This document shows, piece by piece, positions 1 to 64,000 of a stretch of DNA of 64,000 nucleotides. Both the position numbers and the translations under genes were made by a program. Location of the stretch: NCBI GenBank assembly GCA_033854515.1, contig JAWOJY010000003.1:2254-66253 (forward strand). The letters are read 5' to 3'. Numbering within the stretch: the first letter of the stretch is position 1; each line of letters starts with the position of its first letter. Under the pieces are notes generated by a model, which searched no databases, was not told the DNA's origin, and saw only the letters and a program-made list of their open reading frames with translations. The stretch is from Nitrospirota bacterium. Its GTDB lineage: Bacteria; Nitrospirota; UBA9217.

Positions 1-382
1 AAGACAGACTGACTCTTATGTTCTCGACCCACGCAGTATTACGTAACGCGGCGTCTTATAATCTTGACAGGTACAATTCTTCGTTGTATTCTTATTCAGT
101 ACGCACGTGTCCCTCAAAGGCGCCGAGCCGGACGATGAAAATCAACACAAAACGGGATTTGAAATTAACACAAAGAACAAATGATGCGTGCGGAGCATAG
201 ATTAGCCAGGATGGATACGCCTGTCGGGGCTAGAAATGTGCTGCTTCTTCACTACTTCGGCGTCTCGTTCGTATTTCTTTTCTTTGCTGCGCTCATCAAT
301 TATTTCTCCCGTAAGAGTATCAGACTGGTATTTGTCGAACAGTCGCTGGTGAGCGCTTCTGCTTCAATATCGCGATCAAAAC

Positions 383-763
383 GTGAATGACTGCGGAAAA
401 AAGTTTCAGGACCTTGAGAATTCTACGTTCGATGACGTGCAAGCGGCAATCAGCCGGAACAATCCGGAAGAACTCCCGCTCGTGTCGGTAACGGTCGCCC
501 TTTCTTCAGATGACCCTCTTCTTGCTCAGAATGTCTGCATCGCGCTGTCCCGCCACGAGCATTATCTCACCAGGGGCAACGCGGTAATGAGCCTCGGCTA
601 CCTTGCCCGGCGCTTTCGAAAACTCGACGAACATGCGGTCAAGCCCGTTATCGAAGCGGCTCTCAATGACCCGCAGGAATATGTACGAGTACGGGCGAAA
701 TCGGCCGCCGACGAGATACACCAATTTCTTCACTGGGACATATCGGGGCACGTGTACGGTTAA
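383..763 (+). CDS. Hypothetical protein with HEAT/armadillo-like helical repeats; starts with GTG at 383, no clear RBS, so the start is uncertain
   Basis: ORF of 126 aa with repeated helical units (PLVSVTVALSSDDPLLAQNVCIALS / VKPVIEAALNDPQEYVRVRA); coding-like GC content; convergent with the next gene. Confidence 0.35.
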   Translation: MNDCGKKFQDLENSTFDDVQAAISRNNPEELPLVSVTVALSSDDPLLAQNVCIALSRHEHYLTRGNAVMSLGYLARRFRKLDEHAVKPVIEAALNDPQEYVRVRAKSAADEIHQFLHWDISGHVYG

Positions 764-833
764 TGAAGTCGTAGACAGGGAAATTACCGATGACCCCAGT
801 CGAAATCCCCGGCTTCTTGTGCTGTGAAAGAAT

Positions 834-1916
834 TCATCCGCCTTCGAAATGGCTCACGAGCCTCTTAACCGCATCGATTTTCTCCTTGTTCCCTATTTTG
901 GCCGATTCCACGGCTTTCTTCATGACCTCAATCGTTTTATCGTAAGTCTTTCTGTCCACGGGATAGGGATGGCCGTCCTTGCCGCCGTGGGCGAAGCTGA
1001 ACCGCACGGGATCTTTGTAGCTGGGGGCCTTTCCATACACAAGTTCTGAGATCAGGCTCAGTGCCCGGATGGTCTTGGGCCCCACCCCTTCGACGGAAAG
1101 GAGCTGCTCAAAATTGTTCGGCCGTAAATCATATGTCTTCAGAAGTACTTTGTTCAGGTATTTGGGGTTGATATCAGCCATTTCTATATGATGCCGTGAG
1201 GGCATGGCAAGATTCTGTATGTTCTTGAGTTCTTTGAGGACGGCTTCGGGTTTTTCCTTTGACAGGTTCGTCGCTATTTCCCGGGCGTCGGCGCTCTCGT
1301 GGGCGACCATGTTCAACACTTCTTCCCTGCGGTCGCTGCAAATTGCGGAATGGGGCTCATCGACAAAGTCCTTTACCGCTTCGCCGAGCCAGTGGTACCG
1401 CCGGGCGGTCCTGTCGTTCACCCGCATTCCCTGCTGGATCACGGACCACGAGCCCGCTGCGGTAAATACAAAGACGTGATGGTACAACTGGTAGCCGTCC
1501 TGGAGCGCCGTATTATCGACCTTGGCACTCATTTTGCTCGCGTACACGAGCCGCGCAGGATCTACGTCGATTTTGTCGCCCACGCTTTCTATTTCCGACG
1601 GGGTTTTTCGCGACGCGGCTCCCTTGCCGCCAGCAATGAATACGCCGGTTTCCTTCTCGATCCCTTTTATTCCTTCCTTGAGCGCGCCGGTGACCGTGGT
1701 CGTGAGACCGCTCGAATGCCAGTCGAAGCCGAGGACACAGCCTAAGGCCTGGAACCAATAGGGATCGGAAAGCTTTCTGAGAAGCTCCAGCGGACCGAAC
1801 TCCGCCGCGATTGCCGCGATGATCTCTCTCGAAAGGAGCCGCATCCGTTCGAAGAGCCACCGCGGCGCTTTTCCGTAGTGGAGCGGCAGTGTTGCCATGC
1901 CTGTTCTTGTTGCCAT
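834..1916 (-). CDS. DUF763-family protein (conserved archaeal/bacterial hypothetical)
   Basis: The 385-aa ORF was trimmed to the internal ATG at MATRTGMATLPLHYGKAPRWLF, which matches the conserved DUF763 N-terminus as I recall it. The TATAAT-like element ends 6 nt before this ATG. The long uninterrupted ORF has conserved-looking blocks (GVGPKTIRAL, HGGKDGHPYPVDRKTYD). Confidence 0.55.
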   Translation of the reverse strand: MATRTGMATLPLHYGKAPRWLFERMRLLSREIIAAIAAEFGPLELLRKLSDPYWFQALGCVLGFDWHSSGLTTTVTGALKEGIKGIEKETGVFIAGGKGAASRKTPSEIESVGDKIDVDPARLVYASKMSAKVDNTALQDGYQLYHHVFVFTAAGSWSVIQQGMRVNDRTARRYHWLGEAVKDFVDEPHSAICSDRREEVLNMVAHESADAREIATNLSKEKPEAVLKELKNIQNLAMPSRHHIEMADINPKYLNKVLLKTYDLRPNNFEQLLSVEGVGPKTIRALSLISELVYGKAPSYKDPVRFSFAHGGKDGHPYPVDRKTYDKTIEVMKKAVESAKIGNKEKIDAVKRLVSHFEGG

Positions 1917-2271
1917 AAATTTATTATAAGCCTTTTTCCACGGAAAACGGAAGGGTAAATCGTACGGGAGCGATGGCCTGCTGCGCGGCACACATGAAGA
2001 GAAGAACCTGACCCGAACAAGCCGGAACTAAAAGTCTGCCACAAAGAAACCAAGACACGAAAGAATTCAATTGATTTCTTTATGGACATCGATGGATATC
2101 GCGACCTTCTCCGTCCCGTATCCTAATGATGTCGGAAACTGAGCGAGGGCGGGCCTTCGTGGTGAAAATTGTTTCCGTATTGAGTTGAATTTGACTTTTT
2201 AGTCACCAAGGAGGGTGAGATGACCTTCATCGCTCCTACAATTGTGGATGAGGCCCGGACGTGCAGCTGCT

Positions 2272-3129
2272 TTAAAATTTATAGACCAAGTGAATCAGGT
2301 TGAGAATCGATTTTTCGTTCGTTTTTTCTGCAGTTAAGGGGTCCCTCGTACGGGTAATGTCCCTTTCCACTTGAATATGGATGTCGGGGTCGATAACATA
2401 TTCCACCCCAAGGCTGTTGTCGTTATGATTGTCGAAGTCCACGCTGAAGAAAGAAGAAATTTTTCTGTACTCGGCCGCGGTCTCCGATATGAGACCCGGG
2501 GTTCCATCCTCAATCTTGACCCGCAATCCCGTTTTGAAGGACAGCTCGTCTTTGATAGCCCCATTTGTGGCTGCGAGCCCTTCCTCGCTTCTTTTGTCAG
2601 CCGTCTCCGCCCCGGCATTCTCATCGTACGTTCCGTTCGAAACCTCAAGTTTCAGCGCCTGAATCAGATTGTCCACTTCGGGAATCCGTTCCTGCGTAAA
2701 TTTCAAGGTCTCCTTCAAAACGAGCTTGCTTACTATCCTTCTTTCCTTTGCTTGTTCGTCAAGTTCGTTATCGCTCGGCAACCGGCCGTCGTCCACGAAG
2801 TCCGGCAGGCGCGGACCGGAATACATCCTTAATTTTTGGAATACGCGATCTCGCCAGTCCCCTATGAGGCCGGGCTCCGAAGTGTCGCTCCGCTTTGTTC
2901 CAGCGTAGAGCGCAGGAGCGGCAATGAATCTGGGCATGGCATTCATAGCATACCGTTCGATAACGTCATAATTGGCAGGATCTACGTACGCGATAAGCTG
3001 ACAGTGGCCGTCGGGTGTTTGAGAAGCGGTAAGAGCGGAATCACCGCCTGCATCAGCCGGTTTCGCGATACAGAATAGAAAAAGCAGGACAAAAAATCCC
3101 CTTTTTTCGAACTTCGACCGGAAGATCAT
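2272..3129 (-). CDS. Secreted hypothetical protein with an N-terminal signal peptide
   Basis: Internal ATG start gives MIFRSKFEKRGFFVLLFLFCIAKPADA, a signal peptide with an AxA cleavage site; the acidic, Asp/Glu-rich mature part has no recognisable catalytic motif. Confidence 0.5.
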   Translation of the reverse strand: MIFRSKFEKRGFFVLLFLFCIAKPADAGGDSALTASQTPDGHCQLIAYVDPANYDVIERYAMNAMPRFIAAPALYAGTKRSDTSEPGLIGDWRDRVFQKLRMYSGPRLPDFVDDGRLPSDNELDEQAKERRIVSKLVLKETLKFTQERIPEVDNLIQALKLEVSNGTYDENAGAETADKRSEEGLAATNGAIKDELSFKTGLRVKIEDGTPGLISETAAEYRKISSFFSVDFDNHNDNSLGVEYVIDPDIHIQVERDITRTRDPLTAEKTNEKSILNLIHLVYKF

Positions 3130-3506
3130 GAGTTGTCTGCAATTGAGTTTTCCTTTGGGTTTCACGTTAAGCTGCTTTCTTTCATGGATACCGATAAACC
3201 ATAATTCTTGATTTAAGGCTATCACTGGACCGAAGAATGTCAATCAGTTTAAAGTATTAAATTATTCTTGATTGAACCGCATCAAACTTCTGCACGGAAC
3301 CATGGAATGAAATTGAAATATATATTGTCGTTACCGCGAATTTGTACTATCTTTCCTGAGTTGACCTGCGAGAGTGTTGGACCGGCATGATCACAGCCGG
3401 GTGCCGTAGGGGAGGAGTCCGGAAAAACCTCGTCCTGGCTTGACAGCGCGAAGATGCGCGTAGTATGCTTTAACCAACATGATGGTCGATCGGACAGGAG
3501 CCCGTC

Positions 3507-3935
3507 ATGAATCCTCTGTTGGAAGAGTATCCGGTCGTAATCGAGATTCCCGTCGCCTGGGGCGAGATGGATGCCTTCAACCATGTCAACAATACGGTGT
3601 ATTTCCGCTATTTCGAGGCCGCGCGAATCGCCTATTTCGTCGAAATCCACATCATTGACTTTATGAAACAGACCGGCATCGGCCCCATACTCGCCTCGAT
3701 ATCCTGTACGTTCAAAGTCCCCCTCACCTACCCCGATACGATCGTGGTCGGCGCAAAAGTCACCGACATCAAAGAAGACCGCTTTACGATGAAGCATGCC
3801 GTTTTCAGCCGCCAGCACCAGAAGATGGCCGCTGAGGGGGAAGGCGTCATAGTCACGTACGACTACCGCGGGAATAAAAAAGTCGCGATTCCCGAAGAAT
3901 TAAAGAAGAGAATTCTGACTATGGAACGGCAATAG
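3507..3935 (+). CDS. Acyl-CoA thioesterase, 4HBT (hotdog) family, YbgC-like
   Basis: 142 aa; VAWGEMDAFNHVNNTVYFRYFEAARIAYF is the typical YbgC/4HBT catalytic region (D..H..N), followed by a hotdog-fold pattern. Confidence 0.8.
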   Translation: MNPLLEEYPVVIEIPVAWGEMDAFNHVNNTVYFRYFEAARIAYFVEIHIIDFMKQTGIGPILASISCTFKVPLTYPDTIVVGAKVTDIKEDRFTMKHAVFSRQHQKMAAEGEGVIVTYDYRGNKKVAIPEELKKRILTMERQ

Positions 3936-4005
3936 GCAGCCATACTGTCCTCCCCCTTCCTCCGTACACGGTTCGACAGGTCGATGATACACTGCGGATG
4001 ATCCT

Positions 4006-4962
4006 TTGTGCTTTTCCCGCAGGATATTGAACATTGTGCTCCTCGGCATTCTCTCCATTATAGTACTGACGCCCAAAGCCATCACCGGGTCGGAGGACCG
4101 GAGGCAGTACAGAAACACAACAAAAGAAACATCCGCTACCTCCGGCCCTTTGATCACCGATACCACGATCCCGCAACCGACGGGTACGGTAACCTTGTTC
4201 GTTCCCGTTTACTATGCGTTCAGCAGCAGAAATTTCGATTCACGGTGGCACAGCGTAAGCGCGCCCGCGAGGTCCGCCTCCACGACCATTCCCGCGCAGA
4301 TATTCTATGGTCTTGCAGAGCGATGGGAAACATATCTGACCGTCCCTTACAAATACAACCGGGTATGGGGCTCGAACGCGCCCGGTCCCGGTGGAGAACG
4401 TTCCGCTGAATACGGCGGGCTTGGAGATATCAGCATTGCCTTTAAATATCTGCTCTCGAACGAAAGACCGGAATTCCCTGCCGTCTCGGTCCTGATCAAT
4501 ACGGGATTTCCCACAGGCCGCCATGGCTCCCTCAATCCGCGTCTTCTCGGAACGGACAGCCTCGGCACCGGCGCGTATTCGTTCACTTCGGGCCTCAACC
4601 TGTACAAAGTGGTCGCGCCTGCAACCCTCTACGCCAACCTGTGGTACACTACGTCCACGGATGCGACGGTAAACGGCAAAAAGAAATATTACCGGGATGT
4701 CATAACGTTCAATGCGGCGGCCGAAATTCCCATTACCGGCAAATGGATTTTCCTGTCGGAGTTTGCGAGCACCTGGGGAGAGGAACGGCTGTTCGGCCAG
4801 AGATCGAATCAGCCGCGGCTAGTCCTGGCAAGCATACTTCCCGGCCTGGAATTCATAGCAAATAATACGTGGAACTTCGACGCGGCCGTAAAGATAGATA
4901 TCTTCGGCAAAAACACGGGCCATGGTTATGCACCGGTCATTGCGGTGTTTTACAATTTCTGA
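4006..4962 (+). CDS. Outer-membrane beta-barrel protein (MetA-pathway / transporter-family OMP)
   Basis: Signal-peptide-like N-terminus, alternating amphipathic beta-strand pattern and a C-terminal ...VFYNF ending in an aromatic residue, all typical of OMPs; Gly/Tyr-rich. Confidence 0.6.
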   Translation: MCFSRRILNIVLLGILSIIVLTPKAITGSEDRRQYRNTTKETSATSGPLITDTTIPQPTGTVTLFVPVYYAFSSRNFDSRWHSVSAPARSASTTIPAQIFYGLAERWETYLTVPYKYNRVWGSNAPGPGGERSAEYGGLGDISIAFKYLLSNERPEFPAVSVLINTGFPTGRHGSLNPRLLGTDSLGTGAYSFTSGLNLYKVVAPATLYANLWYTTSTDATVNGKKKYYRDVITFNAAAEIPITGKWIFLSEFASTWGEERLFGQRSNQPRLVLASILPGLEFIANNTWNFDAAVKIDIFGKNTGHGYAPVIAVFYNF

Positions 4963-5120
4963 CGAACCGCTTTTTTCTGCGAAACTGGGTTTTGCGTGAT
5001 TGGCATCTTGAACGGCGCAGTTTATTCGATTACGAAAAAAGTTGTATTGAGGTCCCGTGATAATGTGCTAAGCTTGTAATCAGGAGCAAGCGGTCAATAT
5101 TATCCCTCAAGGAGGCTTTC

Positions 5121-5336
5121 ATGGCTGTATCGGGGAAGTATGGCACGATCAATATTCCGAAAATCGGCGCAAACGAACCCGTTTTCATTCTTCGCGCACA
5201 GGACAAACTTGCTGAGGCTGCCATCCAGATGTACCGAGCGCTCGCCGCTTCCCACGGCTCCCGCGTTGCGGAGGGTCTCGAAAAAGAAATTGATTCCTTC
5301 AGAAAATGGAGCGGGAAGAGAAAAGTTCCCGACTGA
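5121..5336 (+). CDS. Small hypothetical protein (71 aa)
   Basis: Strong RBS AAGGAGG 7 nt upstream of the ATG; immediately precedes the ferritin-like gene. Confidence 0.5.
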   Translation: MAVSGKYGTINIPKIGANEPVFILRAQDKLAEAAIQMYRALAASHGSRVAEGLEKEIDSFRKWSGKRKVPD

Positions 5337-5431
5337 CGGGTCGGGCTCACGATCTGCACGGCCGCGGCTTTTCTATCAGGACGTTTATGATCCTGTCGTT
5401 TAGACCCGAAAGAATCAAACGCGAGGTGATT

Positions 5432-5716
5432 ATGCTCTCAGAACGACCCATTCGCATCGAGAAGATAAACCCCCTGGACAGGGACAAGGAGATATTGAGG
5501 ACTGCGATCATCGCGGAACTCGACGCTGTGAATCTTTATGAACAATTGGCCGACATGACCGATAACAAAGGCCTTCGGAAAGTCCTGCTCGATATAGCGC
5601 GAGAAGAGAAGACGCATATCGGAGAATTTCAGGCCCTCCTGTTGAGAGAAGACCGGGAACAGCAACAGGAACTCGAGGAGGGCAAAAAAGAGGTGAACAG
5701 AATCACGGGACAATGA
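5432..5716 (+). CDS. Ferritin-like domain protein of the EncFtn / rubrerythrin-like mini-ferritin family, about 94 aa
   Basis: RBS GAGGTGATT precedes the ATG at 5432. AIIAELDAVNLYEQLADMTD....IAREEKTHIGEFQALL carries the E-x-x-...-EExxH di-iron ligand pattern of encapsulated ferritin-like proteins, as I recall it from the R. rubrum EncFtn (ELEAVDWYDQ...EEKEHAAM). There is no C-terminal encapsulin targeting peptide. Confidence 0.6.
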   Translation: MLSERPIRIEKINPLDRDKEILRTAIIAELDAVNLYEQLADMTDNKGLRKVLLDIAREEKTHIGEFQALLLREDREQQQELEEGKKEVNRITGQ

Positions 5717-5780
5717 AGAGGTGGTTGCGCAGTCACCCTGCGCATCCGTAAGACCTGTATCTTTAATGAGGTGACCGGAA

Positions 5781-6803
5781 ATGAAATATAGTGAACTTGA
5801 GAAGACTGCACGCGACCTCGTGGCAAAAGGCAAAGGCCTGCTTGCAGCCGACGAGAGTCTGCCTACCATAAAGAAACGCTTCGCAGGCATCAACCTCGAA
5901 TCAACGGAAGAAACGCGACGATCCTACCGAGAGATGCTCTTTACGACGCCGGGGATTGAGGAATTCATCAGCGGCGTGATCATGTTCGACGAAACGCTCC
6001 GCCAGAAATCGTCGGACGGGGCGCCCTTTCCCGATGTGCTCAGACGTAATGGTATCATACCGGGGATCAAGGTCGACAAGGGGGCCTGGGCTTTACCCGG
6101 CTTTCCGGGCGAGAAAATAACAGAAGGCCTCGACGGCCTGCGCGACCGCTTCGCCGAATATCGCGACCTGGGAGCACGCTTTGCGAAGTGGCGCGCCGTG
6201 ATATTGATCGGACCCGGCATCCCGACGCGCTACTGCATCGACACCAACGCTCACCTGCTCGCCCGCTACGCGGCTCTAAGCCAGGAAGGCGGCCTGGTCC
6301 CCGTGGTGGAACCCGAAGTGCTCATGGACGGAGGTCATGATATCGGGCGCTGCGAAGAAACGACCACCGCAGTTTTAAAGAGCGTATTTTCCGAACTTCA
6401 TGAGGCCCGGGTAGCGCTCGAAGGCATGCTGCTCAAGCCCAATATGGTCGTGGCGGGCAAGGACTCTCCAAAACAGGCAAGCGCGCAGGAAGTGGCTGAA
6501 GCCACCATCAGGTGTTTGCGCCGGACGGTGCCTTCGGCTGTACCGGGCATTGTCTTCCTTTCCGGCGGCCAGAGCCCCGAACTTGCCACGGAACACCTGA
6601 ATGCCATGAACGCCATGGGTGTCCATCCGTGGGAGGTCAGCTTCTCATTTGCGCGGGCGCTCCAGGAGCCTCCGCTTAAAATATGGAAGGGATCGCCGGC
6701 CAGCGTACAGGCTGCGCAGAAACAATTTTATCACCGTGCGCGGTGCAACAGCGCCGCCCGCTACGGCAAGTACTCAAGGGCAATGGAGAAACTCGCGGCG
6801 TAA
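5781..6803 (+). CDS. fba: Fructose-bisphosphate aldolase, class I
   Basis: GKGLLAADES and IPGIKVDKG are class I FBA signatures; 340 aa; RBS GAGGTGA upstream. Confidence 0.85.
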   Translation: MKYSELEKTARDLVAKGKGLLAADESLPTIKKRFAGINLESTEETRRSYREMLFTTPGIEEFISGVIMFDETLRQKSSDGAPFPDVLRRNGIIPGIKVDKGAWALPGFPGEKITEGLDGLRDRFAEYRDLGARFAKWRAVILIGPGIPTRYCIDTNAHLLARYAALSQEGGLVPVVEPEVLMDGGHDIGRCEETTTAVLKSVFSELHEARVALEGMLLKPNMVVAGKDSPKQASAQEVAEATIRCLRRTVPSAVPGIVFLSGGQSPELATEHLNAMNAMGVHPWEVSFSFARALQEPPLKIWKGSPASVQAAQKQFYHRARCNSAARYGKYSRAMEKLAA

Positions 6804-6951
6804 CCCGGACAAGCCCGCTGAAGACGGACGCGAAGATTTTTGAAGCCTTTCGAGCCGGCACGGAAGTTAAATATGTTCTCTTCCCGTGAGTGGCGTTTAG
6901 AAAAAATTTTTTTGTCTTTTTGTAAAAATGCAATCCCGCCGATTCACTTCC

Positions 6952-6981
6952 TTGACAAAGCAAGAGCATTGATTGTATAGT
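6952..6981 (+). promoter_or_regulatory. Sigma-70-type promoter candidate (TTGACA-N18-TATAGT) upstream of the 7060 gene
   Basis: A perfect -35 hexamer and a near-consensus -10 preceded by TG, located in the 170-bp gap after fba. Confidence 0.35.
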
Positions 6982-7059
6982 GTCGTCGTAACTTTTCCGG
7001 TCGACGCAGCTTGCAGATGCATGCTCAAACGGATCACTGTTCAACATCCATGGAGAACA

Positions 7060-7710
7060 ATGAGCTCGATAACTGAATATCTCGAGAAGTACGCATTGAT
7101 TTCGCTCGAAAAACAGGAAAAGTTCGTTAAACTCGTGGGCGAACATACCCGGGAACTGGATCTCGACTCAGGAATGATCCGGTTTAATACAGAACTTGTA
7201 TTTCCCTTTCAGGTGCTCGGCACGGAATCGGACAACACCCTCACCTGGCTCTGGGCATGGTCAGAAGAACAGACCGAGATCCAGGAAACTCTCTTAAAGT
7301 CTTCCCGTGCGCTGAAAACCTGGGGCGAACGCGAAGGCGTCCATGAGTTCGTCGTTCCAGCGGTTGATCTCGATAAGACAGACGGCCGTGTCGTTTCCCT
7401 TATTGCCGCCGAGGTCTGCAAGGCAAGCTGTTATTATCGCGATCCCTACGAGGGCGGCGCCCTGTATGTGCTGATCTTCAGCAGAGCTATCGACGATCAA
7501 CAGCCTTTCGATTTCTTCGGCCTTTCCAGGCGGTTTTCCGAACTGCTGTCCCTTTACGACATCAACCATAAGAATGTGCTCGTGTCTTATTTCCGGATGA
7601 AAGGGCTGCCCATTGCCGAAAAAGACCGTTTCGTCGAAGCAGAGCTGGCGAATGGGGAAACACTCAAGGCGGAGTTCGACGAAGGGGGCCGCTTGAAGTC
7701 TTTTCGCTGA
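7060..7710 (+). CDS. Hypothetical cytoplasmic protein
   Basis: ORF trimmed to the ATG at 7060, which has GGAGA 4 nt upstream. A sigma-70-like promoter (TTGACA-N18-TATAGT at 6952..6981) overlaps the ATG of the longer ORF, which argues for the later start. Confidence 0.5.
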   Translation: MSSITEYLEKYALISLEKQEKFVKLVGEHTRELDLDSGMIRFNTELVFPFQVLGTESDNTLTWLWAWSEEQTEIQETLLKSSRALKTWGEREGVHEFVVPAVDLDKTDGRVVSLIAAEVCKASCYYRDPYEGGALYVLIFSRAIDDQQPFDFFGLSRRFSELLSLYDINHKNVLVSYFRMKGLPIAEKDRFVEAELANGETLKAEFDEGGRLKSFR

Positions 7711-7751
7711 AAGCAGGCAGTCACGACGCGCCGACAAGGAGTATAAAGATA

Positions 7752-8540
7752 ATGAGTGTACTTGACAGATTTGAGAGAAAATTGCGGCGATTCGCCGTGC
7801 CGAACGTGACGCTCTATGTCATAATGGGGCAGGTGTTCTTTTTCGTCATGTCGATGACGGGCAGGTTCGCAGTCGGACGGGTGCTTTTCGTGCCCGAACT
7901 CGTGCGCATGGGACAATGGTGGCGGCTCATCACCTTCCTCTTCGTACCGCCGACCACGAGCGTCATATTCGTATTTTTCGCATGGTATCTGTTCTACCTC
8001 ATGGGGAGCGCCTTGGAACACTACTGGGGCGCGTTCCGCTACAACCTGTTCCTCCTGACCGGGTATGTTGCCACTGTTGCCGTATCGTTCGTCACGCCTT
8101 TTTCGCCGTCCTCAAACCTGTTTCTCGGCGGTTCCGTGTTTCTCGCATTCGCATACCTGAACCCCGATTTCGTCCTTTACATATTCTTCATACTTCCCGT
8201 CAAGATAAAGTGGCTGGCCCTCGTCACATGGCTTGGTTACGGCTACCAGCTGGCGGTGGGCTCCTGGACGAGCCGCCTGCTTGTGCTCGCCTCTGTCAGC
8301 AATTTTCTTCTGTTCTTCGGCAGGGACATTTTTTTGACGATAAAATACGGCGGCCGCCGGATGACGGCGCAGGTCGTCGAGTTCTCGAAAAAGAAGGAGC
8401 CCTTTCACACGTGCGCGGCATGCGGCAAGACCGACATCTCGCACCCGACCATGGAGTTCCGTTACTGCCCCGAGTGCGGCGGCCTGGGCTACTGCAAGGA
8501 CCACATCTCCAACCACGAGCATGTAAAGAGAGCGAGATGA
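7752..8540 (+). CDS. Polytopic membrane protein with a C-terminal cytoplasmic zinc-ribbon
   Basis: At least 6 predicted TM helices, followed by CAACGKTDISHPTMEFRYCPECGGLGYCKDHISNHEH (a Cys4 plus His motif); RBS AGGAG present upstream. Confidence 0.55.
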   Translation: MSVLDRFERKLRRFAVPNVTLYVIMGQVFFFVMSMTGRFAVGRVLFVPELVRMGQWWRLITFLFVPPTTSVIFVFFAWYLFYLMGSALEHYWGAFRYNLFLLTGYVATVAVSFVTPFSPSSNLFLGGSVFLAFAYLNPDFVLYIFFILPVKIKWLALVTWLGYGYQLAVGSWTSRLLVLASVSNFLLFFGRDIFLTIKYGGRRMTAQVVEFSKKKEPFHTCAACGKTDISHPTMEFRYCPECGGLGYCKDHISNHEHVKRAR

Positions 8541-8697
8541 GCAATTCCGAATCTTGAGAAATCCCGGCTAAGCGAAGCTAAAGTCTGATGAAGCAGCTGA
8601 TAAGATGTTGACAACCGGGCTCTGATTATTTAATATTTCATCAATTGTTGTGATCGGATCTGTAGTACTTTATGCGGTATCGTTGTTTTTCAAGCTT

Positions 8698-9708
8698 ATG
8701 ACGAACCCTGTTGAACTAAAACGTGCAATCCGCAAATTTATTGTGCCTGCTCTCACCCTTCTTGCAGGGATCTCCATCGGATTCATGCTCAGAGATCTGA
8801 CCCCGGGAAAATCAAAACACGAATATTTCGAGATCAGGCAGGGTGGTTGGAAGTATATAAATCCCCTGTTGGAATGCGAGCAGGCTCGAAATACGATGGA
8901 AAACAATGAGCTCAAACCTTTTAGAGGTAATGTCGAAAAATTCATAAAAAATGATTTAAACAAAAAATGGGGTGACGACATCTCTGTATACTTTCGAGAA
9001 CTCAATAACGGGCTTTCATTCAGTATAGGAAGAACCGAACAGTTTTATCCTGCAAGCTTGCTCAAGGTCCCCCTGATGATCTCTGTTCTGAGACAAGCAG
9101 ACACTGACCCCAAGATCCTGACGAAAAAGATCGTTTACAACAATCCCGACTTTACATCAGCACAAAATACCGATGTGGCTCAAAAATTGGAGTTTGGTAA
9201 GTCCTATACAGTTGAGGATTTGCTGAAGAGAACGATTGAGTTTTCTGATAATGTTTCTTTTCTGCTTCTCGAAGGAGCTGTGGACCCTGTTTACCTCAAA
9301 GCGGTCTATGACGATCTGGGTATTCCGGACCCTTATTATCTGAATGACCAGAGCGGGTACGTGCTGTCGACGGAACAGTATTCATCTTTTTTCCGCATTC
9401 TTTTCAATGCCTCATACCTGAGTAAGGAAAAGTCCGAAAAAGCTTTGGAGCTTCTGTCAAAAACTGATTACACTAAAGGGTTGGTTGCGGGAGTGCCTCT
9501 CAATATTGCGGTCGCGCATAAGTTTGGGTTGCGGAAAATAAACGGAATCAAACAATTGCATGATTGCGGGATTGTTTATTATCCGAATCATCCCTACCTC
9601 TTGTGCGTGATGACCTCAGGTCCCACTCCCGAATATCTTGACAGTACCATCGCGGATATTTCCCGCTTTATATACAAAGAAATCGATCATCAGCACGGTA
9701 TTTATTGA
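8698..9708 (+). CDS. Membrane-anchored serine hydrolase of the class A beta-lactamase-like fold (paralog of 62573..63622)
   Basis: N-terminal TM helix; FYPASLLKVPLMI contains the S-x-x-K active-site motif; overall PenP-like layout. Start chosen by analogy with the paralog; the ORF could begin at GTG 8650. Confidence 0.6.
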   Translation: MTNPVELKRAIRKFIVPALTLLAGISIGFMLRDLTPGKSKHEYFEIRQGGWKYINPLLECEQARNTMENNELKPFRGNVEKFIKNDLNKKWGDDISVYFRELNNGLSFSIGRTEQFYPASLLKVPLMISVLRQADTDPKILTKKIVYNNPDFTSAQNTDVAQKLEFGKSYTVEDLLKRTIEFSDNVSFLLLEGAVDPVYLKAVYDDLGIPDPYYLNDQSGYVLSTEQYSSFFRILFNASYLSKEKSEKALELLSKTDYTKGLVAGVPLNIAVAHKFGLRKINGIKQLHDCGIVYYPNHPYLLCVMTSGPTPEYLDSTIADISRFIYKEIDHQHGIY

Positions 9709-9822
9709 CACAAAGGAACCGTGCATAAGGGACTATGGAATGTCCTCTATTCCCTCTTGTGCGTATCAAGCTCTCCATGATAGATACGACATCCCAAAGC
9801 AATAATTTGTCCTGTTGAAATC

Positions 9823-10173
9823 ATGATCACCCTCCCCTCGCCCCTGGGAAAATCCCTCCCTCGGGAAAAGGGAGGCCACGCAGGATTTATCGAGATCATA
9901 ATGCCCGACAAGCCTGTTGAATTTCCCATAAACGGCATTCTTGACCTCCACACCTTCCATCCGGGAGACGTGAAAGACCTCGTGCCCGATTATCTGGAGG
10001 CCTGCCGCGAGCGCGGCATCCTGCAGGTGCGCATTATCCACGGCAAGGGGAGCGGCACCCTGCGGCAGACAGTCCGTTCCATTCTTGAAAAACTGCCCTA
10101 TGTCGATTCTTATCGTACCGCGGGAGAAGATGAGGGAGGGTGGGGAGCAACAATCGTTATGTTGCGGGAATAA
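9823..10173 (+). CDS. Smr domain protein (MutS2 C-terminal-like small nuclease domain)
   Basis: [19 protein letters not shown]...[14 protein letters not shown] is a Smr-domain signature (LDLHG..., HGKG). The start is uncertain and the ATG at 9901 would give about 90 aa. Confidence 0.55.
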
Positions 10174-10229
10174 CCGGAGCCGGGCCGAAAGCGTCGGCGT
10201 GCACGGTTTCTCGTGTTGCGGGAACGTTC

Positions 10230-11687
10230 TTACGTAGTACTTCTAAGCGGGATCTTGAGCCGCTGCCCGACACGCAGGTAATGACCGCCCCGGAGTCTGT
10301 TTGCCTCGATGATCCGCCGGGCGCTTGTCCGGTACCTGAGTGCGATGAGCGAGAGGGTTTCGCCCCGCCGGACGCGATGGACCACGTATTCCACCTTGGG
10401 TGGAATCCACTTCGGCATCTGATCAAGGGCCGCGGTCAGCATTTCCGCCCTACCTACCGGAACCTTGAGGGCATAGGGCGTGTCGGGAGTGGCGCTGCGC
10501 CGCAACTCGGGATTGAGCGTCGTGAGGTCTTCAAGATCGACCCCCAGTTTATCAGCAATGGATTTTAAATGAATCGGCCGATCGACGGTGACGGTCTCGC
10601 AGGACAGGGGTTTGTCGGGATCTTCCAGCGTGAAGCCGTACTGGGCCGGGTCCTTGATTATGGCGAGGACCGCGAGAAATCTGGGAAAATACCGTGCAGT
10701 CTCCCTCGGAAGCCGCTCGTAGAGGTCCCAGAAGTTGTCGAGATAATCCACTTTCTGTTCTCTGATGACGCGGGCGACCGAACCCTCCCCGCAGTTGTAA
10801 GCAGCAAGCACCGTGGCCCAGTCGCCGAAGATATCATGCAGTTCCTTGAGGTAGTCGATTGCCGCTTCCGTGGACTTCGCCGGGTCGAGACGCTCATCGA
10901 TCCACGTGTTCCGCTTGAGCCCGTACTTGTACCCGGTCGATGGGATGAACTGCCAGAGTCCGAGGGCGCGCGAGCGGGACAAGGCCCTGACTTTGAACCC
11001 GCTTTCGATCAGGGGCAGCCACGAAAGCTCCTCGGGAAGGCCGGCCTCTTTCAATGCCTTCACGATATCTGCGCGGTATCTGCCCGATCGCTTGTAGGCT
11101 TCCATAAAGAAATCGCGCTCGATCGTTTGAAAGGACGCAATCTCGCGCTGCACGTGATCGTTCATGGTCATGGGGATTTCCTTGTGATTCCCCTTCACGG
11201 CAACGTGACGGGACGCGTAGATCTCCATAATCCGCTTCGAGATCAGGTACCTCAGGTCTTCTTTCTGCTGGGCCAGCTTCGGGTTCGTGTCGGGCACCTT
11301 CAATATCAAGGCATATGCCTCGTCCAAAGCATCGATGGCATCGTCCATGTCGCCGTCAGCCCAGTCATCTTGGGACGTTTCGGTGAGTTCAAGGGCCGTG
11401 TCGAGGCGGCTCTGATCATCGTCGCCGTTTTCCTTCTTTTTTGCGTCCTGGTTGCTTTTATTCTCGACCGGAGGCTGCGCAGCTTCGCCGTTCTCCGTTA
11501 CCATGGGCGTCGGTGACGTCGCGACGGGTTCGAGAGGTGCTTCGACCGCGGGCGCAGCAATTGCCCTTGGAGAAGGCCCTGTTACGATGGAGTCCTGATC
11601 GCTGATGAGATGGAGATTTTTGGGATGGCTGCAGCCGAAAAAGATGAGAAAGGGAAAAAGTATTACATATGTAAGGAGGGTTTTCAT
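10230..11687 (-). CDS. mltD: Membrane-bound lytic murein transglycosylase D-like lipoprotein (SLT domain plus C-terminal LysM)
   Basis: Signal peptide with Cys (LIFFGCS). The SLT catalytic region reads EAGLPEELSWLPLIESGF...GLWQFIPSTG. The C-terminal LysM is YVVHRVRRGETLSLIALRY...GQRLKIP. Confidence 0.8.
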   Translation of the reverse strand: MKTLLTYVILFPFLIFFGCSHPKNLHLISDQDSIVTGPSPRAIAAPAVEAPLEPVATSPTPMVTENGEAAQPPVENKSNQDAKKKENGDDDQSRLDTALELTETSQDDWADGDMDDAIDALDEAYALILKVPDTNPKLAQQKEDLRYLISKRIMEIYASRHVAVKGNHKEIPMTMNDHVQREIASFQTIERDFFMEAYKRSGRYRADIVKALKEAGLPEELSWLPLIESGFKVRALSRSRALGLWQFIPSTGYKYGLKRNTWIDERLDPAKSTEAAIDYLKELHDIFGDWATVLAAYNCGEGSVARVIREQKVDYLDNFWDLYERLPRETARYFPRFLAVLAIIKDPAQYGFTLEDPDKPLSCETVTVDRPIHLKSIADKLGVDLEDLTTLNPELRRSATPDTPYALKVPVGRAEMLTAALDQMPKWIPPKVEYVVHRVRRGETLSLIALRYRTSARRIIEANRLRGGHYLRVGQRLKIPLRSTT

Positions 11688-12062
11688 GATGACTTGCGGT
11701 CGATAATATACCAAAACAAAAGCAAATGCAAACGTTATTTATGAAAAACGCATCATTTTTTTAGACCGTAAAAAGTGTAACTTGAATCACATTTCCGGGT
11801 CCTGCATCAAACTAAGCGCCAAATGACGAGCAATATTCAATGAACAGATTTTCCTGCGAAAGACGGGGCGAACACAAACGCACAACGAGGAGAAATAAGA
11901 GCGCGGCGGCGGGGACTCGATCCGCAGTTCCGGGCACCGTATCAGCACGGGAACTGTACGCGGATATCGTGTTTCCTTCATTCACAATGGTCAACAATGA
12001 ATGCCCCGTGTCACGGCCGAAAAGCCATGAACGGGGCATTGAGGCGACAGGCGTTCATGAGA

Positions 12063-13235
12063 CTATTTTTTAGTCACCATAGAAAGCGCCATTTTGAGAC
12101 TTACTCTCATACGGTCGAATGAGCGGATCAACAAACCGATCTCATCCGTACGGTCGGATTCCATCTTCTTCTCGACATTGCCCATACTGACATCGATGGC
12201 GTGCCGGGACAGACCGATCAAAGGAACGATTATCGCTCCGTTGAGATAGCGGAAGGTGAAAAAGGAAGAGACAGCGAGCAACCCGAGTGCAGCTACGATA
12301 AGGTACAGGATACTGGCTTTTGAATGATTGACCTGGGCCGTAACATCGCTCAAGACCATCACCACGCCGACCGGTCTGTCGGCTGCATCGGTTACGGGAA
12401 ACGCGCCCTTCATCAAGACCCGCGTACCGCGCTTAACGGTACCCAGAAAGGTTGAGTTCTTGACCGACTGAACATCGTCTTCTTTGAAAACATTTGAAAT
12501 AAAGAACTTGCGATCACCGAAGGTTTCACTCACCAATACGAACTTTTTCAGATCGTCCCAGTCGTCGCGCTGCCTGGTGTTCCGCCTGACCAGCCGGTAA
12601 TCCTGCTCATTCAACAAATTTTTGCTGACGAGAACCAGTATATCGCTTGCCGTCTCGCTTTTCACTAATTCGTCGAAGTGGTTAATCTCTTCGCCGAACT
12701 CGATAAACCCGATCTGTTTGCCCTGGTAGCGGTAGGGAGATACGACCCTCAACGCGAATGCGGTCTTGCCCAGTTCTATCCCGCTCGACATCTTTCCCGT
12801 TTTCTTCGCCTGTTGATACGTAACGCGGTTTATGACATCGTCAGCGAGCTCGGGCTGGTGCATGCGCAAAAAGCAGGTATCATCGCTGTTGATGTAATAA
12901 AAGTGCGTTATACCGTAACGATCACGGTTGTTCAGAAACAACTCTTTCCCCGCCTCAAAGAGCTTGACGCGCTCCCGTTGGCTGTAGAGCTGTTTGCACG
13001 TCTCATTTCTCGAAAAAACATCAAGAGCGGCTGAGAGCATCTTGGTGTCGTTCCTCATGATGCTGTCGTAAATGCCGTGAATATTTGAAATCGTCTGGAG
13101 TGAGCTGATCTGAAGGTTTCTTTGAAAGGAATAGATAACAATTCCCACAAAAACGATCGTGAGGAGAATTTCCGACACTAAAATAATCCGGATAATTTTC
13201 CCTTTGATGCCTCCTTTGATTTCCTGGTCTTCCAT
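12063..13235 (-). CDS. Membrane sensor with a periplasmic Cache-like domain and a C-terminal HAMP domain; no recognisable output domain
   Basis: TM helix at the N-terminus, an extracytoplasmic region of about 250 aa, a second TM helix (ILYLIVAALGLLAVSSFFTF) and a HAMP-like segment (IVPLIGLSRHAIDVSMGNVEKKMESDRTDEIGLLIRSFDRMRVSL) after which the ORF ends. Confidence 0.6.
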   Translation of the reverse strand: MEDQEIKGGIKGKIIRIILVSEILLTIVFVGIVIYSFQRNLQISSLQTISNIHGIYDSIMRNDTKMLSAALDVFSRNETCKQLYSQRERVKLFEAGKELFLNNRDRYGITHFYYINSDDTCFLRMHQPELADDVINRVTYQQAKKTGKMSSGIELGKTAFALRVVSPYRYQGKQIGFIEFGEEINHFDELVKSETASDILVLVSKNLLNEQDYRLVRRNTRQRDDWDDLKKFVLVSETFGDRKFFISNVFKEDDVQSVKNSTFLGTVKRGTRVLMKGAFPVTDAADRPVGVVMVLSDVTAQVNHSKASILYLIVAALGLLAVSSFFTFRYLNGAIIVPLIGLSRHAIDVSMGNVEKKMESDRTDEIGLLIRSFDRMRVSLKMALSMVTKK

Positions 13236-13251
13236 GTACCTGTCCCCCTTT

Positions 13252-13803
13252 TTACGAAATTATTGCATTAATCTCTTTCACGAATTCGTCTCTATTTTTC
13301 GCGTCTTCTATTTTTTCTTTCAAGAGGCCGACGAGTTGGACTAGATTTTGTCTGGATGGAGGAGAAGCGGGGTTCCACTGTTCAAGAGCCGCTGAAAAAA
13401 TAATTTCTCCCACAGGGCCTACTTGCCGCATGAGGGCCACCTTCAATTTATTTTGTATGTCCGCAAAGTTGGTTGCCTCTCCCATGCCCCGGGGAGTTTC
13501 GTCAAGGTCCGCGCCCTTATCCAGCTTTTTTAATTGCTCGACGACCGTTGCAGTCGGGATGGCGCAGGTATCTTGTACGGTGACTTTCAAGTCGTTTGCA
13601 AAAAAACATTCCGACAATTCGAGCCCTTCACAATTAACCAGGCATTCAGCACCCCTGAGGTTTCCATACACCATGTGATAAATTTCTCCACCTGCAAAGA
13701 AGATCTTTAAATGGTGTTTGCCGTTTTTTACGACAGCGGAGAGCAGTCCTGTTTGTTTTTTTTGAATGATATCGGCAATGATATGGGAGAAAGTCTTCTT
13801 CAA
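13252..13803 (-). CDS. DUF4388-like domain protein
   Basis: FSHIIADIIQKKQTGLLSAVVKNGKHHLKIFFAGGEIYHMVYGNL fits the DUF4388 N-terminal pattern (L..lLQ.l...kkTG.L.v.....g.i.f.nGeiv.A); the gene is 17 bp upstream of the Cache-HAMP gene. Confidence 0.5.
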   Translation of the reverse strand: MKKTFSHIIADIIQKKQTGLLSAVVKNGKHHLKIFFAGGEIYHMVYGNLRGAECLVNCEGLELSECFFANDLKVTVQDTCAIPTATVVEQLKKLDKGADLDETPRGMGEATNFADIQNKLKVALMRQVGPVGEIIFSAALEQWNPASPPSRQNLVQLVGLLKEKIEDAKNRDEFVKEINAIIS

Positions 13804-14002
13804 GATTCATCCCCCCCTTTGCAATCGTTTCAGATGTGTCAAAGTTGAACGCATTATACTAAAGTTTTTTAAAAAGTCAATTTTTTCCTGCATTGTCAAT
13901 GTATTACGAAACTATTTCCTATAAAAACGCATTGTTATGCGCAATAAAACAATGTTATGCACCTTACTGCAAAAAACGTATCTGCCTTTTTGCAATATTT
14001 TT

Positions 14003-14755
14003 TTAAAGCGATTTTACAGAATGGAGGAATTCCATCGAGTCGAGCTTCTTGCCGAGAATATGAAAGGTATGGGCGGAGAAAGTCCGTTCGAGTTCCTGCA
14101 TGATGGCTGCGGATGGCTTGAGCCTGCACACGGTGTCCATGTCCATCCTGAGCGCCTGGTAGTAAAAACCGACCGCGCCGGCGGACAGCCGCACCTGCGG
14201 CTCTCCTGAAGAGACAACGCAATCCGGGCAGAGCACGCCGCCCTTCATGCCGTGGAAGACGATTTCCCCTTCCGGCTGCCTGCCGCACGAAAGGCAGCGG
14301 TCCAGCTTGGGCTGATAACCGAGGAGCGAGAGAAATTTTATCTCGAAGACGCGGAGCAGAAAATGAGGATCTTCACCGGCGTTCAGGAACTGCAGGACAC
14401 GAGCGAAGAGCCGGAATGCGGATTCGTTACACTCCCCTTCAGGCGCGAACTCTCCTACGAGTTCCAGCATCACCGCCCCTGCGGCCGTGCGGTCCAGGTC
14501 GCTGCAGATTCCCATGGCCGGCGCAATGATGTCCGATGACTCTATCCTCAAAAGTTCCTGGTGCTCCCGTTCGAAAAGAAGGAGCCTGCAGTGCGTAAAG
14601 AGCTCGAGCCCGGCGCCGAAACGCTTGAAGGACTTCCTCGCGTTCTTCGCAACGCCCTTAAGCTTGCCCCGTTCGAGGGAGAAAAAGGTAACGAGCTTGT
14701 CCGCCTCGCCCAGGTTCATGGTGCCGATGATGATCGCTTCGACTTTGGATTTCAT
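14003..14755 (-). CDS. recO: DNA repair protein RecO
   Basis: N-terminal OB-fold (AIIIGTMNLGEADKLVTFFSLERGKL) and a C-terminal Cys4 zinc motif (CLSCG...CPDC); lies immediately downstream of era, the classic arrangement. Confidence 0.85.
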   Translation of the reverse strand: MKSKVEAIIIGTMNLGEADKLVTFFSLERGKLKGVAKNARKSFKRFGAGLELFTHCRLLLFEREHQELLRIESSDIIAPAMGICSDLDRTAAGAVMLELVGEFAPEGECNESAFRLFARVLQFLNAGEDPHFLLRVFEIKFLSLLGYQPKLDRCLSCGRQPEGEIVFHGMKGGVLCPDCVVSSGEPQVRLSAGAVGFYYQALRMDMDTVCRLKPSAAIMQELERTFSAHTFHILGKKLDSMEFLHSVKSL

Positions 14756-14903
14756 GATTTATACAGCCAGCAGCCGCCCCGATAATCGGGACGCATATGC
14801 AAACTGAAGTCTCAACTGGCGATTATCAATTGCGATAGCAGATGGCAAGGGTCAGTCCGTCCCCGTCAAGCAAATTCATGTCCGACACGCCAGAAATCTC
14901 TCA

Positions 14904-15806
14904 TCATTCCTGCTCACCCAGGATCCCAAGATTTTTGAGCATGCGCTCATCCTCTCGCCAGCCTTTCTTGACCTTTACCCAGAGCTGAAGGAATATCCTG
15001 GTCCCGAGCAGTTTCTCCGCGTCCTGCCGAGCCATCGTGCCGATCTGTTTGAGCATGGCGCCTCCCTTGCCTATCAGGATGCCCTTTTGGGATTCCCGCT
15101 CCACGTAGATGATGGCGTTGATGCGCGTGAGGTCCGGTTCTTCCTTCATGTCCTCGATCACCACGGCTGTAGCATAGGGAATCTCTTCCTTTGTAAGGGT
15201 GAAGATCTTCTCGCGGATCAGTTCGGAGACGATGAACCGCTCGGGCTGGTCCGTCAGCTGGTCTTCGGGAAAATACCTGGGCCCTTCCGGGAGCCGCCTG
15301 ATAACGGAGTCGATCAGGTCCCCGATGTCGCCCACAAGCGCGGATATAGGGATGATCTCTGCGAAGGGATAAAGAGCGCTGTATTCCTGGATCAGGGGAA
15401 GGAGCAGATCTTTTTTCACGAGATCGACCTTGTTGATGAGCAGAAATGCCGGCGTCTTCACTTGCGCAAGGGTCTCGATAATGAACTTGTCGCCTGCCCC
15501 GGGCTCCTCCGTCGCCTCGACGAGCATGAGGATCACGTCCACCTCGTTATACGTCGCGAGGGCGGTACTCACCATGTATTCGTTCATCTTATGCAGAGGT
15601 TTGTGGATGCCCGGCGTGTCGATGAAGACCAGTTGCGCACCGGGACGGTTCACGATGCCGAGAATCCTGTTTCTCGTGGTCTGGGGCTTGTCGGAGATGA
15701 TGGCGATCTTTTCACCGAGCAGGTAATTGAGGAGCGTGGACTTGCCGACATTCGGCCGGCCGATGATGGCGATGAAGCCGGAGCGGAACTTCTGTACCTC
15801 GGTCAT
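14904..15806 (-). CDS. era: GTPase Era
   Basis: GFIAIIGRPNVGKSTLLN (G1), DTPG (G3), NKVD (G4) and a C-terminal KH domain; start set at MTEVQKFRSGF, matching the E. coli Era N-terminus. Confidence 0.9.
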   Translation of the reverse strand: MTEVQKFRSGFIAIIGRPNVGKSTLLNYLLGEKIAIISDKPQTTRNRILGIVNRPGAQLVFIDTPGIHKPLHKMNEYMVSTALATYNEVDVILMLVEATEEPGAGDKFIIETLAQVKTPAFLLINKVDLVKKDLLLPLIQEYSALYPFAEIIPISALVGDIGDLIDSVIRRLPEGPRYFPEDQLTDQPERFIVSELIREKIFTLTKEEIPYATAVVIEDMKEEPDLTRINAIIYVERESQKGILIGKGGAMLKQIGTMARQDAEKLLGTRIFLQLWVKVKKGWREDERMLKNLGILGEQE

Positions 15807-15931
15807 GGCGGTAGAATACCCGAATTCGTTCGTCGGCGCAACAGAAAAGCCGGCCGGGAAGAAGATGCTCGCAAAAGATGGAATCCACTGCACGGAGGGT
15901 TTCAGCGGATGACGTCAGAGCTGATTCGCTG

Positions 15932-17623
15932 TCATTGTTTGCGAAGCGTGAGTTGTCCGCATCCGTCTTCATTGCCTAACTCGCAGGCCTTCCGATAGTC
16001 TGCCATGGCAAGCTCCTTTCTGCCGGTTCGGGAATAAAAGATCCCGCGATTATAATACGCAACGGCGTACGTTTCATCTATAAGAATTGCCGCACTAAAA
16101 TCGTCTATCGCTTTGTCGTATGAACCCGTCAGCCCGTATATCACTCCCCGATTGTTATACGATCGAGAATCGGATGGATCCAGGGCGATTGCCATGTCGA
16201 AGTCCTCCATTGCCTTGTCGAACTGTCCGTTTTTTCCATAAGCCAGGCCCCGATTATAATAGGCAACGGGTGCTCTCGTAGGCTCTTGCTGAATAACAGA
16301 ACTCCAAAGGCTGATGCTGTTTTTCCAGATACCAATTTGTTTAATAGTTAAATAAGACAGAGGAACAATCAGGAGAACAACGGCAGCGACCGAGATCACC
16401 ATGCTGGACATCTCCCGACGTTTTACGATATGCAGTTTTCTCCAACTCAGCGCCGCCGTTAAACCTATGAGAAAGAATGGCCCGAGACTGGGCAAATAAG
16501 AATATCGATCGGCTATGAATTGATTTCCCACCTGAACAATGCCGAGCACGGGCATCAATGTTACCACATAATACCCCCAGACTGATAACCACAACTTCTG
16601 TTTCCGAGCAATAAAGACACAAGTCACGGTGATCCCGATCACCAGCGCAATTGCCGAAAGATATTCAAACGATAAAAGAGACACGTCCAGGGGATAGGGA
16701 TAAAATGGTATTAAGTTAAAAGGCGCCATCATCTTCACGAGATAGGCTATAAGGGCTTTCGCGGCTACGAGCAGCCGCGTTGACAAGGGTGCGAACTCGA
16801 TCGGCACAAGGGCCCCTCCCGAACGCTGCGCCAGCACGGTCAACACCGAAGAAATAAGGCTCAGAATAAGGAAAGGAAGTTTTTCGACAACTGCAGTAAC
16901 GCAGGTTTTCAGAGAGCGAATTTTACGGAAAGGATACCAGTCTAAAATCAGTAAAACAGCGGGAAGACTGACTGCCATCGGCTTACTGAACGAGGCAAAA
17001 ATAAAAAACACAAGAGAAAGAAAATAATGCTTGTTTGAAAAAGGCAGGATTGTCTTATTTTGAATGATGCTGTCGTCGGAAGCATACACATAACGCATAT
17101 ACTGAAGAATGCTGAGCATGAAAAAAAAAGCGCAGAGGACGTCTTTTCTTTCAGCAACCCATGCCACCGATTCGACATGCAGCGGGTGAAGGCCGAAAAG
17201 TATGCCTGTGACTCCCGCCGTTACCAATATCACACGCTCATCCTGCAAAACATCGTCCGCTCTTGTTTTCTCGCGTGCCAGTTCAAGAAGTCTTATTATC
17301 AGAAATACGGCCACATACGTATTGACTGCGTGAAAAAAAGCGTTTGTCAGGTGATGCCCGAGAGGATTGAGACCCCACACAGCATAATCAAGGGCATGAG
17401 ATATCCAGGTCAGTGGATGCCAGTTGCCTGCGTGAAAATCAAGAAATGCCCACTTGAGAAACGCGCCGTTTAATGAACGAATAGAAGGATTCTCGAAAAC
17501 ATATACGCCATCATCCCACTCGACAAATTCGTTGTTAAGAGACATCAAATATACTGCAAAAGTAAGAAAAGAAATTGCCGCTGCCAGATAATATCTTGCG
17601 CGCCCTGTTCTTTTCATATTCAC
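15932..17623 (-). CDS. Polytopic membrane protein with C-terminal TPR repeats (TMTC/PMT-like glycosyltransferase family 39-like, DUF1736-type)
   Basis: About 11 TM helices; HAGNWHPLTWISHALDYAVWGLNPLGHHLTNAFFH is a DUF1736/TMTC-like signature; the C-terminus carries at least 3 TPR units (YYNRGLAYGKNGQFDKAMEDFDMAIALDP ...). Confidence 0.7.
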   Translation of the reverse strand: MNMKRTGRARYYLAAAISFLTFAVYLMSLNNEFVEWDDGVYVFENPSIRSLNGAFLKWAFLDFHAGNWHPLTWISHALDYAVWGLNPLGHHLTNAFFHAVNTYVAVFLIIRLLELAREKTRADDVLQDERVILVTAGVTGILFGLHPLHVESVAWVAERKDVLCAFFFMLSILQYMRYVYASDDSIIQNKTILPFSNKHYFLSLVFFIFASFSKPMAVSLPAVLLILDWYPFRKIRSLKTCVTAVVEKLPFLILSLISSVLTVLAQRSGGALVPIEFAPLSTRLLVAAKALIAYLVKMMAPFNLIPFYPYPLDVSLLSFEYLSAIALVIGITVTCVFIARKQKLWLSVWGYYVVTLMPVLGIVQVGNQFIADRYSYLPSLGPFFLIGLTAALSWRKLHIVKRREMSSMVISVAAVVLLIVPLSYLTIKQIGIWKNSISLWSSVIQQEPTRAPVAYYNRGLAYGKNGQFDKAMEDFDMAIALDPSDSRSYNNRGVIYGLTGSYDKAIDDFSAAILIDETYAVAYYNRGIFYSRTGRKELAMADYRKACELGNEDGCGQLTLRKQ

Positions 17624-17829
17624 TCCCCCGGTCAGGTCATTACTCTGTTATCCTGACCCGGCCAGTGTTAAACTCTTTCCGGCGCTTACACGATCACCGG
17701 ACTAACGCATAATAACCGAATTCAAAGCACTATTCGACTCAAAATATATATCACAAAAAAACAATTTAGTACAGATTAAGTCATTCATTCTTGAACTCTT
17801 TTTGCGTCGACGTACAAACACTTTCCATT

Positions 17830-17859
17830 TGACAAGCACACGTAATTATCGGTATTATC
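17830..17859 (+). promoter_or_regulatory. Sigma-70-type promoter of nadA (TTGACA-N18-TATTAT), giving a near-leaderless transcript
   Basis: A perfect -35 hexamer and a good -10 sit 8 nt upstream of the nadA ATG at 17868; there is no Shine-Dalgarno between them. Confidence 0.4.
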
Positions 17860-17867
17860 ACATAGCC

Positions 17868-18860
17868 ATGGCTTTTCAGGAAATCAACGTTCTTCGCGAC
17901 AAGATATTGAAGCTCAAGAAAGACCTGAACGCGATAATCCTCGCCCACAATTACCAGCGTCCCGAGGTCCAGGACATCGCGGACATCACCGGCGACTCGC
18001 TCGAGCTTTCCCGCGCCGCCGCCAAAACCGACTACAAGGTGATCGTGTTCTGCGGCGTACACTTCATGGCCGAGAGCGCCTCGATCCTCTCGCCGGACAA
18101 GACCGTGCTCCTGCCCGAGATCAGCGCAGGCTGCCCCATGGCCGACATGGTTACGGTGCAAGGGCCGCGCAAAACGCGGAGGGATTTCTACACGGACGTG
18201 CTCGGGATCACCTTCGAGTTCGCTGACGAGTTCACGCTCCGGGATATGAAGAAAAGATATCCCGGCGTGCCCGTTGTGGCCTATGTAAACACATCGGCTG
18301 CGGTCAAGGCGGAAAGCGATATCTGCTGCACGTCGTCAAACGTCGTCAAAGTCGTCGAGTCCCTCAAAGAAGATACGGTGATCTGCATCCCGGACCGGAA
18401 CCTCTCCTCCTATGCAGCCAAAAGGACGAAGAAGAAAATCATCTCCTGGGACGGGTTCTGCAACGTTCACCATGCGCACCTCGATATCATAGACGTAAAA
18501 AATGCAAGGGCCGAGCACCCTGGCGCCCTTCTCGTCGTCCACCCGGAGTGTCCTCCCGCGGTGCAGGACCTGGCGGACCATATCACAAGCACCTCGGGCA
18601 TGCTCCGTTTTTGCAGGGAGTCGAACCACAAGGAATTCATCATCGGCACCGAGGAAGGCATCCTCCATCGTCTTAAAAAGGACAGCCCTGACAAAAGGTT
18701 CTACGTATTGAACAAGGAAATGGTCTGCCCGAACATGAAAAGGACGAAAATCGAAAGTGTTCTTCGGGCCATCGAAAAGATGGAATACGTAATAAAGGTG
18801 CCGGAAGAAATACGCGTCCCGGCCAAGCGGGCGCTGGACCGGATGCTGGAAATACAGTAA
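17868..18860 (+). CDS. nadA: Quinolinate synthase NadA
   Basis: [16 protein letters not shown]...[12 protein letters not shown]...PDRNL and the overall 3-repeat NadA layout, about 330 aa. Confidence 0.85.
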
Positions 18861-18934
18861 ATCAGTTCAGAGTTTGGAGCAATACATGCAAGAGCTTCAA
18901 AACTCTCAACTTCTGGCTCAATACGTTGAACTCT

Positions 18935-20038
18935 ATGCAGATAGCTATTCTCATAATCCTGGCGGCGGTTCTTCTCATCCTTTTCTGGTCGGTTCTGCAG
19001 TCGCAGAAGAAAGGGGCCGATCCCACGGTTTCTTTACTGCAGCAGGAAGTGCAGTCTCTCCGTGGCCAGCTTACCGAGGCGATGCTCAAAAGCCAATCCA
19101 CGGTCAACCAGCAGCTCGCCCAGATCACGTCGCAGGTCAATACCCAGCTCAACCAAGTGGCCCAGCAGCTCCAGAAGTCGACCGGTGATTTGAATTCACG
19201 GCTGGACAATGCCGCCCGTGTCGTCCAGGAAGTAAGCAAGGGGCTCGGCAGCCTGAGTGAAGCCACAAAAAAAGTATTCGACGTAGGAAAAGATATCGCA
19301 AGCCTGCAGGAGATCCTTCGCTCGCCCAAGCTGCGTGGCGGACTCGGTGAACTCTTTCTCGGCGACCTTCTGGCGCAGATATTCCCGCCGGCCCACTATT
19401 CGCTCCAGCACCGGTTCAAGAGCGGCGAAGTCGTGGACGCAGTGCTCAGGATCGGTCATAACCTCGTGCCCGTGGACGCGAAATTCCCGCTTGAAAATTT
19501 CAAACGAGTCGTGGAAACTTCAGTCGAAGAAGACCGTCGAACTGCGAAGAAAAAGTTTATCGCCGACGTAAAGAAGCACATCGACGCCATCGCCGTCAAG
19601 TACATCCTCCCCGATGAGGGGACCTTCGACTTCGCGCTCATGTACATCCCTGCGGAAAATGTGTACTACGAGCTCATCATCAGGGACGAAGCGGTAGACA
19701 CCGACAAGGCGCTCCTCAATTACGCTTTCGCCAAACGGGTCATCCCGGCCTCGCCGAACAGTTTCTACGCCTACCTCCAGACCATCCTCCTCGGGCTCAA
19801 GGGAATGCACATCGAGGAGCAGGCGCAGGAGATCTTAAAGAACCTCGCCAGGCTTTCGGGTGATTTCGAGAAGTTCAGGACCGATTTCGAACTGGTGGGA
19901 AAACATCTCACGAATACGAAGACGAAATACGAAGAGGCTGACAAGAGGCTTGCGAAGTTCGGCGACCGGCTGCAGGTCCTGAGCGGCGCCGAGCCCGAAA
20001 CCCTCATTGAAGAAGAGACCAAAAAACTGCCCTCGTGA
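18935..20038 (+). CDS. rmuC: DNA recombination protein RmuC
   Basis: N-terminal TM helix, a long coiled-coil, and a C-terminal RmuC domain (GELFLGDLLAQIFPPAHYSLQHRF...VPVDAKFPLENF) that aligns, from memory, with E. coli RmuC. Confidence 0.8.
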   Translation: MQIAILIILAAVLLILFWSVLQSQKKGADPTVSLLQQEVQSLRGQLTEAMLKSQSTVNQQLAQITSQVNTQLNQVAQQLQKSTGDLNSRLDNAARVVQEVSKGLGSLSEATKKVFDVGKDIASLQEILRSPKLRGGLGELFLGDLLAQIFPPAHYSLQHRFKSGEVVDAVLRIGHNLVPVDAKFPLENFKRVVETSVEEDRRTAKKKFIADVKKHIDAIAVKYILPDEGTFDFALMYIPAENVYYELIIRDEAVDTDKALLNYAFAKRVIPASPNSFYAYLQTILLGLKGMHIEEQAQEILKNLARLSGDFEKFRTDFELVGKHLTNTKTKYEEADKRLAKFGDRLQVLSGAEPETLIEEETKKLPS

Positions 20039-20118
20039 TCGACGGCACTGTGGGACCTAAAGGGTAAATCTCCCTATGACGCCTCGGAAGTGATTCCTCA
20101 ACGTCTAGAAGAGTCCTC

Positions 20119-20295
20119 TTAATTTCCCTTTCCCATCTTTTTTGGCGTCTCAGCAGAGTCGTCGTGAAGTCCTTTTTTGAACCCTTTTACCGCCTCGCCG
20201 AGGTTCCTGCCGAGCGACGGAAGCTTTGAAGGGCCGAAGACCACGAGAACGATGATGAGGATGAGTACCAGCTCAGGGAAACCGAGTCCGAACAT
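20119..20295 (-). CDS. tatA: Twin-arginine translocase subunit TatA/E
   Basis: MFGLGFPELVLILIIVLVVFGPSKLPSLGRNLGEAVKGFKKG is a canonical TatA N-terminus; RBS AGGAG 8 nt upstream of the internal ATG. Confidence 0.8.
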   Translation of the reverse strand: MFGLGFPELVLILIIVLVVFGPSKLPSLGRNLGEAVKGFKKGLHDDSAETPKKMGKGN

Positions 20296-20418
20296 GCAGA
20301 ATCTCCTGCTTTTTGTCACTATTATAGCCGCCCTCTTCATGACTTGTCAAACTTGTCAATACGCAGATCATGAAGCGGGCCGTCAATCGCGCCTTTTTGA
20401 CGAATTTTGGAAAATACG

Positions 20419-20610
20419 TCATGCGAGTTCAAATGCCACTGCCACGGCAAGCGACGACAGCAAAATCAGACCCGCGAGAAACACAAGGTCCGCTATCTTT
20501 TCATAAAGCTCTCCCCGCCGTCTCGCGCGCATCGAGGCGTATGACAGTATGCTTGCACAAAGGAAAATGAGTATCGTCACACCGTCCAGTTTGTCGATGA
20601 ACTTTATCAT
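20419..20610 (-). CDS. Small 2-TM membrane protein (63 aa)
   Basis: Good RBS GGAGAGGGG upstream of MIKFIDKL; two hydrophobic helices; sits between the PEP-utilizing enzyme gene and tatA. Confidence 0.4.
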   Translation of the reverse strand: MIKFIDKLDGVTILIFLCASILSYASMRARRRGELYEKIADLVFLAGLILLSSLAVAVAFELA

Positions 20611-20827
20611 GTCCCCCCCTCTCCACAACCTCTTGAGAGTAAGGATCAAAAAGCACAGGCCGAGGAGGTTCGATGATGTCGGCAGTATATGTTTCGATAT
20701 GTTTTTTTTATCATTGTTTGCAGGCATCGTTGATCTTCTCCATCTCAGCGACATTCTTGGCGCGGGCCGCCGGCTTGATGGGACCCCTGCACCGCTGTTG
20801 ACGTTTCAGCGTGCAATGAACAGCTCT

Positions 20828-23443
20828 TCACATCGAAAGATCGTACGATCCGGATAAAAAGTTCTTCACGTAGCGTTCAACTGCTCCGTCGTCATGCAGC
20901 ACGGCGTCGAGCTGCCGGGTATAGGCGATCAGCCTTCCGATCTGGTCGAGTATTTCGATCATCTCCTCGCGGCCGATCTGTGCGAGACGGGCGATGATGA
21001 GGTCGCCTTTTGACCTCAAATTGAACCCGTATTCCTTCAGCACCTCGGCGATGAAACGGATCCGCCGCGAGCGCTTCGTAATGTCCGTTGCTCCGCCGAC
21101 GAAACGGAAATAGATGTGGTTGTTTCTTCTGTTTTCACTGCAGTAGCAGTCGAGCATGTTGAAATGGTACCCGAACCGCAGGCTCATGTTCATGTAGTCT
21201 TTCGAGGCTACGGCAATGTTATATCCGACGAAGCTCTCGCCGTCGGAGACAATATCCGACATGCGCATCATGCTCGTCAGGAAGTCTCCAGCCTTGAGTG
21301 CGATCGCCTCCGAATGCCAGACGCCCTGATGCATCATGCCGGTAAGAACGGCCCTGAGCGGCACCGAGGAGACCTGTTCGAACCGCGCAGTGTCGTTACC
21401 GTCGTGCATATCGAGACCGCCTCCTATGTCGATCACTAAGATGCCGGTGGGAATGGGCAGATCGAGCTTCACGGTTTTACGGTTCTTGAACGCGCCGCTG
21501 CTTCGTGTACTCTCGACGAGTTCCGACACCGCCTTCTCGTGCATGAACCTTAAGATGTCGTGCATGGTCCTGCACTTTTCCAGAGAGAAGTCGTCGAGAA
21601 GCGGATCGACGAGATTGAGCAGCGAGATATAACGGAGGACGTACCGTTTTTTCCGATATTCGTAGAGGTCTTCGAGCCTCGAAAAATTCTGTCGCACGCT
21701 GTCGACGAGCCCCTTTATCCTTCCCCCGAAGACCCTGACCTTTCCCTCGTCCTCGACGGAGACCGTGACCTCCTGGCCCTGCTTCAGCACTTCCGTCGCG
21801 TTTTCTGCATTGACGATCGTCGGCACCCTGAACTCGCGGGAAAGGGACGCCATATGGCTCGTCGGCGCCCCGGTGTCCGTGATGATCGCCGACAGGGACG
21901 GCATGACCCTCACAAAATGAGGCGAATCGTGCTTTGCTACGAGAACGGCCCCCTTCGGTATGGTCTCCAGGTCTTCGAGACGCCGGAGGATGAAGACCCT
22001 GCCCACCCCGACGCCTTTCTGCACGATGACCCCCCGGTTTTCCAGAAGCACAGGGTACTTACCGTCGTCGGGTATCGCCTGGGGCGAAGAGATCGCCTCT
22101 TCTCCCGTAACCATCCTCAGCGGCCGGGCCTGGAGAACGTATATTCTGTTGTCCCTGCCGAGCGCCCATTCGATGTCCTGGGGTTTCCGGTAGTACCTTT
22201 CGATCACCACTGCCTGCCTCGACAATTCCCGTATCTGTTCGTCGGTAAGGCAGACGCGCTCCCTGAGGTCAACGGCCGTTTTCACCTCGCGGACACCGCC
22301 GGCGGGTGCGGTCTGCACCATGAGTTCCTTCGCGCCGCGCCGTATGTCGACGACCGCCGGTTCCGGGTCTTTCGTAACCGTGTAGAGGTCGGCATCGGTC
22401 CTGCCCTCGACAACGGACACGCCGAGTCCCCAGTTTGCGTTGATGAGCAGCCTGTCCCCGCCCTCGGGATCGGATGTATACGCCACACCGCTCGCTACGG
22501 CGTCGACCATAAGGACGCATCCCACGGCCATCGCCAGCGCGCCCGGCGTGTATCCCATCCGCTGTTGATACGCAAGCGCCTTGGGGGAAAAGAGGCTCGC
22601 GACTACTTTTTTGTACGCCGTAACCACATCATCTTTCGTACAGGCCACATTCAAAACGGTCTCAAACTGGCCTGCGAAGGAGTAGTCGCCGTCTTCTTCT
22701 TCCGCGCTGCTCCTGACGGCGAGCGAACACTCCCGGTGTCTATCCCGCATTCGCACGACGGCGGCCCCGATGGCCGCATCGAGTTCCGGAGGGACCTCAC
22801 CCGTGACGATCCGGTACTCAAGTGCACTACGCTCGGATTCAACGATTTCCCCGTCTTTTACAAGACGAGCGATCGCTTCCTCGAGTCCGTTGTACTTAAT
22901 GAATATGTCATAGGCGGCGGCGGAAACGGCGAAACCGTCGGGCACTGCGAGTTTTAATACCGATTTCATTTCTGCGAGATGGACGTTTTTGCCCCCCACG
23001 TCACGTGACCGTTCGGGTGTGATGTCCTCGAACGGCAGCACGAGGTCGGCCGGTGACGGCGTCTCTTCGATCATGCTCCTGATCCGGCCGTCGATGCGTG
23101 TGAACACGTCGTGGAGCGTCGGGTAGCGGTTTCCCGTAAGTACATCGAAGCTCTGGATGGAATTGGCGATGTGCGTGAACAAATCGGCGTAGGCGCTCCG
23201 CACATAGACCCTGTCAAAGAGATATTCGCCCCCGAGCTTTTCCCCGATGTCTGTGATGATCTCGAGCGCACGGTTGTTGCTGTCGAGCACTTCCCTGAAA
23301 CGGCGGAAAACGAGCGCAAAGTCCCTCTGTGCTCTGAAAAACCGCTGAAGCAGCGGCCTGCGCAAGACCCAGGCGGCGGCCGATTTGAGCAGCCCCGCTC
23401 CGTGCGCGAAGAATGCAGGTGCATGTTTCTTGACTGCGTTCAT
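20828..23443 (-). CDS. PEP-utilizing enzyme: pyruvate, water dikinase (PpsA)-like, with unusual N- and C-terminal extensions
   Basis: The PPDK_N / ATP-grasp PEP-pyruvate-binding region includes VGGKNVHLAEMKSVLKLAVPDGFAVSAAAYD. The PEP-utilizers mobile domain has a phospho-His in IITDTGAPTSHMASLSREFRVPTIV. No canonical C-terminal TIM-barrel PEP-binding motif was recognised. Confidence 0.7.
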   Translation of the reverse strand: MNAVKKHAPAFFAHGAGLLKSAAAWVLRRPLLQRFFRAQRDFALVFRRFREVLDSNNRALEIITDIGEKLGGEYLFDRVYVRSAYADLFTHIANSIQSFDVLTGNRYPTLHDVFTRIDGRIRSMIEETPSPADLVLPFEDITPERSRDVGGKNVHLAEMKSVLKLAVPDGFAVSAAAYDIFIKYNGLEEAIARLVKDGEIVESERSALEYRIVTGEVPPELDAAIGAAVVRMRDRHRECSLAVRSSAEEEDGDYSFAGQFETVLNVACTKDDVVTAYKKVVASLFSPKALAYQQRMGYTPGALAMAVGCVLMVDAVASGVAYTSDPEGGDRLLINANWGLGVSVVEGRTDADLYTVTKDPEPAVVDIRRGAKELMVQTAPAGGVREVKTAVDLRERVCLTDEQIRELSRQAVVIERYYRKPQDIEWALGRDNRIYVLQARPLRMVTGEEAISSPQAIPDDGKYPVLLENRGVIVQKGVGVGRVFILRRLEDLETIPKGAVLVAKHDSPHFVRVMPSLSAIITDTGAPTSHMASLSREFRVPTIVNAENATEVLKQGQEVTVSVEDEGKVRVFGGRIKGLVDSVRQNFSRLEDLYEYRKKRYVLRYISLLNLVDPLLDDFSLEKCRTMHDILRFMHEKAVSELVESTRSSGAFKNRKTVKLDLPIPTGILVIDIGGGLDMHDGNDTARFEQVSSVPLRAVLTGMMHQGVWHSEAIALKAGDFLTSMMRMSDIVSDGESFVGYNIAVASKDYMNMSLRFGYHFNMLDCYCSENRRNNHIYFRFVGGATDITKRSRRIRFIAEVLKEYGFNLRSKGDLIIARLAQIGREEMIEILDQIGRLIAYTRQLDAVLHDDGAVERYVKNFLSGSYDLSM

Positions 23444-23450
23444 AGATACT

Positions 23451-23816
23451 TTAAGCGGCCAGGGCCCGCTTGATGGATTCCTTGAGCTCCTTTATTTTTA
23501 CGGGCTTCGGGAAGAAATCGTGCACGTCCCCCCGCAGCGCCTCAATGGCCGCGTCGAGGTTGGCGAAGGCCGTGATCATGATGACCTTCGTCTGGGGATA
23601 CAGCTTTTTCACGGTCCTCAGGACCTCCATCCCGTCGATTCCCTTCATTTTGTAATCGGTAATGACTACGTCGAACTTCTCCTGTTTAAGCCGCGCCAGG
23701 GCGGGTTCCGCGTTCAGGAACGTCTCCACGGCATACCCTTCCTGCTCGAGCGACATCTTCGCCATGTCTCCCACGATCTTTTCGTCGTCAATTACCATGA
23801 TTCTGTAGTTGTTCAT
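23451..23816 (-). CDS. Single-domain response regulator (CheY-like receiver)
   Basis: MVIDDE, phospho-acceptor Asp in DVVITDYKMKGIDG, VIMITA, FFPKP; 121 aa; overlaps the upstream kinase by 29 nt. Confidence 0.85.
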   Translation of the reverse strand: MNNYRIMVIDDEKIVGDMAKMSLEQEGYAVETFLNAEPALARLKQEKFDVVITDYKMKGIDGMEVLRTVKKLYPQTKVIMITAFANLDAAIEALRGDVHDFFPKPVKIKELKESIKRALAA

Positions 23817-25221
23817 CTGCTCTCTCCTCTTTCTTGTAAATAGGGAATTCTATGGTAAACGTCGTGCCGACGCCGACCTTGCTCTCGACCCTGATATCGC
23901 CTTTGTGGTTCTTGATGATGCCGTAGCTCACGGATAGGCCGAGGCCGGTCCCCCCATCGCCTTTCGTGCTGAAAAAGGGGTCGAAGATATGGGGCAGGTA
24001 TTCGGGCGGAATGCCCTTGCCTGTGTCCATGACGGTCAACTCAACGGAGCTGCCGTTTTGCCCCCGCCGTGAACCTATGTAGAGACTGCCGCGGGACGAC
24101 ATGGCCTGGACGGCGTTGGTGATCAGATTTACCAGTACTTGCTGTATCTGGTGCTCGTCGATGTACACGTGTGGCAGTTTTTGAGCCAGATTCAACTTCG
24201 TATCTATATTGGACACGTCGAGCATGTTCTGAACGAGGCCCATGGTCTTGTAAATCACGGCATTGATGTCGGCCTCTTTCAGGTTCGCGTCCTTGGGTCT
24301 CGAAAAATCAAGGAGGTTTTTCACGATCTTCCGTATCCGCTCCGTCTCGCCTTCCACCTTGTTCATGAACTCTACCCGCTGATCGGCGCTCAGGTTTTCA
24401 TACAGCTCAGCGTACGTCTGGGCGATCATCGATATGTTGTTCAGAGGGTTCGTCAGTTCATGTGCCACGCCGGCCGTCAGGATGCCGAGGGAGGCGAGTT
24501 TCTTCGACTGGATGAGTTCATCCTCGCGGTGGCTCAGTTCTTCGGACATGGAATTGAGCGCTTGAATCACCGCTCCCATTTCGTCCTGAGGGACGTCCCC
24601 CTCGATCTTGTGAAAATTTCCTTCGGAGATGGATTTCGTAAGCCGCTCTATTTTTCTGAGAGACCGTATTATCTTCTGCGATATGAAATGGCTCGCCGCG
24701 ATCACCAAAAGGAGCACGGCGACAAAAGAGACGAGCATGACGTTCTTCGACGTTGCAATGATATCGTTGACCCGCCTCCTCTCGAGCTGCGTGATGGCAT
24801 CGGAAAATTCCTTCAGTTTCTTGCCCGCAGTCCTGAGGTCGGCCGCCAATTCCGCATTCCCGGGATCGCCCCTTCTGATCTCTTCTACGATGTCAGAATA
24901 CTTCGTCAGGTATGTTTTCAGCTGATCCAGATCGGTCTTTCCGATTGCACGGACGATGTCGCCGCTCACGGCATCGATCGACTGCATAGTCTTGTCTATT
25001 TTTTCCCTTATATCAAGGAGAGCGGTCTTGTCATGATAAAGAAAATAGTTCTTTTCCGAGAGCCTCAGCTCGAGGAATGAGGCGTTCAAGTCGTCCGCGA
25101 TTTCCACGAACCTGAGCTTTGTAAGAACGAGGTTCATGTTCTGATAGGCGAAAAGCCCTATCAGAATGATCAACGCCAGATTAAAGACGTTGGAGAATAT
25201 GATCTTATTTTCTATTTTCAT
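23788..25221 (-). CDS. Sensor histidine kinase (TM, sensor, TM, HAMP, HisKA, HATPase_c)
   Basis: H-box [13 protein letters not shown]; N, G1 and G2 boxes ([22 protein letters not shown]); N-terminal sensor module with the EKNYFLY motif. Confidence 0.85.
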
Positions 25222-25456
25222 ACTTCAGATATTATACTCTATTCCTGCGTTTTTGTGCTACCGTTCTCCGCCAGGACGCCGTTCCGCAATACGCTTCCCC
25301 GGCGTATCTGTGTTTTGCCGTTTTTCCCGCCCGCAGAGAGCAAAGAGAAATTCCCGAGGAGGAAGGACCTGGAGGAGTTGGCTAGGAAATCCTGAGAGCC
25401 GGCGTCCGGGTTATGCCGTTCGGACCCTTGTGCCCGTCGGCGTGCCGGCCTGAGGG

Positions 25457-25939
25457 TCAAAAATGCATGGTATCCATAATTGATACATCAATGTCATATC
25501 CGAATTCATGCATTGCCCTCATCACGAATTGGCGGATATCTCTGATGTCCGCCGATTCCTCGAAAAATATCTTCCGGGTTCCCTTTTCGGTTTTGACAAG
25601 AAAATTGTATCTTCCCCGAAAAACGCCTATCAAAAGCCACAGGCCTATTCCGACCATGGCCCAAAGGACAATAGGCGCCAAGGGAATTCTGATGGTAAAG
25701 GATTTTATCTGAACCGGGAAGACTCCGCCTTCGGCCATGATGAAAGCGGCAATAATCAGAACCAGTCCGGTGACGATCAGACCAAAACCCGCGAGAAACT
25801 GCAGAAAGGGGTGTCGTGATTTCGGGTCATAGGACAACGCGATTTTCCGGATCTCACCCTTCGGGACGGTCACCGTGATCATGTTCCCTTCGATCTGGCT
25901 GATGCCTGATCCCGAAATCTGTACCGTCGAGCATCTCAT
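25457..25939 (-). CDS. Hypothetical membrane protein (2 TM)
   Basis: ORF with two strong hydrophobic helices; may start at the internal ATG 25882, which has AAGGG upstream. Confidence 0.4.
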   Translation of the reverse strand: MRCSTVQISGSGISQIEGNMITVTVPKGEIRKIALSYDPKSRHPFLQFLAGFGLIVTGLVLIIAAFIMAEGGVFPVQIKSFTIRIPLAPIVLWAMVGIGLWLLIGVFRGRYNFLVKTEKGTRKIFFEESADIRDIRQFVMRAMHEFGYDIDVSIMDTMHF

Positions 25940-26256
25940 TAATTGGTATGCTGCAACTCCGTAGATAAAGAACGGTTCTTATAGATCGACCCCGGTGATC
26001 GGAAGGGCCCGCGAGAGCCTGAAGTCGGGGTTTTTTAAAATCACCATCGACACCGTTGAGCAAAAGTCCTTCGCGCCGGGTAAGAGCCCGGCGAGATGCC
26101 GTTCATTTCCGCGAAACGCATCCCGAAAATATGAGCAGGAATCGGGGAGCTGTCGGTAAAATCACCTGTCCGACTCACACCCGGAGATGACGGACTTTGG
26201 AGAAAACCCGCCCCCGGCTTAGCCAGGAGCGGGTTTGGAGAGTTCTTTCAATGATG

Positions 26257-27774
26257 TTAGATGCCTTCGAATTCCTTTGCTGCTTCGGCGGCCGCGGCGT
26301 CCACTTTCTTATGCTCCTTTTTGGCGGTAGAAAGGAACGCGGCGATTACATTCAACAGCATGAGCACACCGATCACCACGATGAAGCCCCGCATGAATGC
26401 ATGGTCTTTTACATCAATCGGGATACCGTTGTTGCGGAAGATGTGCTGTACGTTGGCATAGCCGCTGTCGGCCAGGTATTTATGCTCCAGCTTGGTGAAG
26501 ATCAACCCTGATATATCGACGCCGAAAATGAGGCCGAGGGACCTCATCATATTCAATACGCCGCCGGCGAGCCCCAGTTTTTCCTTGGGAGCGGCGCCCA
26601 TGATCGCGCTGTTGTTCGGCGGCGTGAACAGGCCCATGCCCACGCCCAGAAGGATCAATTCACCGACAAGGAGCGACAGATGCGTATGTACACCCAGGAA
26701 CAAGAGGGCAAAACAGGCGATCGCGGACACCAGCATGCCGCTCGTTGTCATGATCCTTGATCCGTATTTATCGGAAATATGCCCGGCAAAGGGCGCGACG
26801 AGCGCCATGGCAAGCGGAATCGGAGTAAGCAGGCTGCCGGTGAGCGCGGGGCTGTAATTGAGCACCTTTTCGAGATAGAAAGGCATCAGGAACAGGACCG
26901 CGAACAGGACGTAATAGGACATCATGCCCGTCAGGTTGCCGATCAGGAACGTGCTGTTCTTGAAAAGCTTGAGATCGATCAGCGGATGCTCGACTCTCAG
27001 TTCCGTGAGGACGAACAGGCTGAGCAGAATACAGGCGTGTATGAAATAGACCATGATGGTGTACGAACCCCATCCCAGGTTCACGACCTCGTTGAACGTC
27101 AGCACGAGGAAGGCAAGGCCCGAAGCGAAGAATATGGTGCCCAGGTAATCAATCGTTTCTTTTTTATCGGTCTTCTGGTTGGGCGGAAGAATATACAGAG
27201 CGGCAAGCGTGCCGAGTATGCCGATGGGGATATTGACGTAGAATACGGCCCGCCAGCCGATTGTGGCTATCAAGACGCCTCCTACAAAAGGCCCCACTGC
27301 CATGGCAATCGCCTGAACGGCGCCCTGAATGCCGATTGCCTTGCCCCGTTCATTCCCCGGGAAGGCCTGCGTGATCAGGGCGACTGAGTTCGCCTGCAGA
27401 AGGCCCGCTCCGACTGCCTGAAGCACACGGGCTGCAATGAGCATGAACGCGGATGTCGACATACCGCAAAACAGCGACCCTACGGTAAATACGACGAAAC
27501 CCGCATTGTACAGCTTCGACCTGCCGAACATGTCGGCGAGTCTTCCGAAGAAGGGAAGAAAAATGGTCAGCGTGAGCATATACGCCATAGCCACCCATTC
27601 GATGACGGACATCGACGTGTTGAACTCGGTCTTCAAAGTCGGCATGGCCACGTTCACGATGCTCACGTCCAAGGCCGACATGGTCGCGCCGATAAGAACG
27701 TTGATCAGGATAAACCACTTCCAGGTTGGCCTGGCGGAAAAGAACGGATGGGGAAACTGTAAGAACTTTTTCAT
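26257..27774 (-). CDS. MFS transporter, DHA2 (EmrB/QacA, 14-TMS) family
   Basis: 14 predicted TM helices and MFS motifs (GRLADMFGRSKL, the D-R/K-x-G-R motif A). Start set at the ATG with the AGAGGAGA RBS. Confidence 0.8.
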   Translation of the reverse strand: MKKFLQFPHPFFSARPTWKWFILINVLIGATMSALDVSIVNVAMPTLKTEFNTSMSVIEWVAMAYMLTLTIFLPFFGRLADMFGRSKLYNAGFVVFTVGSLFCGMSTSAFMLIAARVLQAVGAGLLQANSVALITQAFPGNERGKAIGIQGAVQAIAMAVGPFVGGVLIATIGWRAVFYVNIPIGILGTLAALYILPPNQKTDKKETIDYLGTIFFASGLAFLVLTFNEVVNLGWGSYTIMVYFIHACILLSLFVLTELRVEHPLIDLKLFKNSTFLIGNLTGMMSYYVLFAVLFLMPFYLEKVLNYSPALTGSLLTPIPLAMALVAPFAGHISDKYGSRIMTTSGMLVSAIACFALLFLGVHTHLSLLVGELILLGVGMGLFTPPNNSAIMGAAPKEKLGLAGGVLNMMRSLGLIFGVDISGLIFTKLEHKYLADSGYANVQHIFRNNGIPIDVKDHAFMRGFIVVIGVLMLLNVIAAFLSTAKKEHKKVDAAAAEAAKEFEGI

Positions 27775-27833
27775 GATATTGGCATCTCCTCTCATAGACA
27801 TAATATAAACCCGTCAAAGAAACAACTCAAGTG

Positions 27834-28181
27834 TCATATTTCGCCGCCATGCGAGATGCCTGGCGCACGGGCGAAACTTCGGTAGACGCTTTTGGGCTTG
27901 GGAATCCTGTTCATCCGCGGGACCGTAACGATCCCCGGCTTGAACCGGGATAAGACGTCGGGAGCCGGGCAATGGCCCGAATCCACGGCCGGGCCGGAAT
28001 ACTCCCCCAGGGCGACCGCGCCGCCGGGGTGGAACGAGCCGATGGCAACAGGGCGTTTCTTCGCCGCAGGCATGGCAGACGCCGGTTCGGAGCCGACGAG
28101 CTGGAGCAGGCTGAAGAGCAACATGAACAGCAGCGTGCCGAAGAAACGCGCATTACTGACCAGCAGTCTGGCATGTCTCAT
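27834..28181 (-). CDS. Possible small secreted Pro/Gly-rich protein
   Basis: Hydrophobic N-terminal segment ending AxA (SEPASA); weak translation signals; lies in a GC-rich region with a long antisense ORF, so it may not be real. Confidence 0.3.
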   Translation of the reverse strand: MRHARLLVSNARFFGTLLFMLLFSLLQLVGSEPASAMPAAKKRPVAIGSFHPGGAVALGEYSGPAVDSGHCPAPDVLSRFKPGIVTVPRMNRIPKPKSVYRSFARAPGISHGGEI

Positions 28182-28235
28182 ATAATGGATGAGGAAGTGG
28201 ATATGAATATGCATAAGTGTTTCCGCCTGTGCCGG

Positions 28236-29477
28236 TCACTCCGGATAGGCTATTCCCCTCGGGACCTCAGCCTGTTCCTTTCTTACCGGCCAGTACCAGA
28301 GGGCTCCGTCTATAAGCAGCAGAATGCCCGCAGCAATAAGCCAGAGGTTGAACGACGTAAGGAGACCAAAACCGAAATAGCTGATAATACCGATACCGAT
28401 GCTGAGGAACGACATGCCTGTGCGGATGAAAGCCAGCCCGGTCCGGGCACGGGCATAGATGGTGCGGTAACAGCCTGCGATCGTCCGCTGGGCCGCCAGG
28501 ACGTTCCGCTCGCGGGCGAACATGGTGCGCGTCTTGCTCGAAGGCGTGGGATTAAGATAGGTGCTGTGGTCTGCGAGGAAGTCGCCCATCCGCGCAAGCA
28601 TCGTCCCCTGGGACTCCCGCTTGATTCCCGTGTTCTCGATAAAATGATAATTTTCCAGGAACTGGATCGTGGCCGCGGACACCTCGACGAGGGTTTGATG
28701 CCCGGGCGGCGTCATCCTCGATTTCCGCACATTCAGGTATACCGGCAGGCCGTAAAAGGAAATCACGATCCCGATGATGAGCACGGAAAAATAGAGGACG
28801 GGATCGTACGCGATGTTCTTTGATTTGAGCAGGGCGTTGGAGAGCGCGATAGTGCCGAGGCCCCACCGCAGAAAGGCGAGGCCGGTCCTCGCTTTCGCCA
28901 TGTCCGTCCGGTAACAGGCCATCCGCGTCCGCCAGTGCGCCATCGTATTGCGCCAGAAGGCGAGGCCCGTGCGCTCGGTGCCGATCAAAAGGCCTACCCG
29001 TGCATGGAGAAAGTCCTGGATAAACCACTGGATGTCCGAATCGAGCGAGACCCGGAATTCGTATTGGTCCGCCCTGACATGTTTCTTCACGTCTTCCCGC
29101 ATCGCGGCGCTTTCCGGATTTCTCGCGGCGATGACGACTGTGCCCGATTTGTCCTTCATGACCGGCATCCACTGGTACGTTGAGAGCGAGTCAGGGCTGA
29201 GACCGGCAAGAAGCTCGGGCGGGATCGGCAAGCGTTCGTCGTATTCAATGGAGAGACAGTTGTAATATTTCGCAAGCGCCACGAGCAGGTCCTGCTTGGC
29301 TACTTTGTACTCGTCCAGCAGGACTTTTTCGAGATTGACGCCCCGCGCCTGTGCTCTGCTTGCCGCTTCTTCGAGATCAGCCTGGCTCAGCAGCCCCCGT
29401 TCGACCAGAAGGGAGAATTCCGAGCCGGCCCCAACCGCATTTTCGGCGAGATCGCCGTTCATCAGTTCATTTTTCAT
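28236..29477 (-). CDS. Membrane protein: N-terminal GspE/MshE-N-like (T2SSE_N) domain fused to two DUF202-like heptad-repeat/TM modules
   Basis: The N-terminus LLVERGLLSQADLEEAASRAQARGVNLEKVLLDEYKVAKQDLLVALAKYY resembles T2SSE_N/MshEN. Two blocks of R-T-x-x-A-x-x heptads (ERTGLAFWRNTMAHWRTRMACYRTDMAKARTGLAFLRWG and RERNVLAAQRTIAGCYRTIYARARTGLAFIRTG) are each followed by a TM helix. Confidence 0.6.
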   Translation of the reverse strand: MKNELMNGDLAENAVGAGSEFSLLVERGLLSQADLEEAASRAQARGVNLEKVLLDEYKVAKQDLLVALAKYYNCLSIEYDERLPIPPELLAGLSPDSLSTYQWMPVMKDKSGTVVIAARNPESAAMREDVKKHVRADQYEFRVSLDSDIQWFIQDFLHARVGLLIGTERTGLAFWRNTMAHWRTRMACYRTDMAKARTGLAFLRWGLGTIALSNALLKSKNIAYDPVLYFSVLIIGIVISFYGLPVYLNVRKSRMTPPGHQTLVEVSAATIQFLENYHFIENTGIKRESQGTMLARMGDFLADHSTYLNPTPSSKTRTMFARERNVLAAQRTIAGCYRTIYARARTGLAFIRTGMSFLSIGIGIISYFGFGLLTSFNLWLIAAGILLLIDGALWYWPVRKEQAEVPRGIAYPE

Positions 29478-31146
29478 GGTGGTTAAAAGATACCGTCCCC
29501 CATTCAGAGTTTGGTCTTCCGTAATCGGGAATCGTTATCTCCATATCCCCGTAACAGTACGGGTACTCCTTTCTCATGCGTTCGGTGGGAAGCATCCAGC
29601 GGTATCCGTCGACGATCAGTGCAAGCCCGCCGACGATCAGCAAGGCATTGAAGATCGTCCAGCCGGGTGAGGCAACGCCGAAATAGGCCATCAGTCCCGC
29701 CCCGACGGACGTAATGTTCATGCCCGTCCTGACGTACGCCATGCCCGTCCGCGACACTGCCATAACCGTCCGGAGCCTCGCCATGACGCCGCGACGGTCG
29801 GCAAGTACTGTCCGTTCCAAAGCGTGGCCTGTCGTGGCCCAGATGCCGGGCTTCTGGTTCACTGTAACCGGCGGACCGTCCTTGCCCGGTCCCGATCGTT
29901 TGTGTCCGAGCGGAAATACCAGGTCCCAGATCGTTTCCTTGTTCAGTGCCGCGAACACGGACCGTAACCCTTCGATTCCGGACTTGCGACCGCCGAAATA
30001 CCAGTAAAAGCCCTCGGCGGACATGAGAATGCCTGCAGCAATAAGCGCGACGTCGAAGACCGACCACGCTGACCACCTGCTCGTCTCAAACTGCCGCATC
30101 AACCCTATCCCGAGTCCGGTAAAGGTAATGCCGGTGCGCGTAAAGGCGAGTCCCGTCCGCGCTCGGGCGAGCTTCGTCCGGTGGCCGGCAAGCGAGGTCC
30201 GCTCCTCAGCCATGTCGGTCCGGTCGCTCGCGAGGTACCTTCGCCGCATTACCGGCGAGAGATTCTCCCAGTCGGCCCTGAGTTCGGCGGCGCCGTCCGT
30301 GACGGATCCCCGGCTGATAACAGGAGGGCGACCGTCGGATATCGCTGCTTCCAGCACGCAGGTGCCCCACGTCGGCTCCGTGCAGGTGGCATCAATTGGC
30401 TTCGCAGCGATCTTTCGTGAGGGCAGATACCATTTGATCCCGTCATAGACCATAATGATGCCGGCGACGAGGAGCGGCGCTTCGAGGACGAGATAAAAGC
30501 CGGAGCCCAGGACGCGCAGGAACAGGAGAGCGATGACGATGAAGGAGACGCCCGTCCGGACGAAAGCGAGGCCCGTTCTCCCCTTCGCGAAGAGCGTCCG
30601 GTAATGCGCAAAGGTCGATCGCCGGTACGCGAAGAAGGTCCTCACGCGCGCAAGGGGCGTCCGGCCGCCGAAGATGCGGAAATTGCAGTTCACGTCGAAA
30701 TTGTGTTCAATGATGCGGATGAGGTCCGCGGGAAAGGCGATTCGGAAATCGATCTGCTCCACTCCCAGAATTCTCTTAACGTCTTCGATCACGCGCTCAT
30801 CATCGGGACGGAAGGCGATGACCTCGGCCCTCTGCTCGCGCACGGAGAGCGGAAACCACAAAGCCTTCTTCTGGTGCTCGAGGTCGAGCCGCAGGACCAG
30901 AAAGTAGGACGCGGCCACGTTCTCATCGAATTCAACAAAAGGGCGGCCGTAATGTTCTGAAAGGCTGAACAAAATTTCGTGCTTCGGAACGCCTTTTTCA
31001 AGTAACCATTCCTCGGGATATTTACCCACGGTCGCTGACTTTTTTACAGCATCCTCTAATTCCACGTCGGTAAGAATCCCTCTTCTCACCAGCCGTTCAA
31101 ACTTTTTTTTGAACATGACATCAGACATTTTTTCAAAAACCTGCAC
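29467..31146 (-). CDS. Membrane protein: N-terminal GspE/MshE-N-like (T2SSE_N) domain fused to three DUF202-like heptad-repeat/TM modules (paralog of 28236..29477)
   Basis: FERLVRRGILTDVELEDAVKK...EHYGRPFVEF is the T2SSE_N-like part. Three RTxxAxx heptad blocks (RTPLARVRTFFAYRRSTFAHYRTLFAKGRTGLAFVRTG, RTDMAEERTSLAGHRTKLARARTGLAFTRTG and RRGVMARLRTVMAVSRTGMAYVRTG) are each followed by a TM helix. The gene overlaps its downstream paralog by 11 nt. The start is uncertain: GTG at 31146, or ATG at 31128 or 31116. Confidence 0.6.
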   Translation of the reverse strand: MQVFEKMSDVMFKKKFERLVRRGILTDVELEDAVKKSATVGKYPEEWLLEKGVPKHEILFSLSEHYGRPFVEFDENVAASYFLVLRLDLEHQKKALWFPLSVREQRAEVIAFRPDDERVIEDVKRILGVEQIDFRIAFPADLIRIIEHNFDVNCNFRIFGGRTPLARVRTFFAYRRSTFAHYRTLFAKGRTGLAFVRTGVSFIVIALLFLRVLGSGFYLVLEAPLLVAGIIMVYDGIKWYLPSRKIAAKPIDATCTEPTWGTCVLEAAISDGRPPVISRGSVTDGAAELRADWENLSPVMRRRYLASDRTDMAEERTSLAGHRTKLARARTGLAFTRTGITFTGLGIGLMRQFETSRWSAWSVFDVALIAAGILMSAEGFYWYFGGRKSGIEGLRSVFAALNKETIWDLVFPLGHKRSGPGKDGPPVTVNQKPGIWATTGHALERTVLADRRGVMARLRTVMAVSRTGMAYVRTGMNITSVGAGLMAYFGVASPGWTIFNALLIVGGLALIVDGYRWMLPTERMRKEYPYCYGDMEITIPDYGRPNSEWGTVSFNHHEK

Positions 31147-31546
31147 AGCGCTCCGAAAAGCAGACCACCAATCGACCTTTCACTGCGGTCTTATTCGTCA
31201 TTAATTTTTCAGGATTTTCCCTGGTCACGGGAGATCGGCTGCGATTTCAGTAAGGCCGCTGTAGGATGCAGGCGGCGCGCCTCCCGGCCTTTCCGTAAAT
31301 GCTTGGTTGACGGCAGGTGGTCAGGATTCGTCTCTTGCCTCAATACGAACGGAATCTATCGATTCGTTTTCAGAGCCTTCCTAATTCCTGAATGCTTTTA
31401 CCGAGCTTATCCCGCGGCCCGGGAGTCTTTTCAAACGGCCCTTGACAGGCACGTCCGCCTGCCATTATGACCGGTGCCTGGGTCCTTCACGACAGTATCG
31501 ATTTAGATACGCGTCTTTTCTCTGCTCCTTCTTTCATCGTTTACTT

Positions 31547-31969
31547 CTAAATTCCGACAACAAATACCGGACAGGGCGCCCGGTTGATGACTTTTTCGAC
31601 GACATGATCTCCGAAGAGACGGCTGAAAATGCTCTTCTTTTTCTTCGCACCCATGATAATCAGGTCACATTGTTCCTCTGCCGCCACTTCCACGATCTTT
31701 TCGGTTACGTCGCCCTGTTCCAGTCTCATCTTAACCAGTGCGCCTTCGGCTTCCGATGCATTTTGAATTTCCTCAACGGCCTTCCGTGCGCCGTTGTCGA
31801 GGACGTCGCCGATATTCTTGATCCCGGTCAGATTCAAGTCGCCCTCGTACGGCTGGATGACCTTCACGACCGTGATCCACGTTTTCTCGTCTCGGGCGAG
31901 TTGTATGCCTTTGTGCAAAACCTCCCGTGACCCGTTCATTGCGATGAGAACCTTTCTGTACCCTCTCAT
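31547..31969 (-). CDS. Universal stress protein (single UspA domain)
   Basis: KVLIAMNGS...DLIIMGAKKKKSIFSRLFGDHVVEKVINRAPCPVFVV carries the ATP-binding G-x2-G-x9-G-S-type motif of UspA-class Usp. Confidence 0.85.
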   Translation of the reverse strand: MRGYRKVLIAMNGSREVLHKGIQLARDEKTWITVVKVIQPYEGDLNLTGIKNIGDVLDNGARKAVEEIQNASEAEGALVKMRLEQGDVTEKIVEVAAEEQCDLIIMGAKKKKSIFSRLFGDHVVEKVINRAPCPVFVVGI

Positions 31970-31972
31970 GGC

Positions 31973-32830
31973 TCACCTCACCACCAGGATGGGGCAGGAA
32001 GCATTGGTGATTACGCTTCCCGTCGTGCTCCCCATGATGGCCTTGCTCACTCCCTTCCATCCGTGCGTACCCATGACGATAAGATCGTTTTCGAGCCTCT
32101 CGGCGGCCTTCACGATCTCGTCCCCTTCATGCCCTTCCCGGATTTCGGTTCGAACGGAAACACCATGCTCCGAGGCGATTGCTTTTGCCTCGCCGACGAC
32201 TTTCTCGGCTTCCCGATAAAGGCTCTTTTTGATGGAATCGGACCTGAAGAACTCCACCATCTCCTCATAGCGGGGGATTACGTAAAGGACCGTGACCGCC
32301 GCACCGTCCATCTTCGACAGCTCGCAGGCGCGGAGCAACGCTTTTTTGCTGAGTTCCGACTTGTCGAAGGGCAGCAACACGGACGTGTAATTGCCGGTAC
32401 ATTCGCTGCACGGCCGTTTCACCACCAGCACGTCACAGGGAGCATTGAGCACCACCTGCGACGTCACGCTTCCCATCAAGAGCCTCTTCAGGCCTTTTCT
32501 TCCGTAGGTGCCGAGGGCGATTAGGTCTGCGTTCTTCCCCTGGGCCGTTTCGACGATCACGTCGGGCGGCTCTCCTTCGCAGACCATGGACTCGGACTCA
32601 ACGCCTGTTTCCGATGAAATCTCCTGTTTTGCCTGCAGGCAGATCTTCGTACCTATCTCGAACCGTTTCTCCATCTGCGAGGGCAGGATGGCAAATTCCT
32701 CTTTATCGAAATACACGGCATGGACCATAAAAACCTTGCCCCCGTGTTTCTTTACCCAAAGTGACGATTCTTTCAGCGCAGCCTTGCTCGACTCCGATTC
32801 ATCATACCCCACGACGATTGAATTGTACAT
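31973..32830 (-). CDS. Universal stress protein with tandem Usp domains
   Basis: Two Usp repeats (IVVGYDESESS...LIALGTYGRKGLKRLLMGSVTSQVV and VLLPFDKSE...LIVMGTHGWKGVSKAIMGSTTGSVI). Confidence 0.85.
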   Translation of the reverse strand: MYNSIVVGYDESESSKAALKESSLWVKKHGGKVFMVHAVYFDKEEFAILPSQMEKRFEIGTKICLQAKQEISSETGVESESMVCEGEPPDVIVETAQGKNADLIALGTYGRKGLKRLLMGSVTSQVVLNAPCDVLVVKRPCSECTGNYTSVLLPFDKSELSKKALLRACELSKMDGAAVTVLYVIPRYEEMVEFFRSDSIKKSLYREAEKVVGEAKAIASEHGVSVRTEIREGHEGDEIVKAAERLENDLIVMGTHGWKGVSKAIMGSTTGSVITNASCPILVVR

Positions 32831-33642
32831 TAATGCGCTCCCCCGCCTTTTCTGAATATCAGTCCAACGCCGAAACCGGCCGACAGCGCGGCAAGTACGG
32901 ACAGCGCACCGTAGAGAACACCGTTGTTCCTGGCCATGCCGGCAAGGGATTTGACCATCCCGACCTGCTCAACATTCACTTTGGTTTCCGCCTGTTCCAC
33001 CACTTTCTTGTTCTTCACCGCATAAACCGTAACGAGATAATCGCCGGGTGTCGCCTGATACGGCCAGTCGGTCATGATGTAATATTCCTGCCTGCCGTTG
33101 TCGAGAGGCGTAGTGGATATCTTGTTCGAGGACATCGCATAGAGGCTCGACGCTTCTTTGAATTTCAGGAATTCATTGAACCATGCGGTCTTCTCTTCGT
33201 CGCCGGTGACCGGAGTAACTTCCACGTGATTTTTGAGCGACGAATAACCGATTGTGTATTTATCCATTTCTTCAGGGCTCAGGATATCTTCGAGCTTTCC
33301 CGTGCTGTAGACGCTGTAAAAGTTGGGCGCATGTTCGAACTTCAAATCGCCCACGTTCATCCACAGCAGCCCTCCCACCTTTCCTTTTTTCTTGAGCACC
33401 TGATGGCCTTCGGGCGAGGTTATCTTGATCACCAGATCCGTACCGGCGTCGGCCACGCCCTTTACGCTCACGGTGCTGCCGTGGTAAAAGAAGTCGATCT
33501 GGATGTGGTCATGATTCGCCTTGGCCGTCAACTCAGCAGCGGCGGTTCTATCAAATGTAAAATGTAAAACGAAAAATGCAAAAGCAAGGAATACCGTTAT
33601 TTCGAATTTTGGACTTTGAATTTTGAATTTCTTCATTATCAA
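32830..33642 (-). CDS. Secreted periplasmic protein with a C-terminal TM anchor, co-transcribed with the TSUP permease
   Basis: Signal peptide (VFLAFAFFVLHFTFDRTAAA), a soluble domain of about 220 aa and a C-terminal helix VLYGALSVLAALSAGFGVGLIF. Overlaps the upstream gene by 4 nt and abuts the downstream one. Confidence 0.5.
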   Translation of the reverse strand: MIMKKFKIQSPKFEITVFLAFAFFVLHFTFDRTAAAELTAKANHDHIQIDFFYHGSTVSVKGVADAGTDLVIKITSPEGHQVLKKKGKVGGLLWMNVGDLKFEHAPNFYSVYSTGKLEDILSPEEMDKYTIGYSSLKNHVEVTPVTGDEEKTAWFNEFLKFKEASSLYAMSSNKISTTPLDNGRQEYYIMTDWPYQATPGDYLVTVYAVKNKKVVEQAETKVNVEQVGMVKSLAGMARNNGVLYGALSVLAALSAGFGVGLIFRKGGGAH

Positions 33643-34610
33643 TGCCCTCCTGCCTGAGAGATGAGTAATGACGGACTTAAGGTGAGTTCAAAAATTATCT
33701 TGATCGTGACCACGAGAACGATGAGCGCAAGAAGTATCTTGAGCTGTTCGCCCTTCAGCTTCCTGCCGAAGACAGCGCCAACCTGCGCCCCGATTGTGGA
33801 GCCCAGGAGCAGGAGCACGGCAAGGATGAAATCCACGCTGTGGTTCGTATAGGCCTGGAGGAACGTGACCTCGATGCAGGTGAACAGTATCTGGAACAGG
33901 CTCGTGCCTACCACGACGTGCATCGGCATACGCAGGATATAGACCATCACCGGCACCATGAGGAACCCGCCGCCCACACCCATGATCGCAGCAAGGATGC
34001 CGACAAAGCCGCCGAGGATAACAGGCACGAGAGCAGAATGCGTGACGCCGGATTTTTCGAAATGGGTCTGGAGCGGCAAGGACTTCAGGAATTTGGCCAT
34101 ACCCGATTCTTTCTGCTGTTTGGACTCGGCAACGGACGGCTTTTTCTTCATGCTCATGATGCTCTCGACGAGCATATAGGAGCCGACGATGCCGAGCATG
34201 AGCACATAGGTCATTTTGATGACAAAGTCGGCGTTCCCCATGGCCTTGAGCACCTTGATGCCCTGGACGCCGACAAGGCCGCCGAGGAACCCGCCGAGAA
34301 GAAGGTAGAGCCCCATTTTGAAGTCAACGTTGCCCACCTTCCAGTGCGCATACGTGCCGGACGTCGATGCCGCAACGATCTGATTGGAGTCGGTGGCCGC
34401 GGCCACGGTCGACGGAATGCCGAACATGATCAGGAGCGGCGTCATCAGAAACCCTCCGCCTACGCCGAAAAGACCGGAAAGCAGCCCTACGGCGAGCCCG
34501 AGCCCCACGGGAATCAGGATGTTGATACTCGTTAACGCAACAGGCAAGTAAAGATACATTGCACCCACTCCTTTATCCGATATGATTATCTGTACAGGGT
34601 CCATGGCCAT
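33639..34610 (-). CDS. TauE/SafE (TSUP) family anion/sulfite-type permease
   Basis: Two internal repeats carrying the GxGGG signature (GLFGVGGGFLMTPLL and IMGVGGGFLMVPVMV); about 8 TM helices. Confidence 0.8.
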   Translation of the reverse strand: MAMDPVQIIISDKGVGAMYLYLPVALTSINILIPVGLGLAVGLLSGLFGVGGGFLMTPLLIMFGIPSTVAAATDSNQIVAASTSGTYAHWKVGNVDFKMGLYLLLGGFLGGLVGVQGIKVLKAMGNADFVIKMTYVLMLGIVGSYMLVESIMSMKKKPSVAESKQQKESGMAKFLKSLPLQTHFEKSGVTHSALVPVILGGFVGILAAIMGVGGGFLMVPVMVYILRMPMHVVVGTSLFQILFTCIEVTFLQAYTNHSVDFILAVLLLLGSTIGAQVGAVFGRKLKGEQLKILLALIVLVVTIKIIFELTLSPSLLISQAGGH

Positions 34611-34668
34611 GGAAAAACCCTATGCCGTACATTCATGCATGCATGGACAAAAAATCTTTGACCGTGTA

Positions 34669-35166
34669 TCAGGCCACGCAGCAGGCCTGTTTTGTCATGG
34701 TAACGATAGGCCGCGACGACGTCCTGACCAAGCGGTTGAGATCCTTGGACGATATATTGCCCTTCTCGGTCACAGCGGGGCTCAACAGAACCTTGTCGAT
34801 TCCCGAATTCTGCTTGAGAAAGGTCCTGATGCCCGAGACCGCGTCAAGTCCCGTGTTATGGACATGAACGTGAATGCCTTCCTTATGACACTTTTCTACC
34901 AGCTCGGCGAGTTTCTGATCGAGGCGCTTGCGTGCGTCGGGAGAATCCCCGGCCGCAACCTGTCGAGCCGTATCATGGTCATCTTCCTCTGCGAAACTCA
35001 CGGCGGTCATCAGATTTTCGATCTTGTCCATCAGGGTGTTTTTCTTGTGAACGAGCAGAAGCGCGATATCTTCATACATCGCCTTTGCAAGTTCAATGGC
35101 ATATGAAAGCCCATCTTCGAGATTCTCATCGCGGTATGTGACAAATAAAAGCTGTCTCTTTCCCAT
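34669..35166 (-). CDS. Divergent Usp-like protein carrying an inserted SFAEE-motif segment
   Basis: Strong RBS AAGGAGG. Usp-like beta-alpha pattern (LLFVTYRDENLEDGLSYAIELAKAMYEDIALLLV ... KVLLSPA). The insertion LMDKIENLMTAVSFAEEDDHDTARQ matches a motif in two genes of the second Usp operon. It is the first gene after the sigma-54 promoter. Confidence 0.5.
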   Translation of the reverse strand: MGKRQLLFVTYRDENLEDGLSYAIELAKAMYEDIALLLVHKKNTLMDKIENLMTAVSFAEEDDHDTARQVAAGDSPDARKRLDQKLAELVEKCHKEGIHVHVHNTGLDAVSGIRTFLKQNSGIDKVLLSPAVTEKGNISSKDLNRLVRTSSRPIVTMTKQACCVA

Positions 35167-35224
35167 TGGAATTGACCTCCTTGCATGTTCAAACTCCAGT
35201 ATGTTCGAACTTTGCCTTTACATA

Positions 35225-35241
35225 TTGCAATGAGAATGCCA
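35225..35241 (-). promoter_or_regulatory. Sigma-54 (RpoN) -24/-12 promoter: TGGCAT-TCTCA-TTGCAA
   Basis: On the minus strand the sequence reads TGGCATTCTCATTGCAA, with the conserved GG and GC spaced exactly as in the TGGCAC-N5-TTGCW consensus. It lies about 50 nt upstream of the 35166 start, in an AT-rich intergenic region next to a sigma-54 activator gene. Confidence 0.55.
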
Positions 35242-35638
35242 TTTTTTAAGTTATTGTTTTTAAAACATTTGATAACTTAATGCCAAATTATATTGTTTCA
35301 AATTTTAACTATTATGAACATCAGACAAATAATTTAGTATCAATTTCGAATTTCACGCGAAGCAGAAAGTCAGTTTCTACCCTTTATTTAGAGGGCAAAA
35401 CATCATTTTTTAGAGACAGCTAAGTAATAGCGAAATATACTATTTGGCATTTTCTTTCATGTTTCAAAACTGGACATGATTTGTATTTTTGAAATTTATT
35501 GAATAATCTGTTACTATAAGGTGCAATATACATAAAAAATATCTGTTTTTTGAAAAATTTTGCACCTCTTTACAGCAAAAAGTTAAGCGTGCATTCGCGT
35601 CTTTCGCGATTAAAATTGGTTTTAGACAAGGGGAAAAT

Positions 35639-36250
35639 ATGACTGAACCGAATAATCCCGGTGAAGAAAAAGCCTGGGAGATTCTGTCGACGCTGGATCC
35701 GGACAAGCTGTGCAAGGCCGCGTCCGCCTTCTATGACCGAGCGACGGAAAAATACGCTGTGACGTCGCTCGGAATGAGATTCGACGTTTCACCCAAGGAA
35801 AGGACGATTTCGAGCGCCTCACCCGGAAGCGAGGTGATCCTTCATAAACTCGGTTATTTCTTCAAGCTCTCAATCCTGTGGTATCTGGTAAGCGCAAAAG
35901 ACATTCGTTGCACGGAACGTCTCGTGAAGCTTCAGAACATCAAAGGCGGGGATATATTTACTAGGGGGTCGCACCTCCTGCCCCTTGACAGGCTGGAGCT
36001 GAAATACGGGACGAACAAGAGCGGGTTTATCGAGAAGGGGAAAACGCTTGCCGGAGAAATCATGAATTACGGCGACGCTTCGCTGAAGCTCTTCCCTTTT
36101 CCAAGGGTCCCGGTCGTTCTCACGCTCTGGATCGAGGATGAGGAGTTCCCGGCCCGCGTTGATCTGCTGTTCGATTCAACCTGCGATCTGCTGTTGCCGG
36201 TCGATATAATCTGGTCCACAGCCATGCTGACCGTGCTCGCCATGCTGTGA
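35639..36250 (+). CDS. DUF3786-like hypothetical protein
   Basis: 203 aa; RBS AAGGGGAAAA upstream; preceded by a 470-bp AT-rich region; the family assignment is from memory only. Confidence 0.45.
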   Translation: MTEPNNPGEEKAWEILSTLDPDKLCKAASAFYDRATEKYAVTSLGMRFDVSPKERTISSASPGSEVILHKLGYFFKLSILWYLVSAKDIRCTERLVKLQNIKGGDIFTRGSHLLPLDRLELKYGTNKSGFIEKGKTLAGEIMNYGDASLKLFPFPRVPVVLTLWIEDEEFPARVDLLFDSTCDLLLPVDIIWSTAMLTVLAML

Positions 36251-36268
36251 GCGATTGCAGCCTTCGGT

Positions 36269-37609
36269 CTAACTTTCTTCAGCCTCTTTCAGTATGCGCC
36301 ACAGGCTGGTTCTCGAAATGCCGAGCACTTCGGCCGTCTTGGATCTGTTGCCGCCGTACATATCGAGCACTTTTTCCGCGTATTCCTTGTTCAATTCATC
36401 GATGGTCTTGATCCTGTCCGGCTCGAGCGTATCGATCTGGAACATCTTGATGCTCTGGGGCAGGCTCGCGGGGGTAATGAGAGAATCCCGTTCGAGGATG
36501 ATCGCCCGCTCGATGATGTTCTCAAGCTCCCGCACGTTTCCCGGGAAGCTGTACGTCATGAAGATGTCCATTGCGTCTTTGGAGAACCCGCTTATCTTTT
36601 TGCGGGACTTTGGGAGGTGTTTTTCAAGGAAAAACCTGCACAGCGGAGAAATGTCCTCCCTGCGCTCCCGGAGCGGCGGGGTGAATATCTCCATGATGTT
36701 GAGCCGGTAGTAGAGGTCCTCCCTGAACCTCCCTTCCGAGATGAGCGCCCGCACGTTCTGGTTCGTCGCCGCAATAAACCGTACATCAACTTTGATGGGC
36801 CGTGTGCCGCCGACTCTGTAGAATTCGCCTTCCTCGATCACCTTGAGGAGCTTCGCCTGGAGGTTCGGAGACATCTCGGCGATCTCATCAAGGAACAGAG
36901 TGCCCGTGTCGGCGATCTCTACGAGACCCTGTTTGGTCCTGTGAGCTCCGGTGAACGCCCCTTTCTCGTGGCCGAACAGCTCGCTGGCGAGAAGTTCCTC
37001 GGTCAGCGTCGCGCAGTTTATGGAGAGGAATGGCATGTCTTGGCGCCTGCTCGTGAAATGAATGATCTTGGCCAGGAGACTCTTTCCCACGCCGGTCTCA
37101 CCCGTGAGAAGAACGTTGCAATCGGAGTCCTTGATCCCCTCGATGATGCTGAGGATGTTCTTCATGCTCTCGCTTTTCGCGATGATCGATGCCTTCTTAT
37201 CCATTCCGAGGTATGTTTTAAGGGCGATGTTCTCCTTTCTCAGGGTCTTCTGTTCCCGGATCTTGTTCACCTTCAGGATGAGTTCGTCCAGATCGTAGGG
37301 CTTCGTAATGTATTCGTATGCCCCTTTTTTCATTGCATCCACCGCCGACCCGATGCTCCCGAATCCGGTCACGATGATGACCTCCGTATCGAGCTGTTTT
37401 TCCTTGATTGTGTCGAGGAGTTCGATGCCGGTTAGACCCGGCATTTTTATATCGGCGATGAGCACGTCATAGGCGCGGGTTTCCATGTTCTCGAGCGCTT
37501 CCGTTCCGTTCGTTACGCCGGTCACGTCATACCCTTCCTTGGCAAGAGTATTCATGAGGTGCTTCAGGGTTATTTCTTCATCTTCAGCTACAAGTATCTT
37601 AAAAGCCAT
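36269..37609 (-). CDS. Sigma-54-dependent transcriptional activator, NtrC family (REC, AAA+ sigma-54 interaction domain, Fis-type HTH)
   Basis: REC domain (ILVAEDEE, DVLIADIKMPG); Walker A GETGVGKSLLA; GAFTGA motif (EKGAFTGA); the ESELFGHEKGAF region; C-terminal HTH (RSKTAEVLGISRTSLWRILK). Confidence 0.9.
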   Translation of the reverse strand: MAFKILVAEDEEITLKHLMNTLAKEGYDVTGVTNGTEALENMETRAYDVLIADIKMPGLTGIELLDTIKEKQLDTEVIIVTGFGSIGSAVDAMKKGAYEYITKPYDLDELILKVNKIREQKTLRKENIALKTYLGMDKKASIIAKSESMKNILSIIEGIKDSDCNVLLTGETGVGKSLLAKIIHFTSRRQDMPFLSINCATLTEELLASELFGHEKGAFTGAHRTKQGLVEIADTGTLFLDEIAEMSPNLQAKLLKVIEEGEFYRVGGTRPIKVDVRFIAATNQNVRALISEGRFREDLYYRLNIMEIFTPPLRERREDISPLCRFFLEKHLPKSRKKISGFSKDAMDIFMTYSFPGNVRELENIIERAIILERDSLITPASLPQSIKMFQIDTLEPDRIKTIDELNKEYAEKVLDMYGGNRSKTAEVLGISRTSLWRILKEAEES

Positions 37610-37710
37610 GGTTTTCCTTTCCTGGTTATGTTATATCCAGTGCGTTCATCCTCGAGTAAATTCCGTGTGTCTCCGGAAAGCAGACGGGGACCGGGGCGTG
37701 TATACGCAAG

Positions 37711-39300
37711 TCAATCGGAAAAAACAATAATAAACGTCGTTCCCCTGCCTTCTTCGCTTTCAACCAGTATTCCCGCATTGTGTTTTTGTATGATATTAAA
37801 CACGACGGCCAGTCCCAGACCGTTGCCTTTGTCCTTTGTGGTGAAAAAGGGCTCGAAAATCTTATCGAGAGAGTCTTTCGGGATTCCGCTGCCCGAATCG
37901 GACACCTTCACGGTCACTGATCCGTTCGACTTTCTGACGGATGTCCGGATGTCCCCTTCACCATGCATGGCTTCGACCGCGTTCGTAAACAGGTTGATGA
38001 AAACCTGCTCCAACTGCGCGGGATCGGCCTGTACGTAAACACGATGCGGATCGGCGTCGATAGAGAAACGGATGCCGTTCAGGACTTGAGGAGACACGGA
38101 GAGGCGTTTATAAGAGCTGCCGATCAACCCGATCAGTTCCACGTCCCGGAGCTGCGGCTTCTTGCCCCGCGCGAACTCAAGGAGATCTCCCACAATCTTT
38201 TTCACTCTGAGCGTTTCTCCTTCGATATCGTCCACGGCTTCTCTCGCTGCGGGCGGAAGGGCACCGCCGGCCTCTTTTGAAAGCACCTGAGCCGACAGAT
38301 AAATGTTATTGAGGGGGTTATTGAGTTCATGTGCCACCCCCGACGCAAGAGTGCCGATGGCGGCAAGCTTCTTACTCCGCATCAGCTCTTTGTTTTTCCG
38401 GTCGAGTTCTTCGTCTCTTCGTGCGAGTTGTCCCTGCAGGGTATTGAACTCGTCTATAAGCACCCCCACTTCATCGCGGACGTTGTCTTTTGACGGCGGA
38501 TCGTACAGATGCATGTACCATCCCGTGCCGGCCTTTTCCACTATCTTTATCAGGAGCATCAATCGTCGCACGACGTTGCCGCTGATAAAGAACAGCGTCC
38601 CTATGCCGACGATAAAGAACAGCGGGAAAAATATGATAATCGCCGTCTGCGAGACGCGGGTCACGGTCTTCGCATGTTCACGCGCTTCGATATCGAGGTC
38701 ATTGGCTATAACGACGATGTCCTCGCCGTTTTTTCTCAACGTGCCGACTTCCGCATCGAGTTTTCTGAGCCCCGTGACCAGATTGTGGTCCGGCGGCAGC
38801 ATGAACACCGTTTCGAGAATATCCGCCGCGTCCGACGGGCGATGCAAAAAATCCGATTCCATGAACAGGGAAAATTCGGCAGAGTTACGATATGAGGGTT
38901 TTATACGATCAAATGCAGTTGTCAGGCTCTCTCCAGACGCTTCTACTTCATCAAACCTCTGCTCGTACTTCTTCAACCGGTCCCGCAGGGCCAGTTCATC
39001 CTTCCAGTCGATGTGGGGGTTCGCTGCCAGGATATCCTGCATTTCCTTGGTACAGAGATGTACGGCCTTCGATTCTTCCGCGACCTGCTGGGGACTTTTG
39101 GCAAAGAAATAGTTGGTTTCATGCCGTCTCAGATCGAGGGCCTTCCTCATCACAAGGTCCGTTGTCTCCAGGTATCGTATCTCCCTCTTGATCTCCACAA
39201 AATTTATGTATTCGAATACCGTGAGGATGGCGATGATGGCGGCGCTGATGAGAAAACCGATGGTTATTTTCTTCTTAAGTGACACGGCTTTGGCAACCAC
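37711..39300 (-). CDS. Sensor histidine kinase (paralog 1 of a tandem pair)
   Basis: TM, sensor with RRHETNYFFA, TM, HAMP, H-box GVAHELNNPLNNI, HATPase boxes (NLFTNAVEA, DSGSGI, GNGLGLA); begins with GTG. Confidence 0.85.
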   Translation of the reverse strand: MVAKAVSLKKKITIGFLISAAIIAILTVFEYINFVEIKREIRYLETTDLVMRKALDLRRHETNYFFAKSPQQVAEESKAVHLCTKEMQDILAANPHIDWKDELALRDRLKKYEQRFDEVEASGESLTTAFDRIKPSYRNSAEFSLFMESDFLHRPSDAADILETVFMLPPDHNLVTGLRKLDAEVGTLRKNGEDIVVIANDLDIEAREHAKTVTRVSQTAIIIFFPLFFIVGIGTLFFISGNVVRRLMLLIKIVEKAGTGWYMHLYDPPSKDNVRDEVGVLIDEFNTLQGQLARRDEELDRKNKELMRSKKLAAIGTLASGVAHELNNPLNNIYLSAQVLSKEAGGALPPAAREAVDDIEGETLRVKKIVGDLLEFARGKKPQLRDVELIGLIGSSYKRLSVSPQVLNGIRFSIDADPHRVYVQADPAQLEQVFINLFTNAVEAMHGEGDIRTSVRKSNGSVTVKVSDSGSGIPKDSLDKIFEPFFTTKDKGNGLGLAVVFNIIQKHNAGILVESEEGRGTTFIIVFSD

Positions 39301-39448
39301 GGCATTACTTTACCATAATGGGTCCTCCTCATGCAACCCCAAAAGAAAAAGAACTTTTGAGCATGGTAAGAGCCGTGACCGTTGTAAAGAGGGCTTTTAT
39401 GGGCGGCCGGAGCCGGAAGAGATAAATGACCGCAAACCTCGGGTCGTT

Positions 39449-41086
39449 TCAGTTCTCCCCGGCGTCGTTAACGGACGTTCCGACGGCGCCGGAAACAACC
39501 CCTCCCGCCCCCGTCTGTTTCACCGGGAATATGATAATAAACGTTGTTCCCTTTTCCGGTTCGCTTTCAACCAGTATTTCAGCGTTATGCTTTTGCAGGA
39601 TATTGAACACGATTGCCAGCCCCAGCCCCGTGCCCCTGTCCTTCGTTGTAAAAAAAGGCTCGAAAATCTTGTCAAGGGAGTCCTTCGGGATGCCGCATCC
39701 TGAATCGGTTATTTTCATCGTTACTGATTCATCCGACTTTTTGATGGAGACCCGGAGACTGCCTTCATAGCGCATCGCTTCGACGGCATTCATAAAGAGA
39801 TTGATGAAAACCTGCTCCAACTGCGCGGGATCGGCCTGTACACACACGCGTTCGGGATAGGAGTCGACGGAAAAGCGTACCTTGTCCAGGGAGTGAGACA
39901 TTTTGAGATGCTTGAAGGAATGGTCGATCAGGCCTTGTAATTCCACGTCCTCCACCTGCGGTTTTCTGCCGCGCGCGAACTCGAGGAGGTCACCGACGAT
40001 CCTCTTCACCCGAAGCGTTTGGCCGACGATGTCGCCGAGGGCGTTTTTCACCGCAGGCTGAATATGTTCGTTCGCCTCTTTCAAAAGCACCTGGGCCGAC
40101 AGATAGATATTGTTGAGGGGGTTATTGAGTTCGTGCGCCACGCCCGACGCCAGCGTGCCGATTGCGGCCAGCTTCTTCGCTTGCATGAGTTCTCTGTTTT
40201 TCCGGTCGAGTTCTTCTTCTCTCCGGGCAAGCTGGTCCTCCATATCGTTAAATTTGTCGATCAGCAGTCCCACCTCGTCATGAGCGTTGCCTTCGGAAGA
40301 AGAAACGGAAATGTGCGGATAGTTTCCTTTGCCGGTCTTTTCGATTACCTTGATCAGGAGCATCAGTCTCTTGACGGCGCTGCCGCTGATGAAAAAAAGG
40401 GTCCCGATGCCGACGATGAAAAAAATGGGGAAGATCACAAGGATGGCCAGTTGGGAAATGCGGATAACCGTCTCCGTGTTTTCCCTTGCAACTTTGTCGA
40501 GTTCTTTGGAAATAATGAGGATATCTTCACCGTTTTTTCTGAGTGCGGCAATGTCGCCGTCGAGCCTCCTGAGCCCGAAGATTAGTGCGTGATTTGAGGG
40601 AAGCAGGAACCCCTTTTCGAGGACATCAGCCGCCTGAGACGGACGTTCGAGAAACGTCGACTCTATCATCGGGAAGAACTCGGCATGGCTCCGGTGCGCG
40701 GGTTTTATCCCTTCAAACGCCTTCGTCAGGCCGCGAACCGCGACTTCGATGGTGCTGAATCGTTGTTCATATTCGTTGATCCGGTCCCGCAAGGCGAGTT
40801 CATTCTTCCGGTCGATGTGCGGGTTTTTTGTCAGTATGTCCCTGAGCTGCCCCACGTAGTCATGTACCGCCTCTGATTCTTCCTTTGCCATCTGAGTACT
40901 GTAGAGGAAGTAATTCTTTTCGTGCCGCCGGAGTTGGAGGGACTTCCTCATAATCGTATCGGTCGTCTCAAGATACCGGGTTTCCTTTTTGATTTCTATG
41001 AAATTGACATATTCAAACGCCGTAAGCACGGCGATGATTGCGGCGCTTATCAAAAAACTGATTGCTATTTTTTTCTTGAGTGACAT
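39449..41086 (-). CDS. Sensor histidine kinase (paralog 2 of a tandem pair)
   Basis: Near-identical layout and many identical blocks relative to 37711..39300 (MSLKKKIAISFLISAAIIAVLTAFEYVNFIEIK..., GVAHELNNPLNNI, DSGCGI, GTGLGLA); start set at the ATG of MSLKKK. Confidence 0.85.
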   Translation of the reverse strand: MSLKKKIAISFLISAAIIAVLTAFEYVNFIEIKKETRYLETTDTIMRKSLQLRRHEKNYFLYSTQMAKEESEAVHDYVGQLRDILTKNPHIDRKNELALRDRINEYEQRFSTIEVAVRGLTKAFEGIKPAHRSHAEFFPMIESTFLERPSQAADVLEKGFLLPSNHALIFGLRRLDGDIAALRKNGEDILIISKELDKVARENTETVIRISQLAILVIFPIFFIVGIGTLFFISGSAVKRLMLLIKVIEKTGKGNYPHISVSSSEGNAHDEVGLLIDKFNDMEDQLARREEELDRKNRELMQAKKLAAIGTLASGVAHELNNPLNNIYLSAQVLLKEANEHIQPAVKNALGDIVGQTLRVKRIVGDLLEFARGRKPQVEDVELQGLIDHSFKHLKMSHSLDKVRFSVDSYPERVCVQADPAQLEQVFINLFMNAVEAMRYEGSLRVSIKKSDESVTMKITDSGCGIPKDSLDKIFEPFFTTKDRGTGLGLAIVFNILQKHNAEILVESEPEKGTTFIIIFPVKQTGAGGVVSGAVGTSVNDAGEN

Positions 41087-41213
41087 GGTTTTTTTGTTAC
41101 CGGTATGGTACTTTAACACAGAGACTTTCCCCGTGCAACACAAAAGAAAAAGGCCGAAGCAACGCATCGTCGGCGTCCCTGCTTCAGCCTGGCAAAATTC
41201 ACTGCGGCTGTTA

Positions 41214-42068
41214 TTACGACCTGACAATGAGCACGGGGCACCCGGCGTGTCCGATGACCTTTTCGGCCACGCTTCCCATGAGGAGCCTTCTCAAGCCGGT
41301 CCTTCCGTGGGACCCCATGACGATGATGTCCGCTTTTTTCCGCTGTGCGAGGTCGATGATCGCCTGGTACGCTTCTGCCTCGGCTATGAACGTCTCCGCC
41401 TTGATTCCTGCTTCTTCCGCCTGCTTCCGGATCCCCTCGACAAAGCTTTTCGCCTTTTTGACAAGGTCCTCCATGGCCTGCGGGGCCTCGGCGTAAAATT
41501 CTGACGGGACATCTACCACGCAGATGATAATGAGCCCGCCGTTGTATGATTCGGCGAGACTTATAGCCTTCGCGGCTGCAGTCATGCTGAATCGGGACCC
41601 ATCGGTCGCGATCAGGATTTTGTTCCATCCCACCGCTGTCCGAAGCGGCATGACGAGCACATCACGCTCGCTGTGGCCGATGACCCGCGCCGTGACGCTG
41701 CCGACCAGCGCCCGCTCGAAACCGGTCCGGCCTTTTCTGCCCATGATGATAAGATCGGCGTTTTCCGCAACGGCAAGGTCGACGATCCGCTCATGGGGAG
41801 GGCCTTCCTCACAGACGGTCTTGATAAGCGCGCCGTCCGCCTGGGCCATCTTCTGTGCTTCGGCAAGCGCGGCCTCGCAGGGCCTTCTCAGGGACTCCAG
41901 GATGTTTTTCGTGCCCACGAATTCCAGGTCACCCTCGAAGGGAGGAGCAACTGAAGTGACCGTTATCCAGCTCTTTTCATTGAGCGCGAGCTTGAAGGAT
42001 TCCCTCAATGCGTTCATGCTTGACTCCGAGCCGTCAACGGCCACCAGCAGTTTCCTATATCTTCCCAT
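41214..42068 (-). CDS. Universal stress protein with tandem Usp domains
   Basis: Two Usp repeats (KLLVAVDGSESS...LIIMGRKGRTGFERALVGSVTARVI and ILIATDGSRFS...IIVMGSHGRTGLRRLLMGSVAEKVI). Confidence 0.85.
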   Translation of the reverse strand: MGRYRKLLVAVDGSESSMNALRESFKLALNEKSWITVTSVAPPFEGDLEFVGTKNILESLRRPCEAALAEAQKMAQADGALIKTVCEEGPPHERIVDLAVAENADLIIMGRKGRTGFERALVGSVTARVIGHSERDVLVMPLRTAVGWNKILIATDGSRFSMTAAAKAISLAESYNGGLIIICVVDVPSEFYAEAPQAMEDLVKKAKSFVEGIRKQAEEAGIKAETFIAEAEAYQAIIDLAQRKKADIIVMGSHGRTGLRRLLMGSVAEKVIGHAGCPVLIVRS

Positions 42069-43146
42069 GCTCCAGCGCTCCCTCGGAGAGCCTGAGTTTT
42101 TCTTCCCTGCGCCCTTGCATCATGGCACGCAGCACGATGATGGCACCCAGCAGTAATGCGGCGATCATTATACCAAAGCTCGTGGTCTTGAGCAACCCGG
42201 CCGTGCCGTCGCCGAGCTTCTGGATGAGGCCGAGCTGGGACAGGTACACCGGGATCATGAGCCCGCGGCTGAAGAGCACGATGACCATGATCAGGCCCAT
42301 GACGACCTTGATCATGTACGGCTTGACGTAGGTGGTGCCGATGGCGCCGAGCTGAATGCCGAAGAGCGAGCCCGCGAGAATGATCAGGGCGAGCCGGATA
42401 TCGACGAGCCCGCTCATGGCGTACTTGAACGAGCCGCCGAGACCCATGACGAATGCGATCACAAGCTCAGTGGCCGAGGCCATGAGGCTGGGCGCGCCCA
42501 TGACGTAGATCATCGAAGGGACGCCGATGAAGCCGCCGACGGCGATCGTAGCCGCCAGCATGCCCGTCGCAAAACCGAGAGGAACGGTAAAGAGCACCGA
42601 AATGCGGGCGTTCAGGCTCTTGAAGTAGACCATCGTGCCCGGAATGTTGATTGACTGGACCCAGCGCGCCAGCTTGCCGGCCTTCTCTTCTTCGAGCACG
42701 TTGCCCGACTTGTAAGTCTTATAGGCGTCACGCAGCACAAAGCCGCCCACCAGCGCGAGGATCACGACAAAGGCCACGCTCACGTACAGGTTCGAACCTG
42801 CATCGCCGAAGGCTTTCTTGATGTTTTCCTGGATGTGGGCGCCGTAGAGCACCCCTGCTTCCGCCGAGATGCCGAGCACGATACCGAGTTTCACGTCGAC
42901 CTGGCCGTACTTGGCCCGTTTGATCGCCCCGACGAGCGCCTTGGGAAACTTGTGGCACATGTTGCTCGCGACCGCCACGAGCCCGGGGACCCCCAGGCTC
43001 ATCATGCCCGGCGTAAGCACGAAAGCCCCGCCCGATCCGATAAATCCGCTTACGAGACCCCCGACAAAGCCCACACCGAAAAGGTAGAGGACAGTGATGG
43101 TGTCGAGGTTGATGAAATTAGCCGCTGTTCCGATGACGTCGTGCAT
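42055..43146 (-). CDS. TauE/SafE (TSUP) family permease
   Basis: GxGGG-type signatures (GFIGSGGAFVLTPGMM and IAVGGFIGVPSMIYVMG); 8-10 TM helices. Confidence 0.8.
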   Translation of the reverse strand: MHDVIGTAANFINLDTITVLYLFGVGFVGGLVSGFIGSGGAFVLTPGMMSLGVPGLVAVASNMCHKFPKALVGAIKRAKYGQVDVKLGIVLGISAEAGVLYGAHIQENIKKAFGDAGSNLYVSVAFVVILALVGGFVLRDAYKTYKSGNVLEEEKAGKLARWVQSINIPGTMVYFKSLNARISVLFTVPLGFATGMLAATIAVGGFIGVPSMIYVMGAPSLMASATELVIAFVMGLGGSFKYAMSGLVDIRLALIILAGSLFGIQLGAIGTTYVKPYMIKVVMGLIMVIVLFSRGLMIPVYLSQLGLIQKLGDGTAGLLKTTSFGIMIAALLLGAIIVLRAMMQGRREEKLRLSEGALEHGKI

Positions 43147-43147
43147 G

Positions 43148-43402
43148 TTATTTTACCTCCTTCTTTTTTTTGGCCGCCTCGATACCCATGACCGTCCAGA
43201 AATGACCGGTGAATTGGCCATGTACAAACGAAAATACGAACGCCAGTGTTATGGGCAAAAAAGCATAGAGCCCGCCCCTGCCGAACGTGCCGTTCACCAT
43301 GTCCTGGTTGGACAGGAGCGCGGCGTACAGCGCCATGGAGACGACTCCCATGAACAGCATCTTGCCGACCGGTTTCTTTTTCGTGCTGCTGTGTGCCATC
43401 AC
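43148..43402 (-). CDS. Small 2-TM membrane protein encoded immediately upstream of the TSUP permease
   Basis: 84 aa; two hydrophobic helices; 1-nt gap to the permease gene. Confidence 0.5.
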   Translation of the reverse strand: MMAHSSTKKKPVGKMLFMGVVSMALYAALLSNQDMVNGTFGRGGLYAFLPITLAFVFSFVHGQFTGHFWTVMGIEAAKKKKEVK

Positions 43403-43456
43403 TGTGTTCCTCCTTGAATTATAGGGTTATGCTCCGAGATAAAGCCGTTTGCTCTC

Positions 43457-43948
43457 TCACGCGCGCATGCTGTCCGCAACCACCACGAGCGGGCACCTGA
43501 GGTCCTGCCACAGGTCGGAAAGCCTCCTGTCCCCGCTGTTGCAATCAACGTCGAGCCCTTCCGACGACTCGATGACGACGAAGAGTACGGAGCTCTTGGC
43601 ATTCGTGTAATCGATGATTTCCTGTTTCATGCAGCCGGTCCTGTGCGTCACCGCATACTCAATCCCCGCGGTCCTGAGTTCTGACAGGAAATCGCGGAGC
43701 AGCGGGTCCGAATCAGCGCCGGACGCGAGCTCCCGCGAAAGATACAGGATGTCAAGCCCCGCCCTGACCCGCATGCAGGTGTTCACGGCGTACTTCAACG
43801 TCCCGGCGTCCACCTGCCCGCGCCTCACGGCGAGCAGTACCCTTCGTTCCTGTTTCAGCAACTCTTCGGCCTGGCCGAACGCTCCTTCCTCGGCGAAGGA
43901 ACCCGCAGTCAGCGCCTTTTCAATTTTGTCGATCATTTTGTTGATCTT
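43457..43948 (-). CDS. Divergent Usp-like protein with an N-terminal SFAEEG motif
   Basis: Start at the ATG with GAGGT upstream. The N-terminus MVHKINKMIDKIEKALTAGSFAEEGAFGQAEELL carries the motif; a Usp-like C-terminal part follows (VLFVVIESSEGLD...LVVVAD). Confidence 0.5.
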   Translation of the reverse strand, partial: KINKMIDKIEKALTAGSFAEEGAFGQAEELLKQERRVLLAVRRGQVDAGTLKYAVNTCMRVRAGLDILYLSRELASGADSDPLLRDFLSELRTAGIEYAVTHRTGCMKQEIIDYTNAKSSVLFVVIESSEGLDVDCNSGDRRLSDLWQDLRCPLVVVADSMRA

Positions 43949-43998
43949 ATGTACCATTTTCCCTGCTACCTCGGGAGCGGCACAGGAAGCCTCCGCTC

Positions 43999-44175
43999 TT
44001 AGTCGGCCCTCAACACTTTCCTTTCCGACGGCCGCGTACGCTTGTGAGCGGACGGACGATCGGTCTTTCTCGACTGTATTTCTCTTATCAGCTGCCGCGC
44101 CGTCTCGAACTCGCCTTCTTCGGCGAATGCAACAGCAGCCATTTCCGTTTCGCGCCTTTTGATAAATTCTTTCAT
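43999..44175 (-). CDS. Small protein (58 aa) carrying the same AFAEEGEF motif
   Basis: Strong RBS AAGGGAAAGGAGGT 7 nt before the ATG; sequence MKEFIKRRETEMAAVAFAEEGEFETARQLIREIQ...; it is the first gene after the sigma-54-like promoter. Confidence 0.4.
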   Translation of the reverse strand: MKEFIKRRETEMAAVAFAEEGEFETARQLIREIQSRKTDRPSAHKRTRPSERKVLRAD

Positions 44176-44211
44176 GTTCGTGTACCTCCTTTCCCTTTTT
44201 ACTATTTCTGT

Positions 44212-44228
44212 TATCAAGTACCGTGCCA
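44212..44228 (-). promoter_or_regulatory. Sigma-54-like promoter candidate: TGGCAC-GGTAC-TTGATAA
   Basis: Perfect -24 element and correct spacing, but the -12 element reads TTGA rather than TTGC; about 25 nt upstream of the RBS of the small gene. Confidence 0.35.
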
Positions 44229-44568
44229 CAATGAAACAAACATATAAGTCATTGTATTCGCAGAATTAAAATTTTAAAATGAAGACCAACCTCAAGAAAA
44301 TATTGTTTCAAAAAGCAATAGTTCAATTTTAAATGCAACCATATTATTGAAAAAAAGAATAATTCTAATCGATACAAAAACGAACCTATATTGCAAAATG
44401 CAACAATTTTGTTTTTCTGCTCTTAAAACTAGACGCTTGCCGGAAAAAAGCGGCCCTGTTGTGGACGGCATTTTTTTGTGGTATAGTGAATTTTGTTGGA
44501 GAAAAAAGCTTTCTCTCGTCGAGTGCACATCACGGCTTCAATCGGGAAACTGCGAGGATGGGCGGACC

Positions 44569-46593
44569 GTGAAATTTTTCAAAAAATCGGACGACAGCCA
44601 GCAGGAAACAATCATCGAAGAGCTGCGCCAGAAGATCGCCGCGGCCGCTATGCCGCCGTCCGTCGAGAAGATTGCGGAGCAGGAACTTGAAATTCTGACA
44701 AAGATAAACTCTTCGTCTGCCGAATACACGATCGGGCTCACCTATATCGACTATCTCGTCTGCCTTCCGTGGAACAGAAAGACCGAGGACAATCTCGACA
44801 TCGCCCGCGCTGAAAGAATACTGAACGAGGACCATTACGGTCTGAGGAGGACCAAGGAGCGCGTTCTGGAGCACCTTGCGGTCAAAGTGCTGAATAGGGA
44901 CAGGAAGCCGCAGATTCTGGTCGTCGACGACGAAGAGATCGCGAGGAAAAACCTGGCCCATATCCTGACAAAGGAAACCTATGCCGTAACGACCGCTTCG
45001 AACGGCAAAGAAGCGCTCAGGGCGCTCGATGCCTTCGAGTTCGACGTCGTGGTCACCGATCTCAGAATGGGCTCCATCGACGGGATGGAACTTCTCGAAA
45101 AGATCACCGTGAAATATCCGGCCGCGAAAGTGATCATCGTAACCGGGTATGCCACGATCCCGTCGGCTATAGAGGCCACGAAAAAAGGGGCCTTCTCGTA
45201 TATCGCAAAACCGTTCCAGCTCGAAGAGGTCCGCGCAGCGGTCAAACAGGCGCTGGAAAAGAAAGCTCGCGTAAAGAGCACCAAGGGTTCCGTCCTCTGC
45301 TTTGTGGGCCCTCCGGGCACGGGGAAGACGTCGCTCGGCAGGTCTATTGCCGGAGCCCTGGGACGAAAATTCACAAGGATATCGCTGGGCGGTATGAAAG
45401 ACGAGGCCGAGATACGCGGCCACCGGCGGACTTACGTCGGCGCGAAACCCGGCAGGATCATCGAGGAAATCCGCAGAGTGGAATCCGCCAACCCGGTCAT
45501 CATGCTCGACGAGCTGGATAAGATCGGGCACGACTTCAAGGGAGACCCCGCCTCGGCGCTCCTCGAAGTGCTGGATCCGGAACAGAACCACAGTTTTGTC
45601 GACCACTATCTCGACGTGCCCTTCGACCTGTCGAGCGTCATGTTCATCCTCACGGCGAACATTATGGAACACATCCCCTCCCCGCTCAGGGACCGCATGG
45701 AACTCATCGAATTTTCCGGATATACCCATGAAGAGAAGGCCCGCATCGCCGAACTGTTCGTCATCCCGCGCCAGATACGGGAAAAGGGGCTGACTGAGCG
45801 CCCGCCCGTCTTCACGCGCGAGGCAGTGGACAGGATCATTCGCGAGTACACCCGCGAGGCTGGCATCCGGAACCTCGAAAGAAAGATTGCGTCGGTCTGC
45901 AGAAAAGTAGCCAAAGAACTGGTCGACACAAAAGGAAATCTAGGCGCCGTGACCATAACGCCGGATGCCGTAGAGCGCTACCTCGGCCGGAGAAAGTATT
46001 ACTTCGAAGTGGTCGAAGAAAAGGACCGAATCGGCGTCACGACCGGCCTGGTCTGGACCGAGGCGGGCGGGGACATCATTTTCGTCGAAGCAGCCATGAT
46101 GAGGGGAAAAAAAGAGCTCCTGTTGACAGGTTCGCTCGGGGACGTCATGAAGGAATCGGCGCAGGCCGCCCTGAGCTACGTGAGGAGCAACGCGGCTTCG
46201 CTCGGCATTCCTGAGGATTTTTTCGAGCGCTACGACATCCACATCCACGTGCCGTCAGGAGCGATCCAGAAGGACGGGCCCTCGGCCGGGCTCGCCATGG
46301 TCATCGCCCTTATATCCCTCCTTACAAAACGTCCGGCGAAACGGGACGCGGCCATGAGCGGTGAAATAACCCTCACCGGCAGGGTCCTCCCCGTGGGCGG
46401 GGTCAAGGAGAAAATCCTGGCCGCCCGGCGCGCCAACGTCAAGACCGTCATTCTTCCCGCCAAGAACCGGGTGGACGTTGAAGATTTAACCGACGAGGCT
46501 TCGAACGGCATCACCATCCGTCTGGTCGATACTGTAAACGAAGTGGCCGACCTGGTTGTCACGAGGGAAAAGGAATTACCGGGACAATCATAA
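44569..46593 (+). CDS. Lon-family ATP-dependent protease with a response-regulator receiver domain inserted before the AAA+ module and no canonical N-terminal LON substrate-binding domain
   Basis: A Lon pre-AAA helical segment ([21 protein letters not shown], which aligns with E. coli Lon DTDHYGLERVKDRILEYLAV) leads into a complete REC domain (ILVVDDEE...[15 protein letters not shown]...VIIVTGY...YIAKPF). Walker A (GPPGTGKTS), the Lon sensor region and the catalytic protease Ser (DGPSAG) and Lys (KEKILAA) follow. The low-GC 5' part of the long ORF looks non-coding, so the start was set at the in-frame GTG 44569 behind GAGGA; the ORF could start as early as 44347. Confidence 0.85.
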
Positions 46594-46751
46594 GTCAAAA
46601 GGCATGACGACTTACATTCCGTCATTCCGTCTGCATCCGCATATTGCAGGAGAGCAAGATGGGCTGACCCGCCTGCCCTGAACCATCCCTTCCTGATTTT
46701 TCCTTCCTGTTACGTTACGCAGATCGCGTCCTCTGTTGCTTTTTGCAATAG

Positions 46752-48344
46752 ATGATGGTAAAATCCACCATGTTTTCTTTCCCCCAGAGTATCCGCCAGA
46801 AGATCACGCTCGGCTACTACGCCATCATCGTCCTTATCGTCGGGCTGTCGCTGTTCATGTTCATCGAACTGAGGCTTGTTGAAAAGCGGATCATGTTCGG
46901 CGAGACCATATCGGATTTTTTTGATACCACCCTGGAGATCAGAAGGTTCGAGAAGAACTATTTCCTCTACGCCAAGGGACCCGATTACGAGGAGAACATA
47001 ACCTATGTAACCAGGGCGCAGGAAATCCTCGAGGAGAGCATTCCCGGTTTCAGCACCATCGCCAGCGCGGAGCAGATACAGACGCTGAGGGACAACCTCG
47101 GGTCGTACAAGGCCCTCATGGAACAGTATTCGGGAGCGAAGTCGAAGGGGCTTCACCTCGTTGTTCTGGAAGAGAGCATCAGGAAAAAGGGAAAAGACAT
47201 CATTACCGCTGCCGAGGCGATTTCAAAAAGCGAGCGGAAAAATCTCCAGGCCCTCCTCGCGCGGCACCAGGGCATCCTCGTCCTTTCGATCGCCGCTCTC
47301 TCCGTTCTGGCGATCATCATCGGCCAGGTGCTCTCGCGGATAGTGGTGCGGCCCCTGAAATCCCTGGAAGAGAGCATGGGCGTGATCGCCGAGGGAAAAT
47401 TCGAACGGGTATCGATCAACTCAAAAGATCGGGAGATCGTCTCGCTTACGAAGGCCTTCAATAAAATGCTGCGGGAACTCGAGCTCCACGAGCGGCACCT
47501 GATCCAGTCGGAGAAGCTCGCATCCCTCGGCACGCTCCTGTCTGGCGTAGCCCACGAGCTCAACAATCCCCTTTCCAACATTTCGTCGTCCAACCAGATC
47601 CTCACGGAAGAATTAAAAGAGTGCCTGGGATCGTGGGTCGCGGGCCCGGGAACAGGGAAAAGAGAACAGGAAAGCAAGGACAAACGTCCCTCCGCATCCC
47701 CGCCCGTGAACCCGCATTTCGTCATGGAACTCGTCGCGCAGATAAACGACCAGACCGACCGCGCCCGGAACATCGTCCGCTCCCTCCTCGATTTTTCGCG
47801 GGACAGGGAGTTCAAGAAGGAGACACTGTCGCTGAGAAAGCTTTTCGACGAAACCATCCAGTTCATCAGGGGCGACATTCCGACGAACATCACCGTTACC
47901 CTCGACGTGCCCGACGATATCTCCGTGTTCGTCGACAAGCAGCGGATCCAGCAGGCTTTCCTGAATCTGATAAAGAACGCCGTAGACGCTACGGCCCCGA
48001 AGGAAGGTAGGATATCGATCATCGCGCACCGGCAGCTTGCCATTGAAGACACCGAAGACGACAGGATCGGGATCTACAATTACCTGAAGTACCGCGGCGA
48101 ATGCCCTTTTGAGGAGGACACCGTAGACATCGAAATCCAGGACACCGGTTCGGGCATACCGATCGAGATAATCCCGAAGATCTTCGATCCCTTCTTCACC
48201 ACAAAGGAGGTGGGCAAGGGATCGGGGCTCGGTCTCTTTATCGTCCATGAGATTGTAAAGGAGCACGACGGCTGCATCGCGGTGGACAGCGAACCGGGCA
48301 AAGGAACATCATTTCTCATACGATTGCCGATGAAGGAGTCATAA
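46752..48344 (+). CDS. Sensor histidine kinase (TM, EKNYFLY-type sensor, TM, HAMP, HisKA, HATPase_c)
   Basis: RRFEKNYFLY sensor motif; H-box GVAHELNNPLSNI; N-box NLIKNAVDA; G-boxes DTGSGI and GSGLGLF. Its stop abuts the downstream sigma-54 activator (1-nt gap). Confidence 0.85.
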   Translation: MMVKSTMFSFPQSIRQKITLGYYAIIVLIVGLSLFMFIELRLVEKRIMFGETISDFFDTTLEIRRFEKNYFLYAKGPDYEENITYVTRAQEILEESIPGFSTIASAEQIQTLRDNLGSYKALMEQYSGAKSKGLHLVVLEESIRKKGKDIITAAEAISKSERKNLQALLARHQGILVLSIAALSVLAIIIGQVLSRIVVRPLKSLEESMGVIAEGKFERVSINSKDREIVSLTKAFNKMLRELELHERHLIQSEKLASLGTLLSGVAHELNNPLSNISSSNQILTEELKECLGSWVAGPGTGKREQESKDKRPSASPPVNPHFVMELVAQINDQTDRARNIVRSLLDFSRDREFKKETLSLRKLFDETIQFIRGDIPTNITVTLDVPDDISVFVDKQRIQQAFLNLIKNAVDATAPKEGRISIIAHRQLAIEDTEDDRIGIYNYLKYRGECPFEEDTVDIEIQDTGSGIPIEIIPKIFDPFFTTKEVGKGSGLGLFIVHEIVKEHDGCIAVDSEPGKGTSFLIRLPMKES

Positions 48345-48345
48345 C

Positions 48346-49707
48346 GTGGAAAACCAGGCAAAGATACTGATCGTCGACGATGAGAGGGTCGCCCTCAAGA
48401 ACCTCGAGCACGTCATGAAAAAAGAGGGCTATGACGTGACCGCGACACAGAGCGGGGCGAACGCCGTCAAGCTCCTCGAAGAGCAGCAGTTCGACATTGT
48501 GCTTACCGACCTGCGCATGGAAAAGGTCGACGGCATGCAGATTCTGAAGCGGTGCCATGAGCTGTATCCCGACACGGAGGTGATCATGATAACCGGCTAC
48601 GCCACTCTCGAATCCGCGGTCAACACCATGAAGCACGGCGCGTTCCATTACATCGCGAAACCCTTCAAGCTCGACGAGGTGAGAAAGATAGTCAAGGACG
48701 CCGCGGAAAAGATCAGGCTGAAGAAGGAGAACCGGCAACTCAGGGAGCAGCTCGAAACCTACCAGGGAAAGGTCAAGATCATCACCCAGGATCCCACGAT
48801 GCAGCGACTGCTCGACACCGCGCGCCAGATCGCGCCGACCGACTGCAACGTCATCATCACCGGCGAGAGCGGCACGGGCAAGGAGCTCTTCGCCCGCTAC
48901 ATCCATTTCAACAGCAAGCGCTCGGGGGGCCCTTTCTTCGCCGTGAACTGCGGCGCCTTTACCGAGGAACTGCTGTCGAACGAACTCTTCGGACACGAGA
49001 AGGGCGCGTTCACCGGCGCGAACGCCATGAAGAAAGGCCTCATCGAGATGGCGTCCGGCGGGACCCTGTTCCTCGACGAGGTGACCGAGATGCCCGCGTC
49101 GGCGCAGGTAAAGCTCCTTCGGGTCATTCAGGAGAAGGAAGTCATGCGCGTCGGCGGGACCGAGGCCCTGAAAGTGGACGTCCGCTTCATTGCAGCGACG
49201 AACCGCGACATCCACGACACGATGAAGAGCGGCAAGTTCCGGCAGGACCTGTACTTCAGGCTGAACGTCGTCTCCCTGAACATCCCTCCCCTGTCCGAGC
49301 GCAAGGACGATATCCCGCTTCTCACGTACTACTTCCTGAAGAAGTACTCCGTGCTCATGAAAAAAGAGATCACGGAGGTATCGCACGAAGTGCTCAACCT
49401 TCTGATGAACTATGATTTCCCCGGCAACGTCCGGGAACTCGAGAACATTATCGAACGGGGAGTGGCCCTCGCGAGCGGCGCGAGGATCGAGATCGCCCAC
49501 CTGCCGGAAGACCTGCGGGAGCTGAGCATCCGCACGTTCAGGAAGAAGGACGGAAAGATCCCGTCGCTCGAAGACCAGGAAATGGCCTATATCCAGTGGG
49601 TCCTGCAGGAGGTCGCCGGGAACAAGACCGTTGCGGCCCAGTTTCTCGGGATCGACCGCGTATCGCTGTGGAGGAAGCTCAAGAAGTACGGATTGGAGGA
49701 GGAGTAG
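48346..49707 (+). CDS. Sigma-54-dependent transcriptional activator, NtrC family
   Basis: GTG start; REC domain (ILIVDDE, DIVLTDLRMEKVDG); Walker A GESGTGKELFA; GAFTGA motif (EKGAFTGA); C-terminal HTH (KTVAAQFLGIDRVSLWRKLKK). Confidence 0.9.
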   Translation: MENQAKILIVDDERVALKNLEHVMKKEGYDVTATQSGANAVKLLEEQQFDIVLTDLRMEKVDGMQILKRCHELYPDTEVIMITGYATLESAVNTMKHGAFHYIAKPFKLDEVRKIVKDAAEKIRLKKENRQLREQLETYQGKVKIITQDPTMQRLLDTARQIAPTDCNVIITGESGTGKELFARYIHFNSKRSGGPFFAVNCGAFTEELLSNELFGHEKGAFTGANAMKKGLIEMASGGTLFLDEVTEMPASAQVKLLRVIQEKEVMRVGGTEALKVDVRFIAATNRDIHDTMKSGKFRQDLYFRLNVVSLNIPPLSERKDDIPLLTYYFLKKYSVLMKKEITEVSHEVLNLLMNYDFPGNVRELENIIERGVALASGARIEIAHLPEDLRELSIRTFRKKDGKIPSLEDQEMAYIQWVLQEVAGNKTVAAQFLGIDRVSLWRKLKKYGLEEE

Positions 49708-50070
49708 AAGCGGTTCAATTGTCTCTCCTGCCCTTTCTTGACATACCGTATTCTGCAGTGTCGGTACTTTCCGCAAGCTTGCCCGAAAAGATGTCCCTCG
49801 AATATGCACGTTCATACCATCGTATGAACATTTCTAAGCCACTTTTATCTTCATCCACCTATTCCTTCATCATCTCGAAAAAAAAGGTACAATAGATTTA
49901 TTAGCAGGATCCTGAAAAAATCGCACAATGTCATCGCGAGGAGACGGCTCAAAGACTATTTCCACAACCTGTTAAAGCTATATTGAGCAGCGGCGAACCG
50001 GTCTCCGGATGGGGGCATATCATTTTGACATCGATTCATATGACGCATAAGCGTTCTACGGAGGTCAACC

Positions 50071-50991
50071 ATGACAACCACCAGAAAGATACGCAAGGTC
50101 TTGAAAGGCAAACCCGTGATCGAAGGGGCCGGCGTCCACCTCCACCGGGTGTTCGGGAACAGCCATGTCCCGATGTTCGACCCCTTCCTGCTTCTCGATG
50201 ATTTCCGCAACAACGATCCCTATCAATACATCAAGGGATTCCCGTGGCACCCGCATCGCGGCATCGAGACGATCACCTATGTTCTTACGGGCGACGTTGA
50301 GCATGGCGACAGCATGGGGAACAAGGGCGTCATCACCTCGGGCGACACGCAGTGGATGACAGCGGGAAGCGGGATCATTCACCAGGAAATGCCCCGGGGA
50401 GACGACAACGGGGTGATGGAGGGATTTCAGCTTTGGGCCAATCTCCCGAAGTCACACAAGATGATGGACCCACGGTACCGGGACGTAAAAAGCGCGCAGG
50501 TCCCCGAGGTCGTGCTGAAGAACGAAGCAAAGATCAGGATCATCTGCGGCACGGTGGACGGAAAACAGGGGCCGGTCCGGGACATTGTAACCGACCCGGA
50601 GTATCTCGACGTGACAGTCCCCGCCCATTCCGAATTCGTCCACACAACCAAGCGCGGGCACACGGCGTTCGCCTACGTCATCGATGGAAAGGGCCTCTTC
50701 TGCAATGAGAAGGATCCCTTTGCTTACCACGTCGAAGGAGTGAACTATTTTGACATGCAGCGGGATTCCTTTGTGCGAAACGGGATGCTCGTCCTTTTTG
50801 ACGACGGCGACCAGGTCACCGTCTCGACGCAAGGCGATGCCGTCCGCTTCCTTCTCATAACGGCAAAACCCATCAATGAGCCCGTGGCCTGGTATGGCCC
50901 AATCGTGATGAATACAGAAGAGGAATTGCGGACCGCTTTTGAAGAGTACCGGGACGGCACGTTCATCAAATACGGGAAAAAACGATCTTAA
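50071..50991 (+). CDS. Pirin-family bicupin protein
   Basis: HPHRGIETITYVLTGDVEHGDSMGNKGVI...QWMTAGSGIIHQEMP is the pirin metal-binding cupin signature; RBS GGAGG 7 nt upstream. Confidence 0.85.
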   Translation: MTTTRKIRKVLKGKPVIEGAGVHLHRVFGNSHVPMFDPFLLLDDFRNNDPYQYIKGFPWHPHRGIETITYVLTGDVEHGDSMGNKGVITSGDTQWMTAGSGIIHQEMPRGDDNGVMEGFQLWANLPKSHKMMDPRYRDVKSAQVPEVVLKNEAKIRIICGTVDGKQGPVRDIVTDPEYLDVTVPAHSEFVHTTKRGHTAFAYVIDGKGLFCNEKDPFAYHVEGVNYFDMQRDSFVRNGMLVLFDDGDQVTVSTQGDAVRFLLITAKPINEPVAWYGPIVMNTEEELRTAFEEYRDGTFIKYGKKRS

Positions 50992-51403
50992 GACAACTTG
51001 AGCTACCAGGCCCCCGCTCTTTTAAGTTGTAATATAATATTTGATCTGATTTCAATACTCGTCTTTGACCGGAGGGCGACTGTCGCTGTCACGAAAGTCG
51101 CTCAGGACTGATTGTAGTCGGCGTCTGGGCGGGAATGGAGCCTAAGAACGGCTGGAATTGCAGATGTAATGTGAAGCGTATGTTTCATAGCAGAATTCTG
51201 CATACCCAAAAAATATCCTTCTTTTCCACTTTATCTTACTGAAAATTTCCGTTATAATTTTTTTTGTCGATCAATGGATCTTCTGAAGTTATGAGCGACA
51301 GGCTGCGTTGAAAATTGAAGATTACAATCAGAAATTCTGAGGAGATAAACTGTTAGATCGCCGGTGCAGGTTACATCCGGTAATCGAAGGTAGAGCATTT
51401 GCT

Positions 51404-52177
51404 ATGCGAAAACGATCTACTTCCGGCGCCAGGTTTATATCGAAAGGGCTCGTGGTACTTTACGAGGATAAAGACATTCTTGTTGTGGACAAACCAGCGG
51501 GCCTTTTGACGGTCGCTACGGAGAGGGAAAAATCGCGCACGGCTCAATCCATATTAACGGACTATATCCGCAAGGGTTGCGGCAGATGTCGAAAACGTCT
51601 ATTCGTCGTACACCGGCTGGACAGGGACACGTCCGGGACGCTCATCTTTGCAAAAAGCGAAGACGCGATGCACCGCTTGAAGGCGCAATGGAAACAGACA
51701 GAGAAGAAATATCTTGCAGTGGTTCACGGCAGGTGCGAGAAGAACTCGGAAACTATTACGACATACCTGGCTGAGGACAAAGGTTATAACGTTTACTCTA
51801 CGTCTGACAGCACAAAGGGCAAGCTGTCTCAAACGGCCTATAAAGTACTCAGGATGACGAAAAGAGTTTCCCTGCTGGAAGTCGTCCTGTTAACGGGCAG
51901 GAAGAATCAGATACGAGTACATCTCGCCGGTATCGGACACCCGATTGTGGGCGACACAAAGTATGGGAAAGAAGATGACTCGCAGCCGCGCTTGGCGCTT
52001 CATGCCAGATCGATTTCCTTCAGACATCCCTTCAGCGGCAAGCAACTCACGATCAAATCAGAAGTGCCGGTATTTTTTACAACGCTCGTGGGTCGTTTTG
52101 ACCGGCAGAGCGACCGCGCAAAACCCTCAACCGTATCGCTGAAATCCATGCAGACACGGATCCCATCGGCGGATTAG
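51404..52177 (+). CDS. RluA-family pseudouridine synthase
   Basis: VVDKPAGLLTV and the catalytic HRLDRDTSGTLIFAK motif; 257 aa. Confidence 0.8.
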   Translation: MRKRSTSGARFISKGLVVLYEDKDILVVDKPAGLLTVATEREKSRTAQSILTDYIRKGCGRCRKRLFVVHRLDRDTSGTLIFAKSEDAMHRLKAQWKQTEKKYLAVVHGRCEKNSETITTYLAEDKGYNVYSTSDSTKGKLSQTAYKVLRMTKRVSLLEVVLLTGRKNQIRVHLAGIGHPIVGDTKYGKEDDSQPRLALHARSISFRHPFSGKQLTIKSEVPVFFTTLVGRFDRQSDRAKPSTVSLKSMQTRIPSAD

Positions 52178-52203
52178 ACACACGCTGTCTCCATGCGATT
52201 GTT

Positions 52204-52560
52204 TTGTTTACATCGAAGCCGCACTACGCTATAATGAGAGCCGTCGAAATGGACATGATGAGATTTAAAATTTTCAATTCAAGCTTAAAGTTCTGTACGA
52301 GCATCCATCTCGTGCTGTTCTTTGCCGCTATCATCTGGTTCATGCCGCCAGGGTCTGTAGCCGGGGTGATCGACCAATTGGATGAAATACTTGAATTCAT
52401 ATTTAGCACGGTTCCTCTTAAAAATTTTTACATGCTCAACGATTTAACTGCAAACATGAACGCAGCACGATTGATCGCGATATTTTTTGTCACAGTTCTA
52501 CCCGGTTATGTGATTGGGTACCTACTGTTTTTGCGATTTTTCAAGAAACAGATTCAATAA
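52204..52560 (+). CDS. Possible small membrane protein in a lower-GC stretch
   Basis: ORF with two or three hydrophobic segments; no clear RBS; low confidence. Confidence 0.3.
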   Translation: MFTSKPHYAIMRAVEMDMMRFKIFNSSLKFCTSIHLVLFFAAIIWFMPPGSVAGVIDQLDEILEFIFSTVPLKNFYMLNDLTANMNAARLIAIFFVTVLPGYVIGYLLFLRFFKKQIQ

Positions 52561-52652
52561 GGCAGCGCTGCTTCATGAATATAATGTGCTGATTTTTGGG
52601 GACATCCAATGGTCCCCTATGCTTTCCAGGCATCTAATAAGGAGGAAACATT

Positions 52653-52955
52653 ATGAAGAGCAGAGAGGAATATATCGATAAGTTGGCAGCGCAGCTCAAA
52701 GAGTGGTCCGCCAAGGTCGATGAACTTGAGTCCAAGGCCCGTGCGGCCAAGGCCGATATGAAAACTGAGTACGAAAACCAGATCGGGCAACTCAAAGCCA
52801 AGCGGGATGCCGCGACGAAGAAACTTCAGGAGCTTAAGGGTGCGAGCGGCGAAGCCTGGGACACTCTGAAGGCGGGCGCAGAAACAGCATGGGCAGACCT
52901 GAAGAAAGCCGTCACTGCGGCAAAAGAGAGGTTTAAAAAGCCGGGCGGGGGGTAA
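52653..52955 (+). CDS. Small coiled-coil protein (100 aa)
   Basis: Strong RBS TAAGGAGGAAACATT; Ala/Lys/Glu-rich heptad sequence ending in GGG. Confidence 0.55.
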   Translation: MKSREEYIDKLAAQLKEWSAKVDELESKARAAKADMKTEYENQIGQLKAKRDAATKKLQELKGASGEAWDTLKAGAETAWADLKKAVTAAKERFKKPGGG

Positions 52956-53063
52956 TCAAGTATAACAAGGAACGAGAAGTGACCCCCAATAGCCCACCTA
53001 ACCAGTGGACGAGTCCGGGCTGAGAATCGCGCGGCTCGCCGCCCGTTTGATCAAAGAGAGCAT

Positions 53064-53864
53064 ATGGGTAACATTCTTCTTTGCCAACTGACACTTATAA
53101 TATTTATACCGGCTCTTCCAAGCTGTGACCTGCAAACCAAGATGCTCTATTACCCAAATTCATATATCCCCTCGCAAGAATCGCTCGCTGCCGACAATAT
53201 TCAATTCTGGCCTTCGGGTCCCAACGGCTATCGGGGCTTTCTCAGCACCGCATCGCTCAACAACGGCAAAGGCACCCTCATAGTTTTTCACGGAAACGCT
53301 GGGACCGCGTCGGATAGGATATTTTATGTGAAAGCCTTGTCGTCTCTCGGGTTTCGGGTGGTACTCGCCGAATATCCGGCATATGGAGGGCGGAAAGGAG
53401 AACTGGGTGAGACCGCATTCGTGAACGACGCAAAGGAGACACTGCGCCTCGTATTAGAAAAATACGGGAAACCGGTTTTCCTGCTGGGGGAATCCCTTGG
53501 GTGCGGAGTGGCGGCGTCGGTCGTCAGGGACGCACCCGTTCCCATAGAAGGGATTATTCTTATTACGCCTTGGGATACGCTCATGTCAGTCGCAAAGGAG
53601 AAATTTCCATGGTTTCCGGCCCGTTTGTTCCTTAGGGATAAATATGACACCGTCGAGAATCTGAAGACGTTTCTGGGAAGAGTCGCAGTTGTCGGGGTCG
53701 AGCGGGACGAGGTCATTCCGGTACAGCACGCGCTGGCGTTGTTTGAATCATTGCCGGGGAACAAAAAGATGTGGACTATTAAAGGTGCAGGACATAACGA
53801 TTGGCCTGCTCTCGTAGGGCCCTCGTTGTGGAAAGAACTCACGGAATTCATCGTAGGGAAATAG
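53064..53864 (+). CDS. Alpha/beta-hydrolase fold protein (predicted secreted or lipoprotein)
   Basis: Hydrophobic N-terminus with Cys; nucleophile elbow GESLG; downstream Asp/His candidates (VERDEVIPV, GAGHNDW). Confidence 0.7.
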   Translation: MGNILLCQLTLIIFIPALPSCDLQTKMLYYPNSYIPSQESLAADNIQFWPSGPNGYRGFLSTASLNNGKGTLIVFHGNAGTASDRIFYVKALSSLGFRVVLAEYPAYGGRKGELGETAFVNDAKETLRLVLEKYGKPVFLLGESLGCGVAASVVRDAPVPIEGIILITPWDTLMSVAKEKFPWFPARLFLRDKYDTVENLKTFLGRVAVVGVERDEVIPVQHALALFESLPGNKKMWTIKGAGHNDWPALVGPSLWKELTEFIVGK

Positions 53865-54006
53865 AATATTATAGAGAAAGGAATTTGTCAGATATATTTC
53901 GGACGGTGAATACTTCAGAGAAGGGTCCCACGCGTAGTTCTTCCTTTTATGTTAAAGGTGTTGTGGTTTCCATTTTCATTAATTCACGATGTTTCATTCG
54001 TTTCGT

Positions 54007-56364
54007 TCACGAGACTGACCTAGACCTGATAGTCGGCTTGCACCCGGTCGATATCGAATCGGGACGGTCTACGGGCAATTTTGGCCTGTGAGGAAAATAG
54101 AGGCTGAACGATGAGCCTGTTCCAATCCTACTTTCAACAGAAATAAACCCTCCATGATCTTCTACAATCTTCTTCGCAATGGAAAGACCCAGCCCGGTCC
54201 CTTTCAGAAGTAATTTTGTAGTAAAAAAAGGCTCGAAAATCTTGCTCAAATCCTCTTCCGGTATGCCTTTACCCGTGTCTTTGATTTTTACCGATACATA
54301 TCGTGATCCTCTAACTACTTCAGTATCTGTAACGACAGTAAGTGTGCCCCCATCGGGCATTGCATCTATGGCATTGGATATAAGGTTCTCGATTGCCTCT
54401 AGGATTTGTTCCTTATCTCCATCCATAGGAGAAACGTCGTAAAATGACCTCTCCGCAACTATAGACTGTTCTATGCACATGTCTTCGTAACTCTTTAATG
54501 CCGTCTCAATTATTTCATGGACATTACATTCCTTCATAAGAGGACCCGTACCCCGCGAGAAGGAAAGGATATTGCGCAAAATCCTCTCCAGTCTATTGAC
54601 TTCCGCGATTACGATTCCAGTATATGTTTTCTCTTTCGTCTCTTTGGCCAATTTGTTGTCGAGTCTCCTTGAGAACCCACCGATTATCGTGAGTGGATTC
54701 CTGATCTGATGTGCAACATTGGCCGTGAACCTCCCGAGTGCTGAGAATTTTTCAGATTCAGCGAGCTGTTTCCTAAGCTGATGTTTTTCCATTTCAACCT
54801 TATGGCGCTCGATGATGCCGGCAAGTGTATTCGCTACGGAAGACAGCATCCTCTCCTCTTCCGTACTCCGTTTATGCCCCTTTTCAACATAGACGTTCAT
54901 TGCTCCGATTGCACGCGCACCTGAGACAATCGGAACGCAATAATGTCCGTGAGGAGGCAAATCGTCATGCTCTATTTCGTGGCAGCTGTCACTGCTATCA
55001 GCGAATATGACTTCACGCGCAGACGCAGTCAGCCCGCAGAGACATTTCCCGAAAGGGACTTTCGCGCAGTCAGCCCGCATTGATTCGGGTAGCCCGTGTT
55101 GGGCCTTCATCACCAAGAGCTCAGGGTCGTCCTCAACGAGATATATGCAGCCTCTCGATTGGGAGGAAAGAAAGGGCAGGGTAAGGATGGCATCTATTAT
55201 GCGCTCCATTTGTTCATCGAGAGAGATCGGTTCCAACGAACTCTGCAAAATTGAACTTATAATGCTTTGAAAATGGAAGTCCCTGCTAATAATTTCTTGT
55301 GAGGAAACGACCTCCTCTGTCAGGCGATGGAACCTTTCTTCTAATATATCCAATTCATCTCCGTGTGCGGGACTGTGCACCTTCCCGTGCAACACCTGCT
55401 CAGAAAAGTCGGCAATACGCTGGGCCAACCGGCCGGTACGCCTCGTAATCCAGAGCATTATCGACACGAAAACCGATATCAGAATGAGGACGGCTATTGC
55501 CCTTTGCTCCCTCCCCGCAAAAAGGATGGCCCTACTTATCTTATCGTACTCGTCATTGGATACGAGTGAGAGGAACTGCACGAGCAGGTCCGAGGAGCCC
55601 GTATCGAAAAATGATTTGCCCGTTATGTGATAGCGGCGCCTTATCTCGCCGAGCGAAGTACCGGCAGGCAGGTCGTCGGGCCTGTTGCTGGCAAGAATCA
55701 CGGGTTCGCCGCCTGAAACGAGGACCACCGTTATCCGCTCGTTCGACAGCCCCTGCGAAGCGATGAGGAAATCGTCATTAAGGGGACTGGCCATCATCAA
55801 TATGGCTATTATCTTCTTCTGCCGGCTGAAGACAGGTTGGGCCGTGATGACAAAGGGCGCTCCATCGATGTTGGTCATTAAGCTCTGGTTGAAACTCAGT
55901 TGTGTCAAGAGGTTGTCGGGGTGTAGCAGTGAAGGCGGTGGGGGGTTGGGAAGACTCTGATAGACCTCTCTCACATTCCCTTCACCGTCCATGAGAAGGG
56001 CATAGGATATCTGCACCAGGCTCCTCAGCGCGGAGGGATCCGGCAGCCACGGGGGTACATTCCTGTAATACTTGATCCCGGTGCCTGCCCTGATATCATT
56101 CCGGGCGAGGTAGTCGCTGAACCGTTTCTGCGATACAGAGAGTTTGACGGCGTTGTGATGCGCCTCCACATAGTTATCAAAGCGCACTCTCGCTTCTTGC
56201 GCCCGGATATTTAATTGTTCGGTAAGCTTTGCATTAAAAATTGCCTTCAATTGCCGGCTCTGGACATAGTCAAGAATTCCCCAGGAAAGAAGCCCGACCG
56301 TAACCGCCAGAATCAGCATCTTGTAAGTAAGCGGGATACGCCTTAAGGTCGAGATATCATCCAT
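54007..56364 (-). CDS. Sensor histidine kinase with a periplasmic sensor region and a cytoplasmic GAF domain
   Basis: Two TM helices flank a periplasmic region of about 280 aa; a GAF-like segment follows (…CGLTASAREVIFADSSDS…HGHYCVPIVSGARAIGAMNVY); H-box ANVAHQIRNPLTII; HATPase boxes (ISNAIDA, DTGKGI, GTGLGLS). Confidence 0.85.
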   Translation of the reverse strand: MDDISTLRRIPLTYKMLILAVTVGLLSWGILDYVQSRQLKAIFNAKLTEQLNIRAQEARVRFDNYVEAHHNAVKLSVSQKRFSDYLARNDIRAGTGIKYYRNVPPWLPDPSALRSLVQISYALLMDGEGNVREVYQSLPNPPPPSLLHPDNLLTQLSFNQSLMTNIDGAPFVITAQPVFSRQKKIIAILMMASPLNDDFLIASQGLSNERITVVLVSGGEPVILASNRPDDLPAGTSLGEIRRRYHITGKSFFDTGSSDLLVQFLSLVSNDEYDKISRAILFAGREQRAIAVLILISVFVSIMLWITRRTGRLAQRIADFSEQVLHGKVHSPAHGDELDILEERFHRLTEEVVSSQEIISRDFHFQSIISSILQSSLEPISLDEQMERIIDAILTLPFLSSQSRGCIYLVEDDPELLVMKAQHGLPESMRADCAKVPFGKCLCGLTASAREVIFADSSDSCHEIEHDDLPPHGHYCVPIVSGARAIGAMNVYVEKGHKRSTEEERMLSSVANTLAGIIERHKVEMEKHQLRKQLAESEKFSALGRFTANVAHQIRNPLTIIGGFSRRLDNKLAKETKEKTYTGIVIAEVNRLERILRNILSFSRGTGPLMKECNVHEIIETALKSYEDMCIEQSIVAERSFYDVSPMDGDKEQILEAIENLISNAIDAMPDGGTLTVVTDTEVVRGSRYVSVKIKDTGKGIPEEDLSKIFEPFFTTKLLLKGTGLGLSIAKKIVEDHGGFISVESRIGTGSSFSLYFPHRPKLPVDRPDSISTGCKPTIRSRSVS

Positions 56365-56367
56365 CTT

Positions 56368-57363
56368 TTAATCGGGCTCGCCGATGAGCTCGTCCTCCTT
56401 AAACTTCCAGCCGGCCTTACGGAGCTTCGATGCCGGGACAAACCCGAGCCCGGGACCAAGGGTGTCCGCCTCCTTCATCAGGTAATCGACAAGCGCCCTG
56501 GCCCTGAGGTTCTCCACGCCTTTGCCTTCCCAGGTCGTAATGTTATACGTGCGATAGAAAGGATACTTCTTTGCAGCGATGGCAGCGACATCAGTCGCGG
56601 AGTAGCCGTTGATCCTGAGCGGCTTCACCTTGCCAACGTTGCTGTAATGCTCGACCATGCCGAGCACTTCCCAGCCGATCGCCCCCTTGTTGGCCGAGAC
56701 CTGCGCTATCATGTCCGGCATGGAGCCGACCTCATACAACCTCGGGCTGAAGCGGTCTTCGTTGTCAAGGAGCAGCCTCCAGTGGCCAGGCCTCAGAGGG
56801 CAATGAAACCTTCCTATGGGCCTTATCACCCACTGAGGCCCTGGTTTGCCGTCCCTGTCCTTGAGTTCAGACCATCGGTACAGTTTCCCCTGGAAGATGC
56901 CTTCCAGTTCTTTTGCGGATATGGATTCGATCGGATTATCGAGATGAACGAGGAATGCCTTCGCGACGATCCCGAGCGTATGAAACTTGAGCCCCGGCAG
57001 CCTGTCTTCCTTACCCGGGGGACAGCAGAACCCTCCGATGTCGACTACTTTGCGGTTTAACATCCCGGCAGAAATTCCACAGGTCCCTTCTTTTACTGCT
57101 ATTTTGAGGCCGTGTAGCTTTGCATATTTTTGTATGAGCGGCGATATCAGCTGATATACATCCTGCTCGAGTGTCACGGAAATGTCCGCATTGTCTGCCC
57201 ACTTTTCATACCTGATCGGCTTTTTCTTCCACTCAGAGGGCATCTCAAATGTCTGTCTGGGGTCGGTGAATGACGGGCCTTTTAGAGGCTCAGCAGCGCG
57301 CACGGCGACTCCGAATAAAAGTGCAATGACTGGAATGAGAAAGCCCGGCACAAAATGTTTCAT
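56368..57363 (-). CDS. Periplasmic substrate-binding protein (PstS-like / PBP_like_2), co-transcribed with the GAF histidine kinase
   Basis: Signal peptide MKHFVPGFLIPVIALLFGVAVRA; type-2 periplasmic-binding-fold length and pattern; 4-nt gap to the kinase gene. Confidence 0.5.
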   Translation of the reverse strand: MKHFVPGFLIPVIALLFGVAVRAAEPLKGPSFTDPRQTFEMPSEWKKKPIRYEKWADNADISVTLEQDVYQLISPLIQKYAKLHGLKIAVKEGTCGISAGMLNRKVVDIGGFCCPPGKEDRLPGLKFHTLGIVAKAFLVHLDNPIESISAKELEGIFQGKLYRWSELKDRDGKPGPQWVIRPIGRFHCPLRPGHWRLLLDNEDRFSPRLYEVGSMPDMIAQVSANKGAIGWEVLGMVEHYSNVGKVKPLRINGYSATDVAAIAAKKYPFYRTYNITTWEGKGVENLRARALVDYLMKEADTLGPGLGFVPASKLRKAGWKFKEDELIGEPD

Positions 57364-57726
57364 AAATCAATTTACCACTTTAAGCCACTCTTGTCCAAAA
57401 TAGATTTTCAAACGAACTCGGACTTCAGAGGGTAAGGGGCTACTTTTTTGTTTTTGACATTAATATCAAGAATAAAGAGAAGACTCATTAACATAACCAT
57501 TCGGCTCGAGCGGGTCGCGAAAACCGCGCCCTTCAGCCTTCCGGCCAAGCACGCGCAGCCTCACCTGCCACTCGTTCGAGCAGAATCTGCTATAATCAAA
57601 CATAAAGACTTGACATGATGCGCAAAAGTTTTAACAACAAAAAGGCGCAAAAAGCGCAAGAAAAAATATTGCTGCGGTTATAAATTCTTTTATGGATTCT
57701 GCGCTTCTTTGCGGCAAAATGTCTTA

Positions 57727-57742
57727 TGGTTTTTGATTTGCG
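57727..57742 (+). promoter_or_regulatory. Sigma-54-like promoter candidate: TGGTTT-TTGAT-TTGCG
   Basis: GG and GC dinucleotides are at the consensus 11-nt spacing, and the site is about 30 nt upstream of the tandem Usp start (RBS GGAGAG). The -24 hexamer departs from TGGCAC at 3 positions. Confidence 0.3.
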
Positions 57743-57772
57743 GCTAACAGGCCGCGCCATGGAGAGACTCCG

Positions 57773-58618
57773 ATGAGTTCTGCAGAATTTTGTCCCATAT
57801 CGAAACTTGACAGGCTGCTTTTGGCGACGGACCGTTCCGTGTTCAGTAAAGGGGCTGAAAGAGAGGCGATAAACTTCGCCAAAAAGTGTTCAAGCGTGCT
57901 CTACATCATGTCGGTCCTTGAAACGAACCCCGTATATGAGTCTATCGGCGCCAGTGCCTATCAAAAAGAAGAGCAGGAAGCGATAAAATATCTCGAATCC
58001 GTAAAATCAAGGGCGTTGCAGGAAGGGTTATACTACTGTGATACTGTCCTTCACTACGGTGAAGAACCCTATCGACTTATAGTCAATGAAGCCGTTGATA
58101 AAAATGTCGACATGATAATCATCGGCAGACGCGGCCGCAGCGGATTGATGAAGGTGTTGATGGGACAGGTGGCCGCAAAGGTCATAGGTCACGCGCCCTG
58201 CAAGGTCCTCGTTGTTCCAAAGGCTGCACGGATTGAATTCAGGAATATATTGGTCGCCACGGACGGTTCAGCGCACAGTATTGCCGCGGCGTCGGAAGCA
58301 ATCGGAATTGCAAAACGCTGTGGAAGCAGCATTATTGCGGTTTCCACAATGCACACGGAAGTAGAATTCGAAGAAGCAAAGGCAAATATCGGAAGCGTCG
58401 TTGAAATGGCGCAAAAGGAAGGCGTACCCGTGGAAGCATTGACCCCTATAGGCAAATCTCACGATGTTATCGTCGAAACGGCAGGCGGCAGGGGCGTCGA
58501 TCTGATAGTTATGGGGACCTACGGGAAAACAGGCCTTAAAAAACTTCTCATGGGAAGCTCAACGGAAAAGGTCATCGGGCATGCAAGTTGCGCAGTTCTG
58601 GTCGTCAGGGCGCAGTAA
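57773..58618 (+). CDS. Universal stress protein with tandem Usp domains
   Basis: Two Usp repeats (RLLLATDRSVFS...MIIIGRRGRSGLMKVLMGQVAAKVI and ILVATDGSAHS...LIVMGTYGKTGLKKLLMGSSTEKVI). Confidence 0.85.
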   Translation: MSSAEFCPISKLDRLLLATDRSVFSKGAEREAINFAKKCSSVLYIMSVLETNPVYESIGASAYQKEEQEAIKYLESVKSRALQEGLYYCDTVLHYGEEPYRLIVNEAVDKNVDMIIIGRRGRSGLMKVLMGQVAAKVIGHAPCKVLVVPKAARIEFRNILVATDGSAHSIAAASEAIGIAKRCGSSIIAVSTMHTEVEFEEAKANIGSVVEMAQKEGVPVEALTPIGKSHDVIVETAGGRGVDLIVMGTYGKTGLKKLLMGSSTEKVIGHASCAVLVVRAQ

Positions 58619-58705
58619 ACCCGCGCTATTAACTTACATCACGGAGAAGATCAGGCAGACGACGGCGGTCAATTCCCCCCTGTGACAGGGATGGAGCCAT
58701 TTCCC

Positions 58706-59731
58706 TCACTTCGTGAAAAAGAATTCGGCCACGTACATGAGCAGCAGTATGAACCAGCCGGCGAGGATGATGAACTCAAGGGTCGCGCGGTACGAGACGC
58801 TGAAGTTCTCCGTGGCCATGGTGTAGACGTCTTCGAGGGTGTCGAGCTTTTCCTTGATGTCCGTGGCCCACGTATCGAGATGGAACTTCTTTGAGACCAG
58901 CAAATAGAGCCGGGCGGAATACCAGTCGCCGATGAGTTTGATCTTATGCTCCACGGCCTCGGATTCGAGGATGGACTGGGTCCGGATCTCGACGATCTCC
59001 TTGAGCACCTTCCTGACCTCGCTCGACCTGAGGACCGGAACGCGCCTCGGCGTCCCGATGAGGCGGAGCGTCTTTTCCAGGCGTTCGTCAAGGTCATCGT
59101 CGAGGATGCGGGACTTCAGGAGCTGGAGGTTGGCGATCTCGAACAGCTCTATGTTGCTCTGAAAGTCCCCGGCGGAATCGAAAATGAACGCGCCGTCCCA
59201 ATCCACGATTGTGATGTCGTCCTTGCCGTATTTGAGCGATGACGAGAGGGTCGCCTGCACTTCTTCTTCGTCGAGAAGAATGTTCTCGTTCTTGAGGAGC
59301 GCGGCGATCTTTTCGCCGTACAAAGAAAGGTATATCTCAGGGTCGCCGGTGTAGCCGGAAATGCAGTACACGCTGTATTCCTCGTCGAATTCTTTGTCGC
59401 AATCGAATTCCGCGGTAATCGTCCTGCATTCGCCGATAAGGCGGCGCTTGAAATCGAGCGTGACGTCGGACAAAATATCGTCGATATCCACGGAGGCCTC
59501 GACCACGACGGCATCGGGCAGATAGGCCTTGACGAGAAACCCGACCTCTATCCCCTCGACCCCGCGTTTGTCCATTCTGATGACTTTCTGTTTCGGGATG
59601 ACGTCGAGATAACTCGGGGCGCTCTTCAGCGTCCTGCTCTCGACCGTCTCGGTGGTCTCGAGGTTTTTGTCCGTCCGTCCGACCAGGAACACAACCAGCC
59701 TGCCTGGAATCTGTTTTTCATCGGGTCCCAC
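58706..59731 (-). CDS. Hypothetical protein with an acidic coiled-coil cytoplasmic domain and a single C-terminal TM helix (possibly DUF155/CorA-like fold)
   Basis: 341-aa ORF; C-terminal LEFIILAGWFILLLMYVAEFFF; no GMN motif; the family guess is weak. Confidence 0.45.
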   Translation of the reverse strand: MGPDEKQIPGRLVVFLVGRTDKNLETTETVESRTLKSAPSYLDVIPKQKVIRMDKRGVEGIEVGFLVKAYLPDAVVVEASVDIDDILSDVTLDFKRRLIGECRTITAEFDCDKEFDEEYSVYCISGYTGDPEIYLSLYGEKIAALLKNENILLDEEEVQATLSSSLKYGKDDITIVDWDGAFIFDSAGDFQSNIELFEIANLQLLKSRILDDDLDERLEKTLRLIGTPRRVPVLRSSEVRKVLKEIVEIRTQSILESEAVEHKIKLIGDWYSARLYLLVSKKFHLDTWATDIKEKLDTLEDVYTMATENFSVSYRATLEFIILAGWFILLLMYVAEFFFTK

Positions 59732-59803
59732 GGAGTCACCTGTTGTTCTGTGAATTGAATGAAAATTCAGGTTCTTTCAAAAAGTTGAAAGGAACGGATA
59801 GCG

Positions 59804-60526
59804 TCAGCGCCTGAAAACGGTCTTCAACAGTTCTGTCACCCGCGCGGAAGGATTGGTCCTGATCTTCTGTTCTTCCCGGCCTACCATGAGGAAAAGTCCG
59901 TCGAGCGCCTTGCCGGTCACATACTGGTCGAGGTCAACCGTCTCCTTTTTCAGGAACGGTACGGAACGGGCCTTGTCCATCATGTGCTTGAATGTCTGCG
60001 TGACGCCCACCTCGTTCATCGAGGCGGAGATAACGGGCATGAACGATTGATACAACCTGTCGAACGTTTTCGACTTCAAATAATCCGTCGCAGCCGTGTC
60101 GTCGCCTTTCAGGATCTTCATGGCGTCGTGAATGGTCATTTCCCTTATCGCGTCTCTGAACATTGAAAGCGCCTGAGGTGCGGCCTTTTCCGCGGCCCGG
60201 TTCATGCTGAGGATGAACTTGTCCGCTTCCTTGCCCAGACCGATCTTCCTGAGCGCCTTCTCCGTCTTCCGGATTTTTTCCGGCATCATGATCTTTATCA
60301 TCTGGTTCCCGAAATAACCGTCAACCTGAGAGACCTCTTTTATCCCGTTTTTAGCGCCTATCGAGAGCGCTTCCTTCAACCCGGACGCTACGGTGTCGGC
60401 GTCGAGATCGCTGCCGGAGCGCAGATTCCTGTCCCGGAATTCCTGTACCTTTTCGAGCAATCCCGCGTGCGCTCCGGACGAGACAAAAAAGCCGATGATA
60501 AAAACAACCATTGTCGTTCGCTTCAT
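59804..60526 (-). CDS. Periplasmic DUF4197-like protein
   Basis: Start at the ATG behind AAGGAG; signal peptide MKRTTMVVFIIGFFVSSGAHA; all-helical mature protein; the family name is from memory. Confidence 0.5.
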   Translation of the reverse strand: MKRTTMVVFIIGFFVSSGAHAGLLEKVQEFRDRNLRSGSDLDADTVASGLKEALSIGAKNGIKEVSQVDGYFGNQMIKIMMPEKIRKTEKALRKIGLGKEADKFILSMNRAAEKAAPQALSMFRDAIREMTIHDAMKILKGDDTAATDYLKSKTFDRLYQSFMPVISASMNEVGVTQTFKHMMDKARSVPFLKKETVDLDQYVTGKALDGLFLMVGREEQKIRTNPSARVTELLKTVFRR

Positions 60527-60613
60527 ACGCCGCTCCTTGTAATCGTTTTTGTGTGGAACCATCTTATCGTGCAAAAATGATCCGCCCCGCCGTCATATCG
60601 TTTCATCGTGTAA

Positions 60614-61183
60614 TCATTCCGGCACTTCGGGTGAATAATGAAATTTGTCCGAAGTAAAGGCAAACAGGCTGAAAATGATCAGGGAAACAAGGCCCCAGAT
60701 CAGCCCGAGCACCACGCTGGCATCAACGATGCCTCGCCACGGCTGAGGAAGAAAACGAACGAGGATGATCAGGACGACGATCCCCGCCGTAAGTGAAAGC
60801 GAGGTAATCTTTCTTCTTCTCGTCGCACAGCAGTACCCCATGCAGAAGAAAGGACCGAGCAGCGCGTTCCGGGTGCGGGGATGGTCTTTCAGATATCGCG
60901 CCCGGGCAGCTACGCGTGGGGAAAACCTCTGCTGGAATCCCTTAAAGCCCTCTGCATAAGCCATGAACAGCGCCGTGAATGCCAGCGCGAGCCAATGGTA
61001 CCAGAGGAAATCGTACGAAAAAGCCTGGACGGCAAGCGGCGTCAACCGATATATGGCGCTTGCGAGAAGCAGGATAATGCCTGCCAGTCCCCAGAATGCC
61101 CCGAAGATTCCGATCATTGCGTTCAAAGCACGCGGCATTGAATGTAACTGCGTATCGATGGTTCGATTGCCGGGCAGATGCAT
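60614..61183 (-). CDS. Hypothetical polytopic membrane protein (4-5 TM)
   Basis: 189-aa ORF with several hydrophobic helices; no motif recognised. Confidence 0.45.
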   Translation of the reverse strand: MHLPGNRTIDTQLHSMPRALNAMIGIFGAFWGLAGIILLLASAIYRLTPLAVQAFSYDFLWYHWLALAFTALFMAYAEGFKGFQQRFSPRVAARARYLKDHPRTRNALLGPFFCMGYCCATRRRKITSLSLTAGIVVLIILVRFLPQPWRGIVDASVVLGLIWGLVSLIIFSLFAFTSDKFHYSPEVPE

Positions 61184-61258
61184 AACCCGACACGCTAAGA
61201 CTATAACAATTTATTCGCTGCAGTTCAAGCTTTTCTTTAGCCGGAGAGTTCCGACGGG

Positions 61259-62287
61259 TCAAACGATCTTCAGGACCTTTGCTCCCCGGATCTTTCGTTC
61301 CTTCAGCTCGATCAAGGCCCTGTTCGCCTCGTCAAGGCGGTATTCCTGGACTTCGGGTCTGATGGGAATATCGGCGGCGAGCTGCAAAAACTCCGCGACG
61401 TCGCGGCGGGTGATGTTGGCGACGCTTTTTATTTCCTTCTCCATCCAAAGGTCCCGCGAATAATCGAGTGCGAGCAGCGCGTCCTTATCGGCGTCTTCCT
61501 TCCTGATTGCGTTGATGACGAGTCTTCCGCCCTTCTCGAGGTTCTTCAATGCCTCGACTACCGGCCTCCACGCCGGCGTGGTGTCGATGATCGAGTGGAG
61601 TTTATCAGGAGAATGTTCTTCTGCGCTGCCCGCCCATGCCGCGCCCAGTTCTTTCGCGAACTCCTTTTCCCTGTCCGTCCTGGAGAACACGAAGACTTTG
61701 GAGTGCGGATATGTATGCCGCACCATCTTAAGAACAAGATGGCCCGACGCGCCGAATCCGGTCAGCCCGATGTTTTCGCCGTCCTTCATGTCTGTGAGCT
61801 TGAGAGAGCGGTACCCTATCGCTCCCGCGCAGAGCAGCGGCGCAGCCTCGGAATCGGTAAAGACTGCCGGAACGGCATAAGCGAACCCCTCATTGACGGT
61901 CATGTACTCGGCGTATCCGCCGTTGACGTCCCTGCCTGTGGCCCTGAACTCATCGCACAGATTTTCCATACCTTCACGGCAGAACTTGCACGTGCCGCAT
62001 GCAAAATGTATCCATGCCACGCCTACCCGGTCGCCGATCTCGAATCTCCGCGCGTCCTTCCCGGTCTTTTCCACTCTTCCCACGACCTGGTGGCCGGGAA
62101 CAATGGGAAACCGGGACGGGGGCGTCCTTCCTTCGATTTCATCGAGCTCGGTGTGGCATACGCCGCATGCCGAGACCTTTATGAGAATTTCCCGGCCCTC
62201 GGGCCGCGGGGTCGGCAGGTCAGCCGCCTCGAGCGGAGAGCGGTTTTCTGCAAGATCGACGACGTTCTTGAGTATCATCGCTTTCAT
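61259..62287 (-). CDS. Zinc-dependent alcohol dehydrogenase (MDR superfamily)
   Basis: Catalytic Zn ligands (GVCHTELDEIEG, GHQVVGRV), a structural Zn Cys cluster (CGTCKFCREGMENLC) and Rossmann GxGxxG (GLTGFGASGHL); start set at the ATG behind GAGAGG. Confidence 0.8.
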   Translation of the reverse strand: MKAMILKNVVDLAENRSPLEAADLPTPRPEGREILIKVSACGVCHTELDEIEGRTPPSRFPIVPGHQVVGRVEKTGKDARRFEIGDRVGVAWIHFACGTCKFCREGMENLCDEFRATGRDVNGGYAEYMTVNEGFAYAVPAVFTDSEAAPLLCAGAIGYRSLKLTDMKDGENIGLTGFGASGHLVLKMVRHTYPHSKVFVFSRTDREKEFAKELGAAWAGSAEEHSPDKLHSIIDTTPAWRPVVEALKNLEKGGRLVINAIRKEDADKDALLALDYSRDLWMEKEIKSVANITRRDVAEFLQLAADIPIRPEVQEYRLDEANRALIELKERKIRGAKVLKIV

Positions 62288-62572
62288 GAGTTCCACGCGC
62301 CTCTCAGCCTACCGCACCACGCTGCATTCTTCATCCTCTATAAGGATAAGGCCATCTGCGGGCGTGTGCATATAAATTTCAGCCAGCCTTTTTAGAAGCC
62401 GATGAACGCCCCGTCCAACCGGTAACGAGGGCTTGAACTCATTATAGCAGAACCGTATGCCTGGGCCGTGACAGCGATTGTTTCATGCCGCGAACGAGGG
62501 CGGAGAGGCGGGGAAATCATGCTGCCGTCATTCCCGACAGGATGTACGCGGCAGGATGGAAAAGTGACGCCT

Positions 62573-63622
62573 TTACTGCAGCATCGATTGCCGGTCTACT
62601 TCTTCATAAACGAGGCGGGAAATGTCTCTGATGACTTTTTCGAGTTTTTTGAAATCGTCCCCACGGGTCATGATCCCTAAAAGATAAGGCCGGTTGGTAT
62701 AATAGACGATGCCGAACTCATGGAGCTGTTTTACGTCCTTCGGGCCCGTTCCATCATCGGTCTGAATCGTCCGCTCGCCGAATTTGCTCGCGATATCCAC
62801 GTCGGGCGGTATGGAGGCGACCATGCCTTCCTTGAAGGTCACGTGCGAGAGGTAGCTCAAGGCCTTCTCAGACATTTCTCTACTCAGATACGAAGCGTTG
62901 AAGAGCACGCGAAAGAAGGAAGCATAGCCGTTGATTGTCATGGAATCCTCCACTTTTGTGGGATCGTAATCCACATAAAGGTCCTGGTACACCTTATCGA
63001 GATGACGCGCCGGTATATTGGCCGACAGAAGCGCGAAGGCGTTGTCGTCGGCATAGGCGACCATCCGATAGATCAGGTCCTCCACGGTATAAGATTTGCC
63101 CGGCTCCAGTGATTTTATCGGTTTGATGTATTGGAGCTTCGTGAGATCCTCTCCGCCCGTATAGGTCAGCTTCCTGCTCAGTACAAGCGGGTCGTTCTCG
63201 GTCCATTTGAAGTAAGCGATCATCAGGGGGATCTTGAGAAGGCTTGCAGGCGAGAACTTCTCGTTCTCGTTTACCCCGAACCGGTTCCCATTGTTCAGAT
63301 CCCTGAAATAGACGGCAACGTCCGTCGCCTCTTGTTCTTTGATTTGCTTTTCTACAAGTGCTTTGACTTTATACCGGAACGGCTTGAGTTCCGCCGTTGG
63401 AAGATGTTGAGAAGGCTGTTCGCCGCCCACCAGCGGGCTTATGAACTTGTATTCTCCCACCCGCGCATCGACGGCTCCACTGTCTCCAGTATCCTGATCG
63501 GCATCAGTCGGCGTGACGACCCGCCCGAGAATTATTCCCATGAGGAACGCGACTGTTACGAAGAACAGCAGCACGTAGATGTTGATTGTTACGTTCTGTT
63601 TCTTTTTGATTTTAAACAACAT
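62573..63622 (-). CDS. Membrane-anchored serine hydrolase of the class A beta-lactamase-like fold (paralog of 8698..9708)
   Basis: N-terminal TM helix; FSPASLLKIPLMIAYF carries S-x-x-K; same domain order and many shared blocks with the first paralog (YTVEDL, LNDQ/INGY, FFRVLFNASYLS, HKFG/SKFG, LCVMTSG/LGIMTRG). Confidence 0.6.
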   Translation of the reverse strand: MLFKIKKKQNVTINIYVLLFFVTVAFLMGIILGRVVTPTDADQDTGDSGAVDARVGEYKFISPLVGGEQPSQHLPTAELKPFRYKVKALVEKQIKEQEATDVAVYFRDLNNGNRFGVNENEKFSPASLLKIPLMIAYFKWTENDPLVLSRKLTYTGGEDLTKLQYIKPIKSLEPGKSYTVEDLIYRMVAYADDNAFALLSANIPARHLDKVYQDLYVDYDPTKVEDSMTINGYASFFRVLFNASYLSREMSEKALSYLSHVTFKEGMVASIPPDVDIASKFGERTIQTDDGTGPKDVKQLHEFGIVYYTNRPYLLGIMTRGDDFKKLEKVIRDISRLVYEEVDRQSMLQ

Positions 63623-63824
63623 GACTTTTATTCGTCCTCATTGCGCTGTATTTTAACGCAATTCACACTCAAAGACAAGACTATTATGAGGAAAGACACG
63701 GATCAAACGACTGTGCAGAATTCTCGGTGCGCGAGTAGGAATTGATTCAATGATGGTCCATCACGGAGTGATCGCGGAAAGGGACGTGCCGGACGCGCAT
63801 TCTCGCCTGCGGCGCTACCCCTTG

Positions 63825-64000
63825 ACGGCCTTTAGGATGCCCTGAAGCAGGGCAGTGGGCGTGGGAGGGCACCCGGGTATGCACGCGTTTACGGGAATGA
63901 CCTTGTCGATGCCGCCAAGGGATGCATAGCTTTCACCGAATATGCCGCCCGTGCAGCCGCAGTCGCCCACAGCCACGATGAGTTTCGGAGGCGGCGTGGC
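63825..64000 (-). CDS. Partial CDS (C-terminal end only): NuoB / [NiFe]-hydrogenase small-subunit-like Fe-S protein
   Basis: Reverse-strand translation reads ...KLIVAVGDCGCTGGIFGESYASLGGIDKVIPVNACIPGCPPTPTALLQGILKAVKG, then a stop; the C..C......PGCPP cluster-binding motifs are typical of complex I NuoB / group 4 hydrogenase small subunits. The gene continues beyond the window edge. Confidence 0.6.

Follow-up and report, generated by a model that had tools for sequence, protein, structure and literature searches.

Known transporter-regulating domains of the universal stress protein (USP) type include TeaD, which belongs to the TeaABC TRAP system, and the USP domain of KdpD. Small regulators of two-component signaling are represented by CheY-type receiver (REC) proteins and by connectors of the PmrD, SafA and MzrA type. 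Helical-hairpin interaction modules are already common, and TPRs are known to mediate protein–protein binding. Here, we compare these systems with a locus of a Nitrospirota bacterium, in which a predicted helical hairpin of about 30 residues, which introduces no new principle into this class of modules, recurs in three proteins of two permease operons. The window, i.e., the whole stretch of DNA that was analysed, comprises 64,000 nt (GCA_033854515.1, JAWOJY010000003.1:2254-66253), and all coordinates are counted from its first letter.

Both operons are located on the minus strand. The order of genes in operon 2 is S58, U166, TM84, TauE, tandem Usp, two histidine kinases and a sigma-54 response regulator. 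Its first gene encodes the 58-aa protein S58 (43999..44175), followed by the 166-aa U166 (43457..43957), the 84-aa membrane protein TM84 (43148..43402), for which no family was found in Pfam or NCBIfam, and a TSUP/TauE permease (42055..43146, Pfam TauE 1.5e-35). The canonical tandem Usp protein (41214..42068, Pfam Usp 1.6e-65) carries ATP motifs at residues 110 and 252, and the segment 36269..41227 contains, according to Pfam, the two histidine kinases (39449-41227 and 37711-39300) and the sigma-54-dependent response regulator (36269-37609) that ends the operon. Operon 1 begins with the 165-aa U165 (34669..35166) and continues, within 31973..34610, with a TauE permease (33639-34610), an Alph_Pro_TM/TIGR02186 protein (32830-33642) and a tandem Usp (31973-32830), all three assigned by Pfam/NCBIfam. 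A sigma-54-type -24/-12 promoter-like element, TGGCACggtacTTGAT, is situated upstream of S58 (44213..44228, minus strand) and has counterparts at the same place in orthologous loci (TGGCACgaaggTTGTA in L001 and TGGCACgccctTTGTA in L002); another such element, TGGCATtctcaTTGCA, is found upstream of U165 (35226..35241, minus strand). Divergently from S58, the plus strand encodes a REC-Lon protease (44347..46593; Pfam Response_reg, AAA, Lon_lid and Lon_C), in which a receiver domain is inserted before the AAA+ module. The true start of this gene is probably further in than 44347, because it is called as a 674-aa protein in L003 and as a 707-aa protein in L004, where it runs to the contig edge.

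The first-pass annotation had reported a common short motif in S58, U166 and U165, and all the peptides it quoted for these proteins are correct. A regular expression search for [SA]FAEE[GD] in all six frames of the window returned exactly three matches (43883-43900, 44113-44130 and 34981-34998, each on the minus strand). In 300 versions of the window shuffled by a first-order Markov model, the mean count was 0.003 and none had more than 1, by which chance or compositional similarity of the three copies is ruled out. All three are placed inside long minus-strand ORFs that are real genes, namely those of S58, U166 and U165. The sequence D-K-I-E, which had been described as preceding the motif in all three proteins, is present in only two of them; S58 reads R-R-E-T-E instead, and the feature that is conserved at this place is a Glu at position -8 from the Phe, located in an amphipathic helix (71% of 255 non-redundant copies). 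The start of U166 also had to be corrected, since the position given for it, 43948, corresponds to codon 4, and the true start is the ATG at 43957, yielding the 166 aa (MVHKINK...) that are called in databases for the identical protein.

The motif had been regarded as a short peptide, and it turned out to be the core of a longer element. The respective segments of the S58, U166 and U165 families align without gaps over 32 residues and thus constitute a domain-sized module rather than a hexapeptide. A profile HMM of this 32-aa module detected the U165 copy with an E-value of about 3e-17 (3.4e-17), the S58 copy with about 2e-15 to 2.8e-15 and the U166 copy with about 9e-14 to 1.4e-13, and no further copies in the window, where the next best match had E>4. 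The copies correspond to residues 1-32 of S58 (44080..44175, by HMM and alignment), residues 5-36 of U166 (43850..43945, by HMM) and residues 42-73 of U165 (34948..35043, by HMM), all on the minus strand.

From 617 module instances (255 non-redundant at 80%), we derived the consensus M-K-K-L-x-K-K-[LIF]-E-[DN]-x-M-x-A-[VA]-[AST]-F-A-E-[AE]-G-E-[FH]-[ED]-T-A-R-x-[IML]-[ML]. Counted from the Phe of F-A-E and across the 255 non-redundant copies, the most conserved positions are A-3 (99%), F0 (96%), A+1 (99%), E+2 (99%), G+4 (83%), E+5 (80%), T+8 (72%) and A+9 (100%), while position +6 alternates between F, H, W and Y, with His in 31% of the copies and AGEHEHA in some of them. The pattern [FY]-[AD]-E-x6-A is present in 312 of 314 retrieved homologues, and F-A-E is invariant in the alignments of all three families, so that the copies passed the comparison of orthologous loci on which the first-pass annotation had made its finding depend. 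Taken together, homology of the three copies, their conservation among orthologues and their excess far above chance are supported at the sequence level. In all three copies, AlphaFold2 (AF2) predicts a pair of helices with the A-E-[AE]-G turn between them. An amphipathic helix that ends in A-x-x-F-A-E leads, through the tight acidic turn [AE]-G-E, into a short second helix, [FH]-[ED]-T-A-R-x-[IM]-[ML]; together these form the module of about 30-32 aa.

S58 consists of little more than the module, reading MKEFIKRRETEMAAVAFAEEGEFETARQLIRE followed by a basic tail, RKTDRPS..RP..RKVLRAD. It had been described as a free-standing protein at the head of the operon with a strong ribosome-binding site; both points are supported, the latter by a GGAGG element located 8 nt ahead of its ATG. 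Metagenomes and MAGs contain many members of all three families; that of S58 comprises 74 homologous clusters, and the protein is nearly invariant among homologues: A-x-A-F-A-E-E-G-E-F-E-T-A does not vary, and neither do several Arg residues of the tail (RKTDRPS...RP..RK.LRAD). Among 33 distinct orthologous genes, differences at the first, second and third codon positions amount to 3316, 2044 and 9301, respectively, and this dominance of the third position indicates that S58 is under selection at the protein level. In the AF2 model, helices are formed by residues 2-19 and 23-37 (pLDDT about 87) and the tail is disordered. We folded S58 and U166 as one concatenation, using the U166-family alignment; the long helix 52-81 that spans the junction in this model results artificially from joining the two chains. 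In P0077, an S58-like and a U166-like protein are naturally fused.

U166 and U165 had been described as carrying the motif on a degenerate Usp fold, and this assignment proved right, as judged from Foldseek matches, sub-threshold Pfam Usp scores and the missing ATP motif. In U166 (203 clusters in its family), the module is N-terminal to a USP-like alpha/beta domain, and in U165 (690 homologous clusters), it is inserted between strand 2 and helix 2; five relatives of U165 (P0261, P0292, P0293, P0305 and P0307) possess two tandem copies in this insertion. Both AF2 models have the USP-type alpha/beta (HUP) fold, since Foldseek searches of the PDB returned exclusively universal stress proteins among the top 25 matches of U166 and as the first nine matches of U165, with E-values from 3e-5 upward for the latter. 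Pfam Usp (PF00582) gave no match at E<=0.1 for U165 or U166; precomputed matches to it are found on only a few homologues, and multi-copy relatives reach 16.6-20.4 bits versus a cut-off of 24. Each of the four domains in the two operons' canonical tandem Usps has the ATP motif G-x2-G-x9-G[ST], which was found in none of 120 U166-family and 120 U165-family proteins; membership of U165 and U166 in the canonical ATP-binding class (UspFG/MJ0577 type) is thereby ruled out. U165 and U166 have structural neighbours in TeaD and in the USP domain of KdpD, and, like TeaD, both are encoded within a transporter operon; they differ from TeaD and KdpD in the lack of the ATP motif, in remaining below the Pfam Usp threshold and in the extra hairpin, which is absent from known USPs. 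The models further suggest that, in the monomer, the module does not pack against the USP domain attached to it, because its pLDDT is 56-70 when attached, compared with about 87 in free S58 and >90 in the USP core. The individual values are 56-58 for the module of U166, next to a core of pLDDT >90, and 60-70 for the module helices 45-60 and 64-71 of U165, whose model has a pTM of 0.71.

The motif had also been considered possibly specific to these Usp/TSUP modules, a view that is too narrow. With the 32-column profile, 1236 clusters were retrieved at E<=1e-3 from 1.84 billion representative proteins, many of them with 2-4 matched stretches, and 126 clusters reached E<=1e-10; the module occurs in REC fusions and in DASS operons as well. 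Among the best 150 of the 1236 clusters, 116 are small proteins with 1-3 module copies, and in 32 a USP-like domain comes after 1-4 copies. The C-terminal tails of the small proteins are mostly of two kinds, either basic (RP...LRA) or F-L-x-x-V-G-L-x-G-V-R-x-x-Y-G. In proteins of about 152 aa, the module directly follows helix 5 of a single receiver domain (...KKKLEDTMVAAAFAEEGEFGTARQI...), and Pfam covers only the REC part; 15 of these were found in MAGs of Nitrospirota and Desulfobacterota, in addition to those in L090 and L091, and the window is without such a protein. One REC-module protein lacking a DNA-binding domain bears the database label 'DNA-binding NtrC family response regulator', and module proteins are otherwise named only 'hypothetical protein' or given spurious labels in their sources. 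The module is mobile across four settings: alone, with USP-like domains, in 2-4 tandem copies and after REC. The REC fusions without any other output resemble CheY-type proteins and connectors, as do the S58-type proteins in being very small and co-encoded with kinases and regulators, and we know of no sequence kinship between either type of protein and any named connector.

The module is not matched above cut-off by any model of Pfam-A or NCBIfam, and the only signals on it are sub-threshold matches of TPR_4, TPR_14, TPR_6, PPR, FimV_Cterm, PTS EIIA-Lac and PA3496_fam. The FimV/HubP C-terminal domain (TIGR03504) scored 12.9 bits on S58 and 23.8 on its best relative, P0316, versus a cut-off of 30.65, and the PA3496 family of putative envelope integrity proteins (NF046101), on which we found nothing useful in the literature, scored 14.2 bits (E 0.045; cut-off 22) on residues 55-86 of U165 only. 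When the module profile was compared with 177,635 PDB sequences, the best E-value was 0.65, and searches of the literature for FAEAGE, FAEEGE or AFAEAG gave no relevant mention. By these sequence comparisons, the module is an uncatalogued domain family in Pfam, NCBIfam and the PDB.

The resemblance to TPRs deserves closer consideration. The module is a helix-turn-helix of about 30 residues that can be arranged in tandem; its A-3, F0, A+9 and hydrophobic [ML]+13 are spaced as TPR positions 8, 11, 20 and 24 (G8, Y11, A20 and F24), a spacing of small and aromatic residues that fits a TPR repeat over its initial two thirds, and its turn G-[DE]-[YF]-[DE]-x-A resembles the TPR consensus 'GDYDEA'. 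In contrast, conserved counterparts of TPR A27 and P32 are missing, the acidic core F-A-E-[AE]-G-E is almost invariant, unlike in TPRs, and the copies, usually 1-3 and in relatives 1-4, have variable linkers of about 5-60 residues between them instead of building a 34-residue periodic solenoid. A TPR is expected in a contiguous array of usually >=3 repeats, while the proteins of the window have one copy each. TPR profiles did not match S58, U166 or U165 at E<=0.1, the best scores of multi-copy relatives were 21.2 bits for TPR_4 (cut-off 27) and 20.5 bits for TPR_14 (cut-off 23.5), and hhalign placed AEEGEFETARQ on YKQGDYDEAIE of the consensus CTPR3 with a probability of only 1.1%. Sequence and models thus describe a module that appears TPR-like in design, with a similarity to TPRs that lacks statistical significance, and is not a demonstrated member of that family.

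We collected 80 loci from species-representative genomes with the S58 alignment, almost all from Nitrospirota/Thermodesulfovibrionia MAGs and some from Desulfobacterota and Myxococcota, and 91 module-bearing loci in all. A TauE gene is present in 73 of the 91. Among the 49 loci of at least 9 kb, TauE was found in 47, a sigma-54 activator (enhancer-binding protein) in 42, two or more module-bearing genes in 41 and REC-Lon in 25, fractions that are indicative only, because most of the loci were retrieved through patterns derived from S58 and are biased toward Nitrospirota. The co-occurrence with TSUP/TauE operons, which had been raised as a point to check, applies to nearly all long loci, with L090, which has a DASS permease and no TauE, as an example of its limits. 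The dominant arrangement consists of REC-Lon (in opposite orientation), S58, U166, TM84, TauE and Usp, together with a histidine kinase and a sigma-54 response regulator. It has a variant, HK, RR, U165-like, S58-like, TM84, TauE and Usp, and the order U165, TauE, AlphTM and Usp forms a third dominant arrangement, which is repeated in L050, L077 and L084. TM84 is always encoded between the module genes and TauE, a position kept in about 60 related loci, and the kinase/kinase/response-regulator arrangement at the end of operon 2 is kept in related loci as well.

Variations of these contexts were observed in loci retrieved from more remote module proteins. L091 encodes a sigma-54 activator, a three-copy small protein, two REC-module proteins, a kinase, TauE and Usp, and L090 contains a two-copy small protein, REC proteins (one with the module) and a CBS protein beside its DASS permease. 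In L088, a kinase, a sigma-54 regulator and a three-copy USP-like protein are encoded, a DASS gene adjoins the module gene, and a TauE gene is located about 3 kb from this pair; the DASS genes in module operons are of the Na_sulph_symp/CitMHS type. In L060, L066 and L072, the REC-module genes have a TSUP gene and the gene of an AF_1016-like membrane protein as neighbours. Overall, the module genes stand first in operons under sigma-54/two-component control that serve TSUP (TauE) anion permeases and occasionally DASS permeases. We found nothing useful in the literature on the combination of TauE, Usp and sigma-54.

These observations are consistent with a role of the hairpin as a protein–protein interaction element between co-encoded regulators. 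Several module-bearing genes are usually co-encoded (41 of the 49 long loci), nothing but the module is attached to the receiver domain in the REC fusions, which must have some output, and the module appears undocked from its own domain in the monomer models, all of which argue for an interaction hairpin. Tandem arrays in cis and, by Rosetta-stone logic, the natural S58-U166 fusion P0077 point to an association of hairpin with hairpin. The hairpins of co-encoded proteins might pack together like neighbouring repeats do in tandem-copy proteins, and in this window S58 would pair with U166. A regulatory role is suggested by the conserved sigma-54 promoters, by the frequency of enhancer-binding protein and TauE genes in the long loci and by the transporter-regulating USP domains among the structural neighbours. 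The resulting small regulatory complex could make the transporter, or its expression, respond to signaling or to the stress state, and in the REC fusions phosphorylation may control access to the hairpin. We give about an even chance to this scenario, in which hairpins pair between proteins such as S58 and U166 and the complex links two-component signaling and USP-like proteins to the permease or its expression. Such pairing within one operon would not be universal, because operon 1 of the window and L088 each have a single module-bearing gene. That the module binds, what it binds and how this affects regulation are what we infer from these patterns, and by the same reasoning the 'partner-binding or regulatory' function proposed in the first-pass annotation is most likely that of the module. 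A bolder version would see in the FAEEGE hairpin the signature of a new regulatory system of TSUP/DASS permeases in anaerobes, a partner-switching-like circuit in which the hairpin, as the sole, phosphorylation-gated output of REC, recruits S58-type adaptors with one to three hairpins and ATP-blind USP-like proteins by hairpin-hairpin exchange and thereby switches the transporter, the sigma-54 regulator or Lon on or off; we consider it doubtful in this complete form.

The main alternative starts from the neighbouring protease: the module, or the basic tail of S58, could be a recognition tag or adaptor for REC-Lon, leading to phosphorylation-gated proteolysis of module-bearing regulators. The divergent position of REC-Lon next to S58 is a constant arrangement, seen in the window and in the 25 long loci mentioned above, no Lon N-terminal substrate-binding family is among the Pfam matches of the protease (residues 1-189 were covered by Pfam only), and the tail of S58, RKTDRPS..RP..RK.LRAD, combines strong conservation with predicted disorder. 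However, the protease is absent from the variant loci with U165-like and S58-like genes and from the Desulfobacterota loci L069, L070, L076, L088, L090 and L091, all of which have module proteins. Because REC-Lon is missing from many module loci, the module is not generally tied to this protease, and we consider this explanation unlikely. The conservation of the acidic turn A-E-[AE]-G-E exceeds the needs of helix packing and could reflect a specific ligand or a common external partner. The module might be ligand-sensing, with F-A-E-[AE]-G-E-[FH]-[ED] as a sensor site for a cation or the transported solute, in line with the 80-99% conservation of the acidic E+2 and E+5 and of the Gly, the frequent His at +6, including the AGEHEHA copies, and the association of the module with ion and anion transporters. 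Yet the alternation of F, H, W and Y at +6 resembles the aromatic packing position of TPRs, the spacing of known metal-binding motifs is lacking, and a single two-helix hairpin has few ligands on offer, which makes a sensor site a rather improbable reading.

The same TPR-like features would fit a more modest role, in which the module would be no more than a diverged structural repeat of the TPR type, serving as a helical spacer or stabiliser without a specific task and conserved in one lineage by coincidence. The sub-threshold TPR, PPR and FimV_Cterm matches are in the correct register for this, and a hairpin is predicted, but a spacer is not expected to be kept with eight near-invariant positions over four architectures and two phyla, nor in such a tight and specific genomic association, and the free 58-aa protein under strong purifying selection does not fit it either, so that a mere structural repeat seems quite unlikely to us. 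S58 on its own, being short, first in its operon, preceded by a very strong ribosome-binding site and conserved in an Arg/Pro-rich C-terminus, has the appearance of a regulatory leader peptide encoded by an upstream ORF, its likeness to the other copies then being incidental or compositional. This possibility is very remote, as S58 shares an ungapped 32-residue alignment with the USP-linked copies, at a similarity for which chance is excluded, is fused naturally to a U166-like protein in P0077 and shares its module with 2-3-copy paralogues and REC fusions. Of the explanations considered here, pairing of hairpins between co-encoded proteins is the one that we prefer.

Here, we describe a module by its homology, its conservation, the prediction of a hairpin, its architectures and its genomic association. 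Module operons are conserved in many uncultured, anaerobic, sulfur-cycling Nitrospirota and Desulfobacterota, and one module of about 30 residues connects small proteins, ATP-blind USP-like domains, receiver domains and sigma-54/two-component systems in them. Annotation of the module would cover more than 1000 'hypothetical' clusters, many of which are shorter than 100 aa and left unnamed by gene callers and databases. It also makes accessible a class of receiver proteins whose putative output comprises 30 residues. TSUP/TauE permeases occur very widely, and what they transport and how they are regulated is poorly understood; with a domain model, targets for mutagenesis and interaction tests, the module offers a handle on how these permeases are controlled.

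The REC-Lon gene (44347-46593, + strand) encodes a Lon protease in which, according to the Pfam domains (Response_reg at 190-300, AAA, Lon_lid and Lon_C), a response-regulator receiver domain is inserted ahead of the AAA+ module. It is transcribed divergently from the gene of S58, the 58-aa stand-alone module protein at the head of operon 2, and this arrangement is kept in 25 of the 49 related loci of at least 9 kb. The listed ORF start at 44347 probably lies too far upstream, with the true start downstream of it, because relatives of the gene are called as 674 aa (L003) and 707 aa (L004, a contig-edge call).

The spacer between S58 and the following gene, encoding the USP-like module protein U166, comprises 41 nt and contains a short inverted repeat, GAGCGG-N12-CCGCTC (43975-43998, - strand), located after the stop codon of S58 and before the start codon of U166 and showing no obvious conservation in the related loci L001 or L002. 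In the homologue P0077 (JGI, 1162-nt contig), an S58-like protein is joined to a U166-like protein in one 243-aa gene call, the junction reading LRAD-W-SAVLSY..., and the window has a stop codon at the corresponding place. P0077 could represent a genuine fusion, TGA read-through or a sequencing difference, and is used here as supporting evidence only. In some genomes, two S58 paralogues stand in tandem ahead of the U166-like gene (L045, 5971-6749). Others resemble the window in its two-operon layout, with four module-bearing genes distributed over a pair of neighbouring TSUP operons and, in addition, a small protein of two module copies (L077, 643-10547).

Many small proteins with two or three modules have another conserved motif at their C-terminal end, F-[LF]-x-x-V-G-L-x-G-V-R-[VLM]-x-Y-G-x-V, duplicated in some of them. 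This second motif has a related form, [LI]-P-G-[VI]-[KR]-[VI]-W-[YCWL]-G-[TS], and matched no Pfam family. Examples are P0334, P0329, P0369, P0431 and others, and the genes at L069 4996-5385, L070 5090-5443 and L076 4587-4877. Segments resembling the module core were also noticed inside CBS-domain proteins adjoining transporters, namely SVSVAFAEAGAQDLDE (L088, 6371-6931, - strand) and EVSIAFAQADLPELDE (L069, 8642-9211, + strand). Since the match to the module HMM was weak (E 0.026), such a segment may be a degenerate module copy or a coincidence.

TM84, an 84-aa membrane protein (43148-43402, - strand) without a Pfam or NCBIfam family, is possibly an accessory subunit of the operon 2 TSUP permease; in related loci its gene is always found immediately upstream of the operon-2-type TauE gene. 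In loci encoding a receiver domain with a C-terminal module, the TSUP gene is followed instead by a different membrane protein of ~140 aa (weak Pfam AF_1016). Further along operon 2, two tandem paralogous histidine kinases of 592 and 529 aa (37711-41227, - strand), alike over their whole length, precede a single sigma-54 response regulator; related loci usually have one kinase at this place and a second kinase/regulator pair beyond REC-Lon. The REC-Lon/S58 intergenic region contains, upstream of the S58 operon's sigma-54 promoter, a conserved near-palindrome, GTTGCATTTTrCAA, and a second TTGCAT element (44391-44403 and about 44330-44345), with counterparts at L001 7747-7765 and L002 7738-7756. 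These elements are plausible candidate sites at which the sigma-54 activator, whose gene lies at the operon end, would bind.

Follow-up and report, generated by a model that had tools for sequence, protein, structure and literature searches.

A receiver-containing Lon protease encoded with a histidine kinase and a sigma-54 activator in a Nitrospirota bacterium: a probable further instance of the DVU3303–DVU3305 system

A gene for a Lon protease with a two-component receiver domain, followed by genes for a membrane histidine kinase and a sigma-54 activator, raises the question of whether one sensor governs both transcription and proteolysis. A protease with a built-in receiver would couple signal sensing directly to degradation, without a separate adaptor. 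A preliminary description of the 64,000-nucleotide stretch of Nitrospirota DNA that carries these genes (hereafter the window) had proposed that the kinase has two receiver partners. Comparative evidence supports this proposal, specifically the retention of the genes as neighbours, the resemblance of the two receivers (52% identity) and a conserved sigma-54 promoter on the divergent side. Judged from these sequence comparisons, one sensor kinase probably controls both the activator and the protease, here called REC-Lon. The window yields no new kind of system.

The gene cluster and its divergent operon

Positions 44569–49707 of the forward strand hold three genes:

44569–46593, forward strand: REC-Lon, 674 amino acids (aa), assigned from Pfam domains and alignment to Bacillus subtilis LonA
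46752–48344, forward strand: membrane histidine kinase HK1, with a transmembrane segment, an outer helical sensor of about 135 aa bearing RRFEKNYFLY, a further transmembrane segment, HAMP, HisKA and HATPase_c
48346–49707, forward strand: NtrC-type sigma-54 activator, with REC, Sigma54_activat (AAA+) with GAFTGA, and HTH_8

The longest open reading frame for REC-Lon spans 44347–46593 (forward strand) and matches Response_reg (E 3e-30), AAA, Lon_lid and Lon_C (E 1e-83) in Pfam. Its true start is placed by alignment at GTG 44569, because homologues are 664–669 aa long and align from residue 1. The three-gene cluster is otherwise as first described: the kinase gene follows REC-Lon after a gap of exactly 158 bp (46594–46751), and the activator abuts the kinase, starting 1 nt past its stop codon. 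The GAAGGAG ribosome-binding site of the activator lies inside the 3′ end of the kinase gene, 7 nt before the GTG start. The activator has the receiver, AAA+ module with GAFTGA loop and Fis-type helix-turn-helix of the NtrC family, and its orthologues in related loci are 54–83% identical.

The sensor region of HK1 has no Pfam or NCBIfam match, and in a PDB sequence search the sole match was to a histidine kinase, 9m08, colinear but not significant (E 0.97). Its assignment to a local EKNYFLY sensor family holds: the window encodes this motif three times, in three kinases, where chance alone would give 0.15 occurrences. One of these, HK2, ends the following list of genes on the opposite strand:

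43999–44175, reverse strand: smallA, 58 aa, with an AFAEEGEFETA motif; ATG at 44175, strong Shine-Dalgarno sequence, first gene of the putative sigma-54 operon, conserved in relatives
43457–43957, reverse strand: smallB, 166 aa, with an N-terminal SFAEEGAF motif; ATG at 43957, conserved in relatives
43148–43402, reverse strand: 84-aa protein with two predicted transmembrane helices, conserved in relatives
42055–43146, reverse strand: TauE/SafE (TSUP) anion permease (Pfam PF01925, E 1.5e-35), 64–88% identical in relatives
41214–42068, reverse strand: tandem universal stress protein with two Usp domains (Pfam PF00582 in two stretches, E 1.6e-65)
39449–41086, reverse strand: HK2, second EKNYFLY histidine kinase, after the Usp gene on the same strand

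A 260-aa reverse-strand reading frame ending at 44239 had been taken for a gene, and it is none; it spans the two real genes smallA and smallB. Neither of these, nor the 84-aa membrane protein, has a Pfam or NCBIfam match. The small-protein family with the FAEAGE motif beside REC-Lon is conserved and undescribed, and is the most interesting side lead of this analysis; a literature search for the motif returned nothing beyond three Desulfovibrio vulgaris papers. The position of HK2 is kept in five related loci (L001, L008, L009, L010 and L013). Loci from Desulfobacterales carry a CitMHS-type anion transporter in place of the permease and retain the Usp, kinase and activator genes.

Conservation of the neighbourhood was assessed in 31 related loci, namely those with flanks of 7 kb or more on either side of REC-Lon. 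Of these, 24 have an orthologous NtrC-type activator no more than 10 kb away, 21 have a full-length kinase of the HK1 type, and 20 have both; the other 7 have no partner activator within 10 kb. Gene order is shuffled among related loci while activator and kinase stay near REC-Lon. REC-Lon orthologues with neither kinase nor activator neighbours had been named beforehand as the observation that would overturn the idea; they were looked for, and the idea survived.

A receiver inserted into LonA

Pfam matches and alignment to B. subtilis LonA divide REC-Lon as follows:

Residues 1–111: N-terminal helical bundle of LonA
Residues 112–234 (44902–45270, forward strand): inserted receiver domain
Residues 235–455: AAA+ module
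Residues 463–664: S16 protease domain

The alignment to B. subtilis LonA (PDB 3m6a) falls into two pieces, with query residues 16–111 matching chain residues 10–105 and query residues 235–670 matching chain residues 103–536. By this alignment, therefore, the receiver is a clean insertion between the helical bundle and the AAA+ ring. No Pfam match to the N-terminal LON substrate-binding domain (PF02190) was found in REC-Lon, and the LonA alignment begins at the last helical bundle. The protein nevertheless scores 740 against the TIGR00763 ‘endopeptidase La’ model, for which the cutoff is 608. REC-Lon thus resembles canonical LonA of Escherichia coli and B. subtilis (MEROPS S16) in its AAA+, lid and S16 domains and its helical bundle, at roughly 50–58% identity, and differs in lacking about 250 residues of N-terminal globular and long-helix region and in carrying a 123-residue receiver exactly at the ATPase junction. 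The top matches in a representative library were long Lon proteins whose AAA+ modules occur two or three in tandem; the repeats inflate their scores, a receiver domain is absent from them, and they were set aside as irrelevant.

REC-Lon is 57–79% identical across relatives from Nitrospirota and Thermodesulfovibrionales. The phospho-acceptor set (D120, D121, D164, T192 and K214) is invariant in 27 of 27 homologues, as are Walker A and B, the pore residue Tyr289, Ser572 and Lys615; among 81 locus reading frames, 78–79 have the complete phospho-acceptor set. The receiver is of the NtrC type, with NtrC1 as its best PDB match, and is 52% identical to the receiver of the partner activator over 117 residues without a gap, compared with 44% and 39% for the other two receivers in the window. 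Locus-specific covariation of the two receiver families is almost absent: in 27 loci, Lon and partner activator receivers are 55.3% identical within a locus and 54.6% identical across loci (p about 0.04), which lends their pairing no support.

An AlphaFold2 model of REC-Lon built with 27 homologues was poor (mean pLDDT 57, pTM 0.30), which puts placement of the receiver beyond reach, and its secondary structure alone was used. In this predicted secondary structure, only about 10 residues join receiver helix 5 to the ATPase, without a long coiled coil. A receiver of this type directly upstream of an AAA+ ring-forming module is also the arrangement in NtrC1, DctD and NtrC, whose output is transcription whereas that of REC-Lon would be proteolysis. 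By this analogy, phosphorylation likely controls ring assembly or activity of REC-Lon. Coupling of two-component phosphorylation to regulated proteolysis has parallels in RssB (ClpXP, E. coli) and CpdR (ClpXP, Caulobacter); there, a separate adaptor serves ClpXP, whereas in REC-Lon the receiver is covalently fused into the protease.

Shared intergenic region and probable kinship with DVU3303–DVU3305

Replacement of the 260-aa frame by smallA and smallB alters the region from which both operons would be read. The preliminary description had given it as 330 bp and AT-rich; the composition stands (GC 0.36 against 0.53 for the window), whereas the true length, counted from the smallA start at 44175, is 393 bp, and the predicted sigma-54 promoter therefore falls inside it. 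The candidate elements in this region are:

44213–44228, reverse strand: sigma-54 −24/−12 promoter-like element TGGCACGGTACTTGAT, some 37 nt before the ATG of smallA; the divergent operon would be read from it
44305–44319, no strand assigned: candidate activator binding site 1, GTTTCAAAAAGCAAT, the weaker site, with 3 mismatches, 85 bp from site 2
44390–44404, no strand assigned: candidate activator binding site 2, ATTGCAAAATGCAAC, with 1 mismatch to GTTGCA-N3-TGCAAC
44459–44487, forward strand: sigma-70-type promoter candidate for the Lon operon, comprising TTGtgg, 14 nt and the extended −10 TGgTATAGT, with 17 nt between the −35 and −10 hexamers

The sigma-54-like promoter first noted on the Usp/TSUP side was recovered at 44228–44213 of the reverse strand with 1 mismatch. 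Relatives keep the same variant, with a TTGAT or TTGTA −12 element; 42 of 70 loci have a sigma-54 candidate on the divergent side, and 5 of 70 have one pointing towards Lon. For the Lon operon, neither the window nor the relatives yielded a sigma-54 promoter. An extended −10 had been reported about 60 bp before the Lon start; the element is present (TGTGGTATAGT, 44477–44487) but ends 81 nt before that start. The window contains two copies of the string TGNTATAGT (0.48 expected), and the extended −10 block TTTTGTGnTAnAnT is kept in four of six aligned relatives.

Site 2 has the same sequence as the site listed for Thermodesulfovibrio yellowstonii in Table S9 of PMC3333781, and nowhere else in the 64 kb is GTTGCA-N3-TGCAAC matched with 1 mismatch or fewer, where 0.15 such matches would be expected. 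The motif needs a 3-nt spacer; the printed 16-mers carry an extra base, and a search with a 4-nt spacer gave no site. In a set of 65 related loci, the DNA upstream of REC-Lon contains the motif at 2.26 per kb compared with 0.035 per kb, an enrichment of about 65-fold; 43 of these loci have a site there, mostly in pairs about 87 bp apart. All six aligned relatives share the site 1 block GTTTCA-N3-TGCAAY, and the footprint alignment of these six conserves both sites, the −24/−12 element and the extended −10.

These features point to a system already described in D. vulgaris Hildenborough. There, the response regulator DVU3303 contains a Lon protease, DVU3304 is the kinase and DVU3305 the activator (Rajeev et al. 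2011, PMC3333781). The annotation of DVU3303 reads ‘ATP-dependent protease La, truncation’, and the protein has a response-regulator domain. DVU3305 binds the operon to which it belongs and, on the divergent side, DVU3302–3298, whose products are membrane proteins, hypothetical proteins and proteins of the UspA type; orthologues in Thermodesulfovibrio have been reported (PMC3333781). A sigma-54 promoter was reported for DVU3302–3298 only (Kazakov et al. 2015, PMC4641369). Pairwise cofitness among DVU3303–3305 exceeds 0.9, and one target is the anion transporter DVU3299 (Trotter et al. 2023, PMC10102598), although insertions in the first operon gene may be polar and could account for part of this cofitness. 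Under chlorate, D. vulgaris signalling mutants gain fitness while the target transporter is needed (PMC10102598), and these opposite phenotypes do not fit simple activation. A model of one kinase with two receivers, a “three-component system”, has already been proposed for this trio (PMC3333781, PMC10102598). A literature search found no biochemical study of a receiver–Lon fusion beyond the three D. vulgaris papers.

Orthology to DVU3303–3305 is indicated by architecture, synteny and the common binding site, and by these sequence criteria the window cluster is an ordinary further instance of the published system. Both loci have the same trio, with a receiver-bearing Lon that lacks the N-terminal Lon domain, an adjacent kinase and a sigma-54 activator. 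Both have a divergent sigma-54 operon, its promoter predicted here, with hypothetical, membrane and Usp proteins and an anion transporter; a Lon operon without a sigma-54 promoter; and the GTTGCA-N3-TGCAAC motif at the same place, in the common intergenic region. They differ in host lineage (the relatives of the window locus are Nitrospirota and Thermodesulfovibrionales metagenome-assembled genomes), in the activator loop (GAFTGA here, GAFSGA in DVU3305) and in the second kinase that follows the Usp gene in the window. The module would thus extend in highly conserved form into Nitrospirota and Thermodesulfovibrionales relatives, together with its DNA motif and the sigma-54 operon that it targets. 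For biochemistry, the comparison supplies the receiver insertion point, the invariant catalytic and phospho-acceptor residues and a neighbourhood that is shuffled but retained.

A proposed mechanism: one kinase, two receivers

We consider it rather probable that the cluster is an orthologue of the DVU3303–DVU3305 stress system and works as follows. HK1 would sense a cue outside the cytoplasmic membrane and phosphorylate two receivers. The phosphorylated activator would bind the two GTTGCA-N3-TGCAAC sites in the 393-bp divergent region and activate the sigma-54 promoter at 44228–44213; binding in the window is suggested by site identity and conservation, binding itself having been shown for the D. 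vulgaris orthologue. This promoter would drive the two FAEAGE-motif proteins, the small membrane protein, the TauE/TSUP permease, the tandem Usp and probably the second kinase. The Lon, kinase and activator genes would be expressed from the sigma-70-type extended −10 without a sigma-54 promoter, as reported for D. vulgaris. The second receiver sits, via short linkers, inside a LonA that lost its globular substrate-recognition domain and retained the helical bundle. By analogy with the receiver-controlled AAA+ activators NtrC1 and DctD, phosphorylation of Asp164 would most likely switch ring assembly or substrate entry, such that specific proteolysis starts with transcription.

Other roles for the Lon receiver can be set against this mechanism. 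Receivers that act as sinks in branched pathways are well established, CheY1 and CheY2 of Sinorhizobium being one example, and the two receivers here are alike enough to compete for one kinase. The Lon receiver might accordingly be a phosphate sink or competitor that tunes activator phosphorylation, with the protease a constitutive housekeeping enzyme lacking a phospho-switch, and the misfit of the D. vulgaris phenotypes with simple activation would also agree with this. However, a sink would have no use for the ATPase and protease, whose catalytic residues are invariant together with the phospho-acceptor pocket; REC-Lon lacks the globular N-terminal domain that housekeeping LonA uses for substrate recognition; and D. 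vulgaris Lon mutants resemble kinase and activator mutants rather than showing the opposite phenotype. We regard a sink as unlikely. Far less probable still is a pseudo-receiver that replaces the lost N-terminal domain in oligomerisation or partner binding. Phosphorylation-independent receivers are well known, and the insertion does occupy the junction of N-terminal domain and ATPase ring, but pseudo-receivers usually lose phospho-acceptor residues, whereas the two acidic-pocket Asp residues, Asp164, Thr192 and Lys214 are retained almost throughout, and the REC-Lon gene is linked to a kinase gene.

The 158-bp gap bears on whether the genes form one operon at all. It holds a motif-like site, GTTGCTTTTTGCAAT (46735–46749, no strand assigned), 3 nt before the kinase ATG, with 2 mismatches to the activator motif and of uncertain function, and because of this site a separate kinase–activator transcript is possible. 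No Shine-Dalgarno sequence precedes the kinase ATG in the gap. In several relatives the gap is 490–530 bp and contains a small gene and true activator-motif sites, and in others REC-Lon is instead the first gene of the transporter/Usp operon. REC-Lon might then be independent and possibly an orphan, served for example by HK2, one of the three window kinases with the same sensor motif. Against this, a scan of the gap found neither a promoter-like nor a terminator-like site; the gap shrinks to 7–73 bp in close relatives, which favours co-transcription; and the genes stay linked across rearrangements, which argues for a common function whatever the transcript structure. Independent transcription is, like the sink, improbable.

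A narrower idea concerns substrates, for which the FAEAGE-motif proteins are candidates. That REC-Lon is a phosphorylation-gated protease with smallA and the following motif-bearing proteins as its specific targets or partners is doubtful, and we put it forward tentatively; to our knowledge, a covalently fused receiver–protease acting as a timer on its own regulon has been shown for no system. If it were true, the kinase would induce the FAEAGE-motif proteins via the sigma-54 activator while setting their lifetime via REC-Lon.

A three-component cluster built on a receiver-bearing Lon protease

The Lon protease with an inserted receiver domain (REC-Lon), its adjoining histidine kinase (HK1) and the NtrC-type sigma-54 activator represent a system that is already known, including from Thermodesulfovibrio-like bacteria. 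In Desulfovibrio vulgaris, the response regulator DVU3303 is described as "containing a lon protease", DVU3304 is a kinase and DVU3305 a sigma-54 activator. DVU3305 binds both its own operon and the divergently transcribed DVU3302–3298, which codes for membrane proteins and hypothetical proteins, with UspA domains in some of them (Rajeev et al. 2011, PMC3333781). The same study reports orthologues with a conserved binding site in Thermodesulfovibrio, Thioalkalivibrio and Dechloromonas. A sigma-54 promoter is listed for DVU3302–3298 and none for DVU3303–3305 (Kazakov et al. 2015, PMC4641369). Pairwise cofitness among the three genes exceeds 0.9, and the anion transporter DVU3299 is named as a target (Trotter et al. 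2023, PMC10102598); this cofitness may include polarity effects. The window carries the same architecture, sites and promoters as the D. vulgaris system, and these are conserved in relatives. The cluster comprises the following genes.

44569..46593, plus strand: REC-Lon gene, 674 aa, in-frame GTG start
46752..48344, plus strand: kinase HK1, with HAMP, HisKA and HATPase_c domains
48346..49707, plus strand: NtrC-type activator, with REC, Sigma54_activat (carrying GAFTGA) and HTH_8 domains

In the longest open reading frame (ORF) at REC-Lon (44347..46593, plus strand), a domain search identified Response_reg, AAA, Lon_lid and Lon_C but no N-terminal LON substrate-binding domain. Homologues are 664–669 aa long and their ATG (MKFF...) aligns with the GTG at 44569, which therefore defines the start of the gene. 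The cluster noticed in the preliminary description is confirmed: HK1 begins exactly 158 bp past REC-Lon, and a single nucleotide separates its stop codon from the activator start, as had been described. The ribosome-binding site of the activator, GAAGGAG, lies within the 3′ end of the kinase gene. Placement of HK1 in a local EKNYFLY sensor family also holds, with the motif encoded three times in the window where 0.15 occurrences are expected.

Bacillus subtilis LonA (3m6a) aligns with REC-Lon in two pieces (query residues 16–111 with chain residues 10–105, and 235–670 with 103–536), and the receiver occupies residues 112–234. This split indicates that the receiver is inserted cleanly, after the last N-terminal helical bundle and before the first AAA+ strand, with no deletion at the junction. 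The globular and long-helix N-terminal region of LonA, which spans approximately 250 residues, is absent from REC-Lon. A predicted structure model of REC-Lon was of too poor quality for use.

The best solved-structure match of the Lon receiver is NtrC1. Within the window, it is 52% identical to the receiver of the neighbouring activator over 117 residues without gaps, compared with 44% and 39% for the two other receivers. Covariation between the Lon and activator receivers across loci is negligible. Residues D120, D121, D164, T192 and K214, the Walker A and B motifs, Tyr289, Ser572 and Lys615 are invariant in all 27 aligned homologues, and the same phospho-acceptor and catalytic residues are widely kept in 81 locus ORFs. 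This invariance argues that the phospho-acceptor and protease functions are both under selection.

Seven Lon proteases in the representative library, outside the window (P0121, P0124–P0127, P0129 and P0130), are 890–1380 aa long and have one protease domain preceded by two or three AAA+ and lid modules in tandem.

Divergent promoters and activator sites

The intergenic region upstream of REC-Lon, and the genes beyond it, contain these features.

43457..43957, minus strand: 166-aa ORF (smallB), ATG at 43957, conserved in relatives
43999..44175, minus strand: 58-aa ORF (smallA), ATG at 44175, strong Shine-Dalgarno sequence, conserved in relatives
44228..44213, minus strand: sigma-54-like element TGGCACGGTACTTGAT
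44305–44319: weaker candidate activator site GTTTCAAAAAGCAAT
44390–44404: activator site ATTGCAAAATGCAAC
44479–44487, plus strand: extended -10 element TGgTATAGT

The 260-aa minus-strand ORF by which the end of the divergent region had been placed is not a gene, the two smaller ORFs being the real first genes. The divergent region is therefore 393 bp rather than the 330 bp initially given, and the sigma-54 promoter lies inside it. Its AT-richness (GC 0.36 versus 0.53 overall) and the sigma-54-like promoter on the divergent strand agree with the preliminary description. The extended -10 is also present, but its end lies 81 nt, not about 60 bp, before the Lon start. Elsewhere in the window, TGGCACTCATTTTGCT (1523..1538, plus strand) is a perfect sigma-54 consensus and the sole match with zero mismatches.

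Table S9 of Rajeev et al. (PMC3333781) compiles sites for DVU3305 and orthologous activators, with the consensus GTTGCA-N3-TGCAAC. Allowing up to one mismatch, the 64 kb contains a single match (0.15 expected), ATTGCAAAATGCAAC, and the table gives this same sequence for T. yellowstonii; the weaker candidate lies 85 bp from ATTGCAAAATGCAAC. These sites fall at roughly -110 and -195 from a predicted sigma-54 start near 44202, which are normal enhancer distances. Of 65 related loci, 43 carry the motif, again allowing up to one mismatch, in the 450 bp upstream of REC-Lon. Its density there is 2.26 per kb versus 0.035 per kb elsewhere, and its sites are mostly paired, about 87 bp apart.

Of 70 loci, 42 have a candidate sigma-54 -24/-12 element on the divergent strand, and only 5 have one directed toward Lon. 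The imperfect -12 element of the window (TTGAT or TTGTA) is common to close relatives. An intergenic alignment of the window with five close relatives preserves the smallA start, the -24/-12 element and both activator sites, and the block TTTTGTGnTAnAnT, which holds the extended -10, is kept in four of the six sequences. In two related loci (L001, ~8125..8160; L008, ~9965..10004), the extended -10 block (TTTTGTGTTAAATTAA) ends only 3–5 nt before the REC-Lon ATG, implying a leaderless mRNA there; in the window and locus L005, the leader is instead about 80 nt.

A site similar to the activator motif, with two mismatches, GTTGCTTTTTGCAAT (46735..46749), sits 3 nt ahead of the kinase ATG, so an internal transcript may start in the Lon–kinase gap. 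This ATG lacks a Shine-Dalgarno sequence. The site could be a relic of a longer regulatory gap, as in L010, L013 and L016, or an autoregulatory site.

Gene neighbourhood and FAEAGE-motif proteins

We fetched 80 related loci from Nitrospirota, Thermodesulfovibrionales, Desulfobacterales and other groups, with REC-Lon 57–79% identical to the window protein, and searched them with the window proteins using tblastn. Linkage of the genes is kept across these loci and gene order is not, with three arrangements observed.

Pattern A (as in the window; L001, L006, L008, L024): Lon, kinase and activator transcribed away from smallA, smallB, membrane protein, TSUP and Usp, which in some loci precede a second kinase
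Pattern B (L011, L019, L032, L062): kinase and activator divergent, with REC-Lon heading smallB, TSUP and Usp on its own strand
Pattern C (Desulfobacterales): divergent sigma-54 operon of small motif protein, Usp-like proteins, CitMHS-type anion transporter, kinase and activator

The preliminary description had proposed conservation of the neighbourhood as a check. Among the 31 loci flanked by 7 kb or more on each side, an orthologous activator is found in 24, a full-length kinase of HK1 type in 21 and both in 20; 7 lack a nearby activator. Linkage kept in 20–24 of 31 loci despite shuffling places the association of REC-Lon, kinase and activator far beyond chance. The Lon–kinase gap in close relatives is 7–73 bp. 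What recurs from locus to locus is the set of Usp protein, anion transporter, REC-Lon, kinase and sigma-54 activator.

The motif [AST]FAE[AE]GE[FH][ED]TA marks two kinds of protein, a family of about 58 aa and a larger set of 150–190 aa. These ORFs include smallA and smallB, three in locus L037 (9470..9646, 8935..9441 and 8333..8890, minus strand) and others in about 50 related loci. They open the sigma-54 operon, and 50 of 77 loci have one no more than 900 bp from REC-Lon (0.63 per kb versus 0.02 per kb elsewhere); in each of the three gene orders, the 58-aa gene keeps its place right next to REC-Lon. One larger protein, in L037, matches Pfam Usp; Pfam and NCBIfam searches otherwise gave the family no assignment, and a literature search on the motif found nothing. 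They may act as substrates, adaptors or regulators, and this family, with its previously undescribed motif, is the best side lead of the analysis.

Proposed signalling and adjoining modules

Sequence comparisons support the earlier proposal that one kinase serves two receivers. HK1 would phosphorylate both, the activator would switch on the sigma-54 operon, and phosphorylation of Asp164 would switch REC-Lon. Ring assembly or pore access would be the most plausible route. Linkers of about 7 and 10 residues hold the REC-Lon receiver at exactly the position from which receivers in NtrC1 and DctD-type activators control AAA+ rings.

The HK1 sensor, a helical domain of about 135 residues lying outside the membrane, carries a conserved RRFEKNYFLY motif; no family match was found for this domain. 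Our guess is an anion-related cue, since the regulon includes transporters and D. vulgaris shows a chlorate phenotype; the directions of the chlorate phenotypes do not fit simple activation (PMC10102598).

Adjoining the REC-Lon system, a paralogous module without Lon (31973..41086, minus strand) begins past the Usp gene.

39449..41086, minus strand: second EKNYFLY kinase (HK2)
37711..39300, minus strand: a third kinase
36269..37609, minus strand: second NtrC-type activator
35241..35226, minus strand: sigma-54-like promoter TGGCATTCTCATTGCA, in an AT-rich region past the second activator

The genes after this promoter encode a 165-aa protein with the variant motif SFAEEDDHDTA, a TauE permease, an Alph_Pro_TM protein and a tandem Usp protein. 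The REC-Lon system may feed a transcriptional cascade into this second regulon. Farther along the minus strand, the third histidine kinase with the EKNYFLY motif (23788..25221) is followed by a stand-alone 132-aa receiver (~23450..23849).

Follow-up and report, generated by a model that had tools for sequence, protein, structure and literature searches.

Bacteria usually control regulated proteolysis by means of adaptors or by modifying the substrate. Receivers of two-component systems are known to take part in such control as separate proteins, such as CpdR (Caulobacter ClpXP) and RssB (E. coli ClpXP/RpoS), which act in trans as ClpXP adaptors.

The closest described counterpart of the protein studied here, a Lon protease with an embedded receiver (REC) domain, hereafter REC-Lon, is DVU3303 of Desulfovibrio vulgaris Hildenborough, a 'lon-protease RR' belonging to the three-component system DVU3303-DVU3304-DVU3305 (Rajeev et al. 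2011, PMC3333781; Kazakov et al. 2015, PMC4641369; Trotter et al. 2023, PMC10102598). DVU3303 was published as 'RR ... containing a lon protease' and annotated 'protease La, truncation', and its system was noted as a kinase/regulator/protease stress system in 2011 (Rajeev et al., PMC3333781). DVU3305 binds both DVU3302-3298 and the operon to which it belongs itself, and high pH, heat and stationary phase all induce the genes. Furthermore, the DVU3303:3305 genes display pairwise cofitness above 0.9, and in chlorate the loss of the system is beneficial, whereas the loss of the target TauE gene is harmful (Trotter et al. 2023, PMC10102598). Orthologues in Thermodesulfovibrio yellowstonii (Nitrospirota) were already reported by the authors working on this system, and the Desulfovibrio literature already carries the same hypothesis of phospho-activation that is considered below. 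Our literature search found no report on the biochemistry (phosphotransfer, ATPase, protease or oligomer) of any REC-Lon member, and a 2008 survey of serine-protease architectures leaves the REC-Lon fusion unmentioned.

In this work, we followed up a REC-Lon predicted from sequence alone in a 64,000-nucleotide stretch (hereafter the window) of a Nitrospirota bacterium genome (GCA_033854515.1, contig JAWOJY010000003.1). The protein is encoded by a single ORF without interruption, the longest version of which spans 44347-46593 on the plus strand; a start at 44569 was favoured because the orthologues are 664-669 aa long and have N-termini of the form MxFFxK. The DNA upstream is intergenic and contains an activator site. 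The gene and its domains are arranged as follows:

44569..46593, plus strand: REC-Lon coding sequence, 674 aa, GTG start, TAA stop
44569..44901, plus strand: Lon N-terminal 3-helix bundle and AAA+ helix alpha0, aa 1-111 (3m6a alignment, AF2 helices)
44902..45270, plus strand: inserted receiver domain, aa 112-234, with the phospho-acceptor D164 at codon 45058-45060
45271..45948, plus strand: Lon AAA+ module (large subdomain and lid), aa 235-460 (Pfam AAA and Lon_lid; motifs invariant)
45955..46560, plus strand: S16 Lon protease domain, aa 463-664, with S572 at codon 46282-46284 and K615 at codon 46411-46413

The predicted domain order, with a receiver placed before Walker A, was borne out by the Pfam searches, in which Response_reg (aa 116-226, E 2.6e-30, all 111 model positions covered) is followed by AAA (aa 243-382, E 3.5e-25), Lon_lid (aa 405-455) and Lon_C (aa 463-664, E 9e-84); neither PF00158 nor HTH_8 was found in the protein. 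Among the NCBIfam models, TIGR00763 'endopeptidase La' scored 740 bits in two stretches, above its cut-off of 608, and the narrower, E. coli-type equivalog NF008053 scored 602, below its cut-off of 891. Comparison against the PDB with phmmer located the insertion: aa 16-111 align with residues 10-105 of B. subtilis Lon (3m6a), in agreement with the Lon pre-AAA helical segment of the original prediction, and aa 235-670 align with residues 103-536. These two blocks indicate that the receiver, of about 123 residues, has been inserted cleanly after helix alpha0 and ahead of strand beta1/Walker A, and no Lon residues were lost at the insertion in this alignment. The absence of a recognisable PUA-like LON N-terminal domain was likewise upheld, as LON_substr_bdg (PF02190) gave no Pfam match at E <= 0.01, and the protein begins at a point that corresponds roughly to residue 250 in B. 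subtilis Lon (phmmer vs PDB). REC-Lon is thus a LonA-type AAA+ protease lacking the PUA-like N-domain. With canonical LonA proteases (E. coli Lon, B. subtilis LonA 3m6a and Meiothermus taiwanensis LonA 7fd4/4ypl) it shares the 3-helix bundle, alpha0, the AAA+ large domain, the lid and the S16 Ser-Lys dyad, whereas it differs in lacking the N-terminal region of about 240 residues (PUA-like substrate-binding domain and long helix) and in carrying a 123-residue receiver between alpha0 and beta1. No canonical Lon was found within the 64-kb window, whose two largest other ORFs encode a PEP-utilising enzyme and a GAF histidine kinase.

The acidic pocket and the catalytic residues, described as intact in the original prediction, were found invariant in 43 orthologues: D120/D121, D164 (in VVVTDLRM), T192 and K214-P215 in the receiver; Walker A K253, Walker B D314/E315, pore-loop Y289, sensor-1 N364, Arg finger R376 and sensor-2 R434 in the ATPase; and the Ser-Lys dyad, S572 (DGPSAG) and K615 (second K of KEK), in the protease. 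In a wider set of 94 sequences, 55-78% identical to the REC-Lon of the window, D121, D164, T192, K214 and P215 remained invariant and D120 was kept in at least 90%. Across the same 94 sequences there were zero indels from Y59 to Walker A, and the connectors were constant in length, with 24 residues from K96 to D121 and 32 from K214 to G247; such invariant-length connectors at the receiver insertion appear to be a new detail of the present analysis. Mean pairwise identity in the family (REC 0.62, N segment 0.58, protease 0.67) shows that the receiver is conserved to the same degree as the other domains.

The AF2 monomer model (pLDDT 81, pTM 0.74), which is uninformative on the hexamer, places helices at 6-26, 30-45, 51-65, 78-88 and 93-111 of the N-terminal segment, and the Lon portion of the model fits onto B. 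subtilis Lon 3m6a over 493/496 residues at 2.4 A. The inserted receiver has a (beta-alpha)5 fold, its closest structural match being the phospho-NtrC1 REC; alpha0 (93-111) continues directly into REC beta1 (115), and REC alpha5 (218-239) directly into AAA beta1 (242-246). The model displays a LonA-like fold; the ATP-dependent processive proteolysis by a hexamer that marks LonA is a putative property of REC-Lon. The likeness to NtrC-family sigma-54 activators (NtrC1 1ny5/1zy2, DctD 1l5y, NtrC4 3dzd) extends to the receiver type (NtrC/AtoC, with AtoC the best NCBIfam receiver match) and to its location directly N-terminal of AAA+ beta1/Walker A with alpha5 as connector. REC-Lon differs from these activators in its output, a protease ring instead of a sigma-54 remodelling ring, with an ATPase that lacks the GAFTGA loop; in its connector of about 12 residues without a coiled-coil linker; and in the Lon segment that also precedes the receiver. 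Moreover, the modelled REC-AAA arrangement fails to superpose on NtrC4 or NtrX, as only 186-199 residues align, at 6-9 A, with inactive NtrC4 or NtrX; a REC-AAA arrangement copying the inactive NtrC1/NtrC4 state was therefore unsupported by the monomer model.

The genes and sites surrounding REC-Lon are the following:

46752..48344, plus strand: membrane histidine kinase (HAMP, HisKA, HATPase_c), the presumed phosphodonor (Pfam, conserved adjacency)
48346..49707, plus strand: sigma-54 enhancer-binding response regulator (REC, Sigma54_activat, HTH_8), DVU3305 counterpart, hereafter the partner activator (Pfam)
41214..43957, minus strand: divergent target operon, DVU3302-3298 counterpart (Pfam, synteny, literature), made up of the next four genes
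43457-43957, minus strand: hypothetical protein of 166 aa, without Pfam, NCBIfam or PDB match
43148-43402, minus strand: small membrane protein
42055-43146, minus strand: TauE-family anion transporter (Pfam)
41214-42068, minus strand: tandem-Usp protein (Pfam)
36269..41227, minus strand: beyond the divergent operon and downstream on the same arm, two histidine kinases (39449-41227 and 37711-39300) and a second sigma-54 response regulator (36269-37609) (Pfam)
44390..44404, no strand assigned: candidate activator binding site ATTGCAAAATGCAAC, one mismatch away from the DVU3305 motif of the literature, GTTGCA-N3-TGCAAC
44214..44228, minus strand: predicted sigma-54-type -24/-12 element TGGCACGGTACTTGA, directed toward the divergent operon (consensus scan)

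The window therefore holds a whole DVU3303-3305-type system, consisting of REC-Lon, the adjoining kinase that had also been pointed out originally, the activator, the divergent operon, the activator site and the predicted sigma-54-type promoter. No terminator-like site was found between the REC-Lon and kinase genes. As in D. vulgaris, a response regulator with a Lon protease comes first in the operon and is followed by a histidine kinase and a sigma-54 response regulator; the divergent operon encodes hypothetical, membrane (TauE-type anion transporter) and UspA proteins; and a GTTGCA-N3-TGCAAC site, a motif taken from Rajeev Table S9, lies in the shared intergenic region. The differences concern the activator loop (GAFTGA in the window, GAFSGA as listed for DVU3305), the host lineage, the closest relatives of the window's REC-Lon belonging to Nitrospirota/Thermodesulfovibrionales, and the divergent arm, which in the window runs on into two additional kinases and a second activator; a kinase and second-activator pair occupies the equivalent position in many orthologous loci. 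Among the 24 loci that are flanked on each side by 4 kb or more of sequence, the partner activator was present in 23/24, the kinase in 20/24 and TauE in 20/24. The activator site is the sole match with one mismatch in the 64 kb window, all 15 of its bases are identical to the T. yellowstonii site (Rajeev Table S9), and a site with up to two mismatches lies upstream of REC-Lon in 39/45 orthologous loci, against about 0.016 expected per locus by our own estimate. Taking the published description of DVU3303, the synteny and the common DNA motif as the basis for equating the two proteins, the REC-Lon of the window is very probably the counterpart, in this genome, of the Lon-protease response regulator in the system typified by DVU3303-DVU3304-DVU3305.

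As regards novelty, the original prediction knew of no characterised REC-Lon fusion, and this part did not stand: besides the published DVU3303, the architecture was present in 120/120 of the best matches listed in each of two database searches. These best 120 matches per search came from Nitrospirota and Desulfobacterota and were named only 'endopeptidase La'; the nearest relatives were Nitrospirota/Thermodesulfovibrionales MAGs, and no Desulfovibrio-named match was among those listed. The result is thus mostly a correct re-discovery, the Desulfovibrio literature having flagged the system since 2011. REC-Lon proteins occur widely among anaerobes, in sulfate-reducing as well as other lineages (Nitrospirota, Desulfobacterota), and the published D. 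vulgaris data connect the family with a chlorate fitness phenotype and with induction at alkaline pH, on heating and in stationary phase. A rare side-branch of the family has lost the lid, protease and Walker motifs, keeps the receiver and adjoins kinases, so that the N-terminal half retains some function there in the absence of proteolysis.

The REC of REC-Lon and that of the partner activator form one group with 53% identity, against 40% with the second activator, and both have the motif DDExIAxKNLxH in helix alpha1. Identity between the two receivers is equal whether they come from the same locus or from different loci (0.544 and 0.533), and ongoing gene conversion between them was rejected on these grounds. 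This paralogy, apparently a further new detail of our analysis, suggests that one kinase may serve both REC-Lon and the partner activator. That REC-Lon is an AAA+ protease switched by phosphotransfer, as originally proposed, would be a reasonable reading, indirectly supported by the invariant phospho-acceptor residues, the conserved kinase neighbour and the published cofitness. Conversely, its comparison with CpdR-type logic proved loose: two-component phosphorylation would indeed be coupled to regulated AAA+ proteolysis as with CpdR and RssB, whereas the receiver of REC-Lon lies covalently inside the Lon ATPase, in cis and without evident adaptor function, and the NCBIfam models of CpdR and RssB score it at 66-67 bits, far below their cut-offs of 180 and 700.

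The explanation that we favour as a whole, and consider reasonably probable, is that REC-Lon works in a DVU3303-type three-component system in which phosphorylation turns the protease on; the direction and mechanism of this phospho-control, taken separately, we regard as an even call. The kinase would phosphorylate two paralogous receivers, those of the activator and of REC-Lon, and the phosphorylated activator would switch on transcription of the TauE/Usp operon. Phosphorylation of D164 would change the alpha4-beta5-alpha5 face of the REC-Lon receiver, and this change, passed via the rigid alpha5-to-beta1 connector, would turn on either hexamer assembly or ATPase and translocation, so that one or more specific targets would be proteolysed only under the stress signal. 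A Lon with its own phospho-receiver would in this manner wire a membrane sensor directly to protein degradation, and the degradation arm would parallel the sigma-54 transcriptional arm from the same kinase. The cofitness above 0.9 implies that mutants without the kinase look like mutants without the protease, which is what activation of REC-Lon by phosphorylation would predict; since DVU3303 is the first gene of its operon, however, its transposon phenotype and high cofitness could reflect polar effects on the kinase and activator.

The same cofitness is the main argument, under the same caveat of polarity, against the opposite sign of control, in which unphosphorylated REC-Lon would be active and phosphorylation would switch it off, its targets being degraded without signal and stabilised under stress. 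CpdR operates in this way, the anatomy of REC-Lon leaves the sign of regulation unfixed, and this reading corresponds to CpdR logic as well as to NtrC1/DctD-type repression in reverse. Further, the opposite chlorate effects of losing the system and losing TauE in D. vulgaris are not predicted by a simple model in which the system activates TauE, and point to at least one negative arm somewhere in the circuit. Given also that the modelled REC-AAA arrangement is unlike the solved inactive NtrC4 or NtrX, we consider this polarity unlikely. The receiver might, alternatively, have no gating role and act as a phosphate sink tuning activator phosphorylation, or as a structural or substrate-docking substitute for the N-domain of a constitutive protease. 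The probable common kinase would suit the sink, and the location on the N-terminal side of the ATPase, where LonA usually carries its substrate-binding domain, would suit the substitute; yet a pure sink has no need for invariant-length connectors or an intact protease, and its mutant should raise activator phosphorylation and yield the opposite phenotype, whereas the same phenotypes are seen (again barring polar effects). For a purely structural receiver, loss of pocket residues would be expected in some lineages, in contrast to the conservation of D121, D164, T192, K214 and, nearly always, D120 in the 94 sequences. A non-gating receiver is accordingly improbable in our judgement.

Chaperone-like activities occur in members of the Lon family, and these, together with the side-branch that keeps its receiver beside kinases, would accommodate a REC-Lon that is mainly a regulated unfoldase or chaperone, or a direct partner of the activator or kinase, with proteolysis secondary. 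The main family nonetheless shows no variation in its Walker motifs, pore loop, Arg finger or Ser-Lys dyad, which indicates selection for ATP-driven proteolysis and makes such a role very improbable. An artefactual origin, by chimeric assembly or a frameshift joining a response-regulator gene to a truncated lon, has nothing in its favour except the unusual architecture and a vanishingly small probability: it is refuted by the uninterrupted ORF and by the recurrence of the same indel-free junctions in hundreds of independent assemblies from several sources, with MAG contigs of hundreds of kb to megabases.

Returning to activation by phosphorylation, a more specific and tentative form of it, which we consider possible and less likely than not, is that D164 phosphorylation dimerises neighbouring receivers through their alpha4-beta5-alpha5 faces, and that these dimers would replace the N-domain trimer-of-dimers scaffold and gate ring closure and all proteolysis. 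The target would lie in the same circuit, e.g., the partner activator or a TauE/Usp product, which would provide a built-in post-translational feedback arm. If such gating were true, REC-Lon would be, within the literature searched, the first AAA+ protease with its assembly under direct His-Asp phosphotransfer control. The compact REC-Lon, with D164 as an on/off handle, would also be a convenient model for the allosteric control of AAA+ ring assembly.

Concerning transcription of the locus, most orthologous loci have a TGGCAC-N5-TTGT/A element whose spacing from the activator site is fixed, at about 176-179 bp, and its -12 GC is replaced by GA or GT, which is non-canonical; the sigma-54-type promoter facing the TauE/Usp operon is accordingly put forward as a prediction only. 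For REC-Lon itself, the consensus scan gave no conserved plus-strand sigma-54 promoter and the sigma-70 scan of the upstream region no convincing promoter. Visual reading of the same region picked out a weak TTGTGG-17-TATAGT at about 44458-44486.

The REC-Lon gene lies on the plus strand in an open reading frame at 44347-46593, where an internal GTG at 44569 yields a 674-aa product; this is the likely start, given that orthologues are 664-669 aa long and open with MxFFxK. An NCBI entry 99% identical to REC-Lon (P0001, 731 aa) is annotated as starting 57 residues earlier; since its ATG (44398) falls within an activator site, a match to the DVU3305-type DNA motif, and the extra residues are conserved in none of the orthologues, that start was probably mis-called. 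The original prediction of a Lon protease with an embedded receiver at 44569-46593 was confirmed by the reading frame, NCBIfam, alignment to PDB sequences, and the following Pfam domains:

aa 116-226, Response_reg (E 2.6e-30, full model length)
aa 243-382, AAA
aa 405-455, Lon_lid
aa 463-664, Lon_C (E 9e-84)

NCBIfam TIGR00763 'endopeptidase La' matched in two stretches (740 bits, cut-off 608). Compared with PDB sequences, aa 16-111 and 235-670 correspond to residues 10-105 and 103-536 of B. subtilis Lon (3m6a), and this two-block alignment shows the 123-residue receiver to be inserted cleanly after helix alpha0 and ahead of strand beta1/Walker A of the AAA+ module, with no Lon residue lost at the insertion point, as judged from sequence. 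Both Pfam and the 3m6a alignment therefore bear out the proposed placement of the receiver ahead of Walker A, the segment itself scoring as Response_reg, and all the residues named beforehand (DD pair, phospho-acceptor Asp, T and K, protease Ser and Lys) are present. As also anticipated, no Pfam match to the PUA-like LON N-domain was obtained in REC-Lon; REC-Lon thus lacks one classical LonA feature, but it would work like a LonA and passes the curated 'lon' model. Among CheY-like receivers, its domain is a bona fide NtrC-type REC; REC-Lon is not a sigma-54 activator.

In the AlphaFold2 model (pLDDT 81, pTM 0.74), three residues separate alpha0 (93-111) from receiver beta1 (115), and two separate the long receiver alpha5 (218-239) from AAA beta1 (242), so modelled coupling between receiver and ATPase looks rigid and geometry-dependent rather than a floppy tether. 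Across 43 orthologues from species-level genomes, invariant residues include D120, D121, D164, T192 and K214-P215 in the receiver, Walker A K253, Walker B D314/E315, pore-loop Y289, sensor-1 N364, the Arg finger R376, sensor-2 R434, and the Ser572-Lys615 dyad, and the receiver is about as conserved as the remaining protein. The same pattern was seen in an alignment of 94 sequences (55-78% identical to the window protein), except for D120, conserved in at least 90% of them; there, no indels occur from Y59 to Walker A, and connector lengths are fixed (K96 to D121, 24 residues; K214 to G247, 32).

The novelty suggested originally did not hold. Two database searches, with the window protein and a Desulfarculaceae homologue as queries, were surveyed through the best 120 matches listed for each, and PF00072, AAA and Lon_C (or its visible part) occurred in 240/240. 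Nearly all listed matches were 664-690 aa and, where named, were almost always 'endopeptidase La' or 'ATP-dependent Lon protease'; the REC-AAA-Lon_C order is thus abundant, though annotation leaves the receiver unflagged. Named hosts include Nitrospirota, Thermodesulfovibrionales and, among Desulfobacterota, Desulfobaccales, Desulfomonilaceae, Desulfobacterales, Syntrophales, Desulfarculaceae and Ca. Desulfofervidus, with about 50 species represented by one-genome-per-species contigs and a few dozen clusters at 50% clustering.

The surroundings of REC-Lon contain the following features:

36269-37609, minus strand, second sigma-54 response regulator (second activator), divergent arm
37711-39300, minus strand, histidine kinase beyond TauE/Usp, divergent arm
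39449-41227, minus strand, histidine kinase beyond TauE/Usp, divergent arm
43457-43957, minus strand, conserved 166-aa hypothetical protein, immediately divergent from REC-Lon
44228-44214, minus strand, predicted sigma-54-type element TGGCACGGTACTTGA, about 176 bp from the activator site, facing the divergent operon
46752-48344, plus strand, histidine kinase downstream of REC-Lon (Pfam HAMP/HisKA/HATPase_c)
48346-49707, plus strand, partner activator downstream of the kinase (Pfam REC/Sigma54_activat/HTH_8)

The region totals three kinases, two activators and one REC-Lon; the adjacent kinase invoked originally is that at 46752-48344, and no terminator-like site was found after REC-Lon. Upstream, the divergent genes encode the 166-aa hypothetical, a putative small membrane protein of 84 aa, a TauE-family transporter and a tandem-Usp protein. 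The 166-aa protein, without Pfam, NCBIfam or PDB sequence matches, is found in 34/48 orthologous loci; it corresponds to the DVU3301/3302 hypotheticals and could be a partner of the system or one of its substrates. Of the orthologous loci, 24 had 4 kb or more of flanking sequence on each side; the partner activator was retained in 23 of these, the kinase in 20, TauE in 20 and Usp in 19. Activator, kinase and TauE also persist in a more distant locus, where their order is rearranged. Just past their first transmembrane helix, the kinases at 39449-41227 and 46752-48344 carry RRFEKNYFLY and RRHEKNYFLY, respectively, pointing to kinship between their extracytoplasmic sensor domains. In the latter kinase, a low-complexity insert splits the HisKA match, leaving only model positions 2-38 aligned.

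Published DVU3305-type sites follow GTTGCA-N3-TGCAAC and include ATTGCAAAATGCAACG of Thermodesulfovibrio yellowstonii (Table S9 in Rajeev et al., 2011, PMC3333781). The predicted activator site ATTGCAAAATGCAAC (44390-44404), in the REC-Lon/TauE intergenic region, is the sole one-mismatch match in the 64 kb. Within 420 bp upstream of REC-Lon, 39/45 orthologous loci carry a site with at most two mismatches, against our own chance estimate of about 0.016 per locus, and in most loci a TGGCAC-N5-TTGT/A element keeps a fixed spacing from it of about 176-179 bp. No conserved plus-strand sigma-54 promoter was found ahead of REC-Lon in the window or orthologous loci. The activator site lies 179 bp upstream of the start in the window versus about 40 bp in most orthologous loci, indicating a longer leader. 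A 158-bp spacer separates REC-Lon from the kinase gene, and in it, 3 bp ahead of the start codon of the kinase, sits a two-mismatch match, GTTGCTTTTTGCAAT (46735-46749). This match may be due to chance, since the two genes abut, with no spacer of this kind, in many orthologous loci.

The receivers of REC-Lon and its neighbouring activator share 50-60% identity and, across loci, form one group in a midpoint-rooted neighbour-joining tree, with second-activator receivers outside (mean identity to the REC-Lon receiver, 0.53 for the partner versus 0.40 for the second activator). The two receivers are equally similar within a locus and between loci (identity 0.544 and 0.533), which points to an old duplication; ongoing gene conversion was rejected on the same values. 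A helix alpha1 consensus, DDExIAxKNLxH, is common to both receivers and missing from the second activator. As alpha1 holds much of kinase-regulator specificity, a single kinase that feeds both receivers would fit.

In D. vulgaris Hildenborough, the counterpart has been described as 'a three-component system', with DVU3304 as kinase, DVU3305 as sigma-54 response regulator and DVU3303 annotated as 'ATP-dependent protease La, truncation'; its genes are induced by high pH, heat shock and stationary phase, the intergenic region DVU3302/3303 is a binding target of a second regulator, DVU2394, as well, and orthologues of the pair occur in T. yellowstonii, Thioalkalivibrio and Dechloromonas (Rajeev et al., 2011, PMC3333781). 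The DVU3305 regulon is assigned to 'general stress response, transmembrane transport' (Kazakov et al., 2015, PMC4641369); DVU3303 to DVU3305 show pairwise cofitness >0.9 and are detrimental in chlorate, a condition that requires the target anion transporter DVU3299 (Trotter et al., 2023, PMC10102598). The window cluster shares every testable feature of this system, DVU3303 being compared by its published description. The REC-Lon observation is therefore correct and its interpretation plausible, yet it re-discovers a published system whose family is known but biochemically uncharacterised. The exact insertion topology with invariant-length connectors and the paralogy of the two receivers appear to add to those published accounts.

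Anatomy, conservation, synteny and regulatory sites are direct observations here; activator DNA binding, stress induction and cofitness come from the literature on the Desulfovibrio counterpart. For the proposed protease switched by phosphotransfer, the anatomy stands and phospho-control is plausible: the kinase would phosphorylate the activator and D164 of REC-Lon, and the signal would pass through the fixed-length alpha5-to-beta1 connector and turn on Lon ring assembly or ATPase, so that targets would be degraded signal-dependently. Interest would grow if phosphorylation gates ring assembly. The CpdR analogy also proposed is a loose one; REC-Lon is not an adaptor of the CpdR/RssB type, because the receiver acts in cis, on Lon.

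An artefactual fusion is excluded by its recurrence in all 240 listed matches and about 50 species, and by the 94 sequences without indels at the junctions. Phospho-control could have the opposite polarity; that kinase and protease mutants are cofit in D. vulgaris speaks for activation by phosphorylation, although polar effects could account for it, DVU3303 being the first gene of its operon. Alternatively, the receiver could serve as a phosphate sink or structural element, or REC-Lon could have a mainly non-proteolytic role. Nor is the circuit a simple activator cascade, as the system and its TauE target differ in the sign of their chlorate phenotypes.

A rare side-branch comprises proteins of about 380 aa (P0128, P0398, P0142, P0145) that combine the 3-helix/alpha0 segment of Lon with an intact receiver and the AAA+ large subdomain, stopping before lid and protease; Walker A (e.g. 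GPSETGKA, GPSYEAHL) and Walker B (LDGLD, LEGLD) are degenerate. Two metagenome contigs carry such genes:

L083, 2788-3936 and 6005-7147
L084, 2533-3681 and 5750-6892

Each is divergent from its own histidine kinase, which marks them as real genes rather than fragments; they may be pseudo-ATPase response regulators descended from REC-Lon. None occur in the window or loci L001-L082. In one Nitrospirota MAG (L049, 8001-9993), REC-Lon, TauE, kinase and activator are all in several out-of-frame pieces, suggesting assembly frameshift errors or a decaying locus. Finally, two Lon proteins that have nothing to do with the receiver fusion, P0183 (1075 aa) and P0205 (889 aa), each have a tandem pair of AAA modules and two Lon lids ahead of a single Lon_C.
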